Translations under genes and position numbers: made by a program | Assembly: GCA_013239625.1 (NCBI GenBank) | Contig: MU053557.1 | Coordinates: 3,750,123-3,814,122 of the forward strand | From: Lama guanicoe | Taxonomy: Eukaryota | Length of the DNA stretch: 64,000 bases | Reading direction: 5' to 3' | Part shown: one piece after another, positions 1-64,000 of the stretch | How the letters are laid out: the number at the start of each line of letters is the position of its first letter | Position numbering within the stretch: the first letter of the stretch is position 1 | The notes under the pieces: model-generated | What the model saw: the letters and a program-made list of their open reading frames with translations, nothing else | What the model was told of the DNA's origin: nothing | The model's database searches: none

Positions 1-699
1 AACCAGGAGGGGGGGGGCGGGGGGGGGAAAGAAGGTGGGGAGGGGAAACGTCACGTGTAGAGCAAAGGGAACTACTTCAGTTACTTCACCTGAGTTGAAA
101 CCCCAGCACTGTCGACTGCTGTCAGGATCTTGGGCAAGTTACTTAACTACACTGTACCGGTGTTTCCGTATCTAAAAATGAGATTTGGATTAAAGAGCTT
201 CTTTCTGTGCTAAAATTCTGTGAGCCTGTGACAGCTGCGGGGGGGTGGAGGGAAGAAGTGTCTCATGCATGTCACACTTGATTTTTTTCCAGCTGAATGA
301 TTTTCGTAAGTCACGGTTTGCTGCCCTTCCTACACACAGCTACAGCACCCGAGGTTCCCTCCACCAAGACATTTAGCACATTGCATTTAAAATGTCTCTT
401 TGTCTGTATCGCCTAGTAGATTGCGAGCAAGTTGAGGGCAAGGACTGATTTCCCTTTGTTCTAGCGCATCACAGGTCATCCAGGTCTACTAATAAATGAG
501 TAAACAAGTAAATGAGTTCTGTACTTACCCATGTGAATTATACAGTACTTTCCGGTCTACTTCTGCATGGCTGGCACCGCTCTGGGTAGCTAGTGTGCAC
601 TGGGCAGACAGGCACTGGGTTCTATAAAATTTCTGCAAATAGTGTTGTGAGCATTACCATCAGGATGGTAAACGTCAAGTTCTTGTCCCTGTCCTTCAG

Positions 700-827
700 G
701 ATGTATGTAGTGCTTTTCGGCCTTATGTGAAGGATGGAAGACTTGGATGCACAAGGGAAAATGACCCAGTTCTCGGTCCTGATGGGAGGACGCATGGCAA
801 TAAGTGTGCGATGTGTGCTGAGCTGTT
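700..827 (+). CDS. SPINK5: SPINK5 exon (human exon 7 equivalent), domain D3
   Basis: ttcag|GATGTATGT...CTGTT|gtaagt, 128 nt, [42 protein letters not shown]. Confidence 0.95.
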
Positions 828-3800
828 GTAAGTATCATCATCCCCAAGCAGGCCAGCTCGTGGACCTGGTGAGGATGCACTTGGTTTCTGTGCTGAGAAC
901 CGGTCCACAGAGAGACGAAGTCCTATTCCTGAAGCATGTAATCCTTTGTCTTTATAAGATGAAAAAGTCCCTGCTCCCAGAGTGGTTTCTTCTAATTCGT
1001 ATTATCTGATAAAATTTCTTAAAAGGAGTGGATAAGGTGGTTAGGCTAGTTATTTAATTCAAGATTCTTAGTTTGTTTAATTATAATGACTTGGATACAG
1101 CGTTTTTTGAGGCACAATATGTTAAAATTAAAAAGGACTTTCTTGTGAAGTAATCGAGGTCAGTGACTTAACATGCGTTGTTTCATTCAGGCGTGTATAG
1201 GTACTCTTTCTGAAAATGAGTGTAATTTAAAATAAGAACAACAATGATAATAATGTCATGTGACTGAATTCATTATTAGTTTAAAAAGTGAGACTTTATA
1301 AAACTGTTGGGTAATCCTTCTCTGAGTGCCTGACACTGCTCTGAGCACTGAGACTCAAATATGAATAAGATTCAATCTTTAATATTCTGGCTGCTAAACA
1401 AAGCATAGATTCTCTAATCAATCTGCTAACAAGCCTTAAAGTGCTCTGTTTACATCACTAGATCTTTAAAATCAGGACAAAGAAAGATTTAACAGATTAA
1501 AAAAACTTCACACTTGTCTTTAAACAGTTCGCTGTTGTAGAATTCAAGGGCATGTCCTATCAGGTTTACAAATCTGTGACTTTAACTGGTTTCCAGACAG
1601 GGAATCATCCTAATTTCTACCTTTTTATCCAGGAGGCATGTACTTCTAGTGCTTAAGCTGCCCTGATTCTGTGATTTTCTCTTTGTTTTCATGCAGTAGC
1701 TAAAAAGGAGAATCTGACCTCCCTAACCCCTGGCTGGTTTCTTCCCATCCTTAGAACTAAGATAGTAACACCTATGTCCAAGTTGAGACTGCAAACAGAT
1801 AACAGATCCAAAAGGACTTAGAGACTCAGTTTATCATAGCCTTTATTAACAAGAATGCTTTTACATGAAGGCAGACATTTTACAAGGTATAAGAATTTAT
1901 ACGTACAGGTGTGGATGACATTATGTATTTCAAATGCTTAGTTTGGTTTCACCCTTGTCACAGCATTGTTTTAAAGCTGTTGGTTGTGCCTCTTAAAGTG
2001 AATTTTCCTGACAGTCTTCTGTTTGTCAATCAGGGAGTCACACCCATCCAGTTTTACAGAACAAAGCCTCTAATTGACTGGCTGTGAGTCACTTTCACAC
2101 CCATCCTTATCTTTGGCAATTTTCTGGCTCAAACATGCAAGACAGGGGAAAGCTTGTCTCTCCTAAGTGGATGGGTTCAGCAAATCAGAGCAAAGGATGT
2201 GAAAGTGCTTAGTACAGAACTGGACACTGAAAATATGATAAAGCCATAAACTGACCAACTATTTTCTTTTCTGAACAGCTTAAAAGAAGCTAAAGAAAAG
2301 GCCAAGCAAACAGGTGAAACCAAAATGCCACGAACCAAAATGCCACGAAGCGCTGAACAGGTAAATTCCTCATCAACACAGTTTGGTTCTTGTGGACATA
2401 AATATTAACAAACCTATACTTGAATCTCTAAGGTAATTCATTGTCCTTCATTACTACATTGAACTTTTCCCCTTAATTTTAAAGGTCCCCAAACTGAATT
2501 CCTAGTGCATTATTTTTGGCGTATAAATCATTAGATTCAAAGTTAAAACAGAATTTCCCACCTAAAGCTCAAAATATACAATTTCTCTCTCTGCTTAAAA
2601 AAAAACCAAGAATACAAGACAAAATTTATGCAAATTAAATTCTGCTTAATTTCCACCAGACTTCTTGACTTAGTGTAAATTAATTTTGCTTTGAATAAAT
2701 TAAAAAGCAACATAATATAAATTAGATAGGAATAACTTTAAAATTCCAGTCTTTTAAATAGTATATCCATTGCTGTATTTTATGTATAATCCCTTCGACA
2801 CAAATTGGAGTTACTCATTTTTCCATTATGGTTCTTATGCATTTATAAAGGTTATGCTTCTGATTAAACCAAAATCTCAAATATTGATACTGTGGTTTTT
2901 AAAAATACCCTTAAAATTAAGAGTTTTCAAATTATTCAATGATTTACTTTTTCAATCTAGTATAAAAAAATTATTCCTTTTATTAATTGACTAAGCATTG
3001 CAGGTAACAGCCTGGATTTCTTAAATCACCAAGGTTATTAAACACTACTTTCAGTGAGAATGACAGCAGTTACTTTGGTAAATGAGCACCTTTGTTAAGA
3101 CACCTGAGTTTTAGCCTTAGTTCCGTCAAGCTCTGGGTGTGTGAAACTGAGCAAGTCGTCTCTCCTCTCTGGGCCTCAATTTTCTTGTCAGTAAAATAAA
3201 GCAGCGGGATAAATGATCTCAGTTTTGACCTCCTGCGGGATTCTGATTCTGTGTCCTGCACCCTTTTGTGCTGCTGTAAGAATTCTGTGTTTGTGGATTG
3301 TAGGGCACATCTTCCTCATGGGAGATACAGGTCCAGTTTTTGGTAGCTGAGAGCTGACTTCCACGTCGTCATGCAGTCCAGTGAAGCAAATGTCCCGCCC
3401 TAAACAGGGCGATCAGAGTTTAAATTAAGAAACACAGAACATTCAAATTACCAGTAATCTGTTCAACATTCACTGAGATTTGAAAAGCAATTCTTTTTGT
3501 GGTGGTTGCTAAATTTAAGTCTAAAAGTTTGGGTCACCTTGTGATATTCACCATTTCATTTCTTCACCGTGAGGGGAGTGTTCTTTTCCCTTGTCTTCCA
3601 GCCCATCTCAGCGACCTTCCCGTCTTTCTCTGTGGCTGGGGTCATTGTTTTGGTGGGGTCACTGGATATGATTATGTTGAATAGGCCTGCTTTATAATGA
3701 TGGCTCAATATTTGCCCTGTAATTAACCTGTCAGTGAGGTGATCACTGAGTATTTCTTTAGAATCTCCTTGGATGAATCACAACTTATAAACTGAAATTG

Positions 3801-6800
3801 CCATTGTTTCTTTCATGGGAATCGCTGAGGATTAATTTTATTACCATGCTAGGATTATCAGGTGATATCTTCAGTGTCTGTATTCCTAGATCGTTACAGC
3901 CAGGAGGTTCGCAGCACACCCATTGCTCCTCCAAAATTAAGTATCTTCTCATTAGGAGGCAACTAGGATTCTCTTTTAAAGTGTCCTAATGAAATATGAG
4001 TTATTATTATCATTTTTTAATCAGAGGATGCAGGATCTAGGAAAGGTCCTAAAGAGGATCTATTCACAAAAACCTCCTTGGTGGTGAGACTGAAGTCTCA
4101 GAGGTGATGGGGTGTTGGCTGTGGTCTTCCAGTGAGGTAGAGCCACCAGCCTAGTTGCAGTTCTGACTCTAGAACCACACTCTTAAAAAAAAAAAAGTTT
4201 TTTTCTTTTTTTTTATTGAAGTATATAGTGAGTTTACAATGTTGTGTCAATTTCTGGTGCACAGCATAATAGTTCAGCCATACATATACATATATTCTTA
4301 TTCATTATAGGTTCCTATAAGATACTCAATATAATTTCCTATGCTATACAGTACAAACTTGTTTATTTTACATATAGTACTTAGTTTTAATTGAAGTTTT
4401 ATTCACACACAATATCATATTAGTTTCAGGTATACATCAGAGTGACTTGATATATATGTATACATTCAAAGTGGTCACCACAAAAAGTCTGGTTATGATC
4501 TGTCACCAAAGTTCTTACAATACTATTGACTCTGTTCCCTATGCTGTACGTAACATCTCCATGACATTTACTTTATACCTAGAAATGTGCACCTCTTAAT
4601 CCCCTTCACCTATTTTACCTGCCCTCCCACCCGCGACTCCCCTCTGGCAACCACTAGTTTGTTCTCTGTTTCTACGAGTCTGTTTCTCTTTTGTTTGTTC
4701 CTTTGCTTTGCTGTAGATTCCACATGTAAGTGAAGTTACATGGTAATTACCTTCACTGTGTGTCTTATTTCACTTAGCATGATACCCTCTAATACCCCTC
4801 CATGTCACCACAAATGGCAAGATTTCATTTTTTCATGGCTAATATTCAAAAGCATATACGTGTGTACAGCGTATATACTTATTATTTCTTTATCCTTTCA
4901 TTTATTGATGGACATGTAGGTTGCTTCCATATGTTGACTATTGTAAATAATGCTCCAGTGAATAAACCATACTCTTTATGGTCATAGTTCTGTTTTTTTT
5001 TTTTTTTTTGGCTGAAATAGGAAGATGAGTCATACAGCTGAAGAAGTCTATAGAGAAGGATTTTTTTTTATCGGTTATATGCTATCACAAAATGTTTATT
5101 GAAATAGATTCCCAAATCTAGAATAATTAGATATATTTATAAATACATATATATATGTGTGTATATATTTTAAAGTATAATTAAGTAGTATTTTGATAAG
5201 AAAAATATGTTTCTATATATTATGTAAAATTAAATATAAGTGTTTTGGTATACATACATTTGTTTATATATATTTTAGCCCTCATCAAACAGAATTTTCA
5301 AAATACAGAGAAACCTGAAAATAATGAATCAAAGCATCAATCAGGAAAACTGTGTATAAACATATCCTGCATTTGGGAGGAAGCACAACCTTTTTAAGAT
5401 TTTCTAAGTAAAGATTAGCCTTAATGGTCTACATTTCTACACGGGGAGTGAAGGAAAATTAGATCACTCTGAAGTTTCTGCCTGCAGTGTTAGAAACAAA
5501 CACTGATAGAGGAGGCAGAGTACATAAAATGACCCACAGATCCATGGAGAAAACAAACCAGACTAAGCATGATGCTGCAGGATGCCTTCTGACTCCTTTT
5601 TCCTTGCAAACCAAGTAGACTGTTCTTGACTTGTTCCATATTAAGTAGGTTTTGAATGTTTTGAACATCTTATCTCACAGATTCTATATTCTTTTCATTG
5701 GCACCATTTTTTTTTGTTTGTTTGTCTTGGCTGCAACATTTTGTTGTGTCTTTGTTGGAACCCCATGACAGATCTATTATTTATTATCTTTTCATGGATT
5801 TGAAAGTTAACAAGAACTATCTTGTTTTAGGAACTGTTTGCTGAGCCTTATTCTTTTCTAGGCTCTTTTATCTTTTAATAAATATACTTCATAGTAGATA
5901 CAGGTACCGAATAATTTGACAATGCAATTACTATTTCTCAGTAATTCTCAATATGTCGTGTTCACCATTTCTCATCAATATGAAAGTGTTTACCAATCCC
6001 TTCTAGCTATGACATTCTTTGACTTTAAATCTATGATGGACATTTTCTAGATAAAGGAGTAGAAAAGTGCTAAAGGTAATTATTTGTCTTTTTAAAGAAT
6101 CTCTGTAAGGAATATGAAAGCCAAGTGAGGGATGGAAGACTTTTCTGTACGCGGGAGAGCGACCCCATCCGCGGCCCTGATGGCAAGATGCATGGCAACA
6201 AGTGTGCCCTGTGTGCTGAAATCTTGTGAGTATAGCTGTGATCTCTGGAGTGATTCAAAAGGTGAAGCAGAGAGATTGACTAAAAGGATGAGTAAGAGCA
6301 AAGCTGATGGCAAGATTTGTTTTGAGAATTTTTGAGCAAGTTTTATGTCCTCTACCAATCATAATTAACACCTAAGATGTAGGCCCGAATGCTGTATATT
6401 TATTTTTGAATACAGGCGGATTCTAATTTCCAGTACAATGACTGGATTACGAAATACTTCTTAACATTCCTTTTGTGACCTTTGTAAGTCTTTTTATGAG
6501 CTAGTCATCCTACTGAATGAGGGTAAAAGCAATTACCAAGGCTTTGATTTTTTTTCCTTCAATAATCACCCCATTGTGACAGAATAGATGTGATGCCCAC
6601 AAAAAAATTCATGTTCATATGCAAATTGGATTAACTTTATCTTTCCATCTTGGACATCTGACCTTGGGGGCAGAGCAACATATAAATTACGGCATTCGTG
6701 AAGACATCTCAGACAAGGGCTCATCCACCTTCTTTCAGACCTTTGAACTCTATAAGCTCTTTCCTGTACACTTTCCTGCTGCCTACAGTTCTTCTGTCTT

Positions 6801-9800
6801 GGCCAGCTAATATCTCCTCTGTGGACTGCATTTCAAGATTACCTTTCCTTGGATAAGATCTCCTAAAATCCCTGATTGAAATTCAATCCTTGTAACACTT
6901 AGTAATTTTATTTTGTAACAATCATCACGTTTGGTATTTGTAAAATCATTTGTAGGATTATTTGTCGACTCTCAGTCTTCTCCACTGGTCTATAAGGGCT
7001 GAGAAGACAGGGTATGTGCTTATATTGTGAACTACTGTACTATATGTCCAGGGCGCTGGCCACTGCTTGCCAAAAAATAATTACTAACTAAATGTTGAAT
7101 AAATGAGTGAATGAATGAATGTATGAATGAAGATCCCTGCTCTCAAAAAGCTTAAGGCTAATAGCAAAAATAATCCTTAGACGCACACACACACCCCCCT
7201 TGCAAAACATGAAAATTATCCTATGAGAGAAGAAAATTCAGGTATGAAAACACACTGAAAGATGTGGAACTCATTTCCACTTTGACATGTGGGATGTCTT
7301 CTTAAAGAAGGTAGAATTTAAGCTGGTGAGATTTAAAAGGGAAGATAAAAAAAAAAGATTGTTACAGTGGAAGGAAATGGCAAACATGACAGCAAAATGA
7401 AAGGAGTTCTTTGGGAAAATAGTGAAGATCTCAGTTTAATAAGGGGCTTCAAGGTGATTTGAAAATGTTTGTTCTAAAACTCAGGAACACTTAGCTGTTT
7501 TGCTGCTTGCACCTAAATGGCCATTTTGTAGCATGAAGATTCAAAACATCTATATTCATTGACTTATTCTTGTTTCTTTCTCCAGCAAACAGCGCTTTTT
7601 AGAAGAAAAAAATAAAACAGATGAAAACCTGAGAAAGGCTGAAGAAAAAGTTAAAGTTAAAAGAGAAACTGAGGTGAGGGTAAGTTTGATCAATTCAGTT
7701 ATGACTTTTGTGGTGGGTATGTGTGTATTTTACTCTAAAAAGCATTTTCAGTATTTATTTTTCTTTTACGACTAATGGGTTTTCTAGAAATTAATCTGTA
7801 GTTATTTTGTAAGATTTAGAATAATTATGGCATTTATAATTTTTAGCTCTATTTGGAGGAAATTAAATCATATTAGTAAAATAATTTCACACTCCTAATG
7901 AAGGTGATATATCAAAGCTTTATCTAAATTCAAAGTTTGATAAATATTCTTCTCCAGATGTGTGACAGTTGTTTTGGAGGTTTTCATTTCAAAAGCAATA
8001 CCAGTGTAAAATTTTAATATGCTCCCTTTAAAATCGTACTACATTCTATTTTTCAAACATCTCTCAGATAGTCCTCTGCCTTTTTTCTAGTGCTACCATT
8101 TTAGCTCAGATACCTACTGTCTCCTTTGTATGGATGCATTAGCATCCTTCCTGTTCTCTGTACTTCTAGCCAACATTTTCAATCAAGATTCATCTCCCAT
8201 GCTGTTCTCAAAGAGTAGGAAATATTTCCATGAACCAATGGCATTATAAAAATCTAACACTTAAAGGTGTTCTAGAGTGTATGTGGATCATTCCACTCCA
8301 TGAAGAAACCCTATTTAACTTGTTTCTTACAGAGAGTTATCCCACCCACTATGATGTACAGTTCACAGTTTCATAAAATAGTCTGTTCCATTAGTTCACC
8401 TTTTGCCCTCACGTAACTCTACCTTATTGCGGAGGCCTCTTCCAACTGCTTTCATCTCTTCAATCCTAGGTTACAAAGTCCTTTTAATTTTAGTTGTCAC
8501 ATATCCCTTGACTATCCTTTTATCTTTCATTTCCAATTTTTCCCTTTCTCTCTCTCTCCCTTCTGTTCTTTTTCTCTTCCTTCTTTTTCTTTCTTTCTTT
8601 GATCTTTTCCTTCCCCCACCCTTCCTCTCATCCTTCCCCCCTCCCTCCCTTCCTTTCTTTTCTTCTATGGTTTCCCTAACTTCAGACTTTAGTGACTTAA
8701 ATCCTTCACACATCTGACTGGATAGTCTTTATAAAACAAAGATTTGATTATGTCCTTCTCTGCTATAAATATCATTTTCCCATGTCCTAAGAATAAAGTC
8801 CAAATTCCTTTCAAAGTTTAGTGGTGTGATATTGGTTTATCTTCAAGGTCCCCTCTTTGACCAACTAATTATTTAGTCACTATACCCATGGCTGTAATAA
8901 ATTACATCAAAATAATGTGTTCTCTTCTGCCTCTATGTCTCTGCATATCAGAATTCCTCTTGGAAGCCCGTTTTGACATGTTGTTTTCCTACCCATATCC
9001 TAAAGAGACAACTCAGACATAAGCTCTTCTGTGAACTTCCTTGAACATTCTTTCCTTTGAGCTGCTACACACTTAATTTAGACCTTGGTCAATTCTGATA
9101 GGTTTTTATATTGCAATTCCTTATTCTTTTTACTTGATATAAAGAGCTAGATCACATTCATACTTAACCCCTTTAATGTAATAGATTTGTTGAATAGTTA
9201 AATGAATGAATATTACAAGAGAAATATCACAAAATTTCTGGGTAATCCTAAATCCTAAAAGTTTTATTTTTTATCCTTAATTCCTCTTTTCCAGTTATCT
9301 TTGATAAAGAGCATCTATAACTTATAAGCAGAGAACCATACCTAAACTGTCTCATTTTCATTATTCAGAAACTCTGCAGTCAATTTCAGGATCATGCAAA
9401 GGACGGAATACTTTTCTGTACCAGAGAAAATGACCCTGTTCGTGGTCCAGACGGGAAAATGCATGGCAACTTGTGTTCCATGTGTCAAGCCTTCTAGTGA
9501 GTACAGAGTTTTAGAATGCCCAGGAGGGAAGGGACCCTACAGTAATCTAATAGAACTAGCTTGTTTCACAGATGGGGAAACTGTGGCTTGGAATTGGGAA
9601 GGGAGTTGAAGAAGCTACACTGAGAATGTTAGTAACAGAGCTGGGGTTAAGTGCCTACAGCTATTTATTCCAGGATGTCTGTTTTCCCCGAGCACTCATT
9701 CTCTTAGCGCTGGGATATCCTGACTGGTGCAAATATCACATTCTCCCCTACTGCTGAAGCTCACGTGTGAACCTGTTGTACAAGTTTGTAGGCATCTCAT

Positions 9801-12800
9801 CTTCCAGAGGGGTTAGGACCCAAAGTTAACCCTTACTGCAGAAAATGATTATTAAAGCTGCCTATGAAACCACCATGAAAAAAAAATTACAGTGAATGTT
9901 ACTTTATATAGTGTGACATTTCTCAATAAGTTATAACTGAGTTTGGTTTCAGAATTTGAGATTCCTCTCAGTTTATCTGGTTGAGCTGGGATTAAATAGT
10001 TGACTTACATTTAAAATCTATGGCCTTTTGTTTTGTCTGACAACCATGTTTGGTTGAAATGCCATCAGTTAACTGTACGTATCCTCCAATTCCATTGTAC
10101 AAAGCAAACCTAGGCTCACTTAGTTTATCAATGTATGGAAATTATTGGCCTTTTTCAGCCTGCCTTACATTGCCTTTTATATAACACAGCCGTGAGTAAG
10201 CAATACACGTAAATTGAATTAATCAAGTTAATGTGCGCATGATGCGGTGGAAAGAGCATAGGCTTGAGGGGAGAAAGCTTAGTTGTCGTTTCCTGACAGT
10301 GTAGCCAAAGCCCTCACTGCCTCACCTTCTCCCTGTGGAACAAGGGGACTAGTCCGTGTGCTGTGTGAAGGCCACTTTCAGTCTCCAGGTGCAACGTCAT
10401 GACGGTACTTGTTTTGATACCTCTTTGGTGAGCACTGATGGTGTTTCTTTTCTGACCACAGCCAAGAAAGGTAATTTCCAGAAAGCAAGTTTTCCAGACC
10501 CATAGTTATTCCTATCTTTCAGGGTTAAGCAGAAACTCTAAAGAAGTTACGGTATCTTAGCAGACTTGGGCTGCTCTGTCGCCTGTCACTGATACGCAGT
10601 GATAAAGGGGCAATGTTGCTGCTTCCTCAGGAGGGGGCACAGACTAGCGATGCAGGAATGTGGAGAAACCACTGCCTGGGTTTGGCCCTATGGCTCCCTT
10701 TGGCTTTCTCTCTCATTCAGCCAAGCAGAAGCTGAAGAAAAGAAAAAGGCTGAAGCAAAAGCAAGAAATAAAAGACAACCTGGAAAAGCACCCTCATACG
10801 CAGTGAGTAGACTATAATTTGAACACACTTCAAAGAGCCTCAAGGCTGGAATATTGCCCTGCGAAAATTCTCAGAAAATCCTAACCCTTCAATCTGGGGA
10901 TGACACCGAGATGAATGCTATAGGAGACTGATCAACTCTTGCTGCTTCAGAGACCAACTCTGTACGATAAAAAGAACTTATTTGAAGTTTGAAAAACTCA
11001 GGACTAGTTCTAGTTTCATCACTTATGGACTGTGCTCACTTCTGCTAACCACCTTCCAGAGACACTTTGTGTACATTTTCTACGTGTGAATTTTTAAAAT
11101 TTCACATCTGAGCTGAGTTAAAAATAGCTTGCACACACACACACACACAAAACATGGTTTTGGCCTTTGAAATGTTACAATATTTCCATGGCCTTATATA
11201 AGTTAGCCTAACCTTTTATTTAGATGATAGAGTCTCCTAATCTTCCCTCTAGGTTCTATTCCTTTTCTTATCCAAACACCCTCCCTAACGAAGCTAGAGT
11301 AAAGTTTGAAAATATTAACCAGATCACAACACTGCTCTTCGCTCTCCTTAAAATGCACAAATAGCTCATTATTCACTAAAAGATGCATTTCCGTCTCCTT
11401 ATCTCTTTCCTTATTTAGCGCCTTACCCTCATTCAGAAATTTATGTTCTGCTATACACCGTATAGTTTCCAACCTGCGCTTCTCAGCTTATTTTAGCCAT
11501 CTAAAATGCGTATTTCTCAACCAGGAAAATCCAATTTACTCGTCATAGTCTCACACAAATTATTCCAGTTCCTCGACACCGTCCCTGATTTCCACAATCC
11601 CATTTCATGATCCCAACCTCTGAGTTCGCAGGTTCTCTTGTACCTGTAAGTTTGCACTTACTTTACCGTTTAGATTATGGTGGAGTTCACTTGTCTACCT
11701 CTTACTTTATTCTGTGCCGTCCTATTACGTCTTATTTATTTCCATCCCTTAGCCAATCACGAGTTCTGTTTGCTGAACTGAATTTTGCGAAACTGAAATA
11801 CGCGAAAGAAACACAGCTAAAATCTTGGGCTCAAAGATGAGTTTCTACCAGTGTAGATGTTGCAAACTTCTGCTTTGAATGGGAATGAAATGCATGTCCA
11901 AATTACTTCATCTTGGCAGGAGCTGTGCAGTGAATATCGAAAGTTGCTGAGAAATGGAAAATTGCCCTGCACCAGAGAGAACGACCCCATCCAGGGCCCA
12001 GACGGGAAGATGCACGGCAACACCTGCTCCATGTGTGAGGCCTTCTTGTGAGTAGTTGTGCAGCTGGAAAGATGAGGGGAGGGGTTTGTCCTTCTGCTTC
12101 ACGTTTTTTTTGAGCTTTATTATATTTTGTTTCTTAAATTGTGTCTGTTTCTTGTCGATGGCATTTTGTGACACATTTTTGCACAGTGTAATAATTAGCA
12201 AAGAATGATTCCTACGTATAATCACTGAGTTCCTGTGGAAGTGGAAACAATATAAAACAAGGATCTGACTCTTGCAGAGCAGGATATGAAATCACAAGAC
12301 AAAGCACAAGCATTTCAATATGCCAAATCAGTTCATACCCAGCATATAATATGGAATATATATGTGTTTATATAAACTGTAATAATTAAATGACATTTGC
12401 GTATTTCAGATCACATTCAGTCTGGAGACTCTATGATTCTTACTCATCTCTTTTTAAAATCACTTTCTTTTAGCCAAGCAGAGAAAAAAGAAAAGAAACA
12501 GAAGGAAGCAGAATCAAGAAACAAAAGGCAATCTGAGAATACAGCTTCCTTTGAGGTGAGGGGACCTTCTCTAACAAGTCGGAGGCATATGGACCTGGGG
12601 ACCATAGATGGCATTCAGAGAACCCCAACACTCCCTGAAACTGTATGAAGCATTTACACAGTTTGTGTCGGTGTTTGTTTATAGGTGTGCGTGTACACAT
12701 GTGCATATGTGACTATTTCTAGGTTGAGGGTCTGTAACTTGTATCATTTAAAAATATCCATGTCTTCAAACTTAAGAACTATTCTAAATTAGCCAATTGC

Positions 12801-15800
12801 TGACCCCATTTAAGAAAAAAAAGTCTACACTACAGCTCTTTCTGCGGTCTAATCCGACCTGTGTTCAGTACTTCAAACTTGCCTCCTTGATGTCACAGGA
12901 GCTGTGCAGTGAATACCGCAAATCTAGGAAGAATGGACAGCTGCTCTGCACCAGAGAGAATGACCCCATCAAGGGCCCAGACGGGAAGATGCACGGCAAC
13001 ACCTGCTCCATGTGTGAGGCCTTCTTGTGAGTAGAGCTCAGGGCTTCTGAGGGGGTGGGGACACCTGCTAAGGGAAGTGTTCACATAACAGTGCATAATA
13101 CATTTTCCTCTTCAATGTAGCATTCAGTTTGGGGTGTCACATTTAAATGTACTGAAAAACAAACTAACAAATCACAAAATCTAAAAGCAGGTGGAGAGCT
13201 TTCAGATGATAACTACCGAGCTATAAAGAGACGCAAAATAGCTTCAGGACATTTCAGAAGGAACTCAGAATCCGTTTTTCAGAGAAGAGAATACTCTATG
13301 ATAATACTAATTGCTTTTCGTTTTCTGAAGGATTGTCAGCTGAAATAGGAAATACATGCGATTACTTGTAATGTATCACTATGGTGCAGGGCAAATTTTG
13401 GGAGTTTGTTTTGGTTCGGTTCACTATTTTCCTTTCTACTCATTGTGTGTGACCTCAAGAATAGAATTAAAAGTGATGAGATGTATAGGGAGACAGATTT
13501 GAGCACAATATGAAGATGGATGTTGCAACACAGTAGAGGAAGGCTGCTTCAGGAATGATGATATTAATGTGCAGGAGTTGGATACCCATACAGGGGACTA
13601 AAGTCTGCCTTTAGAATAGGTAAAACGGTGTATTCTCTCCAACAAGAGTCTATGATATTCTTTAAGTCTTTTAACCTTTGTCCCAAGGGATACTCTAATT
13701 TTCTATAAGCCCAGAACCTCTGAAAGGATTCAGTCACTCAGTCTTCCCTGGTGGAGAGCAATATAACCCAACAGACGTGTCCCGCAGTGTCGGTGAGCCA
13801 GAGCAGCATGAAAAATCTGTTGGGCTGAAGTCAAAACGATGACCATAGTGTTACCATAACCAACATTTACTGAAGGCATGTAACTGGCATATACTAGCTA
13901 AGGGCTTTGCTCCCTAATCTCATTTAATCTTCACAACAAAATGAAATGGGTTCTGCATTATCACAAGTTACAGATGGAAAAATTAAGGCCCAGAGAAGAT
14001 GAGAATGAGGAAAATTTCGGCAAAGGGAAAATAAAGTATTTCTCATTGTAGGGTTTAGACAGGGCATACTTATTTAGCAAAGCTATTATCAACTTCAGGT
14101 AGTTGCACTTGCCTGTATTTAGGTTTCTTTTTTCCATCTGTTTTCTTTACCATTACTCTTTCAGCGAAAGGAAGTCATTCTGCCACCTAGTGGTCAGCTC
14201 TGCTGTTTCCTCTGATAAGTTTCCATTATGAAAAGAAAATGCTTCTTAAATTTTAGTCAACTTAGACTCATGGTAAAATTTACATCAGTTTAGATCAGTC
14301 TCCATATAAAGAAGTATAAGAAACCCCACAATTTTGCAGCTATTTTAGTTATTTTCTTCCATCAATATAAAAATTCTTTATCAAACTAAGGTTTTATTAC
14401 CTCATATTTAATGGATATGTTAGTAAAGGCTATTGACTTTCTTAAGAATCGTACTCCCCTCCATAATCATTTCCTGCACACTTTCAAAGCATACACAAAT
14501 AGTTTTTTAAAAGTTTCAGTTTGCTCAATGAGCAATTTTTATGTTGATTGGAACATAATAAAACATTTTAACAAGTTATTTAATATTTTTTGTCTCTACA
14601 ACATGACTGAATTATTTGCATTATACATCCAGTTATGCTATAGACTGAGTATATTAACTAACAGTGTTGCAAGTTGAGTTTCTCATTTTATTTCCATCAA
14701 ATGCCTATTTTTGGAGGGCTCACTTTAAAAAATGATTACAGTGCTGATGATACCAATCATTTACATCGATCACTTTATTATGTCCCAGATACTTATTCTA
14801 ATTGCTTTACATGTATATCAACTCAGTTAATGCTCACAACAGTCCCATGAAAAAAGTATTCTTAATACCTCTCCTATCCCCCCGCTCCCTTTCCCCATTT
14901 ATAGATGAGGAAGGCAGAGAGAGGTTAAGACACATTTTGTGTTCCTTATTCAGTCTGGCTGCAGAGTTTCTTCTTAATCACCATGTTGTACTGCCTCCCA
15001 GAAACCAAATACCACCACTTTATAAACAGTTTGCATCTTTTTCACATGCGAAAGAATCAGCAAATAAAGTCTTAAATTGCAGTCTGTTTGCTGGGAAGCT
15101 AAATAGGTTTACTCATTAATTAAGGGATATTTTCTTGCATATCATTCTCTTGAGATGTGATAAATCAATCTGTTACCCAAAAATATACAAATTACTATGA
15201 GTGGATCTTTGGAGTTGCTTGACGATAGTCAAAGCAATGAATGATCAACTTGTGAATGTTAAGTTATCTACCTCCCTACCATATTAAGATTCATTTCTGC
15301 TTTCTCTCTCTCTCTCTTTTTTTTTTTCCTGTTTCGTATAGTCAACAAGAAGAAAAAGCAAGAAAAAAGGCTAAAAGAGAAACTGCGGGGGTAATTATCT
15401 CAGGAATGTTCATGTTATACCAACATTTTTTTCTCTTCTCTATACCTTTATTTTAGATATATCCTTCTTAGCTTTCATGTGTTTTTTCCTCTTTTTTCTC
15501 AGCCTTTTAAAGGTAAATGAAGACTCACAGTGTTCTTTTTTTGCCTGCATATTATTTTTAAAATGTCTAGCTTTATTGAGATATGATTGGCATTTAACAC
15601 TGTGTAAGTTTGTGTAGCTTGTTGATTTGGTACATTTCTGTACTGCAAAATCATTGCCCCCGTAGTGCTGGATAACAATTCCATCATGTCACATAACTAC
15701 ATTTGTATTTTGTGATGAGAACATTTAAGACCTACCCTCGTAGCACCTTTCAGGTATATAACACAGCGTGGTTAACTGCAGTCACCATGTTGTACGTTAG

Positions 15801-18800
15801 GTCCCCAGAACTTACGCATCTTACAGCTGCAAGTTTGTACCCCTGACCGCTTTCACCCAGCCCCCACTCCCCCGCCCCTGGCAACACCAATTTCTGTTTC
15901 TGTGAATGTGGCTTTTATATTCCACAGATAAGTGATGCCACACAGTATTTGTCTTTCTCTATCTGACTTATTTAGCACAACACCCTCAGGTTTTACCCAA
16001 ATTGTTGTTAACGGCAGGATTTCCTTCTTTCTCATGAAGGCTCACTCGTAGTCTCGGTTTATCCAGAAAGCCCCTCCCTGAGGCCTGTTGAATCTCCTCA
16101 CCTTTGATCTTTCATAGGTTTTATAGACCGTGATGTGCAACACAACATACACACATACATTTCATATCCGTCTCCATCAATTTCGTCAGCTCTCTTCTGT
16201 ACCTAGATTACAAGCACCCTCAGGAGAACGTCGATGATAAATATTCACACACCCACCAGTGTCAGCACAATGCTGAGGCCATGCCAGAAGCCTGTTAAAT
16301 GCTAACTGATTCACTGCTACATGCAATCATTTTTCTTCTTTCCTCTTACTCTGCATTACTTACTCGTCATAAACAGACAAAAGCATAGGAAGGGTAGAAA
16401 ACCAAGCTGAGAAAATGTTTTCATTTTGCAGGAACTCTGCAGTGAATTTCGGAGCCAACTGAGGAACGGAATGCTCATATGCACCAGGGAGAATGACCCT
16501 GTCCGTGGCCCAGATGGCAAGATGCACGGAAACAAGTGTGCAATGTGTGCCAGCATGTTGTGAGTGTCCCTGCACCTCCTCACCACTGACCATCCCTGAG
16601 TCTCAATCTCTTTGTAAATGTATAGAATATGTACCGTGGTTTGTATGCGAGATCATTTTAAAAGCCCATGGACAAGGAATTATGTAATATTTAATCACTT
16701 AGTGACAACATTATTCTCCATTCGGTAATCTTTCTTCTAGCTAAGTCAGGGAAGAGTCTTAATATATGGAAGTAGGTTTTTAACACTTGATAATCATCAC
16801 TCATAACAAAGAGAGCAGAAGACGGATGATCTGGGTGGGACTGTCTCTCTGGTCTCTCACTCCTGACATTTTGATTCTGTGAGTATATTCAGATACTGGT
16901 TAAGGGAAACCCGGTTGGGCAGAGGTCTATGGGGCCAGCATGTAAACACGTCTAAAATAGCCTGAACAAGAAATGGAACAGAGTGGGTTGTACTTATCTT
17001 TTTGGGAGCATTACTACAGGCAAGTGAAATAAATACTTTGCTAAGTGGCTTAAAGAGTGAAATCCCCAAGAGTTCGGCCACGTAACAGACATTTACTAAA
17101 ATGTCCTCTTGAGTAGAGCTCCACTGTGTGGGACGACAGAGATGCTGGCTGTCACCACCTCTGCTGCTTTTCCTTGTAAGACTCCCAGTTCCCTCCCAAG
17201 CCTCACACTAAAATACATGCTCAGAAAAATATTCAAATAATATTTAAAGAGCTTCAAAGAGTTTCAAAGTTGTTTCCCCTTAACTTTCACATGTCTTGGT
17301 CTCATCTTAAGTATATGCACACAGTTCCTTAAAGGAGAGCTTGACAGAGGCAGCCAGTAGATTAAACGGGCCCTGAGATTCAAGAAGTCAGGGCTCTCCC
17401 CTCACCTGCCGCGTCTGCTGGGGCTGCGGTAATGACCGTATCACAGGTAATAAACGCTGAGGATCTTTCTAGTGCTGACAGGCTTCGTGCCACTAAACAC
17501 ACAACAAGAATCCAACATCTTAGGCTCATGATCGACCTCCAAAGATTACTGGTTGAACCTTCTTGGACTTGAATCATCATTGCACTCTAAAACTTGAATT
17601 TCAATGCAATTAAAATAATATTTAAAATTTAATTTTACAGTGAAACATGGTTTATTTTGATTAGGGGCCCGTGGTCTGACCTCGTATCACCCCTTGCTCT
17701 CATCATGAATACGGTGGCTATTTAGATAGAAAAAGCTGCACAATTAAAAAAAGTCAAGGCAGCTGTGGCTTTTTTCAGATCATTGATTGAAATCACTGAC
17801 TGATACGTAAAAGACACCTCAAAGTTCACACACTGATGAAAAAGCATGCTAGTTTTATATTTCTAAGAGGGATTGGAAACTACTGAATTAATCTGCATTA
17901 TTGGGCAAAGCATGAGCACCTCTTGACTGGATAAATTTGTACTGAAGACTTATTATGACCTTTGGTCTGGAAGATCCTCCTTCGTTCTTAAAATATATTA
18001 CAAAAGAAAACAGATGAATGGTGGTTAGTAAGGAAATTATTTCATATATATTACAAATATTAGCAGCCAGATTTTGATTGTTTTAGAGGAGGAATTGTTT
18101 CTCAGACTCTCCTTTATGTAACATAAGCAAATCGACAAATATCTTGATTAACTACTAGTGATAGTTATTGGGATATTATATAATTCATGATCTATAAACG
18201 TTTAAGTCCATAAGATTAAAAAAAATGTTACCAAAGAGAATGGGAAATTGCAGTCAGCTTGTATCTTTTTTTATTGCAGCAAACTTGAAGAAGAAGAGAA
18301 GAAAAAAAATGGCAAGGAAAAAAAGGAGAAAGCTGAGGCCGAGAAGGTTAAGAGAGAAGCAATACAGGTAGTTGTTTCAGACCATCAGAACCACAAAAAT
18401 AGCCCGTTCCCTCCAGGCAAGGCTCCCGCCATCTCCTCCAAAATGTATTTAGATTCTCATATATAAGAAGATCCCTTCTTCCTTATTCAGTTTATTCACC
18501 TCAGATCTGATCTAGTTGCTTGTGCATTTGAGAAGAAGCCGATCCCCCTTTTCTCCACTGACCATGTGAATTATACTACCCCATGAAAGAAGTGTATACA
18601 CACTGCTGTCTTGTCTGAATGCAAACCAATACAGGTAGATTTTAGAATTTTCTCCATACCTTTTTGTATAAGCGTGTTTAGTTAAAAAAACAAAACAAAA
18701 CACAAACCTAGGTTTTTCATCCCAGTTGACTGTAAGATTTTGGGAAAATAACTTAAAAGCATCTTTGAGCCTTGGGTTTGTTTTCTGTAACATCTCACAG

Positions 18801-21800
18801 GATGATGGTGATGAGAATGATGATGGTCATGGTATTATTTGCTACTTAATTAATTATTTGAGTATGACAATTTATAACTGATCTTGGTAGTAACTATTCA
18901 AGGAGCATATCTGTATTTTATGGAAGAGGAACTGGAGACTCACAGAAGAAGTTAGGATGCACATAGGATGTATATATTTACACACACAGTTAGTAATTTG
19001 AGAGCTAACAACGGAACCACAAGTTCTGGCTTTGAAGCCCATGATGCCCTTTAGATGCTGCACCCTACTTCCATTTGAGAAGGTCCTGCGGGCTGTGCGT
19101 CAGGGCTTCATTACTCCTTTCCTTTATCCTTATCTAATTTGGAAGCTCTCATTTCTTTCTGCTCTCACCTTTGATCCCTACAGTCTACTCTCAACTCGGA
19201 AGCCAAAGGAATTATTTACTGCCCAGTGGTTTCTCATCTCGCTCAGAACAAGAATCAAGGTCCTTCTAGGGACTTACAATGCTGTATGTGATCTGACCTC
19301 GGCCACCTCTCAGGTGGCATTTCCTACCCAATGCTCCCCTTGTGCCAGCCACACTGGTCACCTGATTGCTCCCTGAATATACTAATCATTGATTCATGGC
19401 TTCCCATCTCGTGAACTCAGTAAGACTGTCGTTAAAAACCTAGACTCTGGACTCACATTGTCAGGGTTCAGTGCTCACTCTGTCTTCCAACCAGTAAAGT
19501 CAAACATTTAGCATCTTCATGTCTTAGTTTCCTTGTTTATAAAATAATAATAGAATTATTATTATGGTTATTATTTTTATGGAGGTTCCAAGAACTTACC
19601 ATGTATAACAGCACAGTCCCCCACATGTTTAAGTCCTCAATAGCATACATACAATGAACTCTGTTTTCTATATGGATTTTCTCCTACTAAGTCATGAATG
19701 TTCATTCTCTATCAATCAAAGTTCTGGCCACCTTTCATGGCTCAGCATAAATATTTCCTGTTCCCTAAAGATTTTCCCCATTTATATTGAATAGCTCTAT
19801 CATCTGTCGGCAATTTTTCTTTATTTCTCAATTACACCATTTTTTAGTGTAACTTATAGACACTTCTATGTATTTTCTCCAAAGAAACTAAAAACTCCTT
19901 GTTAGCTTTTTATTGTTGCTGTAACAAATTACTGCAAACTTGGTAGCTTAAAAGACAAGACAAATATGGTTTTATGGTTCTTTAGGTTAAAACTCTGACA
20001 TAGATCTCAATGGACTAAATCAAAGGGTTGGTAAGACTGCATTCCTTTGTGGAATCTCTAGGGGAGAATCTGTCTCTTTGCTTTTTGGCTCTTGGACCCC
20101 TTCCACCAAAGCAAACCACACTGCATCTCTAATTGTTCCGTAGTCGCCTCTCCCTCTCCCACTCTTCCGTCTTATTCTTCTAGTTTCTAAGACTGACCCT
20201 TGTGATTACATTGGGCACCACAGAATCATCCAGGATAATATCCTCATCTCAAGGTCCTCTACTCAATCACATCTGCAATGTCCCTTTTACCCTACAGGAT
20301 AACATATTCACAGGTCTTGGGTATTACAGTTGGACAAATTCACGTGGAGGGAGCTATTATTCGGCCAACCACAAATTCCTCTACAAAAAGGACAGTAAAT
20401 TCTTCTTTGTATCTCTCACAGTGCCTAGCCCAGAATATTTGAATTCAGCTGAAGGTTTTCTAATAAACTAATTGACAGCAATTGTATATTCCAACTAATG
20501 TATGACCTAGGTCTCTGAAAAGCATCTCGGCTAATGTCGACCTTCTGCATCACCTTTCTGATGCATCCATTATGTGTGGGGCACTAGATCATAGTTTTCA
20601 AAGGGAGTAACGTGGAGGAAGCTTTCCAGTACTTAGCTATGTGAGTCTTAAGGCGTCCCTCTCTTGGCAGGAGCTGTGCCGTGACTACCGTAACTATGTG
20701 AGGAATGGACACCTTCCCTGCACCAGAGAGAACGACCCTATCGAGGGCCTAGACGGGAAGATGCACGGCAACACCTGCTCCATGTGTGAGGCCTTCTTGT
20801 GAGTAGAGCTGCAGTCACTGCCCCTGCTGATGCAGGAGAAGATGGGCCTGCGGTGGGCACAAGAGATGATGCTGAAGGTTTCCTCCAGGAGGGATGTAGT
20901 GAAGGCTAGCTTTGCACTGGGTTCGGGGACTTACTATTATAAAGCCATATACTTAGTGCTTTTCTTTGTAGTGTTCTCAGTTTCTGAAAGGCATGTGAAT
21001 TGCCATCGGGGAGGACCATGTGCTAAGGGCACGTCCGCCCAGAGTGAGTGGCATACAAGGACTGGGGTTTCTGCTCTCTGCATCCATGCTGCCGTGAAGA
21101 GTCCACAGATACTGTCGCTAGGTGCCAACAAATCAATAATCTGCTAACATCTAGTCATTTTTAAGTACCCTAGCTGTTTTCTGGGGAGAAGGACAGTATC
21201 TTTGTTTTCTGAAAGAATATAGTAGTGGGAATTTATTTACTGATTTGCCCTGGCGTGTGTGTTTCATCCTCTAAGCAACATTAAAAACAAGAACAATATA
21301 TAGAGAGGCGTGCACTTGCCTTTCTGCTCCCAAGCTGGCTTGGCAGAGGTGTGGAAGTAACGGAACATTTCCATCTAGAGAGATTTCCCTTTGGGATCGT
21401 ACGTATTGGGTGCTGGGAATGATCCCCCCGCCCTTTCTTACAGCCAGCAAGAAGCAAGAGAAAAAGAAGCTGAATCTAGAACAAGAGCGAAGAGAGAAGC
21501 TGAAAAGGTAGCTGTCCTGAAAGGTTCATACCACAGCGGAAGGATGAAGTTTGCGATTGTTCCTTTAAAACTAACTCGAGGAACCACTGAAATACGAGCA
21601 GCTCGTATGATTCCCTTTCAACATCAACAAAAGAATGTTCTTTAGTATGAGACAACTTCTGATTTCACCTTAGCTACTACAAGTAAACTGTCCTCTCATA
21701 CCATATTTCTTTTGCTAAATATGATCAGTTAGGGAATTGGCCGTGAACCAGGAAGCAGAGCTAGGAGAAAAACTCTCTCTTGTCCTCACTGAGTTTCAAA

Positions 21801-24800
21801 CTGAACTAAAAGATACAAGGGTGGGGAAAAAAAAAACCCTCACAGATTCAGTCTTAATTGCCATCAGTAATTAATTCCATGATCTTAGGTGATTTGCATG
21901 TTTTATCTCAATTTAGCTCTAGAGCTAAAATTTACTGCGTACTCCCTAGGCATCAGTCATAGGTACACAGAGATCTATATTCTCTCACATTATTCTCACA
22001 ATAATCCAGCACACATACTGAACACTTAATACATACTGGCCATTATTGCTTTAACCATGTGAAACAGCTACTGTCACTTCCATTTTATGGAAGAGGTAGT
22101 TGAGGCACGGAGAGGCAACACTTCTCAACCAATGTCTCTTGGTGGCAAACTGGAATTCTAAGTAACAGTAATGATGTAGCCGTCAACTTATCCGTGCTTG
22201 TCTGGACATACTGGGGATATTATGTCACATTCTTTAGGAAAAGGGAAGAATTCAGAACAAGAAATGGTGCCAATGATTGAAACAGAATGACTGAAGTATT
22301 TGGGGATGCTTAGCTCTTGGAAAAGAACATAGGGAAGCCTGGGAGAAGGCAAAGAAAGCTTTCTCTAAATATCTGAAGGACTGTCTGTATGAAAAATAAA
22401 ATAATCCTCTGTTTCTCTAAGGGAAGTAAAATACCTTGACTTTGGTTACTGGTTTGAAGGAACACACTCATTCTACTTGCAATGACATCTTAGAACAACA
22501 AAACCCTAAGGGCAGGAATCTACAGGATCGATTAGAGGTATTTTCCAAGATCCCTCCGAAGCAGCACTGTGGCTAATTTGTGGGAATGATCTAATGAAAA
22601 TCTGGGGATGAACTATCCGGAGGGTAATGGACTCCTTATCATTGCAGATGTTCCAATGCACATTAGATGACTTCTTGGCAGGTACGGACGACATAAAGGG
22701 GGTTGAGATGTTGTATGCATGGTAGCACCAGATGAACTTACAAGTTTTGCCCAAATCTTAACTTTTTTGATTCTATGTCATGTACAGTGTTTTTATTGCA
22801 TTATAATAGAGCTAGACGACAAAATCTTGACTAAGGGCTGTGACCAGTCCTCAGAGAACCCAGTTTATTAAGAGATCCTGCTTTTGTGTGTGACTGCGTG
22901 TTCAGTCTGGATCTGGGGCACAAATCTCAAGGAAAAAGAAAAAGAAACCTGTTTTTAAGTGCTGTGTGCTCAGGAGGAATTGAGCAAAACAACTACCAGG
23001 AAAAAAAATCCTTAGGTCATTTTCCTTCTTTTTTCCCTCAGGAAGCACTTAGTAGGAAACCAACAAAGTAACTTACAAGAAAATACCCAAGCTCTTGCCT
23101 TTTCTCCTCCTCTTAGGATATGTGCAATGAATTTCGGAGCCTTCTGAAGGATGGAAATCTTTTCTGCACTCGAGAAAATGACCCCGTGCGTGGCCCGGAT
23201 GGCAAGACCCATGGCAACAAGTGCGCCATGTGCAAAGCAGTCTTGTGAGTGCACAGATGACGCCCGTGCTGTGGGCGGCTGGGCTGGGGAGGCAAAGAGC
23301 TGGGAAGAAAGGCTATGTTGTGTTTGTCCTTTTCTTACATATAGAAGCAACAGATGATGACCGGTAAAGCACTTTTAGGTGACTCTTTCTTTATGAAGTC
23401 TATCACAATTCTAGAAATGGATAACCGATGGCTAAGTTATCACACTGTGTTCTGCGTTAGTTTTGGGGTGGTGCCTACCAAGAGATCACAGTATTTTTCT
23501 TGATAAAATTCCAAGCCCTTGACTGTAAGGTGGATTCCTTCTCTGGGTTACCCTGTGATTCCCACTGGGAAGAACACACATGGATTTTACTATCACTCTA
23601 ACTCTTCTACCTCAATTTTGAAAATATCACATTTTTAGGAAATGAAAAATAGCTCTTTACACACAGTTTGCAAGTGTGCCCAAAATATTTACCATTCAAC
23701 AGTTATCTGCTGAACATCTACAGTGTATGATTATACAAAGATGAATCAAACAGCCTTCCTAGAAATCAGAATTCACTAGGGATTAAACATGGGCATAAAG
23801 GAATACAATACAAAGGAGGAACTGCTAAATGGAAAGTGAGGGACATAGGGTGTCATGGTGCTTCAGGAAGGGGAGAGGTAACAAAGTTTCATGAAGGGAT
23901 AAAACTGGACCTTGCACTTTGGATAATATGTGAACAGCACAGGAAGGACTGAGAAGAGGGACAAAGGAGAGGTAAAATGTAAAATTAAGAAAACTGGAGA
24001 ATGTGCACAAAAGAGCAAGTCACTTTGGTTTACTTAGAATGCACTCATTTTGCCAACTCTGAATGCCAGATCAAGGATTTTGAGGATAATTTTATATATA
24101 ACGGGGAGCTGCTAAAATTTTTCAGCTTAGAGAGTAGCATAAAGATGGTTCCTTTTGGAAGATGCATATGTCAGCAGTAGAAAGGAGAAAAAGAGAAGGC
24201 AGGGACTAAAACTGAGAATGCTGCTGGTGGTTCCAGGGGCACGGTAATCAGGGCGAGGGAGCCAGCACAGAGGGTCAGTGCATCGACATGGGAGACACGG
24301 CGAAGGTGAAAGCAGGGTTGTGCCAACAGTGACGTGAGCTGAAGGAGAGGGAGCGGGTCGGGATGGCTCCAACGCTTTGTTCTTTGTGAAAGACAGAGGA
24401 TCCAGGAGGGAGAACACATTTGGCAGAGAAGATAATTATATGGGGACCTCCTGAATATGAGGTATTTGAGAGAAATCCAGCTGGAGATTTCCCATGAGCA
24501 TTTATGAAATGCTAGCTAATTGCTCACCTAGTCTTGCTTGCGGTTGTGTAAACACTGGTTTTCTTTTACTGCCCTAAGAGATCTTCCAGGCAAAGGGACT
24601 CTGCAGAATTCACCTTTCTGTTTTCAAAGAGGGCCTGCAATGTAATAGATGTTCACTGAATGCTGGTGAATTAATTTTGTCATAGGATCAGAAACTCAAG
24701 AGAAATGCGCTCCCCTCTCTGTAATCTGTCATTCCCTACCTCCCACTTTCTAATTTCCAGCCAGAAAGAAGATGAAGAAAGAAAGAGAAAAGAAGAGGAG

Positions 24801-27800
24801 GAGCAGAGAAACGCCGCAGGGCACGGCTCCAGTGGCAGGGGCGGTGGAGGGAAAGCTCAGGTGAGCAGCCTCGGATTGCCATAACGAGAGGGCGCCGCTC
24901 ACTGACAGCAGGGCCGCAGCGGAGCCCACAGAAAAAGCCTCCGCGTGTATTTAGTGCTTTGTTGGAAAACGTCCTTGGAAGAACAGGGGGTTTCCCTTTA
25001 AGACTGTCGGGTCACATCTGGGCAAGTTTTGGTCTCTCCAGGGCTCATTCTGACTTATTAACTTATGACTTATGAAATAATTAACATGACGACCTTATCC
25101 CAGTCTCCTGACGCCTCTGTTTTTTTTTTCTTCCATCTACCTTTCAGGCCAATAATTGATCCTAGGAGAGCAAGTGGTACAGCTGTGTGGACAAGTTCCA
25201 CATCAGCCTCACATGCTGCTCATTTCCTTTTATTATTCTCTCTCCCTGATTGTTCCAAGGCAGGATAATATGGCGAAAGAGCACAGCTTTGGGGGTTAGA
25301 CAGTTTTGGGTGTGATTCTGCCCTTGCCACGTGGACAAGTGAAGCAGTGAACCAGTCACCTCATCTCACTAAATTCTAGTTTCTCTTATTTAGCGGTCCT
25401 CCTACAGGGATACAATAAAATAACTTAGGCACGTGTTCAGCACATTTCCTGAGGCATTTTCAAGTGTCAGCATGACAGTGTTGCATGTAGGCCCCGTTCC
25501 TCAGGCACGTGAACACAGCCGCCTAAGATCACAGCCACCTTATTGCTATTGTTAGAACCTGAGGAGACCAAGACCATGGCTTTGCCTCCAGATCTGACAC
25601 AGGCCCAATATTTGCCTTTGCTACATTGTGGCCTTTCTGTTTTCCCCTCTTTTCTCCTTCAGGAGGCTGAGTTCTCACTCTCAAGTGACAGAGTATAAGA
25701 CCCTTCTATCTATCTTCTCCATAATTTGCTCAAGCCTAGTCTTCCTTGGCATTTTGCGTGATTTATGCTCTCTCCCAGCATTTCTTCCTTCCCTTCTACC
25801 TATACCAGAAGTCAGCAGGTTTTCTTTTTTTCCTGTAAAAGGCCGGATAGCAAATATTTTAGACACTGTGGGTCACATGGTCTCTGTTACAACTATTCAG
25901 CTCTGCAACTGCTGTGGGAAAGCAGCCATAAATAATAGGTACATGAGTGAGTGAGGGTGTTTCCAGTTTTATGTATAAACCTTCGTATGTCAGACTAAAG
26001 CAGGACAGATTAGGCCTGTAGGCTACAGTTTGCTGACCCTTGATCTACGCGATTAAATCCCAGCCAGCTCTGTAATTTCCCTGTTGTAGACCCTTCAAAG
26101 CAGCATTACAACCCATGACAACTGACCTCTTAGAACATGGATGATTCCAGGCCCTCTTTCTCCGTACACAGCAATCCCTTATAAGAGGAAAGAGACACGA
26201 ACTTCTTCCTCATACTGTTTAACAAACTAATACCAGCACAAAAGATCGAATCATCCAGGAGGTCTGCTCTCTTCTCCCCTTTCAGGACCAATGTGCTGAG
26301 TTTCGGGCAAAAATGAAAGATGGAAAACTCAGCTGTACTCGGGAGAGGGACCCTGTACGGGACGCAGATGGCAAATCGTACAACAACAAGTGTACCATGT
26401 GTAAGGAGATCCTGTAAGTACTTTCCTCAACCTGCCCATGTCTGAAAGATAGCTACATATCCCTCCTGCGTTAGGGGCTGTTTCTCATTGGTTTATAGCT
26501 CCTTTCATGAAAACTATCCTTTTTGTTAATTCTTGAATACCTCTTTCTCTTGCATCCCCTAAGAAATGTAGGCTTATTCTGTGTTGTCCTGAGAATGTGC
26601 AGTAAGACTAATGGATGAAAGTTACAGGGAGATAAATTTGGGTACAAATTAAAGAGACTCTGAGATGACTTGAGTTGGTCTGCCTAGAATATCTCCCTTG
26701 TAATGAGGGAGCTTGCTAATAACCGAGGTGGCCGTCTGTCCCTGGGGGGTGCAGAGAGCTTGTCTGTGAAGGAGGTGGTCTAGGATACATAAACTCTAAG
26801 GCCCCTTCCAAACCTGCATGTGTGTTAGCAGGATGACCACTGACTCTTTTCTCTTCCAGGCAAAGAGAAGCAGAGGAAAAAAATAAGCATTCTGGCTACA
26901 GATCAAATGAGACTGAATCAGCATCAGGAAAGGTGAATCTTTAGGTTTTCGCAAGAATGGTCTTTCTGTAAGTCAACACTTGACTATCAAGAATGTCAAA
27001 GAGGGTGTCAGTGTTGCCAGTCAAGATCTTGCCCTGAGAAGGTCTGAAGTCATCACTAATGTGAATATCACTGGTAACTCGTTCAGCTTAGAGATTTAAC
27101 ACCAAATGGAAATCTTTCAGTCTAACACTTTACAAATTACTTTTATGAATAGTAGTCTATTTAATTATCTCAAAAGCCTGGTCAAGTAAGTTTTTTTTAA
27201 CCTTATTTATAAATAGGGAAAATGAGGTTCAGCCTCAGTAACTAACTGCCAATAGTGGCTTAAAACCACCCAAATTCATTATCATACATTCCTGGAGTTC
27301 AGAAGTCCTGACTGGGTCTCACTGTGTTAAAACCAAGGTATCAGTAGGGCTACTTCCCTTTGTGGAGGCTCTGGGGAGGACCCATTTCTTTGCTTTTTTA
27401 ACTTTTAGAAATGCCTGCATTCCTTGCCTTGTGGCCACCTTTAAAATCAGCAGAGGCCAGTTGAATTTTTTTATGTTGCATCATTCTGACACTGATTTTC
27501 CTGCCTTCCTGTTTCACTCATAAGAACCTTTGTGATTACACTGAACCCACCCAGATAATCCAGGATAACCTCTCCATTCTAAGGTCAGCTGATTAGCAAA
27601 CTTAATTTCTCCTTGCCACGTAAGACTACATATGCAGGTTCTAGGAATTAGAACATGAACACCTTTGTGGTCCATTAAACAACCTCCCACAGCAAAGTTA
27701 AGTCAAATCTTCAATTCTCAAGCTCACTCAAATACTATGTGAAAACAACCATTTCCAATGTAATCTTTCTTTTCAGGATGTATGTGATATGTTTAGAAGT

Positions 27801-30800
27801 CAAATGAAAGATGGAAAACTTATTTGCACCCGAGAAAGTGACCCTGTCCGGGGCCCAGATGGCAAGACACATGGCAATAAGTGTGCTATGTGTAAGGAAA
27901 AACTGTGAGTATTTTTTCAAAAATGGGCCTCAAATTGTGAACCTTAAAGTAAATAATCATTTCTCATCAATTTGAGAAAATGAGTTTTTGTTTTTTAAAG
28001 CATATCTAGTAATTAATGAGGTGTTTGTTCACTTTGTTTGAAATGTTTCTTCCCATTTTTTTCCCCCTAAGGGAAAGGGAAGCAGCTGAAAAAAAAAAGA
28101 AAGAGGAGGACAGCTTGAGAAATACAGCCGCAAATGACGATGAAAAACAGGTAATGTCGGTTAGACATCCTTATACTTAAATTTGGGTGGTTGGTTGTAA
28201 GATTGATTCATTCAACAAGTATTTATGGAATGCCTACTCTGTCCCCGTCATTGTGGACTTAGTGAGAAACAAGCAAGACATGCCAGATCTTCAAAGAAAC
28301 AGCACGGAATTCAGTGCCCTAAGAGCAACTCTGATGCAAGTACCACACATTTGTAGGAACAGTGGCAGCTGTCAAATTATTGCTGGTGTCAGATACATTT
28401 TTTTCCTGAAGTTTTAAAACAATTAGGCAAACAGATTCCAAAATTACAAACAAGAAAGCAAGTATCAAAAACTTGGAGGTCCAGATGATAAAGTCTTGAC
28501 TTGGCATTCTAGTGCCATCTTGTGCTCAACTTGGGGTGTTAAACATAATGTTCAGGGCTTTACAACACCGACACACAGACTGCGACACAGCACGGTCTCT
28601 TCTAATCCATTTATGGACTTCAGATAAAAAAGTAAAATAGTAAGAATTTCCCCAGGGAAGTTTTCCCATGAATGAGGCAACTTTTCATCAGTTCTGTACT
28701 GACTAAACAAACTGAAACACTAAGAGTAATTATCGTTTTTAAAAAAATATGTTGGGAATATCTGATGTGCATTTGGGTAGATGAAGGGCTTTGAGAAAAG
28801 ACTGTTGTACGACTTCCAGTGATCTCTACTGGCCATCTATTCAATTTATAATCTTGGTTGATTTTTTTTTTCAGCTTTTTAAATAAATATTTAAAAATTA
28901 AAGATTTTAGGAATTTCAAACAAGATAAAACTATGTATGTATAGAAAATACCTAGATTTTTTTTGTGCACATGGCAAAAAGAAAGCTAGTCTGATCTGAT
29001 ATGCAAAGTAAAGCGAGCTTTACAAAGCACGTGCACCGTCATATTGAAACCCGCCCAACATCTATGCAGTAGGTGGTACTGTTCCAATTCTACAGCTGAG
29101 AAACTCAGAGAAGTTAACTACACATAGATAACAAATAGAAGAGCCAGAGATTTGTACCCATAGCGAAGGCTGCAACGCAGGCAGATGAGTGCTGTCATAA
29201 ACATATGTGTATGGGGTATTTGGGGTGCCTGGAAAAAGAATTCTAGTAACTTCTAAAAATGACAGCGTTGAGATATTTAGTATGGTGATCAGGTATTCAG
29301 TTCCAGAGAACTGTAGAAATGCTACAGACAAAAGTAGGTCTGGAGTCATTCATGGGTATCACAATTTAAAGAAAGGGAAACTACAGTCTCGGTTACAGTG
29401 CTTTTTAAGGTGCTCCTCCGTAACTCTGCTTTGGCTCTTTGAGGTTAGGAAGGGAGTTTAAGACAAACTTCTTTGGATGTCCGAAAATTCCAACAGAGGT
29501 CAACGCCTGTGGACCCTGTTCCATTGCTTTCTTTTTTAAGGTTCTTACTTTTCAATAAATGAAAAGGGCAGCTCCGTGTCCTCCCTGATGTATAAGAGTC
29601 TTCTCTGCCATGTTAAGGCAAAGAAGGCGAGACGTAGAGCCTGATTGTTAGCAGGTTTCTGATCACAACCCCAACATTGACTCTAATTACTTATTCTCTC
29701 TGAGCTTAATTTTTCTCATCTGTAAAATAGGGATAACGAGTGTTTACCTTACAGGTTTTTTAATGACAACCAAATGAAATGCATTAGAGCACACAACAAA
29801 GTGCCTGGACTATTATACAGATTTGGTTTAAATTTTTTAAAAAAATTTGTTCTCGAGGAATAAAGCTAAAACTTTACATGTCTACATGTCTCGCCAAAAG
29901 AGTGTCTTTCAGTTCTTTCCACAGCTTTTTTATGTGTGGAGGAATGAGTAGAGGTGCAGGGAGACTGGTTTGGGGTTCAGCCTAATGAATATTGTATGAA
30001 AATGGTACAAGCTGCCTGAGGTGGCAGTGAAATTCCATTGTGGCAAGACAGTTATTTGAGAAGGATGCTACAGAGAGGAGTCAAGCTTCTTAAACAGACA
30101 TTGAATACAGGGCCTTTCAAACACATTCTATCTCTAAAATTTTATTTTCTCTAGGTTTTATTTTCCTCCTCAAGTGTTGTGAGCTTATATCTAATCAACC
30201 AATCATGTTTTCAGTTTTAAAGATCAGACTATCATAGTAACACCTTGCTTTGTTCCTGTTGGCAGGATCAGTGTCATGAATTCCGGGACAAGGTGATAGA
30301 GGGAAGAGGTCTTGCCTGCACCAGAGAAAACAACCCTGTTCGTGGTCCAGACGGCAAGATGCATGTCAACAAGTGTGCTATGTGTCAGAGCATCTTGTAA
30401 GTGAAGAAGAGGTCCATCAATCAGTTTAATAAGTTGTGCCTGTTTGCCAGAAAATAGTTCCTCTTAATCTAAAACTTAAGGCACTTGGCTTCACACATTA
30501 AAAAATACAATAATGGCGCCCTACTTGAGAAGAGAACAGTAAGTTTCCAAAGTACTTTCCTAAGGAATTTATATTTTGATGATGAGAAGCATAATAATAC
30601 CTGGAGCATCTGGGATAGGAAGACAGCTGCTGGGTCATGCCAAGATCATCAACTTTCCAAAAGGAAGCTTATCAGAAAATTAACATGGGGCAGGCCGGGT
30701 CACTGTGCAGAGCCTCAGTCCCTCTTGTATATAAGAGACTAATAACTATGCAATACTGTTTTTGTAGGGATGTGAAGAGAGAATTTTTTTAATGTTTATA

Positions 30801-33800
30801 AACTTTAAAGCATAACTATGTAAAGAACAATCCATCCTGGAGAGCTCCATTTTAATTTAATTAAAAAATTGAAAAAGGAGAAATGAAGCAACTTCTCTAT
30901 ATGAAAGCCATAAATAGGAAAAAAATAATGGCCTTTTAAATTTATATAATTCTGCATGACAGGATAGTAACTGGATTTATGAAAGGTGATAGCATTACCA
31001 CAAATGTATAATGAAAACGCCAACAGTCAAAATTCATTTGGTAAAGTATCTTAGATTTCTTTTCAGATACAAGAAAACTTTGTTAGATACTGTAATGTTT
31101 AAAATTGGAGAAATACTTGGTAAAAAAAATTGGGCAGAAACTATGGAAGAACTACCCTATCTTTTTTTAAATTCTGCAGTGAGCGAGAAGCTAATGAAAG
31201 AAAAAAGAATGAAGGCGGAAGATCAAATGCAAGGCCGTCAAATGATGCAAAGGTTATTTCCTAAAAGATACGAAGATAACTATTTTACTGTTCATCCTCA
31301 GATTCCTGCATTCTCCTCCACTTTTTGGATAATAAAATTGCTAATCTTCTGCTTCAAAGAAAAGTGGTTTTGCCAGTCTTGTTCACTTTGGGTTATAATG
31401 AGATTTATTTTCTGGTTTCGAAGTTTATCGTTTTTCTCAATTTTATAGAGACTTCTCCTGCAGTGTGTGTCGAATATTGCTTTAGTCTCTCCTCTTTGGG
31501 AGAAATGTGGATTGAAAAATAGTAAAATTTTTTACCACCTCAACTGCACGCTTGCGTCTGACACTTTAAATGTGAAACGAGGCTTCAGGTAGCTTGTTGA
31601 CACTGACTTTAATAATTCAGGCAAAATAAACAAGTCTCAAAGCCTCCCCTTTGGTGTCTCTCCTTGATGTCCTTTCCATTTTCTCCAGATGGCTCTCTGA
31701 GCAACAACGGATCAGTAGCAGCATGCATGAAGCTGCCTTTTCTATTTGCTCATGAAGACCTCAAAGAAGACATCTTCAACCAGTCCTCTAAGAGTGATGA
31801 TCACATTTGCAGAGTTAGATTCCTGTGAGATTGTCCTTTGGTCAAGAGTACATACACCTCATGTAGAAAATGGGGAAAATGAAGGATTGATAGAAAGGAC
31901 GAGAGAGACGAGGAGGTCTATCAAGTATTGTTTTGTGTTTCCCTACATTTCCAGCACCAGAGCAGAGAGGTTCGGAATGAAGCGGAGGATGGGAGTTTAG
32001 ACTGTCTGGGTGTTCCTTGGCCTCCACTGCCAGGATGAGTGCAGTGAGTCTGAGTCCAGAGCCAAGAGAGGGCTTCCTGAAACCAACTTTGAGAAAACCA
32101 CCAAGCCAAGAAGGGAAAAGCCATGCCCACTGCCCCTTTCTCATTTTCTAGGATGAGTGCAGTAACTTCCGCAAGTACGCAAGGAATGACGAGCTTGTGT
32201 GCACTCGAGAGAACGACCCCGTGCGCGGTGCCGATGGACAGTTGTATAAAAACAAGTGCTACATGTGCAGAACTATCTTGTGAGTAAGAGGGTCCTGAGC
32301 CCCCAGCTAGAGGGGGAACTGCATTTTTAGAGACTGTTGATTAAATAGACATGTGCTCATGCATCCATGGGGGCCTTGAACCAAGTCTTTAGATGCAAGG
32401 CTCTTAAGTTAAAAATACCTGCTATAAGAGAAAGCAAGCTTGGACTGGAAGACGGAAAATCCAGACGTAAGTTCCAACCATGATATTTACTAGCTGTGTC
32501 ACTTAAAAAATGTTTTGTATTTTTTTAACTCTCAGGTTCATAGTTACAGGAAGTTGTTCCAGATCTTCACTCCACAACTAGATCAGACTCAACAGAAAAG
32601 TCAAACACACACGCACACACACACACACACAGATTTTCTATCTCAAATTTTTATACGTCTGGAGTCAGGGTCTCCAGGACTAAGGAATTTGTTATTTTAG
32701 AAAGAGTTTCTAGTTTATTCTGATGAACAACCATATTTGGGTATGGCAGATGGTGATGATGATGGTTGTGGAAAAACACTATGAAACACAATAATAATAA
32801 TCAGTATTTTTTTTTTAGCTCCTCGAAGTATGTTCCTTGAGGTAGGAATTACCAATACTACCCTCTTTTTATGTTCCAGGAAATCTAAGTTCAAGGAATT
32901 TAAACCACTTGTTCAAGGTCGCACATCTATTAAGCGACAGGAGTGCTAAGCCAGCTCGAAGCTATGTACTTTTCTTAACATGTCATCCTAATCATGCTCT
33001 CACTGAATGTTCTGTGGTTCCATCGTATTTCATTAGAACTGCTTAGCTTTCCCCGGAAGTTATAGGAGCTAGCCTTTTTAGCTGTAAATTTAAAATACTT
33101 TTGTCTTCTTCTCTAGTCGAAAAGAAGCTTTGGAAATGACAAGCATTCAAGAAAGGCCATCCCACGTTAGATCTTCTGAAGGGGAAGACAATCCAGATTC
33201 TTCCGTTAGGTCTCTGGTAAGAAAGGCGACTTCTAAAAAGTTACTTAATTCACTTATTTTAGGGGGCCTGTTGCCACTTGCTCTCCATAAACCTCATTCC
33301 ATGTGAAGGTCGGGGAAAGACTGATTCAGAGCAGCCTCAAGTCCTTTGAGGCTTAAGTGGAGTTCATGCTTAGTAACTAAGAGTTCTGGGATTATTCATT
33401 GGTGCATAACTCTGTGCTCCTTGAGATTACTGGCCTGCTCCAAGCGAATTTAATACACTTTTGAAATTTTAAAAAGTGGGTATATAATGAATGTGACTTA
33501 TGGCACATGTGGTCACATTAGCAGTTAGGAGCCTCAATTCTGTAATTTCAGCAGACCAGAAAGGCTCCTCACCCAGCTGCCTCTCACTCCCCCTCTAAGC
33601 CTGGGACACTCTGCTAAACATATTTATACTTGGAAAATTCCACCAATGAGCAATTCACAGTAGTTCAAACTTTTTATTTAAAATGTAGGCTGATGGCCAT
33701 CAGTAACGTGTACCTTGGTGTCACTGAACCTAAATGGGATTGCTTCTTTAGAGCTTTACCAAAGTCAGTAGAGAGAAGGAAAGAGGATACGAGAGCATAA

Positions 33801-36800
33801 GGATATTCATTCACGAAGCACAATCTCCGATTGGGCCCCAGAAGGGAGACTCTAGCACCTAGTCTGATAACCCAACAAGGGAGAAAGACAGGTATAAAAA
33901 AATGATTATTTTTCCAAATCAAATAGGATAATAGATGAGTTACACTAGCGAAATGTATACTAGTTACATATTTCTAGTCAATGAGGCACTACACTAGGGA
34001 TCCCCCAACATGGAGGAGAGCTGTTCACACAATCTGTTACCCTGCCCCTGGCTTTACTGAGCTATATAGTTGACATATAACACTGTGTAAATTTGTGTAC
34101 ACACACTGATTTTGCTCCCCTTAAAGACTGCAAAATGATTACCACTATAGTGTTAGCTAACACCTCCATCACCTCACATAATTACCATTTCTTTTTTGTG
34201 GTGAGACTATTGGAGTATACCAACTTTTGAGTATATCACATAGTATTATTACTATAATCACCAGACCATATATTAGAGTCCCAGAACTTACTCATCTTTT
34301 AATTAAAAGCTTACACCCTTTGACCAATGTCTCCTCATTTTCTCCAGTCCCATCCCTACCACCATTCCACTCTGTTCTGTGAGTTTGGCTTTAGATTCCT
34401 CATGTAAGTGATATCATGCAGTATTTATCTTTGACTTCTTTAACTTAGCATAGTACTCTCAAGGCTCATCCAAGCTGTCACTAATGGAAGGACTTCCTTT
34501 TTCATGGCTGAATAATATTCCTTTGTGTATATATGTGTGTGTGTGTGTATCTTGGCTACTATTAATAGTAAAGTTTGTTATTTTTTAAAAGCATTTTACT
34601 GAAGTAAAATAGCCACACAGAAAAAATGCACATAAGTGCACTGCTAAATGAAATATTACAAAGTGATCACATCTGTGGTATTAATACGTATGTGAAGAAA
34701 TGAGAGAGTACCAGCACACCAGAAACCTCATGCTTCCTCCTGTATTATCTGGTTTTGAGCCGAGCTTTCTCTTGAAGAGAACTACACTCAATATTCACTT
34801 TGTCATTTATTTAGCCATCATTTATGGATTCTACAAGTATTTCTTGAGTACCTACTACTTTTCAAGCATTACTATGTATATGAGAACAATAGCCACAAAC
34901 AAAGCAGAACTCTCTACACTTACAGAGTTTCTATTGGAAGAACAAAGGTAATAGATGATGTGAATAAATAAAATATAATAGCAAGGGGGAAATAAAATAG
35001 AAAAATGATACAGTAAATGGTTGTACAGGAAAGAGCTGTCTTCACTATTTATTCACACATGACTGAGGAAATCAGAAGTGTTTCCCAAGCCCGTATCTCT
35101 TGAGTGCCATTGAGTGAATCTGCTTTATGTGTTGCTTGTTCAGGATGCTGCCATGTGCAAACACTACAGAGTACTGCCCAGGATGGGTTACCTTTGCCCA
35201 AAGGACTTACATCCTGTCTGTGGTGATGATGGCCAGACATACAACAACCCCTGCATGCTGTGTCACAAAAACCTGTAAGTATACAAGTCGAATGATTCCG
35301 TCCTCCAGTGTAGAGGTTCTTGAAGACAGTACTGCCCCACAGTAGCGTACTCATATAAATTTGAGGTGTGTTGCAACCAATTTACTAATCATAGCAGTTA
35401 TGAATGATCTTGTTCACGCATAAAGCAGAGGATCTAAGGTTATCCCTTTAATAAGACTGTTCCTATACTTTACTGAATGGAAGAGAAAGGAAAAAGTGGT
35501 GGGGTGACAATCATTAGAGAAAATCTCGCTAAGCCCATGTGCACCCATGGGAGTGTGAACGTCATCTGTCCTCTGTGTAAAGAGAAAACAGTTGAGAATC
35601 ACTGCTATACAGAGTCAGCCCAGCCTCTAATCTCTAACGGGCCTTATGACTACCCGATAGTCACAGACTCCCTATGCCCCCAAGTCTCCTTAGAGCAGGA
35701 AGTGCTAACAAGCAAAAAAAAAGCACAATGGAGCCGGTGGCAGGCCTGGTGTCTGTTCTCAGCTTCATTCTAATCTGTGCGTCTGCGGGCATATTATCTC
35801 ATCATTCTGAGATTCAGTTCCTTCATTGGAAAACTGGAGACGGTTCTCTTAGCCAGCTGACATCACAAGATTATTAAGAAAAATTACTATTATTCTTTTA
35901 GTTAAATACAAGGGATTTGTTTGAATACTTTCATTACTGGTTGCAGATTTGTTGGTGCTTTTCTGCTCAGACGCTATTTTACCCATTCACGTTCCTCACC
36001 TTTCCCCAGCCTCCATCTCCCCAGCTTTAAATGAGAGCACGGCGGCACATCTTGACTTTCCTGCCCCACCCAACCCAGACTTGCAGCACAGTCCATGAGT
36101 GTTTGTTCTCTCTCTCTTAGGATACGATAAGCAAGGCCCAGAAATTGAGGATGGGCCTGTTATCCTGATTTTCAATCCCAGAAAAATATTTGAGTTTACA
36201 TTTATTTTCTTTTAAATCAAAGAACTCACAAAAGAAAAAGCCATCGATATACGTAGTTCATATACGTAGACTAAAATCTGAATATGCGTGCTTTATATCA
36301 TAAGTAAGACACTTTCATATTCACAGTTTCACTGAATCCTCACTCCTCACTATGCAGTGGCAATATCTTCATTGTACAGAAAGTGAAACTGAGGCTGAGA
36401 GACTCCAGGTAATTTGTTTAAAACGGCAAAGCTAGGAAGTAGATCAGACAGGATTTTAACCTTGTTGACTTGGGTGTAAATTCAGTTTTCTTTTCTCTCT
36501 ACTACACTATTGTTATATCCAAGGCAGTAGTTTCTTAAACATTTGGGCGTCAAAGATTCCTTTGATAATATGGAGAAAGTTATCTCTTCACAGACAAGAA
36601 AATGATGAAACATTAACAATTTGTATACACAAGGACTGTGGGTACATAAATCTCTGGAAATCCATATGTGGATTATAGAATTTTAAGATTTAAGGAATTG
36701 TTAATTCTTAAATATCTTAAATGTTTAAGGAATGAGTACACCCACTCATGAATTTGTTACTATATATACCTTATTTTCAGCCTAGAAATCCTCCAACTTC

Positions 36801-39800
36801 TCTTCATTGTAAATGTCAGGCCTAAATTTTCCACCCAACATTCTTTACACATTCTGCTAACCATATGACCCACAATGGGTCATACTCTACTCAAGGGAAC
36901 TTTAGCAATTTTACTAATTTCAGAAATGCACATGAAAAAATACTGATGAAGCATGCCTCAGGATGGATTGTTTGGCTAAAGGAACTAGGAGTATACAGAG
37001 AAGATTCAGGCTGTCTCATGGAAGAGGGAACATGACTGGTTTCTGTGGTCTCAGAGGAAGCGATAGGGAAGCAGTTTCACCTTGAGCGATGATCAAGAAC
37101 AAAATCAACTGCCTTGATAGACAATGAGTTTCCCACCACCAAGGCAAACAAGTAGATATTTGATATATAATTTTTTTTAGAGAATGGCATTAAAAGTCAT
37201 ACCTTTTAAGATTCTTTCTATCAAATTCAACTTTACGATAATGTATTGCTATATTTATTATATACAGAGAATTTATATATACTTATATAAAATATATTGC
37301 ATTTTATAATCCCCAAGTCACATTACAGATATCCAGCAAAGTCAAACTTCTCTCTGGGATCCAATTTTCCCATCTTTAAAATAATGGCCTTTGGACTAGA
37401 CGAGCTCCAAGTTTATTTCCAACATTCAACAATTCCATGAGTGTACAGTTGAATGGGTCCAGGCCTGGGGCACAAATGAGGAGTTAAATCAGAAGAGGGA
37501 GAAGAAACCTGAATGATGCCTACCAGAAAGTAGCTGAATACAGATCCCAGCCCCTACCCCTAATTTCAGTTCTGGTTTTTGATGCCCAAATGGCACTCAT
37601 ATTAATCCTTCTTTTTTTCTCATTATAACAAAGTGTTCCCATCTTTGTTTTAGAATATACCAAACTAATACACACATACGCAGTGAAGGGAGGTGTGAGG
37701 AGAATGGCATCCCAGAAACAACACCGGTCAGCCTGCCCGCATCTGTAAGTACGCCGGCGTCCGTGGTTACCGCGTTAGGACCAGCTGGTTCTGCTTCTGT
37801 ACTCTTGTCCTGAGTGATGGACATATCTCTGACCAGGAAAATCATACCAGGTCAGGTAACCCTAGAATTGGTCACATCTTCATTGTGAAGATAACTAAGT
37901 AATTACTAAAATATGTAGGAACAGAAATACAGTCTTTAACATTTAAAAATATTTACTGGGATCATTAACAGATTAAGTGCAGTGTCCATAATGTAACACT
38001 GTTGCAGAATAAGTTTTATTTTCTGTGACCTCCAATAAAAAGATGAGACAGAGACCAAGAGAGGTCAGTGACAGAACTGGACTGAAACCATTTCTGTGTA
38101 GCCCCCACACATCCTTGTGCTTTGCATTGTTACCCAGCATGAAAAGTTGACCTTTTCATTTAACTCCCTACAAGGATGTTTCCACACACATTACAGTAAC
38201 CCTACCTTATCTGAGGTTTTACTTTCCATGGTTTCAGTTACCTAAGGTCTGAAAATATTACGTGGAAAATTCCAGAAATAGACAATTCCTAAGTCTTAAA
38301 CTGCATGCTGTTCTGAGCAGCGTGACGAAATCCTGCAGCGCCCCACTCTGTTTCTCCTGGGAAGTAAGTCATACCTTTGTCCAGTACATCCCGCCTGTCA
38401 GTCGCTTAGCTGTCATCTACGTTATCAGATTGACCGCTGTGGTAGTGGAGTCTTTTGTTCAAATAACCCTCATTTTACTGACTAATGCCCCCAAAGTGCA
38501 GGAGTATTGGTAATGGAAATTAATGTATGCCAAAGACGCCAAAACGTTCTTCCTTTAAGTGCAAGGTGAAAGTTCTAGGTTCAATAAGGAAAAAAACCCA
38601 TATGCTCCGGTTGCTCAGGTCTTCAGTAAGAATGAATCGTCTATCCATGAAATTATGAAGAACAAAAAAGAAATTCATGCTAGTTTTACTGCCACACCTC
38701 AAACTGCAAAAGTTACAGCCACAATGGGTGATAAGTGGTTAGTTAAGATGGAAAAGGCTTTAAGTCATGTCTGGAAGACACAAACGGAAAATGTGTTTTG
38801 ATTTGTGCGTGTTGCACCAAAAAGCATTGAGCCTAAACGAGGACTTTGGCAAGGGATCCCTGGAAATTAGTGACACCAAGCCATTTGCTGCAAGTAAAGA
38901 ATGGTTACACAGATTCAGGGACAGATTTGGACTGAAAAGTGTAGCACTTAGAAAGACTGCATCTGCCAGCGAAGCAGCTTTGGCCACATTTCCAGCAGAA
39001 TGGAACAAGTTGATTAAGGAGAAAAGATACCATCTAAATCAAGTCTTCAGTTACAGTGAGACCAAGCTCCTCTGGAAAAAGATGCCCAATAGAACCTACG
39101 TTTATAAAAGTGCAAGGTCTTAATGCTCTCATTAAGCACCAGGGCATAAAACATGAAATGACACATTCACTCTGGTACTATGACAAGGTAACGCTGTAGA
39201 GCACATGATTAAGCCAGACATGGTGTAAAGAGTGAAGGACCACTTGCTCTCAAAAACAAAAACAAAAATTATCACCCATGTACTGGTAAGACTCTGAAAG
39301 GGAGGGTGACAGCCATCTTGTTCATGAAATGGTTTCACCAATGCTGCATCCCAGAAGTGAAAAAATACTTGGAAGAGGTAGGGTTAGAATTTAAAGTCCT
39401 TTTAATAATAGACAATGCACCTGGCCATCCTGAATCTATTTGCTATGAAAATGAAAATGCTGAGGTTGTATTTTTTACCTACAAATAGAACTTTACTGCT
39501 TCAGCCCCTTGACCAGGGCATCATTGAGTCTGTCAAGACCACATACACCTGCCTGGTATCTGGTCACTTTTTATCAGCAACTGATGAAGACCCTACTCTG
39601 GACATAATGCAGTGCTGGGAATCATTTACTACTGCTGACATGATAACATTCATCAAAGCTGCAATGGATCGATTAAAACCAGTGACTGTAAATAACTGCT
39701 GGAAACATTTATGGAGTGAAGTTGTAATGATTATAAAGGTTTCCCAAGGATCAATGGAGAAGTTAGGAAAATCATTCATGGGGCGAGACAAGTTGATGGG

Positions 39801-42800
39801 GAAGGATTTTCTGACATCCTTGATGAAGAAGTCGAAGAACATATTGAAGGCCACTGAGAAGTATTAATGAATGAGAAGCTGGAAGAACTCGTTGAGTCAT
39901 CTACAGAGGAAGAGGAAGATAAAGAAGAAACTAAAGCAGAACCAGCAATTTACATTACCAAAACTTGCCAAACCATTTCTAACTGCAGACATTAAAGGAC
40001 AAAATTATGGAAGACAATCTTTAGATGGAACACAGCATTAACATCACCCATATGATCCCTGAAGGATTACAACCTTGAAGCGTTAGAAAGAGCAACAATT
40101 TCTGATTAGAATGTTCTTCTAAACGTTTTGGGCAAAAAACCTTTCAACTATCAAGGATTCCCAACCATTGACATCATTTTTTGGTATCTAGCCACCAACG
40201 CTGTCATAGCTTGAGTATACAGGATCACCTGAAGCAAAGATCCTCCTCCTGACCTACTGTCAGGTCAGTGGTGGCCTGACACCGTGTCACAATTCCAGCG
40301 TCATTCACCACATATCATCCCATCACGTAGAGAGATTGCATTCATGTAACTTTTATTACATAATATTGTAATTGTTCTATTTTATTATTATTTCTTGTTA
40401 TTTATCTCTTATCACGCCTAACTTTTAAATTAAACTTTATCATAGGTATGTACGTATGTATAGGAAGAAACAGTATATATAGGGTTTGGTGTTACCCAGG
40501 CATCCAGTAGGGATCTTGGAATAAATTTAACATTCCGCCTGATACTGCGTTTGAGGAATCTCTTTCTCAGGCAAGATGATATATAACCTGGGGAAAAATC
40601 TAGGAATTTTCAAATAAGAGAGAATTTTTCGTTACCAAGAAAATACAGGTTCAGAGTTTGATATGTTTTTCATATATGAGACCTTTGGCAAATCATATAA
40701 ATATGTAACCAAAGATCTCACTGAGTTATAGAAAATATGTACTGAATACTGACTTTCAAGGATTTGGCACAGTGTTTAAAAATTAATAGCTATTATTATT
40801 ATGCCTAAGAGTCTAAAGTATGAATATAAAGAAACAGACCCTGGTGCAGTGCTTATTTTTAATAATTTTAATAAATAATGTTTTAATAAATTTATATTTG
40901 ACATTGAAAATATATTTCTTTAAGATAGTTACTTATTATGATTCACAACTTTTTGGCTCCTTTTCCCTGCCACCAAAAGCTCTGGCAATATGGAATTAAA
41001 AACAATTCCACCGGATTTGGGGATCTTAAGCAACACTAGATGAGGCCATATTCAAAAGAAGTACTCAGTGAGCCCTGATACGGGAAACTGGAAAAACAAG
41101 AGTTGTCAGCTAGGTGTTTCTGGTTTCGCACTGGCAGCTGGGAGGCAGAGGAGAGTAGGTGTGGTACTGGAATGAAATCAGGAGACCTTCATTGTTTTCT
41201 CATGTGGGTTGAAAAAGTCGTTTGTCTACTCTTTATGGGTCTTTACACACCCATAAAGACAGGGTTTAAACTTTTGCCCTAGTCCCTATACTATCTTTGC
41301 CATCTTACTGCATATAGAAACTCTCGGTGGTTTGCTCCTCGTTTTATTGCCAGAATATAATCGTCCCCCCGCATCTCAAACACACCTGGTCACACACATC
41401 TCAGAACAGAGAGGTAAAAATAATCTTTACACAAGTCCTACAGACCACACCTTAGATCATGCCTTGCTGTCATTTCATATAGACAACTTGATGAAAACTA
41501 CTTTATGAGGAACTTGCCATAGAATAATGCTAATAAGATGTATTTATTCAAATAATGAAGAATCTCGCCAGAGCCAAGCACAAAAGGTTTCTGTAAGTTT
41601 CCTCCTTTCATTTTTGGGTGTTTTCTTCCCACTAGAGTTATATAACAGGCATTATTAAGGACAGGAATTACTTAGCATTATCTGATGGAACAAATCATTA
41701 GAACAAGAGGTATCCTGGGCATGAGGTTCAGTTCCTGCTTGCTGTATGATTCAATTATGTGATCTCGGATACACCAAGGTGATACGGTGTCACCCTGCAT
41801 TGTTCTGGTAACTATTACGGGTACATATCCCAGAAGTTAGAACCTACTGCCTAAACATTTTTTTCCTGTTCTCTGTGAGAATCTGGAACCTCGAGAATAA
41901 AGAAAAGTCCAGGCACTTACAACTTTCCTGGAAAATTAGATTGAAAATCCTGGAATCCAAACTTTTACTTCTTATTCCAAGAAGTACTTTACATTATACA
42001 GTAGACATAACTACCAAGATTTATGTAACTTTTTCAAGTTTTGTGTGATCTTCCCTTTTGCATCCTCACAATAAACCTGTATTCAGGGCAGGGATCATTA
42101 TCTTTCCCATTTTACAGAAAATCAACCCTGGGAGAAATCCTGCAATTTACCAAAGTAATTGAATATTATATTTGAGGTCCAGTGTAGATTTTCTGCCTTC
42201 ATTTTTTATCCTCTGCCACCATCCTTTAGTTGTCAGGAGATTCTGAAAACCAGGGGCTCTAGAGAAGGCATTATCTCAAGTAATTAAAGATTAGCTACAT
42301 TGGAAGGAAATTCCTATGTCAAGAAAAATATCAATACTATTTTGAGAGATGAGTAAATGACTTATCAATTTCATGACAAAGATCTTCAAGGACTCAACAA
42401 GATTACAGCTGCCAACAAATGACAGGAAGCCTTATGGGGTAAATGTGAGAACGAATACAGAGGTTTGAGTTTGGAATAATAAAATTGCTACTGTTACAGG
42501 TGAGACCAGCAGACAAGATGCAGTTACCCATTTAAACATTTTTTAAACACTGATATTATGTTTTAAATGTTGATTTTAAGAACATATGACTAACAGTAAT
42601 CAAAACAGCATGGTATTGGCATAAAAACAGACATATGGATGGATGGAACAGAACAGAGAGCCCAGAAATAAACCCACTGACCTATGGTCAATTAATCTTT
42701 GACAAAGGGAAACAAGAATATACAATGGAGAAAAGATATAGTCTCTTCAGCAAGTGGTGCTGGGAAAACTGGACAGCCCTATGTAAATCAATGAAGTTAG

Positions 42801-44580
42801 AACACTCCCTCACTCCATACCCCAAAATAAATTCAAAATGGCTTAAAGACTTAAATACAAGACGAGACACGATAAATGTCCTAGAAGAAAAGATAGGCAA
42901 AACATTCTCTGACATAAATCTTAGCAATGTTCTCCTAGGGCAGTCTACCCAGGCAATAGAAATAAGAGCAAAAATAAACAAATGGGACCTAATTAAACTT
43001 ACAAGCTTTTGCACAAAAAAGGAAACCATAAGCAAAACAAAACAACCACCTATGGAATGGGAGAAAGAATTTTCAAATGATGTAACTGATAAAGGCTTAA
43101 TTTCCAGAATATATAAACAGCTCATACAACTTAATAACACGAAAAACAAACAAACAAACAACCCAATCCAAAAATGTGCAGAAGACCTAAACAAGCAATT
43201 GTCCAATGAAGACATACAAATGGCCAATAGGAACATGAAAAAATGCTCCATATCACTAATTATCAGAGAAATGCAAATCAAAACTATAATGAGGTATCAC
43301 CTCGCACCAGTCAGAATGGCCATCATTCAAAAGTCCACAAATGACAAATGCTGGAGAGGCTGTGGAGAAAAGGGAACCCTCCTACACTGCTGGTGGGAAT
43401 GCAGTTTGGTGCAGCCATTATCCTCAAAAGAAATAGACTTACCGTATGACCCAGTGATCCCACTCCTGGGCATATATCTGGAGGGAACTCTAATTCAAAA
43501 AGATACATCCTCCCCAATGTTCATAGCAGCACTATATACAATAGCCAAGACATGGAAACAGCCTAAATAAATGTCCATCAACAGATGACAGGATAAAGAA
43601 ATTGTGGTATATTTATACGATGGAATACTACTCAGACATAGAAAAGAATAAACTAATGCCATTTGCAGCAACATGGGTGGACCTAGAGACCGTCATTCTA
43701 AGTGAAGCAAGCCAGGAAGAGAAAGAAAAATACCATGTGATATCACTCATATGTGGAATCTAAAAAAAAAAAAAAAAAAAAAAGAAAGAAAGAAAACAAA
43801 GGACCCTATGAACTCAACTACAAGACAAAAACAGACTCGCAGACATAGTAAACAATCTTATGGCTACAGGGAAAGGGGGTGAGAAGGGATAAATTTGGGA
43901 GTTTGAGATTTACAAACACTAGCCACTATATATAAAGATAGATTTTAAAAATTTCTTCTGTATAGCACAGGGAACTATGTTCGGTATCTTATAATAACCT
44001 TTAATGAAAAAGAATATGAAAATATATGTATATATATGCATCACTAGGACATTGTGCTATACACCAGAAACTGCCACACTGTAACTGACTGTACTTCAAT
44101 TAAAAAAATATATATATGACTACATGGATGAGTCAGGCAAGGAAACTAGCTGATTAAATTCTCATGGCCTCAAACAAACTGTAATAGTAAATCATTAATT
44201 GCTATAGGAATTGGATTTAAGTCCTGACCAAATATGAGACCTTTGGCAAGTCACTCAACTTCTCTGAAGCTCAATTTCCTCCTTTGTGAAATGATGTGAG
44301 TGAGAGCTTCCTCTTTTCATTACCATGAAGGTTACACATAATCAAAAGCAGAGTTCATTTTTATATCTACCTCAACAGGTAATATGTACAAGGTGTTCAA
44401 TAAATACTCATTGAAACGAATGATATGTGAAAATGATTTGAAATTGTGTGTTCTTGGCAGAATGCGGGGATCTGGATTTCTTTGATTATGGTACAGTTAT
44501 TATATGTACAGCCTGAGTTTCTACAGTGTCTTTGAGTTGCTAGCATCTAACCTACTCATCTTCTCTTCTAGTTCAAATGA
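700..44580 (+). CDS. SPINK5: SPINK5 / LEKTI, 5'-partial multi-exon CDS (27 exons, domains D3-D15; start lies upstream of the window)
   Basis: Manually spliced exons with canonical AG/GT boundaries sum to 2730 nt with no internal stop. Repeated C-x13-CTRE(N/S)DP..GPDG..HGN.C.MC domains separated by Lys/Glu-rich linkers match human LEKTI from DVCSAFRP to the C-terminus. Confidence 0.97.
2279..2360 (+). CDS. SPINK5: SPINK5 linker exon D3-D4 (exon 8 equivalent)
   Basis: aacag|CTTAAAA...GAACAG|gtaaat, 82 nt, [27 protein letters not shown]. Confidence 0.92.
3085..3260. mobile_element. MIR SINE (one of many MIR/L2 relics in the window)
   Basis: gagcaagtcgtctctcctctctgggcctcaattttcttgtcagtaaaat, MIR core. 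Confidence 0.6.
4200..4965 (-). mobile_element. Two adjacent antisense L1 3'-end fragments (~4200-4380 and ~4385-4965)
   Basis: poly-T head followed by ttttattgaagtata..., then tagattccacatgtaagtga and gatggacatgtaggttgcttccat, typical reverse-complemented L1 3' ends; boundaries approximate. Confidence 0.8.
6098..6225 (+). CDS. SPINK5: SPINK5 exon 9 equivalent, domain D4
   Basis: taaag|AATCTC...ATCTT|gtgagt, 128 nt, [42 protein letters not shown]. Confidence 0.95.
7586..7673 (+). CDS. SPINK5: SPINK5 linker exon D4-D5 (exon 10 equivalent)
   Basis: tccag|CAAACAG...ACTGAG|gtgagg, 88 nt, [29 protein letters not shown]. Confidence 0.94.
8480..8670. repeat. Polypyrimidine low-complexity tract
   Basis: ~190 nt of almost pure C/T. 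Confidence 0.8.
9369..9496 (+). CDS. SPINK5: SPINK5 exon 11 equivalent, domain D5
   Basis: ttcag|AAACTC...TTCTA|gtgagt, 128 nt, [42 protein letters not shown]. Confidence 0.95.
10721..10802 (+). CDS. SPINK5: SPINK5 linker exon D5-D6 (exon 12 equivalent)
   Basis: ttcag|CCAAGCA...TACGCA|gtgagt, 82 nt, [27 protein letters not shown] (RNKR convertase site). Confidence 0.94.
11920..12047 (+). CDS. SPINK5: SPINK5 exon 13 equivalent, domain D6
   Basis: ggcag|GAGCTG...TTCTT|gtgagt, 128 nt, [42 protein letters not shown]. Confidence 0.95.
12474..12555 (+). CDS. SPINK5: SPINK5 linker exon D6-D7 (exon 14 equivalent)
   Basis: tttag|CCAAGCA...TTTGAG|gtgagg, 82 nt, [27 protein letters not shown]. Confidence 0.94.
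12899..13026 (+). CDS. SPINK5: SPINK5 exon 15 equivalent, domain D7
   Basis: cacag|GAGCTG...TTCTT|gtgagt, 128 nt, [42 protein letters not shown]. Confidence 0.95.
15342..15390 (+). CDS. SPINK5: SPINK5 linker exon D7-D8 (exon 16 equivalent)
   Basis: tatag|TCAACAA...GCGGGG|gtaatt, 49 nt, [16 protein letters not shown]. Confidence 0.93.
15565..16035 (-). mobile_element. Antisense L1 3' fragment (L1MA-like)
   Basis: agctttattgagatat...ttccacagataagtga...tgacttatttagca; minus-strand ORF resembles the L1 ORF2 end ([11 protein letters not shown]); boundaries approximate. Confidence 0.75.
16432..16559 (+). CDS. SPINK5: SPINK5 exon 17 equivalent, domain D8
   Basis: tgcag|GAACTC...ATGTT|gtgagt, 128 nt, [42 protein letters not shown]. 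Confidence 0.95.
18280..18367 (+). CDS. SPINK5: SPINK5 linker exon D8-D9 (exon 18 equivalent)
   Basis: tgcag|CAAACTT...ATACAG|gtagtt, 88 nt, [29 protein letters not shown]. Confidence 0.93.
19900..20370. mobile_element. MaLR LTR (MLT1-like)
   Basis: gctgtaacaaattactgcaaacttggtagcttaaaa ... ccttgtgattacattgggc...atccaggataat, hallmark MLT1 motifs; boundaries approximate. Confidence 0.75.
20671..20798 (+). CDS. SPINK5: SPINK5 exon 19 equivalent, domain D9
   Basis: ggcag|GAGCTG...TTCTT|gtgagt, 128 nt, [42 protein letters not shown]. Confidence 0.95.
21444..21507 (+). CDS. SPINK5: SPINK5 linker exon D9-D10 (exon 20 equivalent)
   Basis: tacag|CCAGCAA...GAAAAG|gtagct, 64 nt, [21 protein letters not shown]. 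Confidence 0.93.
23117..23244 (+). CDS. SPINK5: SPINK5 exon 21 equivalent, domain D10
   Basis: cttag|GATATG...GTCTT|gtgagt, 128 nt, [42 protein letters not shown]. Confidence 0.95.
24761..24860 (+). CDS. SPINK5: SPINK5 linker exon D10-D11 (exon 22 equivalent)
   Basis: tccag|CCAGAAA...GCTCAG|gtgagc, 100 nt, [33 protein letters not shown]. Confidence 0.94.
25806..26042. mobile_element. hAT-Charlie MITE (MER58A-like)
   Basis: cagaagtcagca...tgtaaaaggccggatagcaaatattttag...gtttgctgaccctt, with imperfect terminal inverted repeats. Confidence 0.75.
26286..26413 (+). CDS. SPINK5: SPINK5 exon 23 equivalent, domain D11
   Basis: ttcag|GACCAA...ATCCT|gtaagt, 128 nt, [42 protein letters not shown]. 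Confidence 0.95.
26860..26932 (+). CDS. SPINK5: SPINK5 linker exon D11-D12 (exon 24 equivalent)
   Basis: tccag|GCAAAGA...GGAAAG|gtgaat, 73 nt, [24 protein letters not shown]. Confidence 0.93.
27235..27690. mobile_element. MaLR LTR (MLT1-like)
   Basis: gtggcttaaaacc...ggaggctctggggaggacccatttcttg...tgtgattacactgaacccacccagataatccaggataa; boundaries approximate. Confidence 0.75.
27777..27904 (+). CDS. SPINK5: SPINK5 exon 25 equivalent, domain D12
   Basis: ttcag|GATGTA...AAACT|gtgagt, 128 nt, [42 protein letters not shown]. Confidence 0.95.
28072..28150 (+). CDS. SPINK5: SPINK5 linker exon D12-D13 (exon 26 equivalent)
   Basis: ctaag|GGAAAGG...AAACAG|gtaatg, 79 nt, [26 protein letters not shown]. 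Confidence 0.92.
30266..30396 (+). CDS. SPINK5: SPINK5 exon 27 equivalent, domain D13
   Basis: ggcag|GATCAG...ATCTT|gtaagt, 131 nt, [43 protein letters not shown]. Confidence 0.94.
31180..31252 (+). CDS. SPINK5: SPINK5 linker exon D13-D14 (exon 28 equivalent)
   Basis: tgcag|TGAGCGA...GCAAAG|gttatt, 73 nt, [24 protein letters not shown]; weak donor. Confidence 0.92.
31955..32043 (+). pseudogene. Frameshifted counterpart of the SPINK5 long-isoform alternative exon (intron 28)
   Basis: ttccag|CACCAG...AGTGCA|gtgagt, 89 nt. Reads [13 protein letters not shown] then, after a one-base shift, [16 protein letters not shown], resembling the 30-aa insert of human long LEKTI as recalled. In-frame TGA at 32036-32038. 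Confidence 0.75.
32152..32279 (+). CDS. SPINK5: SPINK5 exon 29 equivalent, domain D14
   Basis: tctag|GATGAG...ATCTT|gtgagt, 128 nt, [42 protein letters not shown]. Confidence 0.95.
32605..32631. repeat. (CA)n microsatellite, interrupted
   Basis: acacacacgcacacacacacacacaca. Confidence 0.8.
33117..33216 (+). CDS. SPINK5: SPINK5 linker exon D14-D15 (exon 30 equivalent)
   Basis: tctag|TCGAAAA...TCTCTG|gtaaga, 100 nt, [33 protein letters not shown]. Confidence 0.93.
34050..34560 (-). mobile_element. Antisense L1 3' fragment (L1MA-like)
   Basis: gctttactgagctatatagttgacatataacactgtgtaa...tagattcctcatgtaagtgatatcatgcagtatt; same family as 15565-16035; boundaries approximate. Confidence 0.75.
35144..35274 (+). 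CDS. SPINK5: SPINK5 exon 31 equivalent, domain D15 (first five Cys of a classical Kazal domain)
   Basis: ttcag|GATGCT...AACCT|gtaagt, 131 nt, [43 protein letters not shown]. Confidence 0.95.
37654..37744 (+). CDS. SPINK5: SPINK5 exon 32 equivalent (sixth Cys of D15 and tail)
   Basis: tttag|AATATAC...GCATCT|gtaagt, 91 nt, [30 protein letters not shown]. Confidence 0.94.
38194..40522 (+). mobile_element. Near full-length decayed Tigger (pogo/Tc1-mariner) DNA transposon, Tigger7/MER44-like
   Basis: TA followed by cagtaaccctaccttatc TIR. Frameshifted transposase pieces: CENP-B-type HTH ([13 protein letters not shown]) and DDE motifs ([14 protein letters not shown]...QPLDQGII). Right end eroded. 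Confidence 0.9.
42593..44113 (+). mobile_element. 5'-truncated L1 (ORF2 C-terminus + 3' UTR + A tail) in the last SPINK5 intron
   Basis: 311-aa ORF 42635-43570 is the L1 ORF2 C-terminus ([24 protein letters not shown]); candidate TSD atatgacta at 42584-42592 and 44114-44122. Confidence 0.95.
44572..44580 (+). CDS. SPINK5: SPINK5 terminal exon, coding part (FK*)
   Basis: ttctcttctag|TTC AAA TGA. The following ~290 nt resemble the human SPINK5 3' UTR as recalled (cctaccttcaccatctgtatata...gcctgttcaataaaagta). Confidence 0.88.
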   Translation, partial: FK

Positions 44581-44849
44581 TGCAAGAGTTGGTGAATACC
44601 ATGAGAGAAAATGTGTACTCCAATTATGAATCGCCTACCTTCACCATCTGTATATATGAAGAACTCTTCAGAGCTTGTCTTATTTACTATAGAAAGCAAT
44701 ACAGAGCTGTTGGGGGAATGGACTCACTAATTTTCAGTCTTTTCCATCTCTTTCCTCCTAGATTCTGTGATCTGAGGGCACAGAGACATCTTCACCCAGT
44801 TTGTGCTCTGGAAACCTGATCACAATGCTGTCTGTTCAACTGCCTGTTC

Positions 44850-44855
44850 AATAAA
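44850..44855 (+). terminator. SPINK5 polyadenylation signal AATAAA
   Basis: AATAAA 270 nt after the stop, followed downstream by T/GT-rich sequence. Confidence 0.8.
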
Positions 44856-45319
44856 AGTACACCCAGCAGAACACGATTTCTGGGACTTCTTTGTGGATAA
44901 CAGAAACGTGTTTTTGCAGAAGCTGATAAACTCTACCCTTGTGTCTTGTCACGCCTGTGGGTGGAGAGAGAATGCTCACTTTTTTTTCAGATTCAAGTTA
45001 CTATCATAGTTGGGAAGGAATGTCTAGAAGAGAGGTGGGGAGACAGGGTTCCCCAGCAGCCAACAGCTATATAAAGCTCAGTCAGCTATGAATCAACCTC
45101 ACCTTCACTATCTTGTTACCTTACCACCTCCTCTATCTAGCTTCTGTATTTCCATGAATAGCTTAACTATCCCAATTATGTGGACCTCATCCAATGACAC
45201 AGAACAGTAATTTCTCACATTCAATCACATTGCCTTCTGATTTCCTGTATCAGGGTCTTAGACACACAGTCTGGGGGAAGACTAAGGCAAAGAGAGTTGC
45301 CAACGTGTGCAAGTCTCAG

Positions 45320-45610
45320 CAGCACTGTCCAACAGAAATAGGAGCCACAAATTTCAAATTACATATGAAAATATGTAATTTCAGATTTTCTGGTAGCTAT
45401 AAGAGAAATGTGTAAAATTAATTTTAGCAATATATTTGGCCCAATATATGAAAACTATTATTTCAAAATATAATTGGTAAAAAATTTTATGTTACTAAGT
45501 CTTTAATATTGATAAGTATTTTATACTTACAGCATGTCTCAGTTTGGACCAGTGAAGTTTCAAGTGCTCAGTAGCTACATGGAGCTAGAGGCTACTAAAC
45601 TAGACAGCGA
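45320..45610. mobile_element. hAT-Charlie MITE (MER33/MER3-like)
   Basis: cagcactgtccaacagaa...tttcaagtgctcagtagctacatgg...gctact...gacagcg; boundaries approximate. Confidence 0.7.
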
Positions 45611-47099
45611 CCTAACACACCTGAGAAATCCACCAGGAATACAAGCATTAGAGAGGGGTGGGATGGAACAGCTTGTAAGCTCCTGTCTCGATGCTGAAAC
45701 CCTGTCATGCTCCTGGTACCCTGTGACAGTACCCAGTACCAAGTTACTTTGTTCAGTTGCAGACTGTGGACTGACGCTGAACACACGGTAGATGGAGGAA
45801 GCTTGAGGGGAATCCACCGTGCTTCAAGCCATTCTCAGCTATGGAAGAACTGTGTCTGAATGGCAGGCCTACTTGGATTGGGGAAGTTCATTTGTAATTA
45901 TTCCTCTGCCCTTTTTCTTCTAGGTAAGTTGCCACTAGGCCAATTGTAGTAGAATTCTGTGATCTCTGTCCTTTGTAACTGAGTGAAAATAAGTCAATCC
46001 CTCTGTTTTTCCTTTGTTATCATTATTAAAAAAAATGAAGAAAGAAGGCTTGTAAATCATTGTTTAAGCATGAAAATACAGATTCATCTCAGACAAAAAA
46101 GAGGAAACATCGTTGCTATTTCCTTTGGCAATTCCAGGATATCCAAGATGGGTTTAGAGATTCTATAACATATGAGATTGTATCTCCTTCCTGGTTATTT
46201 CTAGGAAATCCAGAAATTCTATTTTCCTGGCCAAGACATACTATTTTTTGAGAAGTACCTGCTTTGTTATGTCATTTTGAATATTTCATTAAGATATAAA
46301 GAACCAACCCCTTATACTGCTTTCAGTACTATTAGGTAATGTGCACAAAAGACTTGGTTATCTCACACTAAAGACTTAAACAACCCTTGATAATCATTCA
46401 GAGCAGCAGGGAGAGTGTGTCTTAGGGATAGGGTGAGGTGAAGGATAGGGTGGCCCAGAGTGGGATGAGACACAGGATGAACAAATGCCTAGGGACTCAG
46501 TGAAGGTCAAGGGTGAAGTAGGGGTGGCAGGGGTCAAGAATGGGATCAGGATCAAGGATAATAAAGTACAGAATGGACTAAGGCTCAGGGATCAGGGCTA
46601 AGAGTGCGAATGTGTTGAAAACATTACCTGGGAGATTAAAAAAAGCTGAAAGTTGTTTATTTTGGAGACACACCCAAGACGTGAATATAAAACGTCATCT
46701 GTGTCAAAATGGTCACAACAAAACAGCTACAGTAACTAGCAAGTAAGCTAACTTTTGAGTTGCTTCTTGAGTCGTATCTTGATGGACTGGAGGCAAATGA
46801 AAACCAGACCCATCTCACTGATGTTTCACAAAGCAGCCCTAAAATTCTAAACCAGGAAGTGACAAGCGATCCTGAAATAGAACTAAAGAAAGCCAAACTA
46901 TTTCTATCCCTGCTTCCTGGTCACTACCACCAACTTGTGCGTTTCTCTGTGACTGATATTTCAGATTCTATTGTCAGAAAATGGGTTTTCATAGATCCAC
47001 CACTGTCAACTTTCTTATTTTCTCATGTAAGGAACTCACCTGAAGTCTCCCTCTCTCTGTCAAGGCTTCAGAAACAAGTGCAGAGAGCACTTATGTAGA

Positions 47100-47283
47100 C
47101 TCTGTCAGCGAACTTTCTATAAAGAGCCAGACTTTGTGGGACATACAGTCTCTATCATAACCACTCAACGCTGCTGTTGTGTAAACATACGAATTTACCT
47201 TATGTTAATAAATATGCATGGCCGTGTGCCAATAAAACAAAGACTTACAAACATAGGTGGTGGGCCAGGTGGGACCCCTGGGC
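47100..47283. mobile_element. MER58-like MITE
   Basis: gtcagcgaactttctataaagagccaga...ggccgtgtgccaataaaac...ggtggtgggcca; boundaries approximate. Confidence 0.65.
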
Positions 47284-47319
47284 TAGAACTCAGTAATGGT
47301 TAAAAATCTGTCTCTCCAG

Positions 47320-48615
47320 TTACATGTAAATCAATGAAATTAGAACATGGCCTCACACCATATACACAAATAAACTCAAAATGGTTTACATACCTAAGTA
47401 AAAGACATGATGTCATAAAACTCCTAGAAGAGAACATAGGTGAAGCATTCTCTGACACAAATCATAGCAATATTTTCTTAGATTAGTCTTCCAAGGCAAA
47501 ATAAATAAATGCAAAATAAATGGGATCTAATCAGATTTAAAAGCTTTTGCACAGCAAAGGAAACCATCAACAAAATGAAAAGATATCCTACAGAATAAGA
47601 GAAAATATTTGCAAAGAATGCAACTGATAAAGGTTTAAGATCCAAAATGTACAAACAGCCCATACAACTCAATAACAACAACAACAAAAAACACAATCAA
47701 AAGATGGGCAGAAGACCTAAATAGACATTTCTCCAAAGAAGACATACAAATAGCTAACAGGCATACGCAAAGATGCTCAACATCAATAATTATTAAAGAA
47801 ATACAAATCAAAACCACATTGGGAGTATCAGTTCACAAGGGTCAGAATGGCTATCATCAAAAAGTCTATAAATAAATGCTCGAGAGGGTGTGGAGAAAAG
47901 GGAACCTTCCTATTCTGTTGGTGAGAATGTAAATTGATGCTGACGCTATGGAGGACAGTAAATATATAGGTTCCTTCAAAAACTAAAAATGGAGTTACCA
48001 TATATAATCCAGCAGCCCCAATCCTGGGCATATATCCAGAAAAGGCAAAAACCATAGTTAGAAGAGATACATGCACCCCAATGTTCATAGCAGCACTATT
48101 TACAATAGCCAAGACATGGAAGCAACCTAAATGTCCATTGAAAGATGTGTGGCTAAAGATGTGGTATATATAGACAATGGAATACTACTCAGCCATAAAA
48201 AGGATAAATATTACCACTTAAAGCAACATGGATGGGCCCAAAGAACATCAAACTAAATAAGTCAGACAAATATTTTATGATATCACTTACATGTGAAATC
48301 TAACAAATAATACAAATGAACTCATTTGTAAAACAGAAACAGACTTGCACAGAAAATAAACTTATGGTTACCAAAAGGGAAAAAGGAAGGGAGAGGATAA
48401 ATAAGGAGTAGGGGATTGACAGATACAAACTACTATACATAAAATAGATAAGCAACAAGGATTTACTCTACGGCACAGGGAACTATATTCAATATTCTAG
48501 AATAACCCATAACAGAAAATAATCTGAAAAATATATATATATATAACTGAGTCATTTTGCTGTATATCTGAAACTAACACAATAGTGTAAATGAACTATA
48601 TTTCAAAAACAAAGA
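47320..48615 (+). mobile_element. 5'-truncated older L1 (decayed ORF2 end + 3' UTR)
   Basis: Colinear with the L1 at 42593 (atgtaaatcaatgaa..., agccaagacatggaa, gcacagggaactata) but with many stops. Confidence 0.9.
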
Positions 48616-49549
48616 AGACTCTGTCTCTTGTCCTCCTCCTTTGTAACTCACTTGTCTTTGTTACCTTCCATACACTTAAATACTAACCATGCTTCTTACT
48701 CTATGATAATGCTAGTGGAAAATAGTAAGTGTTGACATTTCTAAACATTTAATATGTGCCTGAAACTGAGAAAAGCACATGGCAAGACTGACATTTGTAT
48801 CCCAATTTGTGGCCTTGTTTGTTGACTTTGACCAAGGCCAATCTCATATATTTCACAGTTAGATTACGGTAAATGGGAGTGAAAGTGTCCTCAAATAACA
48901 CTCCCTGTGGCCTCTACCAATGATGGGCAGTATCTGGTTCCCTCCTTAAAAAAAAAAAAAAAGCATAACATGATATCTTGTTCTTTCCTTGAAACCGTCC
49001 TGGCACACAAATGCCTTTTTCTTCCCAGTACTGAAGTTAAAGTTCTATCTAAATCATATATGGCTATAAATCATTCTTCAAGCGTGAAGAGGAAACAGAG
49101 AGGCTTTGTCATTTGAAAATAAGTCCCAGGAAAAAAAAATGCAATAAAGTCTTTGTTATCCTTGATGGACTTTTCATTTTTGACTGTACTTCCTTCTGGA
49201 TTACTTTCAGGGATGAAAATAATCCTCCTCCAAGCTATTCTATGCTCTCTCTCCTAATCTGTTACAGACCTTGTAAATGTCTTTCATGCCGAAAGACATC
49301 TCACTTTTTACCTTGTTTTATAAGTTTAGACCCTCTTTCCTTTCAGTGGACTTTTTTCAGTGGCCTCACAGACTTGCTTGTCTCCATTCTTTACACTTTT
49401 TTTTTTAATCTCCAAATGATCTCTTCAAAACAGAGATCTGTTTAATTTCCCAGTTCGATTTTTTTTTGAAAACTCCTACTAAGCACACACACTGCAGTAA
49501 AAAAAAAAAAAAAGCAAAATGAGATAAACCTGAAATCTAGGCACTGTCT

Positions 49550-50285
49550 TCCTTTCTCCCTTTTATCCTCTACAGAGCCGATCACCAAAAATAATAACTC
49601 TTTGGTTTAAGCCATCATCATCCTTTCATGATCGACTACAACGGCCTTATACATGACTTCCCTGCTTCAGTCTCCTCTTCCACTGCATTCTCCACTGCAG
49701 GCAGAGTAATGATCTAAGGCCAAATCTGATGGTATTATGCGTAAAACCTTTAAGTGGCTTCTCCAGCCCCCAAGATGAACGCCGAACTCCTCCTGCCATG
49801 CAAGCCCTCTGTCCACCTCTTCAGTCTCAACTCTTACATTGTCCTCTTTCTTTCCTACCCTTGAATAATTTTCTTGAACTTGTTCCTACTTGTCCTCTCC
49901 TCCTAACATATCCCTTTTATCCACCCCTGGTCCTTCTCCCACTTTTTTCCTTCTATCTCACAAGATCCATTCCTTTAAACTGTACACTAATTTGTTCTCA
50001 ACACATTAAAAGTGCAGCTTTTTTTTCTCCGAGAAAGTCTTCCACGGCTTCCTTCCTGTCTGGATGTGAGTCAGTTATTCCTTCCTTATGCTCCCCTGAC
50101 CCCCTGTCCTTACACCTGCATTACCAGCTGTCACTGCTTCACAGCTGCCTGTTTACAAGTCCACGTCTCTCATTAGACCTGGCTTTTTTAGAGAAGAGTT
50201 ACTTTAATGTTCTTATTTACATTCCTAGTGGCTAGTGCAATACCTAGCATGGAGCAATTGCTTATTAAAAGTTGTTGAGTAAAGC
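49550..50285. mobile_element. Ancient L2 fragment
   Basis: cttcagtctcctcttccactgcattctccactgcag...gtaaaacctttaagtggcttc...cctagcatggagcaattgcttattaaaagttgttgagt, typical L2 3' motifs; boundaries approximate. Confidence 0.6.
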
Positions 50286-53200
50286 TAGACCCTTAAGATA
50301 AAAGTTTCAAAAGGAAATTTAGGACAGGCACTCTCAGTTACAGTCAATGACATAAAGCCCACAAAGACTTTTATTTTCAAAGCATTTAGAGATTCCACAT
50401 TACCTCCCTGGTACAAATTTAAAATCGCTGGCACTGATGCTTAGAAACAAGCTAGTTACATGAAAATATGAACTTATAAAACATACCTCCTCCCCACATG
50501 AAGGCTAGATTCATGAGGTGTTTCTTAGAAATACTAGCAAAAGCTGTAGCTAAAGAGAAAGGCAAAAGCAGTGTGAGCCCAGAAAAAAAAAATGCTGTGA
50601 GGTGTATTGTTATAATTAATCTTATAATAACTTTCAACTAATTAATTGCTCTTTATCAGCTAAATATATTTACCACTACAAAAGAAAATCTCAATCAGGG
50701 AAAGGTTATTTTATTTCAGGATAAAATCCTAGATTGACAGAGCTAGAAGAAAATGAGAGATGATTTATCTCACGGGTTTAATGTATGGGAATCCTGAAGC
50801 CAAGAGAGGGGAAGTGATTTTTCTGAGCTTACCCAAATGGGTGTAAATGAGAAATACACATTCAAGTAAATGGTTTTTAATCTTATGTCTCTTACACCAC
50901 TCCCTCTGGTCTCATGAACCACAGTTCCATGCTTTTCATGCAAATGACATTATCTATCTGATCATATTTTCAGGCAAAAGACTAGATTTTTTTTTTAGTC
51001 CCATGATCCTAGAAAACTATTCATTATCTACAGAAATGGTCACTTCTGTTTATTTCTGGCACACTTCAATTCCAAATCTATGGATTGTGTGGCAGGAGAC
51101 AGTACATATGGAAGTGTTTTAGTACAGAGTCATGGGATTAGCAATGAGAAGTGAATTCTAATGGCTAATTCTAATGGCTTGACTTATAAGAAAGAAGTCC
51201 TGGGAGCAGGAATAAAATGAAAATTTGCCAGCTATTATAGTCTCATCTCTGAGTCCACTTTGCTCCTAGAATTCATGTGAGAAGGCTGCCAGAGCGCCAA
51301 TTGCCAAGGTCTCTAAAAAAGAGCTTTTGACAAATTGTGTTCACAAAGGATATTTGCTTAAGTCCCAGCCTCTGGTCACAGGACAGGCATTGTTGAATTA
51401 AGCAGGAAATGTCACACTCTTTTCTAGAGGCTGCTCCTAGGTGCTGAGAAGAGCTGTAGGCAGTTAGATGACCTCCACTTGCAAGGGCCCACAGAAGAAT
51501 TTCAGAAGGTGCTCAACCCCCAGATACGCACTTATCTGGAAGCGTAAGGTAAGATTCTAAAGAAGAACGGGATTTTGATACAGTCATTTTAATGCCAGTA
51601 TGTCAAACAAGAAATCACAACACAGCATCAGCAACTACGGCAGTGGTTAAAAGCTATTAACTCGCTTTCTTTGTAGTTGTCCTTCCTCCTGTTATCACAA
51701 AGCTAGAAGAAAAAGGGATATATTTTTTGCCTTAGAGGAGGTTTGAAATCAACTGGACAAAAACACAGAAAATAGGCCAAAAAAAAATGACCCTTAGAGG
51801 CATGAATACTTTAGAAACTTACCAAGACAGAAGAAATAACATTTTCAAGAGAAATCAGAGAGACTGAGTTCTAACAAGACTGCTGCTGGGCAGCTTCCTG
51901 AACAGGCAGCGACTGCTGAGTGTGACAAAGTGTCTGCAGATTCAGGGGTTTCTCAATCTCAGTCAGAAATCACCCTGTCTCACGTGTGGCACAGAATCAG
52001 GGAGCAGCCTCAGTGAGGTGAACCATTTAAGGCAGGCTTTGCCCACGGAGATGCAGGTAGCAGTCATGACCGTCCAGAGACGAGAGAGGACCTGCTCTCA
52101 TGTTCTGTGCACTGCGTAAGCATCTCAGATCCTCATAAACTCCAAAAATGAATGAGACCAAATCTCCCCAAATCCAGGCAGAGTGGAGCGCTCAGAATCA
52201 GACATAAGTTTATGTAGAAAAAGAGAAGAAGTAGATTATGTTGTACATCTACAGTTACTGATCAAAACTCACACCTATTCTGTGTAGGACCATGCTGGGG
52301 ATTTCCTAGGAATTCACGTGCAGCGCGTATTCACATCAAGCGCTAGAATCAAAACCCATCAATGAGTTTTGAAACAAAATCTTGAGCCTGATAAGGAACT
52401 GGTAATAGAAATGGGTGTGGATTCGTTGGTGACTTCTGATTTGGGCAATGAATTGCAATGATGTTGAGTTTAACATAATTCTATATACTGTTTCTAAATC
52501 CTTAGTTTACTGAGTAGATGGCAAAAAGAAGAAAGGAAAATGCAGTCCTGCTAAGAGTTTATTAACAGGATTAATTTTTCCTATGAGGATTTCCAGAAAG
52601 GGGAGGACCATGGAAGGCAGATTTTATAGGGCATGATTCTTAAACTCTGAATTTACACAAATGAATGAACAAATGAAACAAAATTTTTAAAAAATCTTCC
52701 TGGAGAGGAAGGCACACACACAAATTAAAACCTAACTGGTGATAGATTAGGTTTGAGTGTGAAAACCAGACAGGAAATGAAGATGCCTACATTTTCCTGG
52801 ATTGGGTTCCTACTGACAGCTATTAGCAGAATGAAACCGGAGAGAAGCCTAAAAATGGGATTTAGCAGCAAAGTTAACATGGAAGATCCTGGGGGTGCCA
52901 GAAAGGCGGTATCCAGGGAGGAGTAGAGAACTGAGTGTAGGACCCAGATGGCAGATCCGCCCTCACCTTCTCTGGGAAAGTAAGGAGGGGCAGAAATGCT
53001 GACTTGGAGCTGTGTGGTTGCCGAGAAGACATGGCACAGGGGAGAGTCTTGTACTAGAACCAGGGGATCCGCCTCATGGAGTGGCCTTGGACCAGATACC
53101 CTTCCTCTCAGGGCCTCACTTCCTCTATTGTTTGCAGTCTAGATCAGACGTTTTCAAAGAGATTTCCATGGAACCGTGAGGTGTGTGGTGGAAATGCAGG

Positions 53201-54670
53201 TACTTTTAAACCCTGTACTGCTTCTATTTAAGTTACTTTTTTAAAAATCTGTTCATTTATCACTTGCCTCATAAAATTACATTTCTGTGTGGAAAAGGTT
53301 CCATTTTTTAATTGAACCACCACAGCAGAGAGTTTGAAAACCACCGACCCAGATGCTTGTTCAGGGACTCCCCAGGTCTAACACCCAATGAGCCATTGTT
53401 CTCATCTCTGCCCTCTACTTAGAACGTGGTCAGTCTAATCAGACGTTTCACCATAACTTGGAGAGAAGAGCACTTATCCTATTCAGAAAAGCTTCTGGAT
53501 TGCATCTCATTGCGGTGCACATGTTTCAAATGCTGATGAAGCCTTGAAGTACATGTCAGGTGTAAGCATTTGAATTTTTACAACGGCATAAACTAAAATT
53601 GTAGACATCTGAGAAGAAGAGGTGGTACTGGAAAATGCAAAGTATGAATGAGCGAGACATACCTTAAAAAAAACAGAAAGAAATGCAATCAGCTACTGGG
53701 AGACCGTAAGATTTGAAACTGGAAGACGTGGTTTTGGTCAAGATCTCAATAGGTGTCTGCTGTGGGGAATTTTAAGTCTTCCAGTCTGTGAGTTTCCTCT
53801 TTGAGAATTAATTCTATTTTTATGTTAACTCTGTCTTCTGGACGGCTGATGTGAAGACCACATGAGACGAGAGAGGTGAATGTGCTAAGTAACTGGAAAT
53901 CACTGGGCCTGTGTTATTGAAAAAATATCGGTTATGCGGATAAACAGAAATCAGATACAGAAGCGGGGAATGTGTTAAAACAGAATACCATGGTTACAGT
54001 CTTAAGAGGCAGGAGACAGCAGGGCAAAACCTGGATTTTTATCATAAATATCCATTTTAGTTAATGAAGTAGTATATCCCAGTTTAAAAAAAAAAGTGTA
54101 GGCCTAGGATGCTGGGAAACTGGCTCTCCCAACTGTTAAGTGTGACTAAAGACAATACACTTGAAGCTTTCTGATTTTGTTGTTCTACCTGCGAAATAGC
54201 AATATTACTCCTCTTCATACTTCATAAAGTTAATCATGTAACAGGTCTTCGGAGAATGCTGAAAAGTGTGCCCACACTCTAGAAAAGCAGGGTTCACAGG
54301 GCTGATTATTAATTTTGTCTCCCACAGTACATTGTAAAGACATGTCCTCATGGCTTCTATGTTCTATGCATTTACTCTAACCCTTAACACCCTTGATACA
54401 TGTCATTTGAAAGTCTGCTTGCTCTTTACTACCCTATGATTTTATTTGTTTCTCAAATATAGTCATGCCATTATATTGCTGAGCCATCAAAGGATTATTA
54501 TGTAAAATATCTTTCGGTAGGTGAGTTTTAAGAGGTAATTGTTCCAACTGTCAGTAACTCAAGATAATAAGGAAGTTTTCCTTGACAAATACAATAAACT
54601 GCCCTAGCTTGGGTTAACAGCCAATCATTGAGAAAGTCAATTTTTAACGAGGACAGGACCCTGCCTTGTG

Positions 54671-54677
54671 TATATAT
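54671..54677 (+). promoter_or_regulatory. Putative TATA box of the small Kazal gene
   Basis: TATATAT about 80 nt upstream of the ATG at 54758; position only, no transcript evidence. Confidence 0.45.
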
Positions 54678-54757
54678 GTGTGTATTTGGCAGACCGCTTT
54701 TTCTCGCTCTCTCTGAACTTCCTGCTCAGAGCAAAACGGCCCTCCTTCATCATCACT

Positions 54758-54824
54758 ATGAAGAGCATCACCGCTTGTGTCATCCTTGCTCTGGCAGCCA
54801 CTACGTGGGCTGCCTCTCTACCTG
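54758..54824 (+). CDS. Kazal gene exon 1 (signal peptide)
   Basis: cactATGAAG...CTACCTG|gtgagt, 67 nt, [22 protein letters not shown], phase 1. Confidence 0.88.
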
Positions 54825-56783
54825 GTGAGTTAGGAATTCTTTTCAGTGGTTCTTTGTTAACTGTGACATACCCAGTACTCAGTAGTTACAGAATGTTAAA
54901 GTCAAAAGAAAATGTAGAAGGCATCTGTCTGGATTGATCAGATTAACAAAGTGGGGGTGAGTGAGACCTTCAGGAAGAGGAAGAGAGACTGAGAAGAATA
55001 AAAGGATTGTGAGCTTTCTGCTCATTTCCTGATCACGATCTCTTAGGTTTCTGACTGGCCCTTTGGAAACTACCTGTGCAAGTTTGAGGCTATAACCCCA
55101 ACCTTACTCTGGGCATGCCCACGGGATCTCCTGGGTACCTGTAAAAGCCCTTTCCCCCATTTTTAAAATCAGGACCACATACACTCTGACTTCACCCTGA
55201 GATGGCCCTGAGTAAAGAAGTGACCTCTCTTAGGTCTGGCCTGGACAAGGGAAATGGGTTTCAGTTACTGTGAACAAGGAATTCAGCTTTGCATTTCTAA
55301 CTGTGGAATTTACTCTTTTTCCAATTCCTTCTCTCCAAATGCATCTTATTCCACACTCTTCGGGTGATCAAGCAATACGGCCAAAAGTGAGTACAACCTT
55401 TTCTGTGTGGTCTTCGTAAAAATGAAATTAGAGCTTGTGGGTAAATGAGCTGTGAAAGCACCTAAACTGGGGCGCAGGGGCTGAAATCATTCCGCAGGAC
55501 GTGAAGCTGCTCCTACTCTCCCTGTCCTGGTGCTGTCTCTTTTTTTCAAAGGTTGCAAAAGGAATCTCCTTGCAAAAGCGCAGTGAGGCTAAGTTAACTT
55601 TTACCTTTGGGTAGCATTTTAAATTTTTCTCAGTATTTTTCACATTCATTATTCTACTGGACTCTCATTATAGCCCTAAAAAGTTGAATATTTGAACAAG
55701 ATCTGATTTGGCTTCAAAAAAAATCACTCTGGTATCAGTGTGGAAGGTGATTTCAATCTCCGATAAACACGGAGGCTGGGCGATAAACCGGCAGATACTG
55801 CAACCATGTAGGCAACACATAGTGAGGGTCTGAATAAAGAGGATGACAGTATGAGCAGGAGATGGCTAATTCAAAATTAGGTACAAAATAGAATCCCCAG
55901 CTGTATCCTATTCATCCTATTCATCAGGCGGCTGTGAACTTGGGCTGAGCACTCCCTTGCTGTGACGGTATTCTCACCATCACAGATAAAGGAAATTGCA
56001 GAGGATGTGTACCCTGGCATGTGGGATTTCGGATTAAATGATCCCTCAAGGCTTTCTAGGATTTAACGTTTTGAAATTGTTTTTTCTCTTTTCCTTTCTT
56101 TGGACAGAGCATAGTTCAGTGCCCCAAATATTCTGATTATACTGTATGCACCTTGGAGTACAATCCTCATTGTGGATCTGATGGAAGAGTATACGGCAAC
56201 AAATGCTTGTTCTGCAGCGCCGTTGCGTAAGTGCTTAGTTTAACATTTTGTGTGTAGGAAGAGCCTCTCCCCCAGAACCGGAAGCCATCTTAGCTACCCA
56301 GTAAGCTAGACGCTGCCATAAAGCGTAAGAGGGAGATGGCTGACTGATAATCATGACATTTTACAAAAAGAGGTAAAAAGAAAGAGAGAAAAGGAGAGAA
56401 AAAGGAAATGCGTAACAAGGAGAAACTGAAGCTAGGGAAAGAGAGGCTTGATCAACATCATAATATGATTAAGTGGCAGCAAAAAGAGAAATTTACAGAC
56501 TTGTTGGCTCCTGGCACTGGCTTTTACCAGTTGACTGAATTCCTTTTTCCCACAGTGCTGAAGCTCAGTGATTAACTGCTCACCTTTCACGGTGTATACG
56601 CATTTGGCTGGCTGGAACTAAGAATATGCAACTTTTAATTTAAGGTCTCTAAAGCTTTCCTTTTAAAAACATGATTTCTCTTGCAGGAGGAGCCGCGGCA
56701 CACTTTTTTTCGTAAAATATGGACCATGCAGGGTCTCCCCGGTGCCCAAGGGCCCTACGTATATTTTGGAAGAGTCCACATAG
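54758..56783 (+). CDS. Secreted single-domain Kazal-type protease inhibitor (double-headed submandibular protease inhibitor-like); exons 54758-54824, 55373-55386, 56108-56226, 56687-56783; 98 aa
   Basis: Signal peptide [18 protein letters not shown]; six-Cys Kazal domain [50 protein letters not shown]; typical SPINK four-exon phases 1/0/2; AATAAA 55 nt after TAG. The exon 2 acceptor is the uncertain part. Confidence 0.8.
55373..55386 (+). CDS. Kazal gene exon 2 (predicted 14-nt micro-exon)
   Basis: tcaag|CAATACGGCCAAAA|gtgagt. First AG after a branch-like ttctaac and a long pyrimidine tract; its 3n+2 length restores the frame. Confidence 0.55.
56108..56226 (+). CDS. Kazal gene exon 3 (Cys I-V)
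   Basis: ggacag|AGCATA...GTTGC|gtaagt, 119 nt, [39 protein letters not shown]. Confidence 0.92.
56687..56783 (+). CDS. Kazal gene exon 4 (Cys VI, stop)
   Basis: ttgcag|GAGGAGC...[37 protein letters not shown]. Confidence 0.88.
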
Positions 56784-56837
56784 AGAACTGGTTTCCCTAG
56801 GACGGTTGTGGGGACAAATCCAGAGACCTGATTCTTC

Positions 56838-56843
56838 AATAAA
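56838..56843 (+). terminator. Polyadenylation signal of the small Kazal gene
   Basis: AATAAA followed by GT-rich gttgtcagggttgtctttgtg. Confidence 0.75.
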
Positions 56844-57851
56844 AGATTCTCAGCAGAAAGTTGTCAGGGTTGTCTTTGTGGATACAATTCTTCTTTTCAA
56901 GAAATCATCTATGCTCATTTTCCTAAATGTATAAATCACACAGAAATATTTCCTCTATTTCTACTCACTTTGAGAGCTGGAGAGATTATACACACCCTGG
57001 TGAGAGAAGAGTCTGCTCATAGCCCCCATTTAAAAAAGACTCATTTAAAAAAAAATAAACATGGATCAAAGGGCGGCTCTAACCATTAGTATTACGTTAC
57101 CTTTAGCTACACTAATGAAAAGCGGAAAATCCAGAGTTGGAAAAAGACACAGTGAGAATCCCTAACACTACAAACGAATTGGAACAGGCCAGGAATAACA
57201 TAATGCTTTAGGCTGATCACCCCTTAAAGAGAACTCAGTCACATGCAGGCATCTGCAAAGGAAGGCATCTTGGTTTTCATTTTGGGGGAGAGTTTAAAAA
57301 AAACAGACTCTAATTAAATGTTGAAATCACTAATAAGGCCTGAGGCAAAGTCAAGTTAGTTGGGAACAAATGAGGGTATATGTAGGACTGTCACGAGATA
57401 GAGATGTGACAACTTTCTGGGACTCCAGAGAGTACTGAGGTCCTAAATAAAATGTGCAAAGATATTTACCTTGGAAAATAATTTTCTAATAGTGAGTTGG
57501 CAACTAGGGGCATAGTGATGCCCTACTAGTTCACGTGTTCAAAGCGCGATGGTTTTCATTTTTCAGCAAAGACTGGTTAAATGCTTGCCAGTTGTGCTGG
57601 AGAGATTTGTGTGTTTTTCCCTAACAGCATATATAGAAAGATCACTAGAGGTCAAGCAATGTGTTGTGTGGGGAGAGGCGCTACAAATGGGCAAAAAGAG
57701 TCCCAGCCATCAAGGCATTTGTAGACCAATCAAACAGACAGACTGAAAGAACTGATTACTAAACAATGTAAAAAGATTACACTCCAGAATTATTAAAAGT
57801 TCAGTAAGAATTGAAAGGAAGACTTGAGGTGTTAGTTACATGATGAGCTAG

Positions 57852-58683
57852 TGTATTAGTCTCCTCAGGCTACCATAACAAAATACAGACCTTCCTCCAC
57901 TTAGGATGGGGTTATATTTTGATACACTCATCATAAATTAAAAATATCATACACTAAAATTGCACCTAACCTACTGAACATCACAGCTCAGCCTCATCTA
58001 CCTTAAATGTACTCAGAACACTTTTATTAGCCTACGGTGGACAAAATCATCTAACACAAAGCCTGTTTTATAATAAAGTGTTGCACATATCATGCAATTT
58101 ATTGAATACTGTAAAAGCAACCAATGGAATGGTTGTATGGGTACAGAATGGTGTCAGCATATCGGCTGCTCACCCTCACGATTGAGTGGCTGACCGGGAG
58201 CTGTGGCTCACTGCCCAGCAACACAAGACTGTCGGATGCATATCGCTAGCCCAGGAAAAGATCAAAATTCAAAATTCAGTTTCTACAAAATGTCTATCAC
58301 TATACAGCTGAAAATCTGTTAGTTGAATCCATCATAAGTAGAGAACTGTCTGTACCACAGACCAGGTGTCTTAAACAATAGTTTATGTTCTCACAGTTCT
58401 GCAGGCTGGGATGTCCAAGATCAAGGCGCCAGAAGGTTTGGTGCCTGGTAAGAGCCCACTACCAGGTTCACAGAGTGTCTTCTTGCTGTGACCTCCTATG
58501 AATGAAGGGGCAAGAGGTTGCTCTCTGGAATCTGTTTTATAAGGGCACGGACTCCAATCCTGAGGGCTGTGCCTTCTTGACCTACTCAGCTCCTAAAAAT
58601 CTCACCTCCTAATACCATCACATCGGGGATTAGGTTTCAACATATGAATTTGTGGGGGATACAAATATTCAGACAGTAACTCA
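57852..58683. mobile_element. MaLR LTR (MLT1A/B-like) split by a Tigger-type MITE
   Basis: tgtattagtc...gctaccataacaaaaTA[insert]ccacagac...tctcacagttctg...tccaagatcaagg...cacctcctaataccatcaca. Confidence 0.8.
57886..58352. mobile_element. Tigger-derived MITE (MER47/Tigger5-like)
   Basis: TA-cagac...gtctg-TA with TA duplication and terminal inverted ends. Confidence 0.8.
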
Positions 58684-60920
58684 TAGGAGACATTTAGGAT
58701 GATGACCATCCCAGCTCATGACTGGAAGGATGGCTGCTGAACCTATATTAAATGATTTGCTTAACTACAAACAAAAACAACAGTCTATATGTTGTAGAGT
58801 ATATTATATATAATGTTTAAAAAATACATGTAATTATGCAATAAGTACATAATTTTGCCTTTTGAACCTACAAATTGAAAAGGTGAGTTTATTTACATAA
58901 ACTCCGTTTTTGTCTAACCAAATTTCCCCAGGAGAGTATGCAAGTCTGGGTAATGCTGTCCTGTGGCTGCCACAAAACCCCTGAGAAGGGCAAGACTTCA
59001 CCCTACAGCCCAGGGTGGGACTGATCATTTGTGTGAAGGTGTTTCTGTGATGGAGAAACAGCTTTTGGACCCTTAAGAAGGGCAGCTCAGTGTGTGCTGG
59101 AGAAGTAACTGGGTACAGAACAGGCCGACTGTGAAAGCTGTGTGGTTTGGGCAGTGGAGTTGAGACTTTCCTTTCTGCTAGAGAACATGGAGCCTTAGGT
59201 TAAATCCTGTGAAGGATTCTGACATCTCTGAAAGGTGAAAAGAATCTGCTTTGGACTAAAGTGAGGAAATGGTTTTGAAAACATTAGTTTGAGGTGACAC
59301 TGGAACATACAAATTAAATTATTTCATAGCTAGGAATAGGCACCTGACATCCAGGGACAAAGCCCCAAGTTGCAGCTTTTGGAATTAAACCATGGGCACG
59401 GTAGATGGTGGGGAAGTCACAGACTAAGGGTTCTTTGAGAAATATGTGATCTCTTAGTCTTACCCACTCTGCTCTCCCAGTATTAGTTCAACTGGAATTT
59501 GGGGGCGTTTGAGAAAGCTGAAAAAGTTTTAGCCTGTCTTCTTTCCTGTGTTTTACTTTTTTCTCTGTGTGCTTTAGGATTAAATACCTTTGCATCTATT
59601 AAACAGAGCCTCATGGTGATAATACACACTTCCTTTTATCTTAGGATATTGTGCTTCACTTTTACCTAGTTGATATATTGGATTTGTATAATTAATTATT
59701 TGATTTCTCCATATTGATATGGATGAGAAACACAGGGGCTAAGATAATTATCAAAATGTCACAAGATTCAGAAAACTCAAATATTAAAAATTGCTTCCTC
59801 AGGTCTTCCTGCCCTGAGTAATTACTTGTTGACTGGTATTCTCCTAACATCATCTCCATTAGGGTAAGGAAAATGCCAGTCTTCTTCACTGCTGTATTTC
59901 CAGTGCCTTAGACAAATCCTGACAAACCAGACTCCCAGATAGTAGAAGGCCTACGGGAACTCACTTCACCAGCGACGCCTTACTTCACCAGTGACAAGGC
60001 AAAGTTGAAAAAAATGTAAATTATTTATTATCAGGTGGGAAGCAATTTCACTCTCATCATTGTCTTTGAATATTCACACAATGCAATAACTCTGTGACTC
60101 TGAGCCTATAAAGCCCTTATCAGTGCTGAGGCAAAGAAAGGGCCAAAATAAATAGCTTTTCACTAGTGGCTAACCTGGATCAAGCAGTTTTCCAAGCTTA
60201 AACCTTAAACCTCCTAAGGAAGGTTTGATTACTCCACTGTGCAAACAGGAAAATTCTGTACACAGAGAATAAATTACCTTTCAAGTTGACAAAATATTAT
60301 AATTAGGTCTTCTGCTTTTATGTCCAAAATCCTTTATAAAAAAACGAGTGCCTCTACCTCTCTGAACTGGGGGACGAATGATTTACTCAAGAAGATGACA
60401 GGGTATTTTCAAACTGTTCCATGTTGTATCCCAAGTACAGAGCCATATGGATAAAAACCATTCTTTCATATTCTATGTGACCTAAGTCCTTTCTGGAAGT
60501 TTCTAGTAGAATTGTTTTTAGGCATTTTTTGAAATGAAATAATGAGATAAATTAACTGAGGTAAATAAAAATGTGTTCAGTCCAGCACTGTTAATTATAA
60601 TGAAAATCCAAATCAACCTAAGTGAGCAATTATGGAAAAAATATTAATATAATAAAAATCCATATATGTGACAAAATATGACCTAGGCATCTAAATTCAT
60701 GTTCTATTACTATTTAAAGATCAAGAAAATTTCACAGTACATTTCTAAGTGAAAAATGCAGAATACAACATATACTACAAAAACTTGATTGAATATGACA
60801 ATAAGAACATGTATGTGTTCATCTATACACACATATTTTTAAAAACTGGAACAATATAATTCATATATTCAACAGTTATCACTGGGTTGTGATTTCATGT
60901 CTTTTTTTCCATAATATTTC

Positions 60921-61491
60921 TGAAGTGGGAGGAAAGGGGGCAGGGCACAACCACTGAAGGAATAACAGCAAACTGGTTAGAACCAAGATGGCAGAAGATT
61001 CGACTTCTAGTAGTCCTTGAGCCTCATGGCACACCTGCAGGCAACATGGCAGTTTCTAGGCTGACCATAAAAAGTCGAAAAGTGGGCAGGGGCCCGATTC
61101 ATGGAAATCCTTACCTCTTCCCCCAAAGTAGTTGGAATAATCCTCCTACCTATTAGCATATGAAATCACTGAGCCCATAAAACCTAATGATTCCATACCC
61201 TGTGGTCGTTCTCTCTCTTGCCTTCTGAGATGGTCTGCACTCTGTCTATGGAGTGTGTATCTACTTTTACTTTAAACTAAACACCCCACACTTCTCAACT
61301 TCTCTCCCTCTCACCTTTCTGAGATGGCCCACCTCCTGTCTATGGAGTGTGTATCTCCTAAGCCATTCTCCTTTCTGAGTGAGCTAGACCCCCACTCTCT
61401 GAAATGTGCATCTCTCTACTTGGTTTCACTTCCCCATGCCTTGCTCTTGAATTCTTTCCTGCACGAAGTGAGAACCTATTCTCCCACAACA
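60921..61491 (+). mobile_element. ERV1 solo LTR (MER41-like)
   Basis: TG...CA termini with 4-bp TSD TTTC (60917-60920, 61492-61495); motifs accaagatggc, gaataatcc...ttagcatat, ttgaattctttcctgcacga; internal repeat ttctgagatgg...ctgtctatggagtgtgtatct; inserted in an old L1 3' remnant. Confidence 0.85.
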
Positions 61492-63180
61492 TTTCTGCTT
61501 TTCGAATTTTCTAGAGTAAACATGCATTTCCTTGATAGAAGAAGAATTGTCTTTTACAGAACATAAGATAGAGGCAGGAAGTTCAGCTATCAGGAGGAAA
61601 CCCAGCTATGATAACATATTTTCCGTGTTACAAAGCTGCAAAGACAAGGCTGAGCCCACTGTAAATGGCATCCCCGGACCTCATCTGTCATTGCAGCCTC
61701 CTCCCTTCCTCAGCTGTTTCCACATTGTGCAATGTGGCCGAAGGCACTAATCATTGCTCTTTCCTACTGTGGTATGTTTCTTCTGCTGCTGCCTCTTTGG
61801 ATTGGCGTCCGCAGCTGCCCTGGCAGAGACCCGTTCCCACCCCCCAAGTCTTGCACGCATCTCTATGCCCTCTTCCCCAGCACCTCCTGCTGAGTCTGAC
61901 TCTGACTCATCCTAAACGTTCGGCACATTCGGCCTCCCAGGGCCTGCTCAGCCCAGCACACAATGCATCAGTGCCTTCTCTCTCGTACGCAGATGCTCGA
62001 TCCCCTCTTGAGGCCCTTCCACCTGCTCCTTAAAGGAGAGGCACCAGCCACAAAGGAGGACATTACATCTCTCCTCCTTTCCGAGGTGGGTCAATGGGGG
62101 TACATGTTGTAGGGAGTGTGGGCATTTGGCACTACGCTCTAGTGCAGCTGGATCTTCCATGAGTGACGCTCCATCCCTGAAGGAATTCAGAGATGCCAGG
62201 AAGAGATGGGGGGGTGTTTAGCAAAAACATGGAGTCCAGGACTGTCTCAGGAGCAATCAGAGTAGACGGCTCTGGACATTGTGCCAAAAGCCCCCAGCCC
62301 CTCTAGAAAGCGGAGTACTCTGGAGACATTTCAGTGTCTCCGATTAACACCTATCACCGTGACATGTTGGCAAAGGTTATGTAAATTACCTATCAACATA
62401 CGCTACAGAGCAGAGGGAAGCGCTATCAGACGTAGGGAGGACCAGGTCACTTCTGCAGGGTTAGGAAGATACGGAGGGTTCGATGTAGTCCTTGGTCAGG
62501 CCCTGGAACTGCCATGTACCATTCTTTAGGGTCAGAAAGGCTGCTACAAGGATTCACTGACTGACATTGTCCTTTCTGCATCTGGATGAAAGAGCTTTGG
62601 AACTCCTGTGAGATGGCATGGGGTTTTTTTTTTTCTCTCCCTTGCATTCTCTCTGAATGCTCCAAGAGAGTCTAGCTTTCCAAGTCAGAAGATTCTCAGC
62701 ACAGCCAAGTATGCCTGGAGTAACAGAAACCTTTGTCTTAATCTCAAAAGGCAATCTCTGCTTCATGACCAAATGCAGCCCTGCTTCCTCTATTGAGAAG
62801 CTCTGGTCTAGAAGCCCCCAGCAGCCTCATCATTTCCCTTGTAACCCCTCAAACAAAAAATTTTTGAGAAAAAAATAAAATAACTCCTTATTAAAATAAT
62901 ACAATTATTCCCAAAGAGCAATCTCTGATTTTCTTCTATCTTCTAAGTAGTCACAGATCTGTCATTGAGATCTACACTTTTATTTACGACTAGCCAAGGT
63001 TTAACTTTTCCTGAGCATTTGTTCTTAGGGAAGGAGGATACAAGGGGCAGGCTAGAGATGGGTATTCACTTCAAAAGGGGTCTAATCTCCTGATTACCTC
63101 CTCTTTGGTGACTGGATCAGAAGGCAACAGCCTGAAGCAATAGCTCAGAGCATCATTCTAAGGACATGCCAGGAGGAAAA

Positions 63181-63250
63181 ATGGCCAAATCCTTCCCAGC
63201 ACTCTGCTCACTTTTTTTCTTTATCCTGACACATTCGGCGTTATCATCTG
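63181..63250 (+). CDS. SPINK14: SPINK14 first coding exon (signal peptide); remaining exons lie beyond the window
   Basis: ATGGCCAAATCC...TCATCTG|gtgagt, MAKSFPALCSLFFFILTHSALSS, resembles human SPINK14 MAKSFPVFSLLSFILIHLVLSS as recalled; SPINK14 follows SPINK5 in the cluster. Confidence 0.85.
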
Positions 63251-64000
63251 GTGAGTAATGTGGCTGTTGGTAGGCATGGAAGGTTGATCAGTGGGCTCTG
63301 ACATTATAATCTGAAAGAGAATGCTTTGAAATTCTTATCTATGTATTTTTTTAATTTATTTAAGTGTATCACTTTATGTATTTATCTGCATTTATATAGA
63401 GAGACAATGCAGTGTGATCAAAAAACAGGGGGAGGGTTCTGGGCCAATGGGCAGGGGCCTTAGTTTCCCATCTGTCAATGCAGATAATAAGACCTGACTC
63501 ATGGGGACGAGTGGGCTTTGGTGATTTAGTGAGTAACTTGTGAAAGTGACTGACAATATGCCTCTACTCTAGTGCATCTCAAAAATTCAGAACTTAAAAA
63601 AATGCTTTGCCATATATCTGAGTGGGTTACTATCTTTTGCATCCTTTTTTAAGAGAAGTCATGTAGGGAGTTATAAAGAGACCAAGCTTCAAGAACTGAA
63701 GAACTTGTTTTTTTTCCATATCTGCCATGAATTCTTGGGCATTTCATAAAATATGGGGATTGGGTTAAAAGATCTCTTGAAAGTTCCAGCATTTCTTAAT
63801 TTCTTTCATACACTGGCTGCTGGTTCTGAATCCTCTCAAGCCCAGGCTAATTACTGTTAGTCAAAAAATTTTTGGTACACAGGACAGGCAACATTTATGA
63901 AAACAATGATGCGTCTAGATAGTTCTCTGCTGATTATCTACCAGGAATAAAAGAGTTATTCCACATTTGGAAAAAATGAATGAATGAATATATATATATA

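Follow-up and report, generated by a model that had tools for sequence, protein, structure and literature searches.

Genes of SR proteins carry poison exons, cassette exons that are coupled to NMD, and NMD is expected by rule when a stop codon lies more than 50–55 nt upstream of the last exon junction. Minor alternative exons and pseudoexons are known to decay in a lineage-specific manner. The closest described system is the long isoform of human SPINK5, Q9NQ38-3, which excerpts of PMC12695657 describe as carrying a 30-residue insert at position 915, and which is credited to Tartaglia-Polcini et al. (2006) in the excerpts of PMC8959125 and PMC12695657. The latter also describe the inclusion of this insert as genetically variable, the level of the long LEKTI isoform varying with a common splice variant, and report the detection of its peptide by mass spectrometry and in plasma.

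Here we describe the orthologous exon in a window of 64,000 nt from Lama guanicoe (contig MU053557.1). It shares with the human long-isoform exon its position between D13 and D14, its phase-0 boundaries and, by way of the read-through ORF P0129, 19 of 29 residues. It differs in being 89 and not 90 nt long, in reaching a stop after 27 codons and in having lost Asp1 and Cys3, and its inclusion in camelid transcripts is putative, whereas the human peptide has been detected. Like the poison exons of SR-protein genes, it is a frame-breaking cassette with intact splice sites and a stop far upstream of the last junction; unlike them, it shows near-baseline conservation, is in frame in other mammals and is frameshifted in one lineage only. 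It resembles cases of minor-exon decay in being minor, in evolving faster than its neighbours, in its one-lineage frameshift and in its patchy annotation elsewhere, but, unlike typical cases, it is old (Afrotheria and Boreoeutheria) and apparently derived from a repeated exon of its own gene. With LEKTI-type Kazal exons (128 nt, phase 0 to 2) it has in common a phase-0 start after a pyrimidine tract and, in other mammals, a cysteine at position 3, but it corresponds to their 5' part only, has no reactive loop or further cysteines, and ends in phase 0.

We consider, with a probability of roughly 0.7, that this exon is the camelid orthologue of the long-isoform exon, that it arose from duplicated Kazal exon starts, that it is decaying without a regulatory job, and that any transcripts still including it would be lost to NMD. 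The comparative evidence points to decay rather than to regulation, sequence error, a stable truncated form or a micro-exon.

Gene structure and anatomy of the cassette exon

SPINK5, a gene of the skin barrier, lies on the forward strand of the window as 13 Kazal exons (D3–D15) interleaved with linker exons. Twelve of the 13 Kazal exons and all 12 linker exons match the alpaca protein P0063 in full, and the single differing residue over the mapped exons is in D9 (exon 20671–20798), where a His replaces the Arg of P0063 and of camels just before the reactive-loop cysteine region. The features around the cassette are the following (a slash marks the exon end in donor sequences):

30266..30396, + strand: D13 Kazal exon, 131 nt, phase 0 to 2; 43/43 residues as in alpaca P0063
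31180..31252, + strand: linker exon upstream of the cassette, 73 nt, phase 0 end, donor AAG/gttatt; 24/24 residues as in P0063
31955..32043, + strand: 89-nt orthologue of the 90-nt long-isoform cassette exon, identified by residue match to inserts and by the frame change
32036..32038, + strand: premature TGA, preceded by 27 cassette codons; the last exon junction follows 455 nt downstream
32044..32151, + strand: cassette-to-D14 intron, 108 nt
32152..32279, + strand: D14 Kazal exon, 100% to alpaca SPINK5 XP_072811246; Pfam Kazal_1 E 1.3e-07
33117..33216, 35144..35274 (D15) and 37654..37744, + strand: downstream exons; last coding bases 44572..44580

The D13 Kazal exon and the linker exon that follows it are presumably exons 27 and 28 in human numbering.

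A first-pass annotation had proposed an 89-nt exon at 31955–32043 with a TGA in the incoming frame. Both were confirmed: the segment lies between an acceptor ending ...ccctacatttccag and the donor GCA/gtgagt, and, as the upstream linker exon ends in phase 0, the cassette reads 27 codons to the TGA at 32036–32038. The downstream exons at 33117..44580 (+) supply the junctions that would mark this stop as premature. Rescue of the frame by other acceptors was considered and rejected: those at 31963 and 31966 would give exons of 81 and 78 nt with a TGA at 31978–31980, and that at 31961 an exon of 83 nt.

The long-isoform insert in other mammals

Read with an X at the gap, the cassette agrees with the cattle insert at 23 of 29 residues and with P0129 at 19 of 29, a similarity far above the level of chance. 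P0129 is a read-through ORF that holds a peptide described in excerpts of PMC12695657 as specific to the human isoform Q9NQ38-3. Thus, the identity with the human long-isoform insert, which the first-pass annotation had claimed, was borne out, and the cassette lies where the long-isoform exon does, flanked by the linker exon that follows D13 and by the D14 exon.

An in-frame insert model was found in 33 of 72 species (118 named proteins out of 128, with 10 left out as unnamed or fragment). The bearers include ruminants, hippo, peccary, donkey, rhinos, bats, moles, hedgehog, golden mole, rabbit and strepsirrhine primates. The insert is present as well in 11 of 30 further proteins, among them those of horse, horseshoe bat and manatee. 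This spread over species indicates that 90 nt is the ancestral placental state. The converse idea, that 89 nt is ancestral and that primates gained a base, originated from the resemblance of the frameshifted reading D-G-S-L-D-C to the Kazal D-G-K-L-S-C; it was rejected, as the 30-codon form occurs across Afrotheria, Euarchontoglires and Laurasiatheria. A search with the cattle insert against 1.84 billion representatives gave two matches, both read-through ORFs, and none from a marsupial or other outgroup.

None of the 14 camelid proteins, which come from four species (alpaca, dromedary, Bactrian and wild camel), has the insert, as compared with 15 of 24 ruminant proteins, isoforms not being independent in these counts; models of this kind, none of which includes the cassette, cannot reveal a frameshifted transcript. 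The insert was also missing from all three sheep proteins, yet a sheep hybrid bears it, and three horse-family species looked insert-negative at first, so absent annotation does not prove loss. Two full-length models of elephant and two of colugo are without the insert, and altered inserts were found in peccary (P0070, 29 aa), Pipistrellus (P0001, 27 aa) and slow loris (P0128, changed start). Only 1 of 33 carnivore proteins has the insert, and that one is a 29-aa 'LOW QUALITY' model (African wild dog P0073); this near-absence suggests an independent loss in carnivores. The long isoform appears to be naturally knocked out in camelids and perhaps in most carnivores, suggesting that the insert can be dispensed with.

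The insert evolves faster than the adjoining D14 and linker exons, with a mean identity among inserts of 0.63 versus 0.77 for each of the two. In 25 genera whose insert is 30 aa long, eleven columns reach a conservation of 85% or more. The camelid sequence is changed at three of them (D1H, C3S and I28M), and its missing base falls in a fourth (K14); of the 25 other genera, 24 differ at none or one, although these genera were picked to begin with DQC, which makes columns 1–3 invariant in part by choice. Overall, the change in the camelid insert (6/29) did not differ significantly from that in D14 (4/42, p = 0.30) or in the linker (6/24, p = 0.75). The picture is that of an optional exon that is old and weakly held.

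Similarity of the cassette to Kazal exon starts

We built a Kazal-start matrix from the first 39 nt of 11 Kazal exons and used it to score the 63,788 other positions of the window. The two best-scoring of these non-Kazal positions, 31955 (rank 1) and 32034 (rank 2), lie in the cassette, both after a CAG and in register:

31955..32004, + strand: first putative Kazal-exon relic, 5' part of the cassette; 16.9 bits, nhmmer match 31943–32004 with E 0.41
32023..32074, + strand: second, weaker candidate relic, start at 32034 after CAG; 10.1 bits, nhmmer E 0.056

The score of the first relic was not reached at any of 1,918,920 simulated positions (highest 16.4 bits), while that of the second was reached at 15, and chance alone produced it somewhere in 13 of 30 simulated windows of 64 kb. 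For comparison, true Kazal exon starts scored 19.9–43.5 bits when left out of the matrix, and the reverse strand gave at most 10.7 bits. In the nhmmer search, both relics came right after 14 true Kazal exons, each match beginning at the model's acceptor end. The first 39 nt of the cassette share 17–22 identities with each of 12 paralogous Kazal exon starts, and the second relic opens with 12 nt identical to the start of the D14 exon, which 2 of 500 shuffles equalled. At the protein level, a matrix of 312 Kazal N-termini gave the inserts scores from -11 to 17.5, versus a median of 37 for true domains; for 17 of 25 inserts, no more than 4 of 2000 shuffles with Cys3 fixed did as well or better.

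Neither relic is a Kazal domain. The Pfam models Kazal_1 and Kazal_2 retrieved no family for the two relic frames or for P0129 (D14 control, E 1.3e-07). The four cysteines and the C-T-R-E-x-D-P reactive loop are absent from the insert, which in other mammals has only Cys3 and in the camelid no cysteine there. We also considered that the 3' half of the cassette derives from a linker exon, as a collapsed Kazal-plus-linker unit; this was rejected, since none of 11 linkers fell below a shuffle p of 0.03 (lowest 0.032). The two best matches to the 3' half are Kazal exon starts.

The first relic is thus well supported and the second suggestive, and the long-isoform exon is likely what remains of duplicated Kazal exons. 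The cassette acceptor was likely inherited from a duplicated Kazal exon start; the donor, whose GTGAGT falls within the Cys-Ser-Glu codons of the second relic, likely arose inside a second Kazal copy. Such an origin would explain where the 'cryptic' splice sites came from. It had been missed in the first-pass annotation and is new here; in the open-access literature that we searched, no Kazal-relic origin of the long-isoform exon was found.

Splice sites and the question of regulation

Splice sites were scored with small matrices made from the 26 acceptors and 26 donors of this gene, leave-one-out, and not with MaxEntScan:

31935..31954, + strand: cassette acceptor, pyrimidine tract and CAG; 9.25 bits, 11 of 26 real acceptors score higher
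32041..32049, + strand: cassette donor GCA/GTGAGT; 8.39 bits, 13 of 26 real donors score higher
18491..18565, 31689..31824 and 34348..34403: pairs scoring as high as the cassette with the splice matrices

Both cassette sites, which had been called strong, are intact, but their strength is typical of the gene. With the cassette included, 34 of 2,208 intronic AG and 17 of 1,732 intronic GT score as high as its sites, and in 33,382 intronic bases three other AG..GT pairs, 50–200 nt apart, equal or beat both of its scores. One of them, 31689–31824, sits in the intron of the cassette itself; all three are probably decoys. The cassette sites, intact and ordinary, do not alone demonstrate use. The linker donor at 31252 scored 2.4 bits leave-one-out, second lowest of 26. 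Base +1 of the cassette is C; in 30 of the 33 insert-bearing species the insert starts with Asp (codon GAY), and in 30 of 33 the start is D-Q-C.

Intact sites of this kind had led to the proposal that they tune LEKTI dosage. As a regulated poison exon, the cassette would divert a controlled fraction of the SPINK5 transcripts into NMD. Its anatomy fits this proposal: the sites are kept at middling strength, the stop lies 455 nt before the last junction, and the weak upstream donor may mark a splicing decision point. Moreover, excerpts of PMC12695657 place human inclusion under a splice QTL in skin and oesophagus, and this, together with the plasma peptide, means that inclusion can be measurable and is not necessarily negligible. 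The first 54 nt of the intron at 32044..32151 agree at 14 of 18 residues with P0129 and two bat read-through ORFs, versus 24 of 42 for the distal intron read as protein; this better-kept downstream intron is the sole hint of RNA-level constraint, although the difference is not significant (p = 0.15) and may date from the coding period.

Several observations argue against dosage tuning. By the same protein-level proxy, the cassette itself (19/29 versus P0129) is conserved at the level of the distal intron (p = 0.62), whereas the poison exons of splicing-factor genes are highly conserved. The sites are average and equalled by decoy pairs, conserved residues have been lost, base +1 has changed from G to C, and 32 of the 33 carnivore models lack the insert. 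In humans the long form is a minor one, according to an excerpt of the review PMC8959125. We found no report of a poison exon in SPINK5 in the open-access literature, and the camel and alpaca literature found there was without SPINK5. Regulated inclusion is therefore unlikely. Somewhat more doubtful still is a combined scenario in which a Kazal relic became a placental coding cassette and then a camelid regulated NMD switch for LEKTI dose in skin and forestomach. Were regulated inclusion true, the cassette would exemplify cleanly how a coding exon turns into a poison exon.

The decay that we favour can be pictured in four steps. In the intron preceding D14, a partial duplication of the 5' ends of Kazal exons would have provided the acceptor, in the first relic, and the GTGAGT donor, within the Cys-Ser-Glu codons of the second, and the 90 nt between these sites would have served the placental ancestor as a minor exon that preserves the frame. 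One base would then have been lost in the camelid stem, with protein constraint lapsing. The splice sites would have persisted because wasting a minor exon is cheap, because the gene is recessive in humans and because time or selection was too little to erase them. Normal camelid mRNA would skip the cassette and encode the 15-domain protein. According to an excerpt of the review PMC8959125, expression of the human full-length SPINK5 transcript exceeds that of the other transcripts about 40-fold, and the Netherton mutations tabulated in the part of the case report PMC9500337 that covers them include none downstream of exon 28; both lower the expected cost of wasting the cassette.

Position and age of the missing base

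31993..31996, + strand: site of the one missing base, in codon 14, where 23 of 25 genera have Lys

The loss of one base had been claimed near 31994. When a single N was added and the reading scored against 22 distinct 30-aa inserts, all from non-ruminant mammals, the best positions were 31993–31996; in tblastn with the read-through models of yak (P0024) and red deer (P0052), ruminants being outside the scoring set, the frame switches at 31993. Both agree with the claim.

If the missing base were an assembly error or a private variant, camelids could still produce the long isoform. The gap is situated in a run (GGG then A), with one A of a likely ancestral AA gone, and such runs are a typical context of indel errors. 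Searches for independent DNA of the gap region found none: a protein search with an antisense ORF gave 0 of 13 candidates, none of four window ORFs had an exact match on look-up, none of the 61 pattern matches in metagenome scans was confirmed, and a further scan gave no matches. However, four sequencing runs (two samples, one study), which may include the window's own source, contain a share of 1.00 of 129 words sampled from 31100–32400, of which about three are expected to span the gap, with a chance of about 0.04 that none does. RNA runs contained 0.12–0.47 of the sampled words, a share that does not count as evidence of cassette inclusion. Furthermore, the insert is absent from all 14 camelid proteins as opposed to its presence in hippo, peccary and ruminant models, and the camelid exon has lost conserved residues besides the gap. 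A sequencing error is unlikely, and we regard an error or private variant as an explanation of very low probability.

The absence of the insert from the camelid proteins and the Met at position 28 that the dromedary model P0041 shares indicate that the loss is likely older than the divergence between camels and the South American camelids, Camelus being judged here from protein models, not DNA. The first-pass annotation held that the long isoform cannot be made in this species; the 30-aa form is indeed lost, but the loss is likely camelid-wide and not specific to the species. As judged from these comparisons, then, the frameshift is likely real, shared by camelids and located in a known minor exon that has the anatomy of a poison exon, while its regulatory use is putative.

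Predicted consequence of inclusion

Inclusion had been expected to give either a 13-domain protein or NMD. The predicted product is 942 aa long with D1–D13 whole, and, with 455 nt between its stop and the last junction, the transcript is predicted to undergo NMD. A 13-domain form is also predicted to be available without the cassette, by read-through of the weak linker donor:

31253..31264, + strand: V-I-S-stop, read beyond the weak donor and predicted to correspond to the short 13-domain isoform of humans
31331..31336, + strand: AATAAA, candidate intronic polyadenylation signal for the short form

The models of elephant (P0098), black rhino (P0101) and horseshoe bat (P0136) end V-I-S-stop likewise, and human Q9NQ38-2 is described in an excerpt of PMC12695657 as truncated at 913 plus three residues. 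Unlike the long isoform, the short one with 13 domains seems to be conserved among placentals.

If transcripts with the cassette escaped NMD, a secreted 13-domain LEKTI with a new 27-residue tail would result, as a second short isoform. D1–D13 would be whole in it, excerpts of PMC12695657 describe 13-domain forms in humans, and the review PMC3014083, in the part on LEKTI fragments, states that these inhibit KLKs. Against a stable product of this kind stand the NMD prediction, with five junctions at or past the cassette end, the 13 domains already given by the read-through short form, and the lack of the 27-residue tail at the end of any of the 14 camelid models; we give it marginally less weight than an error in the sequence.

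Within the cassette, the CAG at 32031–32033, 10 nt before its donor, scores 10.9 bits, above the cassette's own acceptor. Its use as an acceptor with the cassette donor unchanged, which would give a 10-nt micro-exon and which is seen in P0041, where only the last 10 nt of the cassette are used, is the least probable explanation of all, as P0041 is 1 of 14 models, is likely a prediction artefact and stays in frame only because the linker exon is skipped too, as 10 nt after the linker exon shift the frame, and as the same CAG is implied in users of the whole exon (bat ORFs P0056 and P0058).

Additional features of the window

In the alpaca isoform X1 (P0010), a linker exon is extended by two residues (V-R), corresponding to a second donor 6 nt past 7673 (window 7671–7685). 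The last SPINK5 intron contains, at 38200–39500, a degraded transposase-like sequence, which we take to resemble the remnant of a Tigger-type DNA transposon. Downstream of SPINK5 lies another small SPINK-type gene, with a signal-peptide exon at 54755–54826 and a Kazal exon at 56102–56231 (Pfam Kazal_1, E 9.3e-11), which the wild-camel model P0050 wrongly joins to SPINK5.

Follow-up and report, generated by a model that had tools for sequence, protein, structure and literature searches.

What is the small Kazal gene that lies between a long run of SPINK5-type domains and a presumed SPINK14 exon in Lama guanicoe, and why does its product carry only one inhibitory domain? An earlier note on the window, the 64,000-nucleotide stretch of DNA analyzed here, drew attention to it as a relative of the double-headed submandibular inhibitor (IPSG) of other mammals. 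We conclude with good confidence that the gene encodes a spliced, 98-residue, one-domain Kazal protein whose domain corresponds to the second head of IPSG, that camelids probably deleted the trypsin-type first head, and that the product is likely to be secreted and to inhibit, in the manner of a substrate, elastase-, chymotrypsin- and subtilisin-type proteases at a mucosal surface.

Gene structure and product

The coding sequence begins with an ATG at 54758 and ends with a TAG stop codon at 56781-56783 on the + strand of the window, on which all parts of the gene described here lie, and is divided by three introns of 548, 721 and 460 nt, all with GT..AG boundaries. A TATA-like box (TATATA, 54671-54676) lies 82 nt 5' of the ATG and may serve as such. 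The coding part of exon 1 (54758-54824) specifies a likely signal peptide of about residues 1-18, called by eye and from the orthologue alignment, followed by the first mature residues and a phase-1 GT donor; it aligns with the same exon in the pig, bat and carnivore orthologues. Exon 2 (55373-55386) comprises 14 nt behind an AAG acceptor and has the length of the transcript-derived form in pig (P0016), with AIRPK in the camelid product vs EIGVE in pig; at the join of exons 1 and 2 the product begins ...SLP-AIRPK. Intron 2 (55387-56107) is the site where domain 1 of other mammals would lie. Exon 3 (56108-56226) encodes Cys1 to Cys5 of a Kazal domain of the domain 2 type, with eight residues between Cys1 and Cys2. 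The coding part of exon 4 (56687-56783) supplies Cys6 and a 17-residue tail, and an AATAAA signal at 56838-56843 precedes a poly(A) site (56838-56859 for both), which is marked by loose poly(A) ends in sequencing run X19.

The 98-residue product is identical, letter for letter, to an alpaca RefSeq protein (P0011). Exon 3 matches the Pfam Kazal_1 profile with an E-value of 1.5e-10 and 41.3 bits (cut-off 21). Six cysteines follow the signal peptide (C32, C41, C49, C60, C63 and C81) and are invariant in the orthologue alignment; a seventh, Cys7, falls within the putative signal peptide. The six-cysteine profile match and the four spliced exons with a putative secretion signal place the protein, a putative inhibitor, in the classical, SPINK-type Kazal family. 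The earlier note had described a complete four-exon gene with signal peptide, six-cysteine Kazal domain, stop codon and polyadenylation signal, and the exons, GT..AG introns, Pfam match and AATAAA agree with this description, as does the signal peptide called by eye.

One detail of that description did not stand. The note had placed a GDQA motif at the N-terminus of the product; the GDQ codons (55364-55372) form the 3' end of intron 1 and follow GG rather than AG, so that a GDQA-bearing product of 101 aa would need a non-canonical acceptor, and a transcript contig joins exon 1 directly to 55373. Mustelid and some ruminant entries (P0210, P0194, P0190) use a longer exon 2, to which the GDQ stretch is homologous. 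The idea that the GG marks a broken exon 2 acceptor in a decaying gene was rejected, because this part of the intron is also present in pig, whose exon 2 is equally long, and because of the contig joining exon 1 to 55373.

Exon 3 starts amid four AG acceptors crowded into 14 nt (56106-56119), one of which would permit an in-frame join of exon 1 to exon 3. Open frames result both from skipping of exon 2 (91 aa) and from use of a long exon 2 (134 aa); no join for either form is among the contig joins listed. Repeats at the locus are unremarkable, and the stretches at 57860-58690 and 60950-61480 resemble transposon or LTR remnants by eye.

Spliced and polyadenylated transcripts

Four of 24 sequencing runs were compared with the window: X8 (DNA), X15, X17 and X19. 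Together the camel-like runs X17 and X19 cover all three splice joins. In X19, 54824 is joined to the first letters of exon 2 (55373-55382), the GT..AG join 56226-56687 is seen in 15 contigs, 11 contigs have a loose poly(A) end behind 56859, and contig cover starts in the 54603-54703 bin; in X17, 55386 is joined to exon 3. Exon 4 is uncovered in X17, but the records are filtered, so its absence there is uninformative. The RNA status of X17 and X19 is a guess, with which the joins and poly(A) ends fit, as expected of cDNA. Neither splice joins nor poly(A) were seen in X8 and X15; X15, labelled RNA, is one unspliced contig spanning the whole stretch examined and is not evidence of transcription. 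X15 differs from the window at 83 of 3001 bases, and many of these differences recur in X17 and X19. The source of the spliced contigs is a relative approximately 97% alike, not the species of the window itself; exon 3 begins with AGG in X17, which fits the Arg of the Camelus models. The search for spliced transcripts, proposed in the earlier note as a check on the gene being a pseudogene, thus gave a positive result in this relative.

Orthology with the double-headed inhibitor

A profile search returned 792 matches, the best 120 of which include two-domain orthologues from marsupials to primates. Among the matches listed are marsupials, armadillo, anteater, elephant, tree shrew, primates, shrew, mole and bats, together with carnivores, pangolin, horse, rhino, pig and ruminants; neither whale, hippo or rodent sequences nor a two-domain camelid protein are among the best 120 of 792. 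A search with exon 3 recovered a dromedary protein at 90%; annotations of the gene already exist for four camelid species. The closest non-camelid relatives are two-domain proteins of pig and a bat.

The camelid domain is 69-71% identical to artiodactyl second domains vs 44% to the best first domain, and exon 3 scores 61.6 bits against a domain 2 profile vs 31.6 bits against a domain 1 profile. In a tree of 101 domains built from 55 alignment columns, without SPINK6 or SPINK9 sequences and with a bootstrap that had not settled, the camelid domain falls inside a branch of second domains and ovomucoid third domains (support 100/99) and groups with the second domains of pig, peccary and ruminants (82/96). 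A chimeric exon, part domain 1 and part domain 2, is disfavoured by the tree and by the difference between the two profile scores.

Because some gene models read through introns, orthology could also be tested outside the domain. Intron 1 matches intron-derived residues of pig and bat models with scores of 54 and 96, and the 3' UTR matches the pig read-through beyond the stop codon with a score of 73; in each case none of 100 shuffles scored as high. Matches to the two-domain orthologues of non-camelids extend over exon 1, intron 1, the last exon and the 3' UTR, and common descent with IPSG is indicated both by these shared parts and by the position of the domain on the domain 2 branch.

The gene is the camelid orthologue of IPSG and not an extra gene. 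The description of an "extra", "lineage-restricted" gene in the earlier note finds no support; this is an ordinary orthologue annotated in four camelid species, with two-domain counterparts from marsupials to primates. Its proposal of a single-headed relative of the submandibular inhibitor that has retained the second head is upheld by tree and identities alike, and the best hits are not a named single-domain SPINK. The gene, its family and the camelid RefSeq model were already known; apart from the neat loss of a domain, there is nothing unusual about the gene.

Later versions of the camelid models carry N-terminal extensions (128 and 207 aa), the frame of which is not continuous in the window. 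Of these, the alpaca version (207 aa) includes 85 further codons from a frame upstream at 45534-45788, and the dromedary version (128 aa) is longer by 30 residues. Ahead of the ATG (54691-54757) the window has 8 nt fewer than the extended models imply, which changes the frame; the extensions are therefore probably not real coding sequence.

Several further entries were noted in the searches. One human nr entry, which was found together with chimpanzee and baboon models (P0204, P0203, P0216), bears the name "double-headed serine protease inhibitor Kazal-type protein"; it has 135 aa and two domains, and in domain 2 Leu stands before His-Cys3 where Pro is usual. The term "double-headed" does not occur in a SPINK review (PMC8873584). 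Multi-domain Kazal proteins dominated a search of 50% representatives, in which four of 150 matches were considered, and a protein atlas gave only generic Kazal clusters. A metagenome scan gave four loci; the one examined (L001) reads as a bird ovomucoid locus, and no mammalian orthologue locus was identified. At about 4610-6040 of L001, 3' of the ovomucoid gene, there are by eye exons resembling a one-domain Kazal gene with a C-T-L-E-Y loop, and this small candidate gene resembles a cormorant protein (P0007). Two multi-Kazal proteins filed under Clostridioides difficile and Corynebacterium glutamicum (P0217, P0264) come from contigs of less than 1 kb and are probably contamination.

Probable loss of the first domain

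We inspected 59 non-camelid mammal sequences. A strict two-domain pattern was scored in 53/59, and on reading, the remaining six included, two domains are present in all 59. For the tree and the tallies 45 sequences were kept and 14 dropped, for the most part near-duplicates, alternative models or additional species from groups already represented; the marsupial paralogue P0269, with Asp at P1 of domain 1, was among those dropped from the tally. The P1 residue of domain 1 is Arg or Lys in 45/45 (Arg 34, Lys 11), and that of domain 2 is Met in 35, Leu in eight and Lys in two. The two Lys cases are horse and rhino (P0195 from Equus; P0184 and P0237 from Diceros), in which both heads would be of the trypsin type, a shift opposite to that of the camelids.

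The camelid gene has one domain and so departs from the IPSG architecture, two tandem Kazal domains of which the first has Arg or Lys at P1. A six-frame search of 36000-64000 with the domain 1 profile gave nothing above 6 bits except exon 3 itself, and the transcript contigs join exon 2 straight to exon 3 with no domain 1 between them. As candidates for domain 1 remnants, the introns were aligned locally with the first domains of pig, bat and wombat; the best score of 36, equalled or exceeded in 2-3 of 100 shuffles and found among 50 comparisons, was read as chance.

Among the sequences compared, the one-headed architecture is found only in camelids and probably arose by loss of domain 1. Since every other sampled lineage has two heads, the simplest reading of these sequences would be that the camelid ancestor deleted domain 1, not that a one-domain state is ancestral, and since both Camelus and the Lamini have the 98-aa form, the loss predates their split. 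Other one-headed lineages may exist, as the two-domain search profile ranks two-domain proteins first and the reading covers the best 120 of 792 matches; a one-domain query found no other one-headed form among eight matches from 15 candidates, which is weak evidence. In a literature search that left subscription and older papers, including the original IPSG biochemistry, largely uncovered, we found no paper on the camelid domain loss.

Reactive site and predicted specificity

In Kazal inhibitors a loop braced by disulphides enters the active site of the protease as a substrate would, with the P1 residue filling the S1 pocket. In the dog inhibitor, trypsin is the target of domain 1, and chymotrypsin, elastase and subtilisin are those of domain 2. 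The reactive site of the camelid protein, C-T-L|E-Y (C41-T42-L43|E44-Y45), is encoded at 56147-56161, with the P1 residue Leu43 at 56153-56155. Both this assignment and the likeness to OMTKY3 claimed in the earlier note hold, the P3-P2' residues being equal in our alignment and in a table of PMC3004852, where OMTKY3 is listed as a subtilisin inhibitor. Canonical binding of such a loop is described in PMC3082530.

Single-sequence folding of the product was poor (pLDDT 57.9); with an alignment of 53 sequences the Kazal core was modeled at a pLDDT of 85-90. The predicted structure has the small sheet, the central helix and the exposed loop after Cys2 that define the Kazal fold. Its best structural match in Foldseek is 1ppf, OMTKY3 bound to leukocyte elastase (E 6e-5), followed by complexes of OMTKY3 with chymotrypsin and with SGPB (Streptomyces protease B); nearly all of the 29 PDB matches at E <= 0.001 are ovomucoid domains.

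We propose that Leu43 would occupy the S1 pocket in enzymes of the elastase, chymotrypsin or subtilisin type, and that the protein likely still blocks such enzymes, a specificity suggested by the OMTKY3-like loop. The camelid ancestor would have deleted the first, trypsin-type head, and anti-trypsin activity was likely lost with it; the remaining head may act as a secreted, substrate-like inhibitor on a mucosal surface. As to the site, dog and pig orthologues are reported in saliva in PMC6008695, PMC6789591 and PMC9388946. The shrew orthologue is given as the top submaxillary transcript, yet as scarce in saliva, in PMC7486961, and a sheep gene of this name stands in an expression table of gastrointestinal infection in PMC12647157. 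From these reports we infer a salivary or mucosal role in camelids.

Alternatively, after the loss of domain 1 the protein may have been retooled for a new target or tissue, such as the foregut, the airway or the reproductive tract, and the ancestral salivary job may be gone. The stem branch of the camelid domain, at 0.6 vs 0.04-0.29 for other artiodactyl second domains, would fit such a change, as would a two-residue insertion that brings the Cys1-Cys2 spacer to eight (0/45 other second domains), the Leu at P1 vs Met in 35/45 others, and the lack of any core change since the Camelus-Lamini split. However, the loop C-T-L-E-Y-N-P-H-C is also found in wombat and in a cormorant protein, and peccary has Leu at P1, so the camelid loop is within the usual range of the family; we consider retooling unlikely. 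A bolder form of it, in which camelids dropped the anti-trypsin head kept by other therians, rapidly rebuilt and then froze the remaining one as an inhibitor dedicated to elastase or microbial proteases, its target or tissue being new, and did so possibly in connection with their separately evolved foregut fermentation, is a speculation that we would give similarly long odds.

Paralogy and decay as alternatives

The gene might instead be a separate one-domain paralogue, SPINK9- or SPINK6-like or a partial duplicate, with the true two-domain gene elsewhere or lost. In this direction point one dromedary RefSeq model labelled "serine protease inhibitor Kazal-type 9-like", SPINK6 as the second-best solved-structure match by sequence, and the long camelid branch. 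The earlier version of the same dromedary model bears the double-headed name, however, and the two-domain genes of non-camelids match the camelid gene in exon 1, intron 1, the last exon and the 3' UTR. The tree, in which SPINK6 and SPINK9 are not represented, nests the domain among artiodactyl second domains, and the best 120 of 792 matches hold no two-domain camelid protein. PMC3014083 describes SPINK9 as an inhibitor of KLK5 with a His-Met reactive bond; by comparison with this published bond, the camelid protein has Leu-Glu at P1-P1'. We regard a paralogue as very improbable.

The core from C32 to C81 shows no amino-acid changes between the window and alpaca on one side and Camelus on the other, where about 3.3 would be expected at a local DNA divergence of 2.8% (P ~0.04), in a rough test whose core was chosen after the alignment had been seen. 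For the whole protein, four changes vs 6.2 expected are not significant (P 0.26), and in the linker and tail the rate of change is close to neutral. The stretch that encodes the 17-residue tail belongs to the 3' UTR in pig, dog, horse and human; as C-terminal tails of varied length are present in intact orthologues such as those of Microcebus, Diceros and Condylura, the tail is no sign of decay. That the gene is a transcribed but decaying remnant, with domain 1 lost, the stop shifted and function relaxed, as the domain loss, the tail, the long branch and the overall rate of change might suggest, is hardly to be believed of a gene with frame, six cysteines and all splice sites intact in Vicugna, Camelus and the window, an unchanged core, a spliced and polyadenylated transcript, tails like those of intact orthologues, and an AAG acceptor that yields the same exon 2 length as in pig.

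Comparison with known inhibitors

The camelid gene opens no new mechanism. Its product set beside pig domains 1 and 2 would reveal which head matters, and the comparison flags a misnaming in the databases, where a one-domain protein is called "double-headed" or "SPINK9-like". The 98-aa RefSeq models of the same gene are XP_015094906.1 from Vicugna pacos, identical to the window product, and XP_010954371.1 / XP_014415399.1 and XP_010987762.1 from Camelus, which are 95-96% identical to it; camelid models are named "double-headed ...-like" though they have one domain.

Within the cluster, 13 SPINK5-type domains lie upstream at positions 748-35275, and, in line with the earlier note, all have Arg or Lys at P1 (Arg 12, Lys 1). 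For one of them the best solved matches are human SPINK5 domains. SPINK5 (LEKTI) shares cluster and Kazal family with the camelid gene but differs in these P1 residues (13/13) and is distant in the tree. Downstream, a signal-peptide-like exon at 63181-63250 with a phase-1 GT donor is presumably exon 1 of SPINK14, the remainder lying beyond the window. SPINK6, SPINK9 and SPINK14 belong to the same gene cluster and family, and the first two have been described as inhibitors of kallikreins.

OMTKY3, the third domain of a bird egg-white protein, resembles the camelid protein in its classical Kazal fold and in the residues C-T-L-E-Y at P3-P2'; the two differ at P3', with Arg in OMTKY3 and Asn in the camelid, and are about 50% identical, and we claim no orthology between their genes. 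The closest parallel is IPSG, which shares with the camelid gene the signal exon, the short exon 2, intron 1, the last exon, the 3' UTR and a hydrophobic P1 in domain 2, and whose second domain is 69-71% identical to the camelid domain in pig, peccary and ruminants. While IPSG of other mammals has approximately 130-145 aa, an Arg/Lys head and a Cys1-Cys2 spacer of 5-7 residues, the camelid protein has 98 aa, no domain 1, a spacer of eight and a C-terminal tail of 17 residues.
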